64,000 nucleotides of DNA from Hormiphora californensis (taxonomy: Eukaryota; Animalia; Ctenophora): contig CM035360.1 of the NCBI GenBank assembly GCA_020137815.1, positions 6,572,001 through 6,636,000 on the forward strand. The letters run 5' to 3'. The notes beneath the pieces were generated by a model. That model worked only from the letters and a program-made list of their open reading frames with translations, had not been told where the DNA came from and made no database searches. The translations under genes were made by a program, and so were the position numbers. Of the stretch, positions 1-64,000 are shown piece after piece (positions within the stretch are counted from its first letter, which is position 1; each line of letters begins with the position of its first letter).

Positions 1-277
1 ATTAAATCACTATCTGGTATCCTTTTTTGAGCAGGTGTGAGTATAGCGTGTTTAAAATTATATCTACAGATTTATGGGACCAGTTATTCCCCCAGTTTTG
101 ATAAGTCCAGTTAATTTGGTTTTCCATATATTGTCTTTTTCAACCAGAGTTGTTCGTGTGCGATATTTATACTCTAGGATATACCGCTCTGATGACTCGT
201 CGGAACATCGCCAATATTTTGACATGTTTCCGTCGGGTATGGGCGGTATATAAGTGCGGAATATTATTATTATTATA
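1..277 (+). mobile_element. Probable 3' end of an L2-type LINE/SINE inside the Src intron
   Basis: Imperfect hairpin at 180-250, then GGGCGGTATATAAGTGCGGAA and a (TAT)n tail, a layout typical of L2-group 3' ends. A similar tail lies at 42620-42667. No clear ORF. Confidence 0.35.
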
Positions 278-1010
278 CCATGTCATGGGAAATAGGACAC
301 AAAGTGGATACCAGATTAAAGTTTGAGCCAGTGATAAGAGTGGTTTTCTAAAAACTATAGAAATATAGATACACTTAGTTTACTTTACCTCGACCAAAAC
401 GCGGAGTTTTTACGTCAGCCGACCCGAAACCGGATTAAATTTGGCCACCCGCTGGTCTCAGGGCCTCAAAATATGTCAAAATATGTTTAAATTATCATTT
501 CGGGTCATTTAGACCTTTTAATTACATGTAATTACCTTTTAATTACATGTAATTACCCTTTAATTACATGTAATTACTTCCAATTACATTCCAATTACTT
601 CAGCACCTCGAGAGCTTTCGAACGCACCCTAGAACACCTTTCTACTCCTTCTAATTGCCGAGTTCTGTATACCCCTTATTTTGACTGTTTTTCGCGTCCT
701 ACCCCTTATAGGTTTGGGTATGGCCATCGCCACACCCCCTATACGTCGCGGGACCTCGAGACCTTTCCAACGAGCCATAGAACACCTCTCTACTACTTCA
801 GGGGGCTTCAAAACTTTCACTCTAAAAATATCTATGGTTTTATGGTTTATGGTTATGGTTATGGTTATGGTTTTTTTTTCATCTGGTATTAAGGGCCTGT
901 CGGCTCGGCCCCGTTGTTTTAGTTTTAGGGGGGATGTTTTAGGGGGGATGGGTTGAGTTTGGGTTATATTCGGGTCGGGGGGCCTTGCCAGGCCCCGAAT
1001 ATACCGCCAT
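278..1010. repeat. Intronic repeat remnant, likely a non-autonomous DNA transposon
   Basis: TAATTACATGTAATTAC tandem copies (519-600), a diverged ~48 bp direct repeat (603-650 and 752-798), (TTATGG)n at ~839-870, and a hairpin TATATTCGGG/CCCGAATATA at ~965-1003. Confidence 0.35.
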
Positions 1011-1110
1011 ACTAAGAATGCTCAAGGAACGATATTCCCAGTCATTAGTACCAACATCCCCAGTTCTATAGAACTACTAGATATAGAGAACTATATAGAT
1101 ATCAACCTAC

Positions 1111-3818
1111 CTCTCTACTACAGATTGCCTGCAGCTGCAGGATGTGAGGGTGACGGAGTCGCTTCATCACGTTAGCCTCCTCAAGGAATTTGTCTGCGTC
1201 CATGGTGCCCTCTTTCATTGCCTTTACTGCCACCTTCTTGGTGTTGTTGAATGTAGCTGCCCAAACCTGGGAGGGGGAGATTGGGTTGGAAAAGTGGGCC
1301 AACCTGGGAGGGGGATTTGGTTTGGAAAAGGGGCCAACCTGGGAGGGGGATTGGGTTTGGAAAAGGGGGCCAACATGGGAGGGGGATTGGGATTGGAAAA
1401 GGGGGCCAACATGGGAGGGGGATTGGATTTGGAAAAGGGGGCCAACATGGGAGGGGGATTTGGTTTGGAAAAGGGGGCCAACATGGGAGGGGGATTTGGT
1501 TTGGAAAAGGGGGCCAACATGGGAGGGGGATTGGGTTTGGAAAAGGGGGCCAACATGGGAGGGGGATTGGGTTTGGAAAAGGGGGCCAACATGGGAGGGG
1601 GATTGGGTTTGGAAAAGGGGCCAACATGGGAGGGGGATTGGGTTTGGAAAAGGGGGCCAACATGGGAGGGGGATTGGGTTTGGAAAAGGGGGCCAACATG
1701 GGAGGGGGATTGGGTTTGGAAAAGGGGGCCAACATGGGAGGGGATTGGGTTTGGAAAAGGGGGCCAACATGGGAGGGGGATTTGGTTTGGAAAAAGGGGG
1801 CCAACATGGGAGGGGGATTGGGTTTGGAAAAGGGGGCCAACATGGATTATGGAAGAGGGAATAGAAGGATGGGTACCATAGGGGACCGCCGACCGGGGCG
1901 AGGGGTCGCAATTCAAACCGACCGAATTGTAAAAGCTGAGAGCTAATTATGCACCGATTGTGTGTGTAATATGGGGATTGGGGGTGCGAGAAGAAACTAC
2001 AAAAACAGGACATAGGGGATAATGTTTTCCGCACCTGGCCCACTGTATTATCGTTCTCTCCCTCTGTGTTACTTTCTCTCTCCCACTCTTCCACTCTCTT
2101 ATTGTCTCCCCTGCATGATTTACACACGAACAAACTTTTTCTCGCACAATATATATATATGCCTACTTCATCATGTATATCTACTCGTTACAAGTTCACA
2201 GTGAGTAGTGCAGTATATCTGTGCAGTAACATCATATCTATATATCCCACTCTCACCATCTCCACAAACATTACCTCTCCGAAGCAGCCGTGACCCAGTT
2301 TATCATGGAGTTTGATGGTGTGACGGGGTACCTCCCAGACATCGTGGGCCAGACCGTCAGTTTCAGGGGCAGCTTGGACTCGTGGACACACTCCCGATAA
2401 GCGTATTGACAGACCTGGGAGAGCAGGAGGAATTAGTAATGTCAACTCCCAAGAGAGTTTATACTAACTGCTGTATCCCGTCAATAATTCTCACTTTATT
2501 AATATTTATCTCCCTGTATCTTTATTTGGGTGTTTGCTTGCATTCAAAATTTGTAGTTCAGACGGATAAAATATTCTTCTTCTCCCCGCCAAATCAAGAT
2601 ATCGATTGTACAATGATATCATCAACCTACTATAATATATATATATGTATACCTTTGTTTTGACAGTAGTACTCAATAAGATCACTAACATTTCCAAACT
2701 CAATCTTGTTAGAAATGAACACCTCCCCTGTACTACTCTTGGTCCGAATACAAAAGTGCTTGATAATTGGCTGACCGTTCTCAGTTTATTTCACCCCGCA
2801 CGGACAGGGACAGTGTTCCTGGCCGGGTCTCGCTCTCACGAACAAGGAATGAACCGGGTTCGGCAGCTCGGAGGAAGGCCTCACTATCACTCCGTTTAAT
2901 TGCCCCGAAATACCACCTAGTAATGGGTGTTGTAGTTACCTGTGTTGTCTTTGTAATGGTCTAGCAGGTCTGATATTGTGGCGAAGTTGTTGGAGATGGA
3001 GACAAAATATTCCCCGCTGTCACGTCGTCTAATGTTGTAATGTCGGATTGGTTTGTCGCCTGGGTTTGTTGTTTTGGTCGGGTCGATCTTGATGGATAAG
3101 CTAAGTGTTCCCGGTCTAGTCTCACTTTCTCTGACAAGGTATGTCCCAGGAGGGGTCTGTTCCAAAAGGAGTTCACTGTCCACTCGTCTGATCAGTCCAA
3201 AGTACCAACTGAATTGTCAATTGTCACAATGTTAGTTGTCACAGTGTTAGTTGTAACAGTGTTAGTTGTCACAGTGTTAGTTGTCATGTTATGTGAGAGT
3301 GTGTCGAGAACAAAGCTTGTGTAGCTGTTAATGTCCCACTTACGCTTTCGACTCGAGACTGTCAACAGGGGCAACATAGTTGGAGGGGATGTATCCTTCC
3401 TGTCTGGTTCTAGTGTTCCTAGCTTTCCACCAGTCTTTATTGCTCTTATCCAGTATTATCAAGATGTCATCCTGATATGAAATAAACACAGATTAAAGAA
3501 TGAGCAACAAAGTTTTTCGAGAGTTAAGTTGGTTATTAACTGTAAAAGGAGGGAAGTTCATTACCTAGTCAAAAGGACTGAATTACTAAACCTACACTAA
3601 AATGAAATAAAGTTGTTATCGATTACCTTTTCAAAACTGATGTCGCTGTCAGATCGTTTCTGATAGGTGTAAAGTGCAACAACAGAGTTGTCATCCTGTG
3701 CTATTACTGGAGGAGGAGGGGGCGGGGCTACTGAAGGCTGGTAGCCATTCCTTGCTGGCCGATCTTGGAGGCCAACTTCCTCTTTAGCCTTTAATGTCGT
3801 AGAAGGACAGCATCCCAT
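1111..3818 (-). CDS. Src-family non-receptor tyrosine kinase (SH4-SH3-SH2-kinase), 5' part; continues past the left edge
   Basis: Exons about 3818-3627, 3471-3343, 3208-2940, 2414-2276, 1266-1111, all phase-consistent. N-terminal MGCC (myristoyl/palmitoyl type), SH3 ALYTY...DWW...[11 protein letters not shown]2 WYFG...YLVRESET, kinase [10 protein letters not shown]...VAVK...[13 protein letters not shown]. Confidence 0.95.
1267..1845. repeat. 36-bp minisatellite (~16 copies) abutting the Src kinase-exon acceptor
   Basis: Unit GGGGGCCAACATGGGAGGGGGATTGGGTTTGGAAAA read directly; it explains the six overlapping repeat ORFs. Confidence 0.95.
3231..3290. repeat. 15-bp tandem repeat (~4 copies) in Src intron 2
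   Basis: GTTAGTTGTCACAGT repeated; on the gene strand each copy contains CTAAC and the array lies just upstream of the SH2-exon acceptor. Confidence 0.85.
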
Positions 3819-4187
3819 GTCCTCTCAGTCACTCCCTCAAGAACACTCTCTTCTTCTCATTTCTATCACTTCAGATATTGAAATTTGAACGGTTACGAGT
3901 TACGACTGTATTATTGACAAACGTCAGGAGACTAGAAACTGAAAATTGAACATACATGCCCTTTTTAGGGCCTAGAAAAGACCTAAAAGGAGAAAAAAGC
4001 TCGCAAATGACACCATAAAAGTTTTACAAAGCCTTTTACGTTTAAAAGATCGGTATCCCCGATCCCGCATCCGGGCACGGGCCAACCGCCAAACATGGTG
4101 TTTTTTTGCAAAAGCCGGGGTACCGGTTCAATTAGTAAAATGGATATAGAAATCAAGGTTATCTGTACATAAAATGGATATAATAAA

Positions 4188-4923
4188 TTAATTCGAATTG
4201 TTTTTAATCATGTATAAAATGTTAATATCATTCCTGTCGCTGAAACGTTTTGGGCTAGTGCCACGGTGACCCCTTAGACTGATCACAAGTGTCCTCAGGA
4301 GGCAGAATGATAATCGTTGCCTAATGTACCGGATAGAGTCGGGATAGGATTGTTTCGTTTTATCGGAAAGTTTAGAAGCAAGCTTCTTATAGAACTTGTC
4401 TGCTTCATCGCCCATAATTCCTGATGTCGAGAAGACAACCGGTGGGCGGTGTGAAGGAACTTTTTTCGACCTGCAAGACACGTTCACCATATGCTCGCTT
4501 CTTCTCATCCTCGTGTTTCTTGAGAGCCTTGGTAATAGGAAGAGATTGATTGGTGGGGGCTCGAGAGTTAAAGACGCGGAAATCAAGGAATAGCTTTGCC
4601 ATAGGAGACCAGAGGTCACGTGCTGAGACATCTAATCGAGCCTCTTCGGTGGTGATGGCGGAACGGTATTTGAACTCCTCTCCAGTTAGTGGAAGAAGGT
4701 GAGGTTCGATCACAACATCCCCACACCCAGCCTCAGCTAAGAGGTTCGCAGTGAGATCAAGCATCTGATTGTGTCTAAGGTTGACATAACCTCCACGAGA
4801 GCAGCTTAGACTGTGTTCGATCGAGTTTAGTTTGCCACATGCACAGTGGTTGGGGAATTCGTGGAGAGGAAGGTCATATCTCAGAGACAAGACATGGTGT
4901 TTTTCGAACTTTCGTGTTGGCAT
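4188..4923 (-). mobile_element. 5'-truncated CRE-clade-like non-LTR retrotransposon (CCHC finger + restriction-like endonuclease C-terminus), frameshifted
   Basis: CACG...H...C..GG...RHN, then EP...ARLDV...DFRV...EKKRAY...FTP.VFSTSG.MG...RLSF.LLR, split over ORFs 4405-4923 and 4188-4631. Confidence 0.8.
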
Positions 4924-4938
4924 ACGTTGCAGGCCCCT

Positions 4939-5300
4939 AGGGATCCCTAAAAAAGTTCAGTATTTACACAGAGTTTACACAGTCTTTACTCAGTCGTTAC
5001 ACCCAGAGCGCCCGCGCCGCTCTGGGTGTAACGACTGCGTCTTTCGCACTCGATTTGCAGCGTTTTCGGAAACTTTTTTCGCCGCAGCGCTCAATTTTAT
5101 CAATTGTGCAGCACACAATCCAATATTTTCTTGGAAAAAGCCACTGTGCGCAGCACGCGCCGCTCTGGGTGTAACGACTGAGTAAAGACTGTGTAAACTC
5201 TGTGTAAATACTGAACTTTTTTAGGGATCCCTCTTATAATATAATATTAATATAATATAATATATATATATATAATATAATATTAATATAATATAATATC
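4939..5300. mobile_element. Palindromic non-autonomous element (~72-bp inverted arms) with an AT-rich terminal array; MITE or Helentron/HINE-like
   Basis: AGGGATCCCTAAAAAAGTTCAG...CCCAGAGCG (4939-5009) is the reverse complement of 5161-5232. A third partial arm lies at 5018-5037 and a (TAATA)-type array at 5235-5299. Confidence 0.75.
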
Positions 5301-6356
5301 GTTGCGGGGGTGCGCGCATGAGGGGGCTGCAGCGCATTCCAAACTTTCGTGCAGCTCGGGTCAGAATTTTAAAGTTTTTCAAAGTTTTCTTTTGTTGAAT
5401 TTCACATTCAAATAAAGGCGCGCGTTGCGCTAGACGCGACAATTAATTGCTAAGAAAATCGCGCGTTACATCCAAATCTGAAATAAGGAATTATTTTTTA
5501 TTCCAGTTAAAATTTCGCCTTTTAAACTTTGAAAGAAGTTTTAAACTTTTTTAAAGTTTAAACTTTAAACCTGGTTTTGATTTTTTGTTCTTCTCCCTGG
5601 TCAAGCGATTAGGTCACTAGAGCAAGCTTCATTATTATCTTACCCAGGATCAAGGGCCAAGGGGTGCGACGACGCAACGTACCAAACACACAACAACCCT
5701 AAGCCTTGCTGTCTGGCGCCGCGACCCATCTGAGCGCACTGAGAATCAAATTGGGGTCTGGCGCCGCCAGACAGAAGCCTTGAGAGTGTGACTGTGGGTT
5801 GGGTTCTCCGTTCTCAAATTGATTACGAATCATGGAGACGGGAGACGCTGTCTCTGACTGTTCTTTGATTTTTCCTCTTGAGGCCTGAAGCACCCCCCTC
5901 CATTGTCAGAGCATTGGCCTCAGGCCTATTCTCATTTCTTTCAAATAAGCGGAGCATGCGAGAACTGTGGTCAGAGCATTGGCCTGACACTTGACAGCCC
6001 CTCCAGCGGTGGCAAATCCCTTTTATTATATGGGAAGCCTCTTATGGTCAACCGGCAACCCCAAACAAGACTGCAGAAAGCACCAACCTCTAACCAACCA
6101 ACCAACACTTTAAACATGATCAATGATATGATTATCAAAAACAGAAATAGATCTGACAAGTAAAGTTTTTGAATCAACTACAGGAAATATTATTCACACA
6201 AAAAACTCTCTTATTTCTTATTTGATTTCTGAAGTTGGAATTAGAACATTAGCAAACAAATTCTACCAAATAAATTAACTTTCGTTTTTCCCTCATTGGT
6301 CATGTAGTGTTTACTGTTTCCTAATCACTTAGTATTTTGAACCCTGTCCATTTGAA

Positions 6357-7775
6357 CTATGCCTGCTCCATTTGTTTTTGTAGTTCGTAGCAGTTGTTTG
6401 CCTCAAGGAATGGTACTCCATCATTACAACCAAATACCAGGCACTGTACTTTTAGTTGAACTGAGGATAGAGAGAGAATGAGGATCGGATACCAACCGGT
6501 GTGAAGCGAGGGTTACGGAAGTAACAAGTGCAATATCGGGTCATGGATGGAATGAACCGACAATATATCACTCACCCCCGTGTTTGACGACTCGGTCGTT
6601 GATGTAGCAGCTTTTAAAACAGGTGCCACCGGTGGTGCACTTTGCTTCCCCATTGACACACCAACAACTGTTACAGTTCACGTCCTGATACGCCTCACCG
6701 TTATCAACATACTTGCCCTCCTCTGAAGATACAAGGAGTTATATTGTATAGTTATTCAATATTGATTTGTATACTTATTGGGGTACTGCACCTCGACCCT
6801 CTCTTTCAAACAAAAGGGGCGAGAACGGGTCTGGACTCTGGCTCATACAGAGTACTGAGAACTTATAGAAAGTCATTTGATCTTCAGGTTTAACTCTATT
6901 TCAACTATAGATCTTCAGATTTATTGATATAAATCAACTAGTTCAACTTACTGTCAAGGCAATAGCATTTCTTCTTGGTGCAATCTAGTTCATCATTCCC
7001 GGCACACTCGCAGTCGTTACAGTCCCTCTTGAACTTGTCTCCCTTGTTGTAAACCCTGCCGTCAATTTTACACGTATCCTCACACTGCAGGATTGTGAGA
7101 CATGATTATCTTATTAGTAGGAAGAGCAGCTTTTACATCTTGTCAGTAATACTTCATAGTGTTTTGGTGATCTCCTAGAAGATCCTGAGGGTTTTCTCCA
7201 CCCCCTACTATGATAATAGTGTATACCCATTACCCAGTCTGGAGGTGAAGTGAACCCCTTAGCTTAGTCTCTCCTAGGATATCACCTGCAAGACACACGA
7301 ATCCTACCAGACCCAAAAAAACTAATAATCAAATTTCTATCTCTCTTACGATGCTATTCATGCAGATAGTGGTTCCATCTGTACAGTGGCAGCTAGAACA
7401 CACATCCAGCCACTCGTCCTTATCCTGGTAGACCTGTCCGTGGAAGGTACAGTTTCTGGGACAGGACGGATACCCAGTCGGACACTCCAGGACACCTAGG
7501 AAATATCTTTGTTGGAGTTACTTTAAAATTCGAATGAACTTTTCAGCTTCATGAGGGTTCAATAGATCAAGATTATGAAGAAAAAAACAGAATTAACGAC
7601 AGGAAATTCTTCCTGGTTGACCTTTGCACTAACCTCCATCGCCACACCTGCATTCATCACATCCTATCTGTATCTTGTTCCCTGTCCTGTACAAGGCACC
7701 ATTATAAGTACACCCTACAGAGCTAGCCAGGGCCTGATGGCACCCCAACACCAGGAATAACAGCACAACAAACAT
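6357..7775 (-). CDS. Secreted cysteine-rich protein (~223 aa) with five short VWC/pacifastin-like repeats
   Basis: Five phase-consistent exons (7775-7634, ~7495-7350, ~7085-6953, ~6722-6576, ~6460-6357). Signal peptide MFVVLLFLVLGCHQALA; repeats such as CKIDGRVYNKGDKFKRDCNDCECAGNDELDCTKKKC. Missed by the ORF track because the exons are short. Confidence 0.85.
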
Positions 7776-8612
7776 ACCAGGAGAAAAGGGGTTGGATTAC
7801 AGAAGCTTAGCGGACATTTCCTCGTGTTGCGTACTCAGCACCTGTAGTTCAAGTGGTCACGTGATATAGCTGGATGGTGGAGCGGACCGCTGATTGGTGT
7901 GGAATTTTTGACCTGGATTAGTCACCCTCTCAGTGAGGGGAGGACGTGATGACTCTATCGTGATCCTATGTTGACCACTGCACCTGTGTAATAACAGGTA
8001 ATAAATTAGAGTTGAGCTCATCTCTCTCTTCAAATATAATAGTGCAACGTATATCCGTGTATCCGTCTTATTCTCCGATTCTCCAATTAAAATGTTCTTG
8101 TTCCACTGAAGACTAGTTACGACCTTTGGTAAAACAAATTGTAAGTGTCAGGCGTCAGTACCGTGATCCAAATTCCACGTTCCAACCCCACCCCGGTGGC
8201 AGTTTCCAGTTGTGATGATATTTAACAGAATAAACACCCTTGAATGTTGAACTGAAGTGAATTGGTTTAAAACAATGCTCACACACATATTCGCCAACAC
8301 ACAGATAACACAAGGTAGCCTGATGACGTAGGCTTAAATGAAATAAATTGTCTTATAAAAAGTTGTCCCCCCCTCTATCTATTGATCCCTTCCAAATATA
8401 TTATTTTTCACTTCCTTCTTTTCTAGCAGTGCCGTTCCCGTTATATCGATATTGACACCTTTAAATAGATTCATCATAAATACACAAAATCAAAATTAAA
8501 ATGTCTTAACAAGTCCAAAATGTCTTTTTCTCTCAGTCTCCCGGGGTGATCCCGAGGTGATCTAACTTTCTGAAGGTCATGTCGTCACTAATCTATACAT
8601 CATTGGTTCCTC

Positions 8613-11600
8613 TCAAAAACATGATAGGAAGAGCGTCGTTATGAGTGCGATGAAGAATGGTAGGGTTCCCGAACTGTTGATTCCTTCTGACTTCCCATCT
8701 GGAGAAACTGCAGTTAAGTGACTTTAGTTACAGAGGGGCAAGGGGTTATACTGATAGCTCTACAGAGATAGGGGCTACAGAGATGGGGGCTCTACACAGT
8801 GTGAATGCTTCACTCCAAGTTCAACACATACAGCTCACATGCAGCGGATATAGATGAGGCCAATCGAAATACCCTAACAACTTAGATTTTCTATTGATTA
8901 CGAAGCAATGTAAAAAGGCCAAATTCATATTAACTTATTCCCTAAACGAGTAGTTCACAAATAACGCTGGTTTGATGTCTAGAAATGGGCCAAAGAGGAG
9001 TTATTAATTCCCATTAGAGTTTTACATGTTTCACGCTCCTTGAGAAGGATTGCTACACATGCACTTGGGGGAAGGGTTGCTACACATGCACGTGGGTTTG
9101 CTGTACTGCACATGCACAAACTTACAAGAAAAGCAAATGGGAGGGCTGGCGAATTTCTCGCCTGTGTACACGTTTATATATCGCGAGTAGATACTCGTGT
9201 GGTCGATCAGGTAGCCTGGAGTGTGTTTCGGGGTTTACAACATGGAGAGAGGGAGGGAGGTAAGGAGAGGGAGGAACGGAGGGGGTTTACCAATAACCTA
9301 TACCAGTTCTGCTTCCTATTCCCCCCTTTCGTTGCACGAGCTGCCCCTCTCTCTCTTTGTGCAGTAACTGCCTGTTTGTAGCAACTTTACACACATAGTT
9401 TCTGCCTTGATTGTGGGCTAGCTTCGGGAGGAGTGGGCATGACGAGATTGAGTAAACAAAGAAGTAAGGAACTGAAAGCTTCTCTTGATGATGGCACCAC
9501 CAGAGACTACATTAAGAAGAACAACATTGACCAGATGGAGGTGATCATGTTGCTTTTTGAGGGCCAACAGAAGTTGATTGAACAGCAGCAAACTCAGCTC
9601 ACGCAATTGGAAACCATCGCCAGCCTTCAGGGCGAGATTTGTGGCTTGAAGCAGCTTGTTACTGACCTTGAAGTGTTACCGACCTATCTCCCTGACTTGT
9701 ATTGCTATGAAGATCTTGGAGAGACTTGTTAATTATCAGCTTTTAGAGAAGTGTTATAGTAAGTTGGATCCTAGACAGCACGGCTTCCTTCCCGGAAAGT
9801 CCTGTTTAACCCAACTTATCCCCTTTCTCGATGATCTCACTCACTCAAATCATAACAGAGAAGCAGTTGACATTGTGTATTATGATTTTTCTAAAGCATT
9901 TGATAGTGTAAACCATGATATTCTTTTGGAGAAGTTGAAATATATGTTTGATATTGATGGTAAAATGTTTAATTTATTGCGCTGTTATCTTTTGGGGAGG
10001 AAGCAGAGAGTTGTTATCAGTGGGAGTCAGTCTGACCTTATTGATGTGCTGTCTGGGGTCCCTCAAGGCTCCATCTTGGGACCCCTTCTCTTTATCATGT
10101 TCATCAATGATGTATTTTTGACTACTAGAGGGAATACCAAGATGGCCCTTTTTGCTGATGACATTAAAACTTGGAGTGTTATAACTTGTGAGTCTGACAT
10201 TATGAATCTTCAGTTTACTATTGACAATCTTTACAAGTGGTCGTGTGTGAATAAGATGAATTTTCACCCGGACAAATGTCGAGTCATTTCCATGTCTCCC
10301 AGGATCGGATATTTGTCCTGGGGTCAATTACCTTTCTTTCAACCTTCTTATAATCTCAACTGTAACATTCTTGATATTGTTGACTACCAGCGTGACTTAG
10401 GTGTATTTGTATCTTCTAATCTTTCTTGGAGCTTTCACTTTGAATATGTACTTCAGCAATTTATTGATCGTTTTAACTTACTTAGAAGAACCTATTACTA
10501 TCTCAGTAATATCAACCAGAAGCGTACTCTTTATCTTACTATGGTGAGATCAATGCTAGTTCACTGTTGCCATATCTGGGCTCCCCAAGCTATTGGTTTG
10601 TTAAACAAGCTAGAGGCTGCCCAGAAGCGCTGTGTGAAATGGATCTTTAACATTAGTTATTTAGTTAGGTGGAGCTCAAATTATTATCATTCACAACTTG
10701 CTAATATTGGACTTGTACCCGTTGATGTTTTCTTTAAGATTAATGATATGAAACTTTTCTACAGAATTATCCATGGTCTAGTTTATCTTGAGCTACCCCC
10801 CTATCTCTCTATCGCTAAACCTAGTGACTTTAACCGTTTGACACGTAGCAATTATGATATTACTAACTATAATGACGTTACCTACATTATTTGTTCGATA
10901 GAATTTCCCTCTAGTGTACTTCGCAATAGCTATTTCTATAGATCCCATATACTTTGGAACTTAATTCCATACCACATACGCCAGTGTCACAGTTATCTTA
11001 GCTTTTCTAGGCAAATTAAGACGTTTCTCTTTAACCCCCTACCAACGTAACTTTGACAGCACTCGGTGACCCCCCCCCCCTCTCTGAGGGACACTTGACC
11101 AAATCCTACAGGGTGTTTTCCTGCGGTCCGTCTCCAGCACTCTCCTCCGCACTCCTCCTACTGATATTGAATATTGAGCAGCAGCCGCATGCAGTGACTG
11201 GGAGGGATTAGATGCAAAGTGACTGTTTTATTTTTCTAACAAGGACTTTAAACTGACGTTGGGGCAGCCTGTAAGAGCGGGTTAACCCTGTGTTGGCTGC
11301 CCTAGATTGAGTAGTGTGTGTTCTATAACCATTTATTTATATATTTACTCATTCTAAATTTTCTCAATAAAAAAAGTGCCTAAAAGGTAACTGGAAAGCG
11401 GTATACGATAGAGCTTGAAGGGTCTACTCTTAGTAAGCTGCACTAGATCATGCCACTCCACGCTGGTAAAAACATCTAACTTTCCTTCAGTCTAAACCGA
11501 GAACTTACATTGTACGCATTTCGCTACAGGTCCGAAGTTATCAGAGTCACATTTTGCCGTCTTCAGAGATTTCGGCTCTACCTCATAGCCTGAGAATACA

Positions 11601-14600
11601 GTTTGAGAATAAAAAGGGGGGAAAAAAGCTAAGGAGAGTGCTGAAAAAGAGACATTCACTTTTGCTTGCGTCAAAAACTCAAACACACAGTACACACTTC
11701 ACTAATTCTTTCAAAAATAATCAGTACTGGGCTACACTAAATTTCTCACTGGAATTTGGTACTTGACAATCACACACACATACACACACAAACAACATGA
11801 GCACACACCGTCTTTGCAGGTGACTGTAATAACAGCGCCACGAGGTATTTGCTCGCCCCACTGCTCGTAACAGCCCGCTGTTTGGTTGCCTAGGTGACAT
11901 TGTATTTGTTGGTTGCCTAGGTGACATTGGAATTGTGCACTTATACTCAACAAGGTGACATGGTGTGGTACTCAGCGCAGCATGTATTTAAAACAGTTTC
12001 AGTGCAGCAGGGGTGGGCGATTTCACTTCTCCCTTTCTAATCGGCTCATTGCTTACCCGGTCTGCAGATGACGGTGATATTGTCTCCCTCGGGGATGTTG
12101 TTGCTCCACGAATCTCCCGGTTCGTAGGCCTTGTCCAGGTCAGCCACAGCAAAACCTTTTTCAATAATCGGCCTCAAACAATCTGAACGGGGGGATTGTT
12201 GGTATAGACTCCTGAAATGTGATACGAAACAAAGACTGGGTAACTCCGTATCATGGTGCCAACGGGGCCCTTCCAAAAATATCAAGATCCGTATCGTGTT
12301 GACGCAGGGAGCTCTAAACGCCGCCTCGTTGACTCTCTCCAAATATCTCTTTCTCTGTTGACACTCTAGACCCACACGCACACACGTTCCTAGCTCCGAG
12401 AAGAGGCAATTTACTCTCTCTCCCAGGCTGTGATTGGCCAAGCTCACTGGTCACGTGGTCTAGGAAGGCTGTGATTGGTGGAGAGCGCTAGTCACGTGGC
12501 AAATGATGGTGTGCCTTGGCAACGACGGTGTACGAATGATCGTCCGAGCTGATCTCCATTAACCAAGAGGGAGATGAGGTCACACTTAAATCAAGAGGGT
12601 AGCAGCTTGTGTTATACCGTGCGGCAGGGTATGCGAAGGAGGTCGAATACTAATGGGGGATTAATTGGGGAATGGTATGATGAGGTTTTGAGAGAGACAT
12701 ATTGGGGTATAATATAGAACTCACGGCCAAGTTTCCTGCAGCGTGGTACCGGGGCGGCCAGTTCGTTCCCCTGGCAACTGATGGCTCTGTAAAATAGAGT
12801 GTTAAAATGTTTCAAAAGTAGCAATTCATTGGTGTGATCTCAGAACGTATCGATTTTAGTCTCTATCCCTGTAGACTGTGTCTAAGAGCCAAGTCTGGTT
12901 TTTACAGTCCCAATTCTGCACTTCATAGACTTGAAAGTGAAGTAGACTAGAACGGAGCATGTCTATAACAACATCGTCTAGAAATTTGCAACAAAATAGC
13001 CCATCATGATAGAATTCGCGGCCTTCGCGTGCCAGGGTAGCCCAAACAAAATACTGCTTGAAAGTCACTTACATTTGAGCATCATCGTGAGTGTATCCGT
13101 CCTCACAAAAGAAGGTAACGTGAAGAGTGTTGGGGAGGATAGAGCCCGCAGCTGGAACACTGTAACCGTTATTTGACTGGGGGATCATACACCCTGAGTG
13201 AAGGGGAGTTGATTAGCAGAAGTATTTGCAACGATAGTACTATTGTTCAATGAACCCAAATCTCTGTACCAGTGCTTTTCTATTCCTGATGATCAATTTA
13301 CATAATTCTTTACTTTGGTCATACAGCACGAGATAACACAGTCGAAAGAAGTCTAGGTTATTATTATTATACCTGTGCAGCGAGGGAAGTCTCCTTTAAA
13401 ATCGAAACTCTCATTCCTAAGACACTGGCCCTTAGCGTTTCCTTCCAGTTTGTATCCCTTATCACATTCCATCTTAATCCTGTGTCCTAGGTAGTACGGA
13501 CCTGGATCTGTAGCCCTACCATTCTCTATCGTCGGTATACCACAACCTGAGGGTAGGACATAGGAATCAATAAATAAACAGGTCATCGGTAACTTGTGTC
13601 TTGTCCAATATTTATATGACGAGGTTGTTAGTGGAGATCCTTGTGGGTACCGCAAGGGATGACGTAAAACTTACTGATTTTCCTGCGAACATTGTCATGG
13701 TAACCATTGGAGCCACCGTTGTTACCCTCTGTCAGGTATTCGCATACCACGAAGTAGTAATCGTTCTCCTTTACAGCATACCCACACCCGACCTTGGTAG
13801 TGTCCCGCCACACCAGCTGTGTGAACTTCCTTACTGTATCTGGAAAATTTTAAAGTTATAACAAAAATTGTCATAATTTTTTCACTCAACAAGCCACAGT
13901 TGCTTTCCAGAAGTCAAAGGCGAGATAAGAAGTCAAGAAAATGGGCGTTTATATGTTAGCAGCATGCACAACATTGCTTTATCATAGAGGGCGAGGTACA
14001 ACTATATTTGAGAGCTGTACCTCATCAGTGAGGTACCACCTCACCCTACTATCCCCCACACACGTACAAAGATGCGCCAGCTGTGCTATATTTCCACCTG
14101 AAGGTCCCGTGCTGGTTCCAAATGTGTAGGTGTAATGGGGTTCCTGATTATACCAATCCTTCACACTGTCCCGAGCAAAGGTCAGTGGGTCTGTATCGTC
14201 CATAAAGTCAAATCCCAGTGTTCCTCGGTAGATGTTCTCCCCGAAACTGGAAGGGTTCAGTTTTACAATAACTTTAAAAAATAGAAGCTGCTTCTTTGGA
14301 CACGACACGGTACTGGCAGATGCAATCTCAGAGTTGGTTGTATTAAGGCACACTACTTTACTGCACACAAGTTTACCGAGTAATTTTTCCGTATTTGTCC
14401 GTGCTCGCTCTAACAAAATGAATGTGAGAAACAACACACTTTTTGTTAACAGACAAAGTAAGGTTTAGAACTCAGTTTTATACCGTTCGGGTACAATATC
14501 ATTGCCTTGCTCGACCCCTTTTTCCTTGTGGGTTTGAACAAAACAACAATATCATTGGCTAAGGTTATACAGCACCCCCTGGCTAGCGTATCTCATATCC

Positions 14601-15135
14601 CACGACTTACATGTAGTTACTGGGTTTCTCAAGGCCCGATTCAAGGAGGTTCTCTGCCCATGTTTTAGCTGATTCAGCTAACTGGTTCGACCAACACAGC
14701 GGGTCCGTATCCTGGATAGAAGGTGGTAGCTGAGGTCTCAAGATTGGGAAAAGATCTTCAATCTTGAAAAATAACGTCAAAAAAACATCAAAGTATCGGC
14801 TACCTTATTACCGGAAAATAACGCGACCTAAAGATTCGGCTATGGCTGGTCACATAATTACCTCGTGTTTCGATCGAGCACTATTGTGGTACTCTAATAT
14901 CGTCTTCTCAAAAATACCCAAATTGTCAGGATCAGTGTTTGTTGTACATTCGATGGCGTTCCGGCGAGATCTGCACTCCGAGCCTGGTGGAATAAGGTGG
15001 ATTAATAGGGGGATAGTACATAAAGGGAAAGACTTTATTCTATTAATAGTTGAGTTGCTTCCGAATAATTTAGATCTTTACATGACAATATGATTTACCG
15101 TGTAAAATGATAAGGATGGAAAATAGAAGAAACAT
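8613..15135 (-). CDS. CAP (SCP/PR-1) domain + three Sushi/CCP domains, signal peptide, hydrophobic GPI-type C-terminus
   Basis: MFLLFSILIILH; ILEYHNSARSKH; LCWSNQLAESAKTWA; GENIY; KFTQLVWRDTTKVGCG...VVCEY; CCP modules CGIPTIENG..., CMIPQSNNG..., CLRPIIEKG.... The last exon 8698-8613 joins in phase 1 and ends NSSGTLPFFIALITTLFLSCF*. Confidence 0.88.
9040..11375 (+). mobile_element. Internally deleted CR1/L2-group LINE in the last intron of the CAP-Sushi gene (antisense to host)
   Basis: Coiled-coil ORF1 start (9433-~9670) joined directly to the RT region; 3' UTR hairpin GGGCAGCC/GGCTGCCC and terminal AATAAAAAAA. The 5' boundary is approximate. Confidence 0.85.
9656..11050 (+). CDS. Non-LTR reverse transcriptase ORF (no endonuclease domain)
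   Basis: YRPISLT, QHGF..GKSC, DFSKAFDSV, SGVPQGSILGPLLF, FADD, RDLGV; open frame of 464 codons. Confidence 0.9.
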   Translation: MLLTLKCYRPISLTCIAMKILERLVNYQLLEKCYSKLDPRQHGFLPGKSCLTQLIPFLDDLTHSNHNREAVDIVYYDFSKAFDSVNHDILLEKLKYMFDIDGKMFNLLRCYLLGRKQRVVISGSQSDLIDVLSGVPQGSILGPLLFIMFINDVFLTTRGNTKMALFADDIKTWSVITCESDIMNLQFTIDNLYKWSCVNKMNFHPDKCRVISMSPRIGYLSWGQLPFFQPSYNLNCNILDIVDYQRDLGVFVSSNLSWSFHFEYVLQQFIDRFNLLRRTYYYLSNINQKRTLYLTMVRSMLVHCCHIWAPQAIGLLNKLEAAQKRCVKWIFNISYLVRWSSNYYHSQLANIGLVPVDVFFKINDMKLFYRIIHGLVYLELPPYLSIAKPSDFNRLTRSNYDITNYNDVTYIICSIEFPSSVLRNSYFYRSHILWNLIPYHIRQCHSYLSFSRQIKTFLFNPLPT

Positions 15136-18100
15136 GATATAAAGAACTGCTGTAGCGAACTAAGAGAGAGAAAACAAGTTAAACAATGCAACTGCGCAAT
15201 TACTAGTAACAACGATTTGAGGTTTATAAACTACATCAGGTGGTCGAAGCTAGTATAGATATCTTGCGGTTTTATAGAAACATCGGATATCGCAGGAAGA
15301 ACGGAGCGGTAAAAAGGGTGACCCCTAAACTAGTGCTGCAGCGGGTGGAGTGTAAAACAATAGATCTATCAGTTGGGTGTTTCCGTTAGTTTCCGCTACC
15401 TATTGTTTTACACTCCCCCGCCCAACACACACACCTGATATTTAAACCAGTAAAAACCTTTCTAAGACGTAAACTGTCAAAATTAATAAATTTGCTCTCG
15501 AAAAAGTTCAAAATAGGACAATATAGGACACAACTATTGCAATACTGGAAGGAGGTTAAATCTGTGGCTAGACGGAACGGATAGAGTGTCAGAAAATGCA
15601 AACGTACTAACCACAACGCACATACAGAATGCCAAGACCCAATACGACGAACCATCTGCGAGAGAGGGAGAGAGAGAAATAATAAAAAGAGGGTTGGGCT
15701 ATTAGCGCAGTGCAACAGGGTGAGAGAATATAAGGGGCTGCAATAAATGTTTAATCTTACTGAGATCTCAGTTTGGGCACGTGATCCCCGATCGCTCGCC
15801 ACGTGTTTCCGCAATACAGAGAGAGAGAGACACTCATCCCGACACCCCCTCCCTCGCAAAAAATACCCTCGCACCCTTCTACTAGGGCAACGAAAATATT
15901 GTACACAATGCACATCCAAAAACCGATCATGTGTTTGCGACAAAAGTGGAGTCCTGCAAGATACAAAATACTAGATAGATTCTGGATAGATTCTGTTAGT
16001 CAACTGTCAAGCGTGTGAGAGAAAATGGCTGGAAAAAGGCGTAGAAGAGATAGATCTGTCACGAGAGAGAGGGGATAGGGAGAGATATAGAGAGAGAAGT
16101 GACGCTGTTAAGGCTGCCGAGATGAGACAGACAGAACGCTAATCGGATTAGGGCTGATTGGCGAGACTAAATTATAGCGCCCAATATTCTCCTCCTATTA
16201 TAGTAGTGATGATGTTTCAAGAAGATCTGGAAATATTGCCATTCCGCATATATATTGCACTTCTCCACACTGCTACAGCTGTACCACCCATTTGTTACTC
16301 CACAATACCAGCCATTGGATGTTCCGGTTTTATTCTGCATGTCTAGGCCATACTATACTGAGAAGCATTATGTGGCTGTAAGTGGAGAGACAGATACCGC
16401 AAATCACCATCACGGCACAACAATAGGAGAATAGAGGCTTTATTTTCGGCGGTGACCTGAGTTCGGAGCCTAGCACGAGAAAACCTCTCCTGGCACAGAG
16501 GCCTGTAAACAAGAGCGAACCAATTTACACGACGTTCAAAGAAGGTGCCAAGTACCGTCAAAAGAGGGTGTCATCAGAGGAGAGGCCGGTATGACTTGTT
16601 GAGTTACTCAACAAGGTATGACGAGATTTCGTCAAAGGAACAGCAGAAGAACCGAAGAGGGAAGGAAGGGGAGAACGGATAGAAAACTTGATAGAGGGAG
16701 AGCTGCCAAGAGAGATATGAGCAAATAAAATGATAGGGAGAGAGAAATGAGAGTAACTACTACTATATCGTTATATTGTCACACACCAAGAAGGAGGGGG
16801 CTGCACTGCCTGGCACAAGAAGCAGTCATCTCACGTGGTGTGGATCATGTGAGATCATGGTATTTGCAACATCAGCAGATGAGGATCAGTCAGTAATTGG
16901 CCTTTAATTGGCTGTTAAAATGCCATTATCCCCTGTTTATCGGAGGGGAAGAGTAGAGATTGCGATCATGGCTTGTTAGATCCCTGGATTTAATGAGCTG
17001 CTATGAAGGGAGAGGCAACATAAAATAAATCTAACTGAGAATTGGAACTAGCCGCTACATCTCAGGGAATAAAAATCACTGCCCAACCACTTAGCTAGTT
17101 GAGAATTAATACTCTCTATAGCCCCTACAATCCCTAGCATCTTATAAATTATATCTGACTCCACTAGTTTCTAGGGAAAATATAAAGTTACTACCAAACT
17201 ATCTCAAACTATCATTGCTCGTCTGAAGTGTCCGGTATACCAGACCCATCTCTGTTGAGTCTCTCTCTCGTGACAGAAATAGCAGATTTCAGCTGTCAAG
17301 TAGTTAAGCTAAGATTATACTATTCAAGTGAGAAGGTTTATGGGATTACAGAACTATTATATATCCGTTATTAAGCTAGAGAGATGTACGTTAATGGTTT
17401 AATAGTCCGTTGTTATGGTCGAGAGAACTAGAGAGTAGAGTGCCAGAACTAATATAACATGTAAAATAAGAAACGTTTCGAACTCTAAAAAGATACACTT
17501 ACAGCAATTAAAATTCAAGACATATAATGCTTCTCGATTCTGATATATATAAAGCTGGTGTACGAGTTGTAGCAACTTGATAAGGCGTACCAAAGGACAA
17601 GGTCCCAAGTTGTGAAATGGTCTGATTGGAGGGTAGTCACGTGAGGGATGCAGTCACGTGATATCATGCTTTACGCGAGCTCTTAGCCAATGATAAACAG
17701 CTTGTGTGAAGACTGGACTTTGTAGGGTTATCTAATATGATCTGGTATTCAGTATTCACCAAGTGTTGCAAGTCAACTTAATTGTAACTTTCACTTGCCA
17801 GAAACCGTATGATGATTTTCAAAAATTATTTAAAAAAGGGAAATAGAAAAGCTCAAAAGTTTAGTTTTGAAATATGGGGTAGCTAGGCAAGTAGCGATCA
17901 GCGGTCAAGCCAGTACCAGATTTTCAACAATAAACAGAGAGAGCTAGTGGTGGGTGAGTGCAATCTGTTTATCACACCTTCACATTACTTTGATTAGATT
18001 CGTCGATGCCCCTCGCTCGATGAGTAAATCTAACAATCGGATAGATCACGTGATCTCTCTCTCTCTCTCACCCCCTCTCTCTCTCTCACTGCATCTATAT

Positions 18101-19635
18101 CTCTGCCCCTCCAAGATATCGTCTTGATGAGATGCTGTAGTGATCAATCAGAGTGATTCTCACAATAGTTACGACATTACAGAGAGAGAGAGTACCACTA
18201 AAGTAAACCTTATAACTATACCAGTAAACTCTTGAGGAATAAATCAAAACAAGCTCAGATACTTTAGATAAAATGTAGACGAAGCGTTGCGTAAAGATTT
18301 GCAACGAATGAACCTATATTTGGTGTGATCGAGAAATTTAAACAACAGTTCTGTCAGGCCAATGCTCCAACCACAGTTCTTACACGATCTGCGAGACTAG
18401 GGACAGGCCAATGCTCTGACAGCAACGTTTTAGAATAAGAAAGAAGGTGTAAGATTAAATTCTAAAACTGAAGGATGCACTGTATCGAGTAACAACGCCA
18501 CCTGACTTGGGGACAGATGGGGAGTTTCTGTCTCTCGTGGACAAAGTCTGTAGACTATGATTTAGGGAGTCTGGAAATTAACGGGTCGCCCGGGTACTGC
18601 AGCAGTTTCAACGATTTAATGCTACAAAAGGGCCGCAGTCGTAGTAAACAATCGTTTTGCAGATCAAAACAAAATCAAGAATCAGAACAGCATGAAAACA
18701 AATAATATATCTGGTTTCACAGAATGAGAGAGGCGAGGCTATTTAGGACGGGACAACCCGGCACCCTGGATTTGGGGAGGGTCAGGGAGAGGGTTACTAC
18801 TATACAGATAGTGTGATGATGTCATCAGTACCAACTTAGTTTACTGAACAGGCTAACGATCTCGGAGGTATCCACCCCCAGCTCTCACAACTTTAACCTT
18901 CTATCATTTTATCATATCAGTGGTTACTGGTTATCAATCAGCCTCTTCTGATAAGAGAACTACGTAACAACAGCGTTATAAATCTTCAACTTCAAGCGAA
19001 AAAAAAAACAAGCAATCAGTTCAGAGAAAACAGAAAAGGCAACATTGTTTTTACGGGTGAACAATCGGATGATCTATTTAAAATCACTTACCTCTACAGC
19101 TCTTCCTCTGCTTGTTCCGTTCAATTGTGAAACCGCCCCGTATATGGCTGTGATCTGAGAGGGGTCCAAGCGTGAGGTCTATGCGAAATGTCCATTAACA
19201 GCACCCTCCCACACTTCAACAAGGGGGGGATATGATCAAATGTCGCACACAACTAGAGGGCAAGTGTGCCGCGTGCCGAGATATATTGATACATCGCAGC
19301 TCTAACAAGGATGGGCCGTTTAGTGATTTAGGGATTTTAGGGTGCGGTGTAATGACGAGGCTGTATGTCATAAGGGTGTTAATTTTGCAATTGTATGACG
19401 GTATAATGATTTCCGACATTTGTTTAGGAAGAGAGAAAGCAGAAAGAATGTGAGAACTTGATGAACTAGAGAGAGAGAGAGAGTCGGGGAAGGTTTTGGC
19501 ACCACGGTGGCGGATTGTATACAAAGCAGGCAGGGAGGGAGCACAGTGTCAACCTCGAACATGCCGTGCCAGTCACGCAACAAAACACTCAGAGCTCTCT
19601 CGGGGACAGGGCTTGTTGTGGGAGTGGAGAGGGGA

Positions 19636-19760
<125 letters not shown>

Positions 19761-20410
19761 TGGTAGTGACGTAATAGCTTAAAATACCTCCAACAATCCA
19801 TTTTCTTTGCTTGGCATTGGAAATGACCTTGAAATTCCAGGTTCTGCTAATAATTTGAATATGATCACACTCTAGCTACCCTTGTAAACATGGTCATAGA
19901 TGGTCAAATGTTTTTTACTAATTAATTTTCTCTTTCATTCTCTCGTTGTGAGTTCAATGAACAATTCGTAAGACTGAAATAAAACTTGAATTTGCAGTAA
20001 AATAAAGCTGATAAATTTGAAAACAAAACAATGGACAATTCCGCCGATTTTTTCTTGGTCCCAGAAATTAATTTTATAATTTCCAGCAGTGGGACAAAGT
20101 TTTACTTATTTTATTTCGTGGTGATGAGTCATATGGGAAGAATTTAGATGGGACTTGGGGGTGTGTCTGTTTTGTAAAGGTGGTGTGCAGGAGTAGAAAG
20201 AATAAATTTCATTTTACTGTCGACAAACACAACGCTCCTGCTAAAACATTACTGTTAGGATTTGTTGAGTAACTCAACAAGTTGGGGTTGGTTAGTAGCA
20301 GACAGGGGTGGCGGAATGTGTTTTCTCCATGGGGGGGGGGGGGGGGGGGGGTGACAATACAATTTTTCAGTGCAAACCTGATACTTCAGCGGAGCCCAGA
20401 AAAGTCAGTA

Positions 20411-21266
20411 CAGTCGGACCCCGATTTAACGGCACCCTCGGGGGAAAGGGTTTTGTCCGTTAAATCGGGGTGTCCGTTAAATCGGGGTAGAGCATATTTG
20501 GTCCATAAAACCCTATTTTTGTCCAAAATGCTATACTAAAACACCTCTAAGTGTTAAATGCAATGTCCATGTATTGATTACATGATCATTTCTGATTAGA
20601 AAAAGAAAATAATTTTTTTTTAAATCAAAAAAATTTATAAAAATTTTCTAAGGTACAACCACGTCCGAATCGTTTATTGAACCAGTGCATCTTATCGCAT
20701 GTCTTGCTTCTAATTAGACGGTTCGAAACGAACCGATACGTGATACCATGCCGAATCGGGGCACTTTAAGCGGGGTGAGGAAGAATTCGAATTTCAAAAT
20801 ATCTTTTTCTCTGAAAATTCATGGGGAGCACCGATCAAAGCAATGACAATCATTCTGTAAAATTTTGCAAAAAAAGTTATGAAAATTTTTCAAAGGTATA
20901 TCAACCACGTCCGAATCGTGTTTCTAATCAGTGCATCTTATCGCACGTCCTGTCGCTAATTAGACGGTTCGAAACGAACTGATACGTGATCCCCATGGGA
21001 CCAGTTAAGTTTACCAAGCGTCAAAATTGCGATTCGATGGGCCTCATGGGGATCACATATCTGTTCGTTTCGAACCGTCTAATTACCGGCAAGACATGCA
21101 ATAAGATTCACCGATTCGAAACACGATTCGGACGTGGTTAATACACCTTTGAAAAATTTTCAAAAAATTTTCAAAAAAAAATTTCAAAAAATTTTTGGGG
21201 GAAATTTATCCTGCCGTTAAATCGGGGTGCCGCTAAATCAGGGGCCGTTAAATCGGGGTCCGACTG
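20411..21266. mobile_element. Tc1/mariner (pogo/Tigger-like) MITE, 856 bp
   Basis: TIR CAGTCGGACCCCGATTTAACGGC / GCCGTTAAATCGGGGTCCGACTG with TA on both sides; internal inverted repeat ~20880-21000 vs ~21045-21165. Confidence 0.9.
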
Positions 21267-21311
21267 TACATATTTTGAGCTCACAAATCAAAACACGAGT
21301 TTAAAGAAATA

Positions 21312-21480
21312 CAGTCGGACCCCGATTTAGTGGCCCCCGATTTAGTGGCACCCCGATTTAGTGGCAGGATTTTTTCCCCCGATATAGGAAATTAAAATTA
21401 TTTGACCCCGATTTAGTGGCATCCCGACTTAGTGGCAGGATTTTTTCCCCTGAGGATGCCACTAAATCGGGGTCCGACTG
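21312..21480. mobile_element. Related Tc1/mariner MITE, 169 bp
   Basis: TIR CAGTCGGACCCCGATTTAGTGGC / GCCACTAAATCGGGGTCCGACTG, TA flanks, repeated CCCCGATTTAGTGGC sub-terminal motifs. Confidence 0.9.
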
Positions 21481-22459
21481 TATAATTGTTTACAATTTCA
21501 ACTGACGACCTAGCTCACGCTAGCGAAACAATTGTATTTCTTCAAACTCGTATTTGATCAGGCATGTAGTGGTGGGGTCAAATTTTTTGGTCACGTGATA
21601 TAACATACACCGACTTTTCTAATGAAAATTTGAATAGGTTTTTAGGCCAAAAAGTCATAGTTTTTTGCCTAATCATGAAAAGTACTGGGGCCATTTCCTG
21701 AAAAGTACTGAGGCCATGGCCCATGGCGTACCCTCCCCCCCCCCATCCCCCTCCCACTTGGGCACGGCGCGCCTCATGTTCGCGCGCCGGGCGCCCGTAG
21801 GGCGATCCCCTCACGCTACGCAGGCAACCCTCCTACATGCGTGATTTTGATTTACCTACTCCGATAAAACCTACTCCGATAAAACCCCATTTATCTGTAG
21901 AGTTCTCCCTGCGAGGATCAATTCCCTACACAATCACAGTGGTATTTCAACTCATTGGCCAAAATATCAGCCCCCACCTCCCTTGCCAGGCGCCACCCCG
22001 GGCCCTGGTGGCAAAGCACTTGTCAGGCCAATGCTCTGACCACAGTTCTCTCTGACAGCAGAGCACCGCTGATGCAGCCATGGTTGTTGTGATTAAGATC
22101 AGGGTCGTTACCACCGAAATAAGCATTCTGCATTCACCGGCCGTCATGAGTCATCAGATCATAATCTACCATTTCACAGTTCACTGCTTTCTTCATGTCA
22201 CACATGTCACAGATCAAATGTTGACGAATCCGTCACGCGCGTGGTCCGAGTGAACGGTGTAAACCATATCGTCAGCACTTGATATTTCACCCGGGTGGCT
22301 CTGATTGCAACTTCATCTTCTCTCTCTTCCCGCTTCCCTCACAAAGACGCGCTGCGCGAAGATGTCAAGAAGATTTGGACCGCGCGCGACACACCAGTGT
22401 CAGAATTTGTGAGAAAAGCTCTCTCAACAAGGGTGGGGTGGGAGAGATCGAGAGAGAAC

Positions 22460-22492
<33 letters not shown>

Positions 22493-23447
22493 AAGATTTC
22501 CGGCCTCTGAGATTTGAGAACCTGCTTCAGAAGCCAGCTTTTCGCTGCTTTGACCTCTTTCTGTTTGTGGAACACTAAATGGAAACCTTAAGTTGCTTTT
22601 AGCACCATTATAGCGAATGTTTAATTTTGGTTAAAATGCAGCGGCATGCGGGCAATGTACTTTCTCACGTGACACCTAACACGTGACCGCTGCTAATTAC
22701 AGAGCGGACATCACGTGATATCTAACTATGTGCTGATTGGTCGAGCTGAGTCACGTGACTTTGTACGCTAATTTGATTGGTAATGCAGAGACAACTCGGG
22801 ACCACTAGTATTGTACACTGACTGAGAGCAAGAGAAAAAGGGAGAAAGATGGGAAAAAGAGGGGACTGGGAAAACGTTGCAAAAAAATAAAGAATAGACA
22901 TAAAAAGTCGCATCTTTTTGTTGTTAAAAATGGAAATTACTAAATTAAATTAACACTCGGCTTTGAAAAAACCATTAACCAATTATCTTGTCAAAGAGTG
23001 CAAAAATGTGTTCATATCCTAATTTTCTAGAAATATTACAAAATATAAATTTGTAATCATTGTCGTCAAAATAATACTCTCTTACTCACAGTTTCCAAAA
23101 CCCAATAATAATATCGAATTATTATACAGCCATCCCTAGCATGACAGCTCCCTGTTTCATACAGTAACAAGTAGGTAATACATGATTGTGTTCAACACTG
23201 TATACCCCCTGTTTATAATCAAGTATTTAACAGCTCTGCCGCTATATCAGCCCCCTGTTGATAACGTATATATATAGCTCAGTCATAAATAAACTGTTTT
23301 TAGTTCTCTCTGTAACAAATAATATCAAGTCCATTGTTGGCGCTCCCTCTCTCTGTCTCTCTCTTGTAGAAACGACTGACAGCATAAAAAACTCTCTAAA
23401 AATGGCAGGATCTTGAGGCGTGTCCTATCTTCCGTAGTCTTCCCAAC

Positions 23448-36328
<12,881 letters not shown>

Positions 36329-36404
36329 GATGCTGTGATGCGGTTGGTGGGGATGAGACTGGGAGTTCTCTCTGATTGTACAATGCACAGGAGAGCTACA
36401 AAAT

Positions 36405-36475
36405 GCTATTGGCTAAATACAACACCACCGAGAGCTCACAGAGAGCACGCCAGTAGCGCTAGAACGTCACGTGAC
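36405..36475 (-). promoter_or_regulatory. CCAAT box and E-box upstream of NF-YA
   Basis: AGCCAATAG on the - strand (~36406-36414) and GTCACGTGAC (~36466-36475), followed by a CpG-rich stretch. Function is inferred. Confidence 0.4.
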
Positions 36476-37991
36476 CACATTTGACCGAATATGGTATAAT
36501 GCGACTTCCTCACTGGCCGGCCGTTCACCTCCTGTGCAAGACGAAAAGTTCAAATTCTCAAGATAAAGCACGCGCGTGGGGAGAAATGAGTGCGCGTCAT
36601 TGCACGGCGGACGAGAAAACAACCCTTCGCGGATTCCGTACAATCTTGCCGTCAAAGCGTAAAATGTACCCTTCAGCTATACCCTAAACTATAACAGGAG
36701 ATACAACGGTACAAATGATGCTTACACAGTGACAGTACAACTACAAGACATGAGTGATCTGAAAGTGAAAGGGTGGAGGAACTTTGCCTGCCCGTAGGCG
36801 CGCGAACATGGGGGGCGCGACGTGCCCAAGGAGGAACTGGACATGGAATTGGACGGTCGCGGTCCAGTGACTGGAACAGTCGAGTCTCAGTCAAGACTGT
36901 GAACTAGGTGAGTGTTACGTCTGTACATTACAACTACAGTCTGCAAGTGAAACCCTAAAACAAGTACACAGTACATACAGCCAGTAAAACTACACAGACG
37001 CCACCTGACAACAAGATGAGACGAACCTTTAACGTCAGGGGAAGATCAATGATCTGCTGCGGGTCTTTTAGTAGAAGTAACTCTGTCAATTGCATACCTA
37101 GCACTAGAACAGATGTTAAATTGGGAACTAAAACACAAACTAAAAAACAACAACAATTAACTATGTAATGAATCTTGGTCACCAAAGTCACTTTGAAAGT
37201 GAGACGAACTAATGTGAGTGAGACATTCTCAGTCTGTATAATGGGGGTGTCTAATCATTAGGTGCATCTAAAGAAATACAATACGTCTCACTGCTAATTA
37301 GGTGTGTCAATTGAACCCAATCAATTGAACCCAATCATGATACACCCACACTCAATTTGTGAGAGTGGAGCTAGGAGAGATCAGGGGGACGCGCACAAGA
37401 CTGCGCCAAAACAGCTGTACTTTTTACATTTGGGGATACACGGCGTGCCCCACATAAAGTGACCAGGCTGGGAGAGAGGAACAGTCAGGCAGTTGCATGA
37501 GGTGCACCTTGCTCGACCCTCTTTGAACAAAACAAGGAGCACCCTGAAATCTGCCGAGCTGACTGCTGAGGGGTGATCGGCCAAATTCACATTCTTCTAC
37601 CAAATTCGGCACGAATGAATGTGAACAGTGAAAATAGGCTTGGTAGTAAATAATATCATATTCATCTTCTCTGAGTTCATAATTGAAATTTCTGACTATC
37701 AAAAGTTGAAAACCTTTATGGGACATAAATCAGTTCATTGCAATTCAACTTTCTAGATCTCACTTATAATTCTAAAATGTTAATTTGTTTTATAAATTTC
37801 CCTCTAATTAGGAACAGTTGGTCGAGTTTTACAGATCTGCAAAAAAGGTGGCAAAGATGAGACGGTATGGATCAAATTGTGACAGGTCATTTGAGACAGG
37901 ACAAACAGAATAGTTAACTAAATAAACACGTACCAACTTACATACAAAAAAAACTAGTGCAATAATTCTTGTGAAAAAGAAACAAAAGAAG

Positions 37992-38062
37992 TGCGTCGGC
38001 CGGGAATCGAACCCGGGCCTCCCGCGTGGCAGGCGAGAATTGTACCACTCAACCACCGACGC
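37992..38062 (-). tRNA. tRNA-Gly-GCC: tRNA-Gly(GCC)
   Basis: 71-nt cloverleaf GCGTCGG...CTGCCAC...GGTTCGATTCC...CCGACGCA followed by CTTCTTTT. Confidence 0.97.
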
Positions 38063-38205
38063 TCATGTACAGCCTGCAATTGCGGCAAATATATTCAATT
38101 TTACCCTGCGGTAAACCTTGTTTGCTCACTTGTCCTACTTGCATAACAAGGCATGATATGCTGCATTTGTGGGATATGTAGCCTTAAAATGCTTTTAGGA
38201 CATCA

Positions 38206-38276
38206 GCGTCGGTGGTTGAGTGGTACAATTCTCGCCTGCCACGCGGGAGGCCCGGGTTCGATTCCCGGCCGACGCA
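38206..38276 (+). tRNA. tRNA-Gly-GCC: tRNA-Gly(GCC), identical copy
   Basis: Same 71 nt followed by a CTTCTTTTTTT Pol III terminator. Confidence 0.97.
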
Positions 38277-38615
38277 CTTCTTTTTTTCAAAACGGGATTG
38301 TAAAACACAGATTTTGTAGCAGATAAAACAACTGTAAACTCTTAGACACACACAATACAGAGGTGTAAAACGGGGGAATAAATTACATACACACGAGTCA
38401 GAACCATTTTCTCTAAAACTGGGGCTTCATATATCGAACATTTGGACAATCTTGGAAAAATATTAAACTGAACCCATTCACTCTCTCCAATTTCAACCCT
38501 TTTTCCAAAAAGTATCATAAAGCCAGTCTCAACATCTCTCTTTTCTCATTTTCGGGTCGCATTCATTCAAGTCATAAATCGCCACTCTCTCACTCTCACA
38601 ATATCTCACAGTTTA

Positions 38616-41600
38616 TCATTCGGCGACAAACATGTCTCTTTTCCATTTATTGTCATTAATCCCTGACCTATCCATCGTTTGGGAGTCCATTCTCTCATTC
38701 CTGTTGCTCCGATTGTTAGTCCACAGACCTCCACCAATTCTGGATCGGGCTGAGTTAAATGAAGTGTTTCGATCACCATCCCTCCTTCCACCTCCACCTC
38801 CCCAGTTATTTGAATTGTCTCGAGTTGATGAGTTCCAGTTCCTGTTGTTGTTGTCGCGAGATGAAGCACCCCAGTTTGAGTTATCTCTCCCTCCCCAGGG
38901 TTTACTATCCCGTGCTGATCCCCAGTTGTCCTGTCTTCTTCTCCCACCGCCGCTACTTTTTATGGTATAGCTGTCGTTACTGGGTGCGTAGGCTCTGTCG
39001 TCGTGCTGAAATGGGGGTGTGGGTTTAGAGAATATAACGGAGGGAGTTGACAGCTTAGAGAATTTACAAACAAAATCAATGGTAAATGAAAGTTTGGAAC
39101 ATGACTTCCGGAAACATAAAAAACGCGAGATAAAGAAACTTACCCCGGATCCCTGATTAGAAGTTTGGAATGGATCCCACCCAACTCTCTCCCTCAGACT
39201 TCTCTCTTCTCGAGGGGGTGATCTGCGCCTGGGTCTCTTCTCATTTGGTGAGGGTCCCAGTCCTTCCTTGGTCCTGAAATGGGAAGATATTACACAAAGG
39301 TGTAAAACCGGGGGGGGGGGGGGGGGGGGCTCAACACTCATGACTCTAACTGTATAAAATTCCCAAATTTCTCTAGGTACCACCCTTGTCTAATTCAATT
39401 AACATTTAGGCGTTACATCTAACTGTTAAGATGATGTAGGTACCCCAAATTCAATCAAATTATGATCCAAATTCCAAATGTTAGTGAGTAAATACAATAT
39501 TATGTACAGTATATTAGGTCATGTGAACAATATTTTGACCATATATGGTCAAAGAATGGGTCACATGATCATCACGTGATTGCAGTGAACACTGAACAAC
39601 CAATCAGAGTTATCCCGTGCCTACACTCTGCAATCAATAGCCGATCAGAGGCCAGAACGGGTGCCTCACTAGGTCCAGAACCAATAACGGCAGAACAAAC
39701 GTATCACGTGAACCACATATTAACCATATATGGTCATAACATGGGTTAATGATCATCACATGACTGCAGTCAACAGCCCATCAGAGGCCAGAACGGGTGC
39801 CTCACTTGGTTCTGAATCACGTGACCAGTCATAATATACCAGTAACCTAAACAATAATTATTGATTATGTATTCATAATGCGGTGTTTCCCTGCCACAAA
39901 TGGGTGTAAAGTTGATGACTAAGCTTCAAAACTGGATTTCCGGGTGAATTTTGCACTGAAAGCAAATTTTTTGGCTGATACGATGTTAAAATTGATGTAA
40001 ATTTACGAATTTTTTACTGTAGATCATCTAAAAGGGTACCCAGTTAATTAGATTATCGACAGTTAGGCGCAAGCGCCTAACTGTCGGAGCCCTCCGGGGT
40101 ACCACTCCTCTAAGAGTCATGAGTGTCATACAGTTAGGTGTTGAGCCCCCCCCCCCCCCGGTAAAACAACAAACACAAGTACACGACTTGTTCTTAGAAT
40201 TAGCTCGTTTTGTAACATAACCTTGGTGGAGCACTGAACAAAGAACAGGTACCCTTACCAACCCTTCTTCACTATTACAAATTTACACAATATACCCTAA
40301 CCCTAAACATACATGATATACATAATGCAACACGTCACACACAATGCAAACACGTCACACAACTTTACACATAACCTAACCCTACGCACACATGATTCAC
40401 CAACCCCCCCCCCCCCCGATTCACCCAGTAGAACTTACTCTTTCTCAACTGAATCACGTCGTTTCCTGCTTCTGTCTGAATCTTCCTTGTTACCCACAAA
40501 CGAGGCAATACTGTTCCTGTTGGAGAGGATGGATTTTTGAAAAAAACAATGGACACAGCAATTACAATCAATAGGAGCTAAACGATAAAATAATTATTTC
40601 GGAGAAAGCAGGATATATATCAACTCACCATTTAGGATAGGATATGAGAGTTGTTTCGGTAATATTTTGTTTTCCATTCTCCAGATCCAACGTCACAGTC
40701 ACATCATCTTTATCAATTATAGGGAACAGTGTCTTCTTATTCTCACTCTCAGACTCCTTCGCTCATTTTTTCCTCTTTCCCTGTTCGTTCAGGTTCGTTT
40801 TATCTGGAGATGAGCCTTGCTTTCGTCGTGAGGAGGGAGAAGTTTTAGTCCGCCTTTCTGGTGATCGTTTTCTGCCGTCAGATTTCCTCCCAGATGTTCT
40901 CCTCCTCCTATCAGGTGATCTTTTTTCTTGTGATCTTTTCCTTTCTTGGGACCTCTTTCTCTCAAGGGATTTCTTTTTCTCAGGTGACCGCTTTCTCTCA
41001 GGTGATTTCTTTTTCTCAGCAGGGGGCGATCGTTTGCTGTTGGATGGTGACTTTTTCCTCTCCTGTGATCCCTTCCTCTTTTCTTCAGGTGACTTCCTCC
41101 GCTCCGTAGATCTGTTTCGAGGCTTCTTATCAGCCATTATCAGCTTTCTTATCAGATTGTTTCCTTCGTTCGTCACGTGGTTTTGTATCTTCTAATTTCC
41201 TCCTCTCTCTACCCTTATCAGACTGTTTCTCAGACTGTTTCTCAGACGGCTTCTCCTGCGCTTTCTTAGGGGGAGCTTTTTTAGGACTTGGAGAGGATGA
41301 GGAATCACTGGAGTCAGAGGATGAAGCAGAGGAAGATTCCTTCCGTTTCTTTTCAGGGGCCCGCTTCTTCGCAGGTGATTCCTTCTCAGCAACTGGTTTT
41401 GCTGGGGATCTACTCTTTTTTCTTGGGGGTGAAGGGTCGGGTTTCCTCTTTTTCTCCCTCTTTGGCGATACCTTTTGCTGATCTTTAGAAGAGGAGGACG
41501 ATTTCTATCAGAATCCTTTCTCGTTTTCTTCTCGGAAGGGCGACTGCGTCGTTCAGGACTCTTTTTCTTGTGCCGAGGGGACGGTGAACGCCGCTTTTTT

Positions 41601-41728
41601 GGTGGTGATGGAATGTTTTTCTTCGATCGAGTTGGTTTTCTTTCCTGGGACGAATCTGAACTTGAAGAGGAACCACTGCTTGATCCTGAGCTCTCAGAGC
41701 TGGAACTAGGACTCCTCTTTCTAGCCAT
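38616..41728 (-). CDS. Arg/Ser/Lys-rich (RS-like) low-complexity protein with Gly/Asn/Trp-rich C-terminus
   Basis: MARKRSPSSSS..., repeated RKSPE/KRSPE; exons ~41728-40629 (needs ~3 frame corrections), ~40534-40439, ~39273-39144, ~39005-38616. No folded domain recognised. Confidence 0.7.
39309..40160. mobile_element. Non-autonomous TIR element (852 bp) with poly-G/poly-C termini
   Basis: C(G)nCTCAACACTCATGACTCT ... AGAGTCATGAGTGT..TGTTGAG(C)nG, with GTAAAAC duplicated at 39302-39308 and 40161-40167. Confidence 0.75.
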
Positions 41729-42167
41729 GTCACTGAACAGGGTATCAGTTAGCCGTTAAGTAATATTGGTATAACAAATGCATAATTTACAATCTATCGG
41801 CGATTAGTTAAATCACATTATAAATCTTTAAAATAAGCTTAGAATTTAAATATTAAGCTTTAAAGGCCATCAAAGTACCTAAAACTGACTCCCTGGACTA
41901 GGTTATTTTCCGTTTTAGGCTTTTACTGGGCGTTTAGGGAAAGAGGGCATTAATTTTGCAATGAAAAACAACAGTTTTCCTGATCTAATTACCAGAAAAG
42001 CGACGAAACTAGGCCAAAAAGCACGATTTTCACTTTGAAAATCGAGCGCGAATTTTTTAAACTTGACTTGAAATTTTCAAAACTCTGCGCGTCGTATTGC
42101 AACGTAAAAATAATATTATTCGCGCGTTACACGTACGTACGTCGTACTTAAATTAGCCAAAAACCTT

Positions 42168-42271
42168 AAAAGCTTTTTAAGAAAATTTTCAATACAAAAT
42201 TTTTCTCACAAACTTAAGGCCTTAAGTTTGTGAGAAAAATTTTGTATTGAAAATTTTCTTAAAAAGCTTTT
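42168..42271. repeat. Perfect 104-bp palindrome without spacer
   Basis: 52-bp arms centred on TAAGG|CCTTA (42219/42220). Confidence 0.95.
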
Positions 42272-42843
42272 TCGTTTGTTAAAAATCGCCGCACAGTGCC
42301 CATGGGTCTGTAGCATATGCCAACTTCTCGGGTTCCTCTCCTACACAGGTCATGCCATTCAAAAAAATTAGGGTGTGGCCCGTGGGCGATGTGCGGTAAG
42401 TTTTAATTCTGTCACGGCTCACGCCAACCTTCGAGGAAGCGATGAAATCTTACTCCTTCTAACAGCAGATTGTAGAATTTGGTCTGAGCCATTAAAATGA
42501 CAGTAAGGAGTTAGCCTTAAAGTATGTATTTGTTATCAGAGAACCGTGCTAGGAGCAGGCAGTCTACTGCAGTCCCTTTCAAATTAAGGAAAACGAGTTG
42601 TCTGTATACAAACTGTGTCAGTGCGGGATATAAACTGTTACTATTATTATTATTATTATTATTATTTATCAAGAAAAGGGGCAGGGTGAAGCTAAAAATC
42701 TTTGCCAATCGGTAACCAATAGTCAGTTACTACGAACGGCTGTTCCAGCAAATTTAGAAGAGGATTTTGACTTGAGTAGTTAGAAAATTAATCATTTATC
42801 CGTACTTTCTAACCACCCATCTGTTGTAGAGTAGGGTTGAGCC

Positions 42844-45800
42844 ATGTCTTCCTCTTCGTACCACATCACCAACTTACTGGAGAAGGTAAGTAGAATAGTT
42901 GGACAAATGTCTTATCAATTTCCTACTTTCCAAAAGTTTGCAGTTATTTTCAATACCTCTAAATCCCTTCCAGATGAACGAGGCTGACAAGGATTACCGG
43001 TACATGGCCCTAACTGATCTCATGACTGAGCTGCAAAAGGAAAGTCTCAGTCTTGATCCTGACAGCGAAGAAAAGGTGCAATTGACACACGGATACTGAT
43101 TTGTTAGGCTTTAACCCTCCGTTGCAATATCTATATTTGAGAGAGGATCGATAAACTCATACTGATTTGTTTATAGCTTACATTTGTTGGAGTGCTCACC
43201 ATCCCCTCCTTCTCAGATCTGTCAGCGTCTGTTAAAACTACTGGGAGATAAGAATAGTGAGGTGCAGAACCTGGCAGTGAAGTGTCTGGGTCCCCTTGTG
43301 GGGAAAGTGAAGGGTAACAAGGTTGAGAATATTGTTGATGTCCTTGGAGGAAATATGCTATCTGAAAATGAGAAACTCAGGAGCATCTCTACCATGGGTG
43401 ATTAATTGTAACTTTTCCCCTGTCACGTTTTATCTGACCTATCGATTCAGTCAATTGTGTATCATTTTGATAACCTTTCAGGCCTAATGATGGTGATAAG
43501 TGAACTACACCAGTCCTCTCTGGCTGCCCCTGTTAGCAGGAGAATATGCAACAAACTAACCACCGCTCTAGCATACCCAAAACTCGAGGTACATTTCTTG
43601 TATAGAAGTCGTAAAACTTTGAATAATCTTCATATTCAATTGTTAGATTCCAACGGGGCACAAAACTATATTGGTACCTCCTAACACCCCCCCCCCCCCC
43701 CCCCCGTAGAAATAGTAAAGGTGAAGGCCCTTGCAAACATAGAAGGTAATGGGAGGGCAGATCAAATAGCAAAACAAGCGACTGCAAACAGAAAAACACC
43801 CAGATGCACTGGGATAAACAAAGAGCCAAATACGGCACAAGAAAGCTGAAACAACAACACAAGACGGAATAATCGCTGAACTAAAGACAAAAAAGTACTC
43901 TGAGTTCACTACAACGATTATCGGGAAGATTATTAAAGAAAACACAAAACTAACAATCAAAACAGGAAACAATGAGAGGTCTGACACTAGCCATATCGGG
44001 CCAGAACAACCTGGCCTGGGAAGTGCCCTCTCCACAGCAGACCCTTCCATAAAACCCAACTGTGAGTTATGCGGGGCAAGAGAAAACTCACAACACAAAC
44101 TACTAAAACTGTCCTGACCTTGACCACCTCAGACCACACAAGAGTACCAAAACATCAAGAAAACATATATATATACAATGAAGTCGAGCACCAGAACTAA
44201 GGAAACTCACCAATGTAGTCACCAAATCCGGTCTATTCAAATAAAATATAACGCTACCACCAAAACGACTCTATACCAATGGTAGTTTAAAAGTGCATAC
44301 TGGCAAAGTCCTGATCTCATCAGGTAGAGTCTGTTGAAACCATCACGCAAAGCAATCCGCAACTAGCAAAGCGCAATACAAACCAAGTCACTAGCCTTTG
44401 GACTGGCCCCCCACAGCTAGATTGGCAAAACAGAAAGAACAGCGCCACCTGGGTCGACTCGATCATAGCTGCTATGACGACTCGATGGACCGAACCCTAC
44501 TACTGTACCCCGATCAGAGGTACACGCCTCAAACAGGCAGGTGGTAGTGCACAAATGGTGCCTCATCGTGGTGAAGATGAACGCGCACTATCGTTCGGCG
44601 ATTTAACCTATTCTGGGGAAACCCAGTACCGTAAGACTGGTACAGTAGTACTAGTGTGCGCCCGCTGTTGGTGGTGACCTTCATGCTCTTTATCGAAACA
44701 GTTCTCGTCTGTCGACTCGTGTCTTCCAATGGAAGGGCACTACTAGGGGGGCGCCGGGGAAACCCGGTGCTACCTTAGTGGGGCCGGACCTGGGGATCGA
44801 GCACGGCGCTCTGGGCAGCCATGTGTGTTGGTGACCTGAGGAGAGAACTGTGAAATCTAGGGAACGCTGCTCCCCAACGACAGCAAGTGGGTGGAAGTAC
44901 GGGAGGTACACGACACACACACCCCCCCCCCCTGTTTTACCAGGTCCAGATCTAGTTACATATATTCCATTTTACCACCCTGCTACCTCCTCACACAGGT
45001 ACAGATCCAGTTGGAGTGTCTGGACATTATGAGTGAGGTGCTGCACAAGTTTGGATCTCTTGTAGCTACCCAACATCCCCGTGTCCAGGAGTCTCTCCTT
45101 CCCCTTCTGTCTAATAGCAAGGCTGCCGTCAGGAAGAGGACTAGTGTTGCAATCGGTATATAGGGGGAACACTTGGTTACGAAATAACCCCTTCACACGC
45201 TGGCAAGGGAGGGGTAACTTCGTTACCAAGGGAACACTAACTCATGATACAATCATGTGCCTGCACCAGCTCTGAGATTTGCCTCACAGTGAAATATATT
45301 GCCAATTATACCTCCCAATAAAGCTACACTGTTTAATATTACCCCCCCACTCTCTCCCCTCCTCTTCCCTCCCTCTCCCCCCCCCCCCTTTCCTCCCTTC
45401 TCTCTCCTACCCCCTCCTCTCTCCCTCCCACCTGGGTATAAATTGGTACAGAACATGGTCCCCCTCCCCACTCTCTCCCCTCTTTTCTCCCCTCCTCTCT
45501 CCCCTCCCCTACCCCCTCTTTCTCCTCTTCTGACCCATCCCCTCTCTCTCCCAGGGTATTTGGTACAAAACGTGGTCCCCCTCCCCCACTCTCTCCCCTC
45601 CTCTCTCCCCTCCCCTGTCTCCTCCCCTGTCTCCTCCCCTGGCCCCTCTCTCTCCCCTCCTCTCTCCCCTCCCTCCTCCCCCTCCCCTCTCTCTCTCCTC
45701 TTCTGACCCCTCCCTCTCTCCCAGGGTATTTGGTACAGAACGTGGTCCCCCTCCCCACTCTCTCCCCTCCTCTCCTCCTCCTCCCCTCCCTCCCCTCCTC

Positions 45801-48800
45801 TCTCCCCTCCTCTCTCCCCTCCCCTCTCCCCTCCTCTCTCCCCTCCTCTCTCCCCTCCTCTCTCCCCTCCTCTCTCCCCTCCTCTCTCCCCTCCTCTCTC
45901 CCCTCCTCTCCCCTCCTCTCTCCCCTCCCCTCTTCCCCTCCCCCTACCCCCTCTCTCTTCCTTTCTGACCCCTCCCCTCCTCCCCTCCTCTCTCCCCTCC
46001 CCTCCCCTCCCTCTCTCCCTCCCTCCCCCTCCTCTCTCCCCTCCTCTCTCCCCTCCTCTTCCTCCCTCCTTCTCTCCCTCCTCTCTCCCTCCTCTCTCCC
46101 CTCCTCTCTCCCCTCTCCTCTCTCCCTCCTCTCTCCCCTCCTCTCTCCCCTCCTCTCTCCCCTCCTCTCTCCTCCCTCCTCTCCCCTCCTCTCTCCCCTC
46201 CTCTCTCCCCTCCTCTCTCCCCTCCTCTCTCCCCTCCTCTCTCCCCTCCTCTCTCCCCTCCTCTCTCCCCTCCTCTCTCCCCAGATTTTGTTGCTGACAA
46301 GCGGAGCTGCACCCATTCTCATGTTACCTCCGTGCAGCAAAAACCTCCGTTAAAACTGCAGATAGTCGCGTGGTCCAGCAAGCGTACCCCAGAGCAGATC
46401 CCCTTTTCGGAACCGCAGCTTAGAAGAGTCCATCAGGGATACCCTCACCTTATGAGGGGATCACGCAACTGCCACCAACCTGCTCCCATCAACTCCGGGT
46501 GCCCCTCCCCAGCAAACCAATCCCATAATGCACCTCCCCATCGGGAGGACTCCATGGCGCCCCTCCTCCGCAATTCAACCCCATGGCGCCCCTACCCAGC
46601 AGGTCAAACCCACCAAGCCCCCTCCCCAGCCAGTAAACCCCACAGCTGCATCTCCCGATTGGGACGACTCCATGGCGCCCCCTACCCAACAATTAAACCC
46701 ATGGCGCCCCCTCCCAAACAACTCAACCCCCATGGCACCCCTACCCAGCAGTTCAAACCCACCATGCCCCCTCTCAACAGTTAACAACATAGCGCCCCCC
46801 CTCAGCAGTTCAACACCATGGCGCCCCTACGCCAGCAGTTCATCCCCACGGTACCTCCTCCTCAACAGTTCACCCACGGTACCCCCCTCCTCAACTGGAC
46901 CTATCACACGGTGCCCTTCAGCAGACCTGCCCAACGGCACCCACAGCGGTACAATACCACATTTCCCCTCCTCAACTGAACTGCCCCTTGCACCACCTCC
47001 CAGAGTATACCACGGTGCCTTACCCCCCACAGTTCATACCACAGTGCCCCCGCCCCATCAATACAGCCCTATGATACCTCCTCCCCAGCAGTACTGCAAC
47101 CCCAAACAGTACGACGCCATGGTACCTCCTCCTCAACTGTACAGCACCATGGTACCCTCCCAACCTGCTTGTTACCCACTTCCGACTTCGGTCCAGCCAG
47201 GGGAAATGACAAACATATCATCAGGTCCTAGCAATTCCGAGGACGTCCTCCCTTCTTCCAAACACCATCAATGTTCGGTCTAAACCCCAACCAACCCTAT
47301 TCATCTTACTATTGTTAAATGCTGGGACTGGAGGCTTGAACACGGCTGCAGGCAAGCAAAAATGAATGGAAGATGGAAGCGCTTCGTATTGATGGTAGAG
47401 GACGAGGCGGCATCCAATCACTCCATTCCCTTCATTCTTGTCTCCGAATCGTGGTTCAAGTCCTACAACAGAGGGTCCTCTGTCGCTATTCCGGGATACT
47501 CTCTTACAGGGCAGGACCGTGACAGAAGGATCGGTGGCGGCGTTGCCCTCTTGCCCATGAAAACCTCCCGGCTACATCCACCTTACAGTTTGACAATTCT
47601 GTTTGTCAGGGAGTAATTTGCTATTTCCAAACTATCAAATGGTGTGTGGCTGTCTTCTACAGGCCTCCTAGTGCTACTCTGCAGGAGTACCGAACTAATA
47701 GATTTTGCTCGGAGCTCCTTAGCTGACCTCCAGATGATTCGACCATCGTTTTTGGAGGTGACCTTAATTTCCCTGAAATCGACTGGGATTCTCTCTCACT
47801 AAATTTCAACAATCGGGGAAATCAGGCGCTGCTAGTATTCTGTTTGAGCTCATGTCAGAGTTCTTCCTGACCCAGTGGATTGACGGCGACTAGAGGTAAC
47901 AACATTCTAGACCTACTCTTGACTAATCGCCCCACGCTAGCGACTAGAATATCAGCTACCGACACTCGGATGTCTGATCAACGGTTGGTTGATGTGCTCT
48001 CTCAGGGTCTCCGTCACTATCAGACAGGGAACACCAGTCTCCCCCCATCATTGATTCCGAGCTCTAGATTTTAATCGTGGTGACTTAGACAAACTCAAGA
48101 AACCAATCTCGACTTTGACGGGCTGGACTTCAATCGTCCACGTCACCTGAATCCTTCCCGAACCTTCACCAGAGCACTCCTTCAGATCTGCCAAGATCAC
48201 CTTCCTCGCAGACGTCTACATTGGCAGACCTAAAGTGCTCAATGGTATTCGCCGGAGAAAACGACGCGTCAAAGCAAAGATAGCTGCTCTCATGTCCGTC
48301 CCTACTTCCAACCCAGCTGCTCTCGTTCAGCCCAGAGAAAAAACTCGTTGCCCTAGAGGAGGAAATGGCCCGGCCAATCGTGAACAAAAATTGAGTCTCG
48401 TGAACAGAAGGTGATCGGAAACTTAAAATCAAATCCCAAAGTTTTCTTTAATTACGCTAAATCACTTAACCGGCTCGATTCATCCATCAAGCTGCTCTTT
48501 GACCCTGATGGCTCTGCAGTCACTGACCCTGTAGCTATGGCAGACCTCCTCCAGTCTAAATTCTCTTCCTCCTTCAGTGATCCTAAAGCTGAAGGCCTTC
48601 AGTGGACTGCCCCGGAAATAGTACCTCAGTTCCCTTTCCCCGACATGTTACAGACTGACATTCATGCCGATATCATAACTGTCCTGAAAGACCTGAAACC
48701 CAGTTCGGATCTGGCCCCTGATGGTATACCTGCTCTAATACTAAAAAACTGCTGTGTTGAACTCGCTACCCCCCTATCAATAATTTGGAAAAACGTCACT

Positions 48801-51800
48801 TGAAATTAGAACAGTCCCTGTGTTCTACAAACGGGCAACTATAGTACTCTGCACAAGAAGGGTCCCACATCTGACCCTGGAAACTATCGGCCTATTTCCT
48901 TGACGTCACATGTTGTCAAATGCTTTGAAAGGGTCGTCAGGAAGCATTTTGTTGACTATGTGGAGAATAACAACCTGCTTTCCCCTAACCAGCACGGTTT
49001 CCGTAGTGGGAAGAGTTGTCTGACACAACTGCTGGACCATCTAGGTGACGTTATAGATGGTCTTATAGAAGGTGTAGCTACAGACACCATTTACCTGGAC
49101 TATCAAAAAGCTTTTGATTCCATTGACCATAACCTTCTACTGAAGAAACTCCATGCTTATGGATTCCCACCATTAATGTTGACTGGATATCATCATTCCT
49201 TTCTGGTCGAACGCAAACTGTTACTGTTCAAGGAGCTAGTTCAAGACCTATTACTATTCATCAGACGGTGTCCCCCAAGGGACCGTTCTGGCCCCTATTC
49301 TTTTCATCCTCTTTGTGAACGACCTGGATTTGGCGTATTCCATTCAAAGGTTGGTCGCTTTGCTGACGATACCCGACTTAGCAAGAGGATCAGTTGCCCG
49401 CAGGATGTCCTGGATCTTCAGGAGGACCTCGATGCTACTTTAACATGGTCCTCTTTCAACAACATGAAACTACACCCGAATAAATTCGATCTACTCATCT
49501 CAGAGCCCTTCAATGAAAATCGGTCACTCCTTCGTCATCTCCCTTTCATTGACAATTTTAGGAAGTACGTCCTCCCTGATGATGGCCTGTTTAGAGGAGA
49601 AGGAATTTGTCAAGGACCTGGGTTTCACTGTTCAATCGGCCTTTCTGGTTCTCAGCATATATCCAATCTGTAGCCAGGGCAAGAAGATGGCAAGCTGGGC
49701 TCTTAGTGTTTTCCGGGCCAGGGATAAGACAACTAGTTACCCTTTACAAAGCCCTCGTCAGAAGCCACTTAGAATATGTGTGTCCTCTCTGGGATCCTTA
49801 CACCCTTGCAGACATTAGGACTCTTGAAAGTGTTCAGCGCTCCTTCGTTGCCAAAATTGAGTCAGCTGGCACCGACTACCTTGGTATAATGTCTCTACAG
49901 AGACGCCGAGAGCGATACTCAATTATCCATTGCTGGAAGATTCTTCACGGCCTAGTCCTGGCTCCATAAAGTTCAATCCTACCTTCCAAGAGGCATCCGT
50001 GCGGTGTACCCCCTCCTCCTGATCGTAACATTCTACTAAACGCCTTCGTAGCTTTACGAAAACAGCTTCTCGGTGAAAGCCCCTAAGCTATTGAACACTC
50101 TACCTGCACGTGTTACATTAGCGTTCCTCTAACATCGTTCAAGACTGCACTCCAAGACACCTCGATACAATTCCTGATCGTCCACCTATCGATGGTTATA
50201 CTGCAGCAAACAATAATTCCTTACTTGATTGGTGGCGTACGGGTGGTTCTATGCAAAGGATGGCCTAGTGGATCTAGAGGATCTACTAAAACTCTCAAAG
50301 TAACCAAAGTAAGTAATCCTCTCTCCCCTCCTCTCTCCCCTCCTCTCTCCCCTCCTCTCTCCCTCTCTCTCCCCTCCTCTCTCCCCTCTCTCTCCCCTCC
50401 CTCTTCTCCCCTCCTCCTCTCTCCCCTCTCTCTCCCCCCTCTCTCCCTCCTCTCTCCCCTCCTCTCTCCCCTCCTCTCTCCCCCTCCTCTCTCCCCTCCT
50501 CTCTCCCCTCCTCTCTCCCTCCTCTCTCCCTCCTCTCTCCTCCTCCTCTCTCCCTCCTCTCTCCCTCTCCTTTCTCCCTCCCACTCTCCCCTCTCTCCCC
50601 CTCCTCTCTCCCCTCCTCTCTCCCCTCCCCTACCCCCTACCTCCTCTTCTGACCCATCCCCCTCTCTCCTCTTCTGACCCATTCCTCTCTCACAGGGTAT
50701 TTGGTACAAAACGTGGTGGCGTCACAGTTCGAAGAGTTGATTAAACACGTCATGGAGCACCTTTCTAATCCCAGCAAATACATTCAGAGTTACATCACCT
50801 GTATCAACGTTATCTGGTGAGTACAGGACGTTGTTATAAGGTATTTGTAGTTGACTTCTTATTTTCAGCGGGCGACACTTTTCAGTTCATTCTGTTTCCA
50901 GTTCTCGATCAACTTCAGTCACAACCAAAACTCATGTACATATTTCTTTTCAGTCACCACTAAGCTTCATGTACCTTTCAGTCGTCATGCAGGCCACAGA
51001 TTCGGTGAGAAGTTGAAGCTGATAGTCCCCAAGGTGGCAGTGTTTGCTACTAATGCTGGGGAGGATGATGATTTGAGGGAGTGTTCTATACAGGTCCTGG
51101 AGAGTTGTGTTTTGTGGTGCCCTGGGGAAATAACCGAGTTTACACCGCAGGTAACAAGAATATTATAATCCTAGCTATCCATTAGCTTAGGTAACAAGTA
51201 ATTTGTATGATTGTAGCGAGTATTAGTTTAGTCTTGAGTCTTGACTATTATTTACAAAAACTCTATAAAATATCTTCGTGTCAGTTCTAGTTAGTCAAAT
51301 AAAATTAATTCCAGTTCCTATTCACACTGCTGCAGTACTGTAATGTTTTCCTTTCTCCCTAGATAGTGGACATGTGCCTGGTATACCTTGGTTACGACCC
51401 CAACTACAACTATGATGAGGGAGGCGAGGAGGAGGAGGAGGATTAGATGAAGATGAAGACGAGGACGATTATACAGGTACATGATACTTTTCTTGAATTA
51501 GTCGTGGAAGTAGTTTTGCCAAATTCTTGCAATCTCTCTTGGCTGTATGTGCAGGTATGGTTATTTACAAATACTTGACTACTTCCCCACCATCAGATGA
51601 TGAGGATATGAGTTGGAAAGTTAGGAGGGCCTCAGCTAAATGTCTGGCAGGCTATCATCCAGGCGCGACCTGACCTGCTATCCGATCTCTACGAGAAGGT
51701 GTCACCTATCCTGATATCTCGATTCAAGGAGCGAGAACAGAGTGTGAGACTGGATGTGTTTGCGACTTATTCCTGTCTCCTGAAACAGACTGGAACTGCC

Positions 51801-54800
51801 TAAACAGTCCATTGTGGTGCCTGAAGATGAGATGGAACAAATTACGTGAGTAGAAATAGGTATATCTCGACTAGACTCTTATCACATGCAAATTAGAATT
51901 AGTACTTACAATCTAGAATCACATAATCTGATAGTATATTCATCACTATTAATTATTGTCACTCAAATCTCTCATATTAGACACTGTTGCAACACCCCCC
52001 CCCCCCCCCCAGGCCGGTGACACTACTGACGGGTCAAGTTGAGGCCATTGTTAGGGGTCTCCAGAAGCAGCTATACGACAAGCACGATAAGAGTAGGGAG
52101 AGTTGTTTTAGTCTCCTTGGTGACCTGGTAACGGTACTACCAGGGTGTTTAGCTCCTTATATGGATACAATCCTGCCTGCAATACACAAGTGTCTCAGGT
52201 TGGTTACCATGGTAATGTTCTGACAGTGTTTTTATAGGTTCTAAGCATCATGAATTCAAGTGTGAAACTGGGAGTTTAGGTTAATTTAATACAAATGATA
52301 GGTTATTACAAAGGTTTTTATTTCACCACAGCACACGGGGAGCTAGTTGTTACATCAAGATTAGCTCTCTTGGGTTCCTTAGTAAGCTAATAAAGTATCA
52401 CGATGCGGCCATCTTCACACCATACATCAAGGAAACTGTATCCTGCGTTATTGGTTCTGTACAGGACACTTTCTACAAGGTATTTACGAATACAGTTTGA
52501 CTTTTTTCGAATACAGTTTAACTTTTTTTTCGAAGTTTGTTTGTAACGATGACTTGTTCCCGCCACAATTCAAACTCTTTCATTTCCACAATCCAGGTGA
52601 TTTCAGAGGCACTGCTAGTGACAGAACAACTTGTATTTGTGATCCCTCACACGGGTGCAGCTCCTGATAGCCCCCTAGTAGCGGAGCTGTGTGTCGCTAT
52701 TTTCAATGCCACCCTGTACCGACTAAAGGAGGCTGACCTGGATCAGGAGGTTAAGGAGCGAGCCATCACGTGCATGTAAGTAGTGGAACGTGGTATACGT
52801 TAAACTGCAGTATGAATATTTAAATTTTTGTTGTCTATTTGATTTGGTTTCCTATACTATTCCTCTTGTACAGTATTGTTGAGTTACCCTGCATAGTGAA
52901 TAATGACTGGTATAACAACTGTTAGGTACTGCTGGTGTTGATAAGTAGATTATATAGCACAGATCATGTAGATAAGTGTGGGAGTTCCCACCTTCCATAA
53001 TTAGCCCATCATCTAGGCAGCAGCTGGACACGCATAACCACATAGTAACTCAGAGTTTATCATAGCAACGCGGCACGTGGCCCTATTTAGATCTGTTTTA
53101 TAATTGTCCCACAACTGACAACTATTTCCGCGTGTTTTGTGTGTGAGATCTTTACTTCTGCTTGAATAGTAGTGGACAAGTTGTTCTCTAGTCTTTTCTG
53201 TTTTGTATCTTTACAAACGTTGGCTCCAGGAAATGTTTACTAGCTCATGAAAAGTTTGATATATTTTCGCATCATCATGAAATAATTTCCAAATTATGGC
53301 TCAGAAAAGTCTCCGATGACTGGCCTGGAAAAATTTCCTCGTGGTTCTTTTGATGCAAAAAAACATAAGTTTGTAAATGAAGATGACCATTGCGTACCCA
53401 CCTGATTTATTATAGGAAAGATGGCAATTTTCAGTGAAGGTGGAACCTCATCCCCTGATTTCCTATTATTCCTGTTTTTCATCCTCGTGCCCTGTTTCTC
53501 CATCTCTCTGAACTGCCTCGTTATCCGGCACAACTACTGGAAACACCCCTCTATTTCCAGAACTCTCTACCTGATACTTGGAACCACTGACCTATTGGCA
53601 TGCCCCATCATATCATACACAATGGCAGCTGGTCTATGGCAACCAAAGGATCCAGATTGTGGCAAAGATGAGATGTCCAAGATTATTTGCGAAGATCAAT
53701 ACTATGCTTTTCGGATAGAAGACGACAATACATTTAATTTCACTTATTCTGTTATTATAGATATTCTAATTGTAGCCCCAATTTATACAACATCTATACT
53801 GGCAACGACTCGATATTTTCAGATCAAAAACCCCTTAACTATTATTCCCCAGACCCGTGTTTTAACAGTTTTAATAGTCTCAATGGTCGCAACGTGTGCC
53901 TTCATAGTTGCAGACATTGTATTATACTATACAGGTACTGGTGGTAAATTAAAATATATGGTTCTCTATCAAAGGACGTATATTGAAGACTCGGTTCTTT
54001 ATCGATATAGTGAAATACCCATGGTATTGGTAACTGGTGTAGGGATAGTTTTCACTATTCTAACTGCTATCCACCTGTTCCAGAGATACCTTAATCCAGT
54101 GGGAGGGGTTCAGCATTCTGCCACTGGTGCTACTCGAGTGCTCATTATGAACTTTTTATCTTTTGTGAATGTGATGTTTCTAGTGGTAGGTAGTATCTGG
54201 GGAAGTACTGATAGTTATGACCCTAGATCTCTGACTCAAGCTATATTTTATTATAATGCATGGGTTGTAATCCCAGCCCTGACCTCATTTGCTAATCCAA
54301 TTGTATATACTGCATTTTCAAAGAATGTACTATCTGTACAGAGAAGTTGAGTGTATAAAGAAGAAGAAAAACTCGTAAAATATTGCTTTTATTAATATAG
54401 AAGTTTAGTTCGCTAATCATGTTAAGTTAGTTGTAGTTGAATTTACATTGCTTTCCCTTTAATCTGGTGTTTATTTCGGAAACGTTTTCCAACCTAAAGT
54501 TCATTAGAGGGGTCTGCAATTAGATTCTATCGAGACACATCATTGTTTTGTCTCTACCTCTGCTGACCCCATACTTTTCAGGGGACATCTTCTGGCAAAC
54601 ATGGCCGATCTCCTACAGTCTCAACTCTCCATCGCACTACCTCTCTTCTTGGATCGGCTACGGAACGAAATAACCCGTCTCACAACTGTGAAGGCGCTCA
54701 ACGTTATCGCCAAGTAAAGTTACAGTTTCTTGTTCGGTGCGCGCGGACCATATCACTATGTGAAAAGTTTCCCTAAATTCATTGTTAGCATTATGCTCAC

Positions 54801-57800
54801 GCGGCTCATGGTTGCGCGTTACTGTCTGCACGGATTTGTGGGACAGATCTGTTTTGGTCGTCCAGGACCCCAGCCTATCAGATTTACTGAACTGGTATAC
54901 CTCCTTACAGATCTAACTCTGGGGTGAGTTTAAAGTTGATTATGGGTGAGGCGCTGCCTCTACTCGGAACCTTCCTAAGGAAAACTAATAGAGCACTGAA
55001 ACTGTCAACATTGGAATTGCTGGATAACCTAATTGTGAACTACAGTGAGTGTGTTTCTAGAGGGTTGTAATTTGAACAAAACTAATGAGTTGTCCATTCA
55101 CCCCTTTAATATTCCTCCTCTCCAACCCCTAAGGAAGACTCCCTGTAACACAACATCTCCCCTCCCTGACTCCCCTATGGCCCACTATAAAACTACACCC
55201 CCCAATCAGCACAAGACATAACCGTGTCAATGGTGAACGAACTGGTGGATGAACTGCCCCGTCTCATCAGTGAGTCAGACACACATGTCTCACAACTCGC
55301 CCTTCTACTCGTATCACGTCTATCCGAGACGATGCCCCACTGTACTGATAAGATACCTAATGGAGTCTTACCGGCCGCTCTGACTCTTGTGAGGAGTCCT
55401 CTTACTTCAGGGCAAGGCACTGCATGTTATGGCTGGGTTCTTTTGTAGTCTAACACGGTCAGGAAACCTCAGTGAGTATAACATGACTGTGGAACTTTTA
55501 GTTGCCGTATTGAATAGATTTTAGGGACAACTTATATTTTGTAGTGATTTGACAATCAGTTAATATCGTGATAATATTTCAGATTTACAGTTTGTCGAGC
55601 TGGTACAACATCTAACGAACCCAGTTTATAATCCTTCACCCGCTACACAGCCTGCTAACTCCCCTCTGGCTGTCCATAAACAAGCCTTCTACAGTACCTC
55701 ACATTGTGTTGCCGCTCTCGCCCTCACTTCTGCTAGTAGCACAGGTAGAAAGGGTTATAACTGGAATCGGGGAAGCATAGACTTGCTCAATAGTAAAATG
55801 CTTGTCTTGGTAACAGTCTGTATTTTATCGATGACTCTATTCCTCAGAATACCAATCAGTAATAACGAAGTTGATAGACAATTTAAAAAGTGCAGAAACA
55901 ACTGATAGTGTAAGGTTATTCGCTCTACTAACTATCGGGGGAATAGGAAAACACCGGTAAGTTCAAAACTTTCTCAAACTTTCGACATATTAATTTCGAC
56001 ACAAAATACAGTTATATTGCTTCGATAAGTGTATTGCTTCGTTGTGACATCATTTATAATAATTGTTCCCCAGTGATTTGAGTGAGAGGCAGGAGCTTCA
56101 GAGTGTAATAATGGGATCATTTAACAGCACGGCAGAGGATGTCAAATCAGCCGCATCATACGCCCTAGGTTTGTTATGTTCTAACCCTCCGGGCGGGGCA
56201 CGCGAAACAGAGTTTAGTTAAAACCCTAGGTAAAATTGTAGTAATAACTTCTAATTTCTGAACATTTGTGGTAACCTTTCAATGTGTATATCATTAGAAC
56301 TTACTACTTGTACCACCCTATTTCCACTTGTAGTGTTGCTAACAACTAGCACCTGACCCCATGTGTTCCCAGGTAACGTGTGTGTTGGTAATTTGAACCT
56401 GTACCTCCCCTCCATAATAACTGAAATCCAGGATAACCCTAAACGGCAATACCTTCTCCTCAACTCACTGAAGGAGATCATTACCAGCATGAGTGACAGG
56501 GAGGAATCAGTTTCTGTTTTAAAGGTATCGGCAACTACCCTTTCTTTGTCTGCCCAGATTTCCAAATGAAACATTTATACAGCGACAAGCAAAAGTTTCC
56601 ACCTCCCACACAAAACAAAATGTTGCTCACACCCCCCCCCCCCCCCTCAGAACTATGTACCAGAGATGTGGAATGTGCTGTTGAGGTACATGCAGGTATC
56701 TGAGGAGGGAAGTAGGAAGATTGTAGCGGCTTGTCTGGGAAAACTAATGTTAATCGATCATGGGACACTCTTACCTAAATTACTGGTAAATCATTGCAGG
56801 TCATATCTAGTCACCTTTAACCATCTCACCCACCAATCACCATTTGAAGAATACATTAAACGTGTGGCTATATTTACGCATAAATTTACACTTTCACAGA
56901 CCTACAACCCACTGGTCAGCCCTATAACAGAGCCCTACTAACTCCCTGTCTTTTAGGAATACACAACATCAGACCAGCCTTTTGTACGGAGCACAGTGGT
57001 AACTGCCATCAAGTACACTGTAACAGATACACCCCAACCAATCGACCCCCTTCTTAGGCAGTTCCTGGGGCAGTTCTTGTCCCTTCTCAAGGTATGGGTT
57101 GTTAATTGCCCTCTGTTTCACAACTCAAGGTGGATTTTCTGTCGCATAGAAATAGTCAAGTATTATAATTTTATCCCCCTTTTTCTCTCAGGATGAAGAT
57201 TTGAATGTTAGGCGGATGGCTCTGGTGACTCTAAACTGTACTGCCCACAATAAACCAGTCCTAATAAGGGATCATATGGATGAGATCCTGCCTAACCTTT
57301 ACAAAGAAACCACTATCAAGGTAATGCAGTAGTGTCCCTCTACTGTTTGTCAAACTACATGACTGTAACGTCGCGCCCGGTTCGGGAAGTGTCACATTAT
57401 TTATGGGCTGCCCATTATCATGATCATGGTTGTGTATTGTTGATTCTACTCCATTTGTTTTAGCTAAAAAGAGAAGTAGAGATGGGACCTTTTAAATATC
57501 CAGTAGATGACGCACTTGACAACAGAAAAGCTGCATTTGAATGTAAGTACCTTGATTCATGTTAGTACAGATCTGGACATTTGATTCATTGCGTGTGAGG
57601 TCGGAGTCACAAGAAATCGTTTTACATTTGTTTAATTTGAAATTCACTACAAAAGGGAGTGGCAGATAGAAATTGTATATGGGTGGTATAGAGATCCACC
57701 CCACCCATTCTATTTCTATCTGTAGAGATTTGTTCAAGGAGAGAGCGTTATAAAAGTTGAGTGTAGTAATGAAAAGAAAAAAAGAGAGCTTGGTTAGACA

Positions 57801-58158
57801 GAAAAGTTTCAACCCGAGATAAACAAAAAAACCCGTACGCAAAAAAACTGAATAAAAGTTCTAAACACACGCCCAAAAATAACGCAAAAATGTGTAAATG
57901 TCCGACACAAACCAATCAAAATTCGGTATCTTTGAGTAGAAATAAGATTCGATCAATCCGTCCTCCCACCTAAGTTAATATATAAATGTCCTCCCCCTGC
58001 CTCCAACCACGAGCACATGTCTTATCATAAAGTTCAGTATTATCCTCCTTCTTCCTGCAGGTATGTACACAGTGCTACAGAACTGTATAGACAGGGTGAA
58101 CATATTCCAGTTCCTCGACCACGTGGAAATTGGCCTCAAGGACGTCCCTGACATTAAG
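42844..58158 (+). CDS. CAND1: Cullin-associated NEDD8-dissociated protein 1 (TIP120), ~24 exons seen; C-terminal ~100 aa not found in the window
   Basis: [14 protein letters not shown]|[90 protein letters not shown]...[19 protein letters not shown]| ending on a GT donor. A few indels near 51.4-52.5 kb. Confidence 0.96.
43706..44921 (+). mobile_element. 5'-truncated, decayed I-group (R1/LOA/Tad1/I-like) LINE: RNase H end, CCHC finger, long 3' UTR, (AC)n tail
   Basis: [25 protein letters not shown] matches the RNase H ..H..I.GNE.AD.LAK motif; [12 protein letters not shown]...CP (one frameshift); flanked on both sides by ACA(C)n. Confidence 0.72.
45340..46281. repeat. Polypyrimidine (CTCCCCTCCTCT)n array with copies of the downstream CAND1 acceptor; continues at 50317-50690
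   Basis: Direct reading; the array is split by the LINE at 46284-50316. Confidence 0.9.
46284..50316 (+). mobile_element. Near full-length, frameshifted CR1/L2-group LINE (Pro-rich repetitive 5' region, APE endonuclease, RT)
   Basis: APE motifs [35 protein letters not shown]; RT motifs [41 protein letters not shown]; short tandem tail. Confidence 0.9.
53421..54350 (+). CDS. Intronless rhodopsin-class 7TM GPCR nested in CAND1 intron 52776-54581
   Basis: 309-aa ORF with seven hydrophobic segments, TM1 LN, TM2 LGTTDL, TRY in place of DRY, NPIVY. The flanking CAND1 exons join in phase (AT|G). Confidence 0.9.
   Translation: MAIFSEGGTSSPDFLLFLFFILVPCFSISLNCLVIRHNYWKHPSISRTLYLILGTTDLLACPIISYTMAAGLWQPKDPDCGKDEMSKIICEDQYYAFRIEDDNTFNFTYSVIIDILIVAPIYTTSILATTRYFQIKNPLTIIPQTRVLTVLIVSMVATCAFIVADIVLYYTGTGGKLKYMVLYQRTYIEDSVLYRYSEIPMVLVTGVGIVFTILTAIHLFQRYLNPVGGVQHSATGATRVLIMNFLSFVNVMFLVVGSIWGSTDSYDPRSLTQAIFYYNAWVVIPALTSFANPIVYTAFSKNVLSVQRS
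57297..57646 (-). CDS. Two candidate antisense exons (57646-57551, 57463-57297) giving an Ig-like peptide
   Basis: Canonical AG/GT ends, matching phase 1 join, no stops; KTISC...SCSLTNSRG. Not confirmed; see findings. Confidence 0.35.
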
Positions 58159-58403
58159 GTACGGGGGGTTTAGAGGGTTCACCAAGTCGGGGTACTCGGT
58201 GGGGGGGGGTTGCCCGGTATATCGGGGTGAAATACCGGGGATCATCAAGTTGTAAGGTTGAGAAGAGTTATGGAATATTTTTCAAGGGGTAGGCTGGTGG
58301 TGAAACTGTTACCTTTGATATCGTGTTGTCGTTTACTTCTGATAATTCTCTAGCTGCTGTCTTCTTTTCCATTTCTAATCCTCTCAGTCAATTCTTTCCC
58401 AAC

Positions 58404-61400
58404 TTATTCTGAAAAGCTTTCTACCCTCCTCCCGGTAGCCAAAAAAGTGATTTTTGGTTACTGAGAGGAAAGCTACCCAAAACTATCCAAATTTCAAAGC
58501 TCCAAAACATTTGCCCGTGTTTTGGAGATTTTACCCCCCCCCCCAACCCATTCCCAATACTTACTCCACCTATTTTGGTGTTGCAGTACTTACGTTCACC
58601 CACGATAGTCGCCAGATAGTTGTACTGAACATTGCCCCACACCCTGACTTCTGATACTTGAAATGTGACTCCTGATCTTGACACCTTTATAAACAAGACA
58701 TTAGCCTGGTTGCCTTGAAATACTGCTGTTTCTTCCTCTGCTTGGCTCCAGGCTGTCGCTGATAATCCTGAAATACAATTGTTATAAATTTCATTACCCG
58801 AGGTTTTATAGGCTCTCGTTATGTTCTAAGTTCTAACCCTCCTTTACAACATTTGGGGCGCTGTGAGAGAGGGTCGAGCGAGGCACGTAAACACCTCATT
58901 ATGCCCTTACCTTCGATAGTTCCCCACAGTGTAACTGTACCCTCCACACCAATTACATCAACAGTAGCACCGAGAATATTCATATTACCTCTCAACCTAG
59001 GATAAAGTTCAGTTGCTCTTCTGTTTCACAGTATGACCGGGACATATAATCAATATGTACTCATTATACATGAGCAGGGACATGGTTGTTTTGTTCAAAA
59101 CCATTTTATTTGGGGCGGGGAGAGAGGATCGAACAAGGCAGGGAGATAACAATAGATAGAGGTAACAAGGACGTTAACGGCAGTAACCGACTGTTTGACA
59201 TACCCGTTAGTGATTGATATCATTCTCACAGTAGTAACATATCGTAACTGCAGTTGTACCCAATGCTCTACGTCCATGTGGGTATCAAAGTCCAAATCAG
59301 TAAGTTTAGTGATAGGACCATTGTTGGTTGAGGTGTTACCAGCGATGATAGTAGCCTCACTTGCCATACACAATCCAGGCAGCGGGCCCTCTAACTCTGA
59401 AAGGCAGATTAGTGAGAATTTGTTTACCAAAATGTTTGTTAAATTCTTACCTTTTCCATAAGCGAACACCTCAGCGAAATTCATTTCAATTGGATCATTA
59501 ACGGATGTGGGTTTTCTGTCGATTAGCTTGAAACCAGTTCCTATCATCCCGTGGCAGAAAGTGTGGTGATCCGAGGCTATAGTCTCTACAGGAAACACGA
59601 AATTAATCAGCATCTTAAAAATAATGACTAAAAGTTGTCAATCCCAAATAAAATGACCCATAAAGATGATTTTGACTTACCGATGGTTCCACACAGGTAA
59701 ATCTGCTGCTGGTTCATAGTGAGACTCACTTCAGTACCCATGAGCCGCTCCTGTGTGTACTTTTCTATTTATAATAGAAATCTTCGTGACAGACATGCAC
59801 TTTCCAAACTCAAACTTTATCCAGGGAATGCCGGTGGTTCCAGAGTTGTAGAATGTTGCATCGTTTCTGTCTATGCTCATCGAGGGGTCGTATTCTGCTG
59901 AATTAGAATATACACTCTTTGAGTGAGCGTACTGTATCTTTATTTCAAGTCCTGTGGGATAGGGAGAATGGTGTAGGGATTGCAATAATCAAAATGCTCG
60001 AATAGAGTTGCAAAGTTCATAATGATTCTTGTGTTTAAACCCGATTCATCTTCAGGTTTCTAAACCTACCTTCGTCGTTGGTCTTATTTTCTCCGAAGAT
60101 CTTAATTTCTGAGATCCGCACATCTGCTTCAGCCCCTTGTTCAGAGTCGTAAGTAACCCTCACTGCTGTGCTTGGTAGAGATCTGGAGCAATAGAACGGT
60201 ATCGTTGCCTCTTCCTCGTAGTAGTAGGGTCTATGCAGTACACTTTCAAGGGATGCTGAGAGGTGTATTATAAGTGTTAATAGGTGTTCGAATATTCTGG
60301 CTACTATGTGCCATAAATTGCTCAAACGAAGCCTCACAGAGCGCGGTGTGAGCTACACAATGTGACATTACTAATCCATATCCGCTGTTAACTCACTTGT
60401 CACAGTTCCACAGGTCTGCTCAAAATTCCCACTCTTTATCAAAACCTCAATACCAACAGTCCTATCTTTGTAGTACACTTCATGCTCAGTTCCTAGTAAC
60501 ACAGATGAGACATGGAAGTGACCCTGGAAGGTGAACTCAAGCCAGGTATCCGTATTCGGGGTGATTAGTAGAAAAGTGTTGAAGTCGCCATCTCTGGCCT
60601 GGAATGTGTTGCTGGTACTTGTAGATAGGTCAAGTTCGTGGACTGGGTGGGCCGCTGCAGCTGAGAAGGGGAGACAGTTATTGCAGCAGTATTTTGTATG
60701 TGAGTTTTACAATCTAGCTTCTAAATTGGTACAGGCCATGATCAAGAAACAAAGGGGTGTGATCTCTACTTGTTTGTCAAAATAACTATTTCCCTGGTTT
60801 TGCACCTGTTTCTCCGAATATCAGCAACTCAGATATAAGTATTGTATGAATGGAGTCCAGGGAAATCCTGACCACATTTCCAGTAGCACCGTTACTACAT
60901 GTTACTTGACTACTCAGATCCAGGTAGAATTGTGTTCCTGTCTTGCTCGTAGGTCCATTCTGTCGACCCTCCATAGTCTCATCTAGTTAGGGATATGATA
61001 TTGTGGTTTTCTAAGAAAACCCAAAAAGGCAAGAAATGTATCTTAATGCCTTATTGTTAATTACTTACTCCATGATTTAAAGTTACCGCATGCCACTGGA
61101 CTTGATTCTGTCAGACCAGACTGAGTCACAACATCAACTCCTACCTTCTTATTTATACCATCCAGCAAATATTTTTCTGAAACATTTCAAAAGTTAGACA
61201 ATCAGATTTTAAACGGAACTTCTAGTTCTGGGTTTCATCAAGGGTTACGAAATAACCCCTCCAGACCTTCGTGCACTGGCAAGGGAGGGGTAACTTCGTT
61301 ACCAAGGCTCATAGTTACTTTTTGTAGTCAGTGAGTTGATAAGGACGACCCGGTAAATAGTGTAGGTACTGTGAAGGTAAATGTATATCATGGATCCCTC

Positions 61401-63920
61401 TCCCTTGAGCCTCAGGCTGGTTGTTAGTTGTCCATCGATCCCCGCTGTTACACGCTCTACCGCGCTGTACTGGCGATCAGATTTATATCGTGCTAGCATC
61501 GGAGCTATTCTTGTCACTGGAAACATTGTTAAGTATTAAAAACAGGTAAAACAGGTGCTAGATTTAGCTCGAATTAATTGTTAAACTAACCGTTTGTCTC
61601 TCCAATGTTCACTGTCAAAGAATTGATACGACGGTTGTTTCCTAAAGTAATCTGAAACCGATCAACAAGCCCACTGCAGTGGAATGTCCTAGAATCTTTT
61701 GTGCATTTCCCTGTCTGCCATTCCCCTTCAATCAGGGTCTTTATAGTTGGAGGTGGCGGGGTTATTGTTACTTCCACTCCATCAACAGGACCCTCCAGAT
61801 AGAACGTAACTGTCGAATCAGTGAAATACGCAAAGGTGCCAGTCGTATCATCAAAAGCGTACTGCATCGAACTTCCTGGTTGAAGTGCTCCTTCAGTATG
61901 CAACTATCGCTGATCTCTCTGAAAGTAAAATTCATATTTCTCTGGAAGCTAGATATTTGGAATTACTGAGTGGTACTAATTAGAAGATATTAAAATATAT
62001 GGTCTCTTTGAATATTGTAGTGTACAGTTATGGTTATACACTCACTTGTTACATGTATAACGGTTTTGAGTGTTCTCTCCTCCACACTTGTTACTTTACA
62101 GTTGTACTCCGCTAGATCCGCTGGCTCTGTGATCTCCATCACCAGAGTCCAATCATTTTCACGCTGTTCAATGATGACATCTTGTCGAACACCAGCACTG
62201 TCCTCCCAGTATAATAGGTCATCAGGGTAGTTGAAGGAAGGAAAGTTGTTGAGGGAACAATGTAGGAAGACAGGCCAGTCCTTGAAGCATTCAACAGATT
62301 CAGCAGCAGTTACACCTGGAGTAGTACACAGGGTTGTGGAAGAACAATTAACAATAAGATTAAATTGTTACGCGGTGAAACAGGATCGAGCAAGGCAAAA
62401 GAATAAAATCAGTACTACATATTTGTCGGAATATGAACTTACTTGCAACAGAAATAGATTTAGCACTAGTATGTCCCTGTGGAGTATTTCCAGGCAAAAC
62501 ATAGCAATTAAAATGTAGATCCGTATCTTTTTTCCTTGATTGTCGTAAGACAAACTATTCTGGAAGTTGTCCTTAGTACCGGGATCTTCAGTTACGTTGT
62601 TCCAAGTCACTTCATTCCCTGATTGTATAGTAACCCAGACTTGGAATGGTTGAAAGAAGTGGCCGGTAACCGTACATGTTACAGTCAGGGTGTCCTGTGC
62701 CAGGAAGAACCGGGGAGTGGGCGATATGGAGACTGTCAAATCTGAAAATATAATAGGTTTTAGGAAGAGGACTGCCGGTTCGTATTGACAAATGTACTAT
62801 GACCGTTTTATCTGAAAACACATGAGCTGTCATTAGCACTGACCATAAATGGAAACACGAGATGTTTTACGAAGAGGAGTATCATTTGCTCCTGTGACAG
62901 TTGACCGTGCTTCACAGATAAACTCCATTTGTTTAACCACAGAAACATCCAGTATCCTCAGAGTAGAATATGATTCAGTGCTCAGAATCACAGCTTCTGA
63001 TGGTGAGACAGCAGCTCCTCCAGGCATAGTCCAGCTGAAGGTGATGCCATAGTGGTGGGGTTCAGCAGAGCAGTTTAGTGTTTTTGTATTTTCATTAGTT
63101 TCATTTAGCTTGATGCTTCGGTCACTCAGGGTTATGTCTGAAACCATTTGATGTGTTATTGAAGAGCTACAATTAGCATAAATCAAATTGATACAATTAT
63201 TAGTTTTGCATATTTTCCTACCGAATATGTATAGCGTCATAACTTTTTGTTGAGGTTCAGGAGTATCTATTTACGTTAGTTGTGAATCCTTGTTTACAAG
63301 TATATTCCGTGGTGACAGTAGGTGTATTTGTAATACTCAAAGGTTGAAGTCTTGGATCTTATATAAAGCTTCTCTGTTATCCCAGTCTGGATCTGGTTCC
63401 CATTTGAGTACCATTTCTAGGGTAACAATATCAGGAATCGTATAATTGAACAAGGAACATGTCAGGATTGTCTGTGCAGCTCCCTTTCCTATCTCCTTAT
63501 CTCCCGTGGTCCGTATCCATGCTGAAAGTAGGTTCATGTAAGTATGACTAATGAGAAAAGTCTGGCTACAATTTAAACATGTGTTTTTGATGTTTTAGGG
63601 CGGGGTTCAAGTTGAACCACATTGAAGCTAACTGTACCTTTTGTTTTGGTATTTATTTGATACTCTCCAGGGTCCTGTATCGTAGCTGTGTTTTGTGGGG
63701 TCACCACGCATCTGTATGAAGCTGTTTCTGCTAGTTGAAATCCATACAACGTACAGGTCTTTACACCAGTGGAAGAATCAACTGTTGTCTGGTTCAAAGA
63801 CTCTGAACTACCACCCTTCTGCCATGATACTGTTGTATTGGTGCTTATACCGGACACAACGCACGTTGCTGTGGTTGAAGTAGCATACAATTCAACACCT
63901 GAAGTAGTTAGTGATAACTG
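58404..63920 (-). CDS. Large extracellular protein, partial: several Ig-like domains then repeated F5/8C/fucolectin-like domains; starts beyond the right edge
   Basis: Ig exons ATCVVSG..VSW...YRCVV, LNCSA...FSW...FICEA, VTCTVTG..VTW, LYW..AEYNCKV; lectin-like exons SIDRNDATFYNS...PWIKFEFG...ISIINR...TCGTI...EVFAYG. The 3' end is uncertain (splice gives GEQ* at 58404). Confidence 0.75.
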
Positions 63921-64000
63921 GTACGTTCTAACCCTTCTTTACATTTATTTCATGGGCGGGGCGCGCGAAACACAGTCTAGCTAGGCAAGGTAGATAACTG

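What the first reader, a model, noticed from the sequence alone, without database searches (positions are those of the whole stretch)
57297..57800. Possible zipper genes: antisense exons fill CAND1 introns and share an AG|CT boundary
Seen: minus exon A 57646-57551 (TTTTGTAG|, 96 nt, phase 1-1, donor AAG|GTACTT 8 bp from the CAND1 donor). Its 87-nt intron is essentially the CAND1 exon 57464-57542, whose purine-rich LKREVE codons supply CTCTACTTCTCTTTTTAG. Exon B starts at 57463, exactly where the CAND1 intron ends, because TTTAG|CTAAA is an acceptor on both strands. It stays open through the whole 143-nt intron to AAG|GTTAGG (57297). The peptide ..KTISCDSD...[22 protein letters not shown] resembles Ig B- and F-strand motifs but lacks the C-strand Trp. 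An Ig-rich antisense gene lies 0.8 kb away, and another strong minus acceptor with CTAAC is at 57720. Chance is not excluded.
Basis: partly seen in the sequence, partly recalled or inferred. Interest (0 to 1): 0.72.

Follow-up and report, generated by a model that had tools for sequence, protein, structure and literature searches.

The report
Nested comb-jelly gene, unproven zipper exons
In a comb-jelly-type genome a large antibody-fold and lectin-domain gene runs backwards inside an intron of the CAND1 gene, an ordinary arrangement for these animals, and the two extra backwards "exons" proposed to interlock with CAND1 are likely splice-site look-alikes largely created by CAND1's own sequence, though a roughly one-in-four chance remains that they are real protein-coding exons.

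Summary
The geometry is exactly as described, and transcript contigs confirm both CAND1 introns. The genome is Pleurobrachia-like. A 16-exon minus-strand Ig + F5/8-domain gene model sits in the next CAND1 intron. Its last confident donor (58594) is phase 1, like exon A, and is 947 nt away.

For real exons: the four sites are strong, form the only such chain in 7.9 kb of antisense sequence, and arise in 8-11 of 3000 shuffles.

Against:
- CAND1's amino acids alone give the antisense AG in 3914 of 5000 synonymous resamplings.
- Introns open on the antisense strand are as common as chance, 7 of 34 against 5.8 expected.
- Exon A scores below all 45 true exons in a codon model.
- The Ig resemblance fails (312 of 1000 shuffles, weak controls).
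- No convincing exon follows B.

Odds: by-product beside an ordinary nested gene 0.55, interleaved coding exons 0.27, non-coding spliced read-through 0.18. No stranded RNA or orthologous intron DNA was available. My look-ups found no earlier scan note of this layout on other DNA.

The parts
57192..57320 (+). CAND1 exon (human residues about 1017-1059); its codons also spell the antisense donor AAG|GTTAGG at 57297
   Evidence: contig joints; PDB match to human CAND1, E 6e-13
57321..57463 (+). CAND1 intron, 143 nt, GT..AG
   Evidence: skipped in contigs of X1 and X3
57464..57542 (+). CAND1 exon LKREVEMG...; its first codons read as an antisense pyrimidine tract plus AG
57543..58060 (+). CAND1 intron, 518 nt; holds candidate exon A and the 57719 acceptor on the minus strand
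   Evidence: skipped in contigs of X2 and X3
58061..58158 (+). last CAND1 exon found in the window (TIP120 domain); the next exon was not found in the window
   Evidence: Pfam TIP120 E 7e-7; 62-nt continuation of a matching contig lies on nothing in 57100-63800; motif search negative
57551..57646 (-). candidate exon A (unproven): acceptor 6.3 bits (rank 21 of 534), donor 6.0 bits (rank 17 of 500), phase 1-1; intron-like codon score
57464..57550 (-). candidate 87-nt antisense intron coinciding with the CAND1 exon; holds the one in-frame stop between A and B
57297..57463 (-). candidate exon B (unproven): acceptor 10.4 bits (rank 2 of 534), donor 8.5 bits (rank 1 of 500); open for 55 codons, or 66 to the stop at 57263-57261
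57719..57797 (-). alternative antisense acceptor (first base 57719, 5.4 bits) with a distant CTAAC and an AG-free pyrimidine stretch; in phase 1 it reads 32 codons to a stop
58594..63898 (-). antisense gene model, 16 exons, 15 of 16 entered in phase 1: five Ig-like exons, then F5/8-type (fucolectin-like) repeats; lies in the CAND1 intron that begins at 58159; 5' end outside the window
   Evidence: model by hand from the sequence; Pfam Ig_3/I-set and F5_F8_type_C, all below curated cut-offs; P. bachei gene model P0008 85-92% identical to two exons
58594..58767 (-). last confident exon of the antisense gene, ending at a phase-1 donor C|GTAAGT
   Evidence: relative P0001, 74% identical over query residues 16-57; beyond the donor its match switches frame and back
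58386..58460 (-). rival terminal exon inside the same CAND1 intron (acceptor 5.2 bits, 133-nt intron, 25-codon tail); also unproven and intron-like in codon score
54658..54912 (-). second antisense ORF (C, 84 aa) filling CAND1 intron 54714-54910; coding-like score but weak in-frame acceptor (1.3 bits)

Best explanation
A spliced Ig + F5/8-domain gene lies antisense inside a CAND1 intron and likely ends there, and the two further "exons" A and B are likely unselected splice-site look-alikes. Shown: the CAND1 exon-intron structure; the antisense gene's domains and its P. bachei counterpart; that CAND1's Leu-Lys-Arg-Glu-Val-Glu codons, read backwards, give a pyrimidine tract ending in AG; that CAND1's donor GTAAGTAC contains a backwards GT. 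Inferred: the antisense transcript leaves its last confident donor (58594) for a nearby acceptor such as 58460 or 58408, ends with a short unconstrained tail and stops before CAND1 exon 58158. The open frame through the 143-nt intron would then be a 1-in-10 accident, and exon A's acceptor a further one.
For: Synonymous resampling of CAND1 codons gives the antisense AG in 3914 of 5000 trials, an acceptor at least as good as the real one in 1324, and a donor at least as good in 542. With CAND1 exons fixed, the four sites without any frame demand are reached in 1337 of 3000 shuffles and a B-like phase-1 exon in 334 of 3000. Introns open in an antisense frame: 7 of 34 against 5.8 expected. Codon model, leave-one-out, 45 true exons: A scores below 45 of 45 at orders 2 and 3; A+B is above only 1 of 45; 8 and 19 of 68 stop-free intron windows reach A+B's score. 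After B's phase-0 donor none of 21 acceptors of 3 bits or more down to 54300 gives, by my reading, a convincing exon. A window-wide scan gave 29 chains of 30 bits or more; by eye two (33.7 and 31.8 bits) are false chains antisense to a purine-rich SR-type gene and two more are unassigned. The gene's 15 modelled introns are 54-183 nt, whereas reaching A needs 947 nt and skips several acceptors of similar score. Nested genes are common in a relative: 2357 in Hormiphora (PMC8527503, section 38 read).
Against: The complete phase-1 chain is rare under both nulls (11 and 8 of 3000; 9 of 1500) and is the only chain family in 7.9 kb antisense to CAND1. B's acceptor is the best one downstream of the open donor, and its frame and phase fit. 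The rival terminal exon at 58460 scores worse than A in the codon model, and its frame is not kept in relative P0001, so no 3' end is actually shown. In length-matched windows 4 of 63 true 31-codon windows score as low as A. No AATAAA lies on the minus strand in 55500-58600, only variants such as AGTAAA at 58337. CAND1 is two residues shorter than human and has Lys for Ile exactly at the shared boundary, which makes the antisense tract more pyrimidine-rich; I could not test whether other ctenophores share this.
Confidence: 0.55

Rival explanations
1. Interleaved coding genes. The antisense gene would splice from 58594 across CAND1 exon 58061-58158 to exon A (optional, symmetric phase 1-1) and exon B, so that one gene's intron is the other's exon and AG|CT serves as acceptor on both strands. 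It would add about 88-98 extracellular residues, possibly continuing to ORF C.
For: ORF C fills a second CAND1 intron in phase 0 with a coding-like score (1 of 68 intron windows reach it at order 2, 7 of 68 at order 3); A+B versus C global alignment 18 of 5000 shuffles. The assembly has one-base errors (4 of 16 exons of this gene; CAND1 at about 55402), so a 169-nt exon 57719-57551 with one extra base cannot be excluded.
Against: Codon statistics, especially for A. No homologue for B or extended A among longer proteins (weak tests). No domain support: Ig profile 312 of 1000; F5/8 profile 22 of 1000 in one build but 253 of 2000 in a second, whose own positive controls mostly failed. C's in-frame acceptor is 1.3 bits and lies 6 nt behind a 9.1-bit acceptor that gives Ser-stop. 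The A+B/C likeness is not significant locally (446 of 5000) or for intron-only parts (2981 of 5000), and both tails are in-register antisense to similar CAND1 codons. A G>A variant at 57290 in contigs of X1 and X2 would put a stop two codons past B's donor, against B as a conserved terminal exon.
Confidence: 0.27
2. Non-coding spliced read-through. The antisense gene's coding part would end near 58594-58400 or in the 57719 exon, but a long 3' UTR or read-through RNA would run into CAND1 and be spliced at these strong cryptic sites, without selection on the peptide.
For: The sites score within the range of true sites. The 57719 acceptor has a distant CTAAC and an AG-free pyrimidine stretch and gives a 32-codon phase-1 tail. 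No canonical poly(A) signal lies near the nested 3' end. Exon/intron overlaps are a common class of sense-antisense pair in mammals (PMC1868933, passages).
Against: It leaves the open frame and phase match as accidents. A branch-point-like YTRAY 12-50 nt upstream is found for 14 of 26 modelled acceptors but for none of 57719, 57646 and 57463 (background 25%).
Confidence: 0.18

Closest known systems
Nested intronic genes of the ctenophore Hormiphora californensis (PMC8527503; passages and section 38 read)
   Same: A multi-exon gene inside one intron of a host gene, in the same family Pleurobrachiidae; 2357 such genes are reported. A second nested, intron-free 7TM-like ORF sits in another CAND1 intron here.
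   Different: That paper counts transcripts within one intron (15% overlap allowed). The passages I read do not describe genes whose exons alternate with host exons (0 hits for 'interleaved').
Interleaved genes of metazoans (named as 'fairly common' in PMC2291194 and drawn as a case in PMC5534336; passages only)
   Same: Exons of one gene in several introns of another, as in the rival reading.
   Different: Neither passage describes base-exact complementarity (intron of one = exon of the other) or one AG|CT used as acceptor by both strands. My searches for that listed no such paper; I judged most hits by title and abstract start only.
Human TNXB/CYP21A2 (PMC2119596; abstract and reference list only)
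   Same: A large modular extracellular-protein gene overlapping another gene on the opposite strand.
   Different: Both transcripts are experimentally shown there. The text I could see does not give the exon-level layout of the overlap.
Mammalian cis sense-antisense pairs with exon/intron overlap (PMC1868933; passages)
   Same: Overlap across exon-intron borders is frequent (37% of embedded and 48% of tail-tail human pairs).
   Different: Those pairs rest on cDNA evidence; here none exists for A or B.

Membership tests
CAND1/TIP120 (host gene) | TIP120 C-terminal domain and similarity to human CAND1 | tested here: met
   Pfam TIP120 29.7 bits, cut-off 25.9; PDB CAND1 E 6e-13 and 3e-6
Nested intronic gene (antisense Ig/F5-8 gene) | modelled exons lie between two host exons | tested here: met
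   16 exons in 58594-63898; CAND1 continuation not found in the window
Nested intronic gene (antisense Ig/F5-8 gene) | 3' end of the transcript stays within that intron | tested here: inconclusive
   candidate acceptors 58460 and 58408 exist but are weak and not coding-like
Nested intronic gene (antisense Ig/F5-8 gene) | 5' end of the transcript lies within the same intron | not testable with these tools
   the window ends at 64000 and no genome is held
Interleaved (zipper) gene pair | spliced antisense transcript with exons on both sides of a host exon | not testable with these tools
   only unstranded contigs of four runs were available
Interleaved (zipper) gene pair | splice sites and frame better than chance | tested here: inconclusive
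   chain 8-11 of 3000, but single parts common
Interleaved (zipper) gene pair | coding-type base composition of the antisense exons | tested here: not met
   A below 45 of 45 true exons; A+B above only 1 of 45; B intermediate at order 2
Interleaved (zipper) gene pair | codon-like conservation of the host introns in relatives | not testable with these tools
   no orthologous intron DNA retrieved (one search gave one unrelated bacterial locus)
Immunoglobulin domain (A+B peptide) | C-strand Trp about 12-15 residues after the B-strand Cys (recalled rule; seen in this gene's own Ig exons) | tested here: not met
   A+B has no Trp
Immunoglobulin domain (A+B peptide) | profile match to Ig domains | tested here: inconclusive
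   312 of 1000 shuffles reach it; left-out true Ig exons gave 10, 35 and 26 of 500; Pfam found nothing for A or B separately
F5/8 type C / fucolectin-like repeat (A+B peptide) | profile match to this gene's repeats | tested here: inconclusive
   22 of 1000 not reproduced: 253 of 2000, and 3 of 4 positive controls failed; hhalign probability 0.4%

The most novel reading that the evidence does not exclude
Two protein-coding genes are zipped base to base: the antisense gene's 87-nt intron is a CAND1 exon, its exon B is a CAND1 intron, one palindromic AG|CT is the 3' splice site for both strands, and 24 nt are dual-coding. The design may recur at CAND1 intron 54714-54910 (AGATCT boundary, coding-like ORF C), and CAND1's two-residue shortening and Ile-to-Lys change at the boundary may be the footprint of the second gene.
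Probability: 0.25. Interest if true: 0.65.

Novelty: new member of a known kind. Interest (0 to 1): 0.3.

Why it matters
On the best reading this is one more nested gene in a lineage full of them, plus a caution: purine-rich conserved codons at an exon start and GTAAGTAC donors manufacture convincing antisense splice sites. If the zipper reading were true, it would show that a host's coding sequence can be reused as another gene's intron and splice signals. That gives a direct route for nested genes to grow new exons across a host exon, and a single locus where double constraint on splice sites can be measured between Pleurobrachia species.

Tried and rejected
RNA: no run on record as RNA was listed. 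Contigs of X1-X4 laid at 85% and 80% cover CAND1 exons only. They give no cover of A, of B's intronic part or of the antisense gene's exons beyond short repeat-like pieces (26 and 7 pieces not shown). This is uninformative, not evidence.

Genome: none held. Related loci in metagenome contigs: 597 stretches matched a pattern, 1 was confirmed, and it is a bacterial chance hit; the scan stopped at 27 of 64 parts.

Homologue searches: B, 17 candidates and 0 hits; extended A, 0 candidates. Both covered only proteins of about 98-2000 aa. The representative search with the last confident exon gave 6 hits, 1 true relative and 5 WD40 chance hits.

ESM Atlas: no usable hit for B or C. Single-sequence AlphaFold: B pLDDT 47, C 41; no positive control was run, so these say nothing, and no fold search was done. 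The joined A+B peptide could not be sent to Pfam, the Atlas or folding. Pfam found nothing for A or B but also missed 5 of 8 exons of the neighbouring gene. PDB sequence search with B gave 0 hits.

My own idea that A+B is a fifth F5/8 repeat did not survive a rebuilt profile (one training row there was read in the wrong frame after its break). A CUB-like pattern seen by eye was not testable. One wrongly framed training exon was corrected with the same outcome. A repeat origin of A or B: no copy elsewhere in the window.

Earlier scan notes: none near, in relatives, or holding all search words. Supplements of the papers were not opened; the Hormiphora annotation files could bear on how often genes interleave.

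Full report
Observation. Every coordinate in the finding is right. On the minus strand, A (57646-57551) and B (57463-57297) join into an open 87-codon frame. The 87-nt gap between them is CAND1 exon 57464-57542 plus 8 nt, and holds the only stop in a frame that runs from 57860 to 57264. CAND1 is confirmed by Pfam TIP120 and by human CAND1 chains. Contigs from three seawater runs skip ten CAND1 introns, including 57321-57463 and 57543-58060. Two details differ from the finding: the CTAAC is 74-78 nt upstream of the 57719 acceptor, and the nearest antisense exons are F5/8-type, not Ig.

Setting. A P. bachei gene model (P0008) is 92% and 85% identical to two exons of the antisense gene, so the genome is Pleurobrachia or close to it (inference; an earlier scan note says the same). 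CAND1 starts near 42846. Its last exon in the window is 58061-58158: a matching contig continues for 62 nt that lie nowhere in 57100-63800, and short motifs for the next exon were not found in any frame. My hand-built model of the antisense gene has 16 exons from 63898 to 58594, with five Ig-like exons followed by F5/8-type repeats, 15 of 16 entered in phase 1, and introns of 54-183 nt. None of its introns is RNA-confirmed. Four of the 16 exons carry an apparent one-base shift, and CAND1 has one at about 55402 against a contig, so the assembly likely has indel errors. The last confident exon has a 74%-identical relative (P0001) whose match switches frame and back beyond the donor, consistent with intron there. 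The gene therefore needs one more exon, entered in phase 1.

Evidence that A and B are real. With weight matrices from 26 introns (10 RNA-supported, 16 site pairs from my model), the four sites rank 21 and 2 of 534 acceptors and 17 and 1 of 500 donors on 7.9 kb of strand antisense to CAND1. They form the only two-exon chain family there, at 31.3 bits, against 23-42 for true pairs that were part of the training set. A phase-1 chain this good appears in 11 of 3000 intron shuffles and 8 of 3000 when CAND1 codons are also resampled; in any phase 37 and 14 of 3000. B's acceptor is the best of 13 above 1.5 bits downstream of the open donor. CAND1 lacks two residues relative to human and has Lys for Ile at this very boundary. 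A second CAND1 intron (54714-54910) is also open in antisense and coding-like.

Evidence that they are by-products. CAND1's amino acids alone produce the antisense AG in 3914 of 5000 resamplings, an equally good acceptor in 1324, and an equally good donor in 542. Two of 39 modelled exons start with CT, and 4 of 34 donors have AC at intron positions 7-8, which gives a backwards GT. B's frame is open in 510 of 5000 shuffles, and introns open in an antisense frame number 7 of 34 against 5.8 expected. In a codon-position model trained on 45 coding pieces and 35 non-coding pieces with leave-one-out, A falls below all 45 true exons at both orders and A+B exceeds only one; 8 and 19 of 68 stop-free intron windows reach A+B, and 4 of 63 true 31-codon windows are as low as A. 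After B's phase-0 donor there is no convincing next exon; ORF C needs a 1.3-bit acceptor 6 nt behind a 9.1-bit one. The Ig resemblance is not supported (312 of 1000), and an F5/8 resemblance (22 of 1000) did not repeat (253 of 2000); both tests have little power.

How it most likely works. CAND1 is transcribed on the plus strand and spliced as shown. The Ig/F5-8 gene is likely transcribed from beyond 64000 on the minus strand inside one long CAND1 intron, encodes a modular extracellular protein (inferred from its domains), and likely ends shortly after 58594. The 58460 acceptor would give a typical 133-nt intron and a 25-codon tail, but that tail is not coding-like and its frame is not kept in P0001, so the true end is not shown. 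A and B then need no function. My rough weighting is a judgement, not a computed posterior: chain rarity favours real exons about a hundredfold, codon statistics cut that five- to twentyfold, and the prior for a nested gene crossing a host exon by an intron five times longer than any other in the gene is low. That gives 0.55 by-product, 0.27 coding interleave and 0.18 non-coding spliced read-through.

Comparison with what is known. Nested genes are abundant in Hormiphora (2357; PMC8527503, passages and section 38). Interleaved genes are named as fairly common in metazoans (PMC2291194, passages; PMC5534336, passages). Exon/intron antisense overlaps are frequent in mammals (PMC1868933, passages), and TNXB/CYP21 is a shown overlap of a modular extracellular gene (PMC2119596, abstract). 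Ten searches listed no paper on a base-exact exon/intron swap with one shared AG|CT. The library covers open-licence papers only and matches exact words, so this is weak. Ig strand rules and fucolectin motifs used by eye are recalled; the only call touching the latter is a weak match of the repeat alignment to lectin 1K12 (E 0.51).

Verdict. The geometry is real, the neighbouring nested gene is real and ordinary, and the zipper is unproven and somewhat less likely than not. Interest 0.3. One stranded RNA data set or the P. bachei locus would settle it.

Noticed in passing
window 54658-54912 (-), CAND1 intron 54714-54910: Intron with 47% GC and the highest CpG density of 32 introns, fully open on the minus strand (84-aa ORF) with a coding-like score; its possible acceptor overlaps CAND1's in the palindrome AGATCT. 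Could be a second zipper exon or a mobile-element fragment.
   Followed up: partly
window 53406-54350 (+): Intron-free 314-codon ORF with hydrophobic segments and receptor-like motifs by eye (7TM-like; no Pfam hit), nested in the same direction inside CAND1 intron 52776-54581.
   Followed up: partly
window 57320/57464 (+): CAND1 has two residues fewer than human at this splice junction and Lys for Ile; the joint is confirmed by contigs. An acceptor that slid 6 nt into old Glu-Leu codons would by itself create AG|CT (speculation).
   Followed up: partly
window 58593 and 58564 (-): The donor GTAAGT of the last confident exon is repeated 29 nt downstream, and relative P0001 has an 11-residue insertion there that looks like a further copy; resembles the splice-junction repeats noted elsewhere in this genome.
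   Followed up: partly
window 63521-63275, 62741-62443, 61918-61591, 59951-59681 (-); about 55402 and 51660 (+): Apparent one-base frameshifts in four exons of the antisense gene and two of CAND1; the one at 55402 is absent from a contig, pointing to assembly errors rather than pseudogenes.
   Followed up: partly
window 56180, 58827-58848, 63922-63990; 45190-45231 and 61266-61307: Short intronic repeats (TTCTAACCCT family; a 42-nt element in two introns) that also match unrelated contigs; likely small mobile elements.
   Followed up: no
window 57780-57960: A-rich (+) / T-rich (-) stretch with several CpG and a CCAAT-like word inside CAND1 intron 57543-58060; might be a promoter or a trans-splice leader region feeding the 57719 acceptor.
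   Followed up: no
window 48384-49969 (+), 9650-11047 (+), 4191-4956 (-): Reverse-transcriptase-like retroelement ORFs by eye, one inside a CAND1 intron, with frameshifts.
   Followed up: no
window 41755 (-) and 42846 (+); 34795-36412 (-); 1111-3216 (-): CAND1 starts head to head with an SR-rich gene about 1.1 kb away; an NF-YA-like gene and a Src-like kinase gene lie further upstream (by eye from translations).
   Followed up: no
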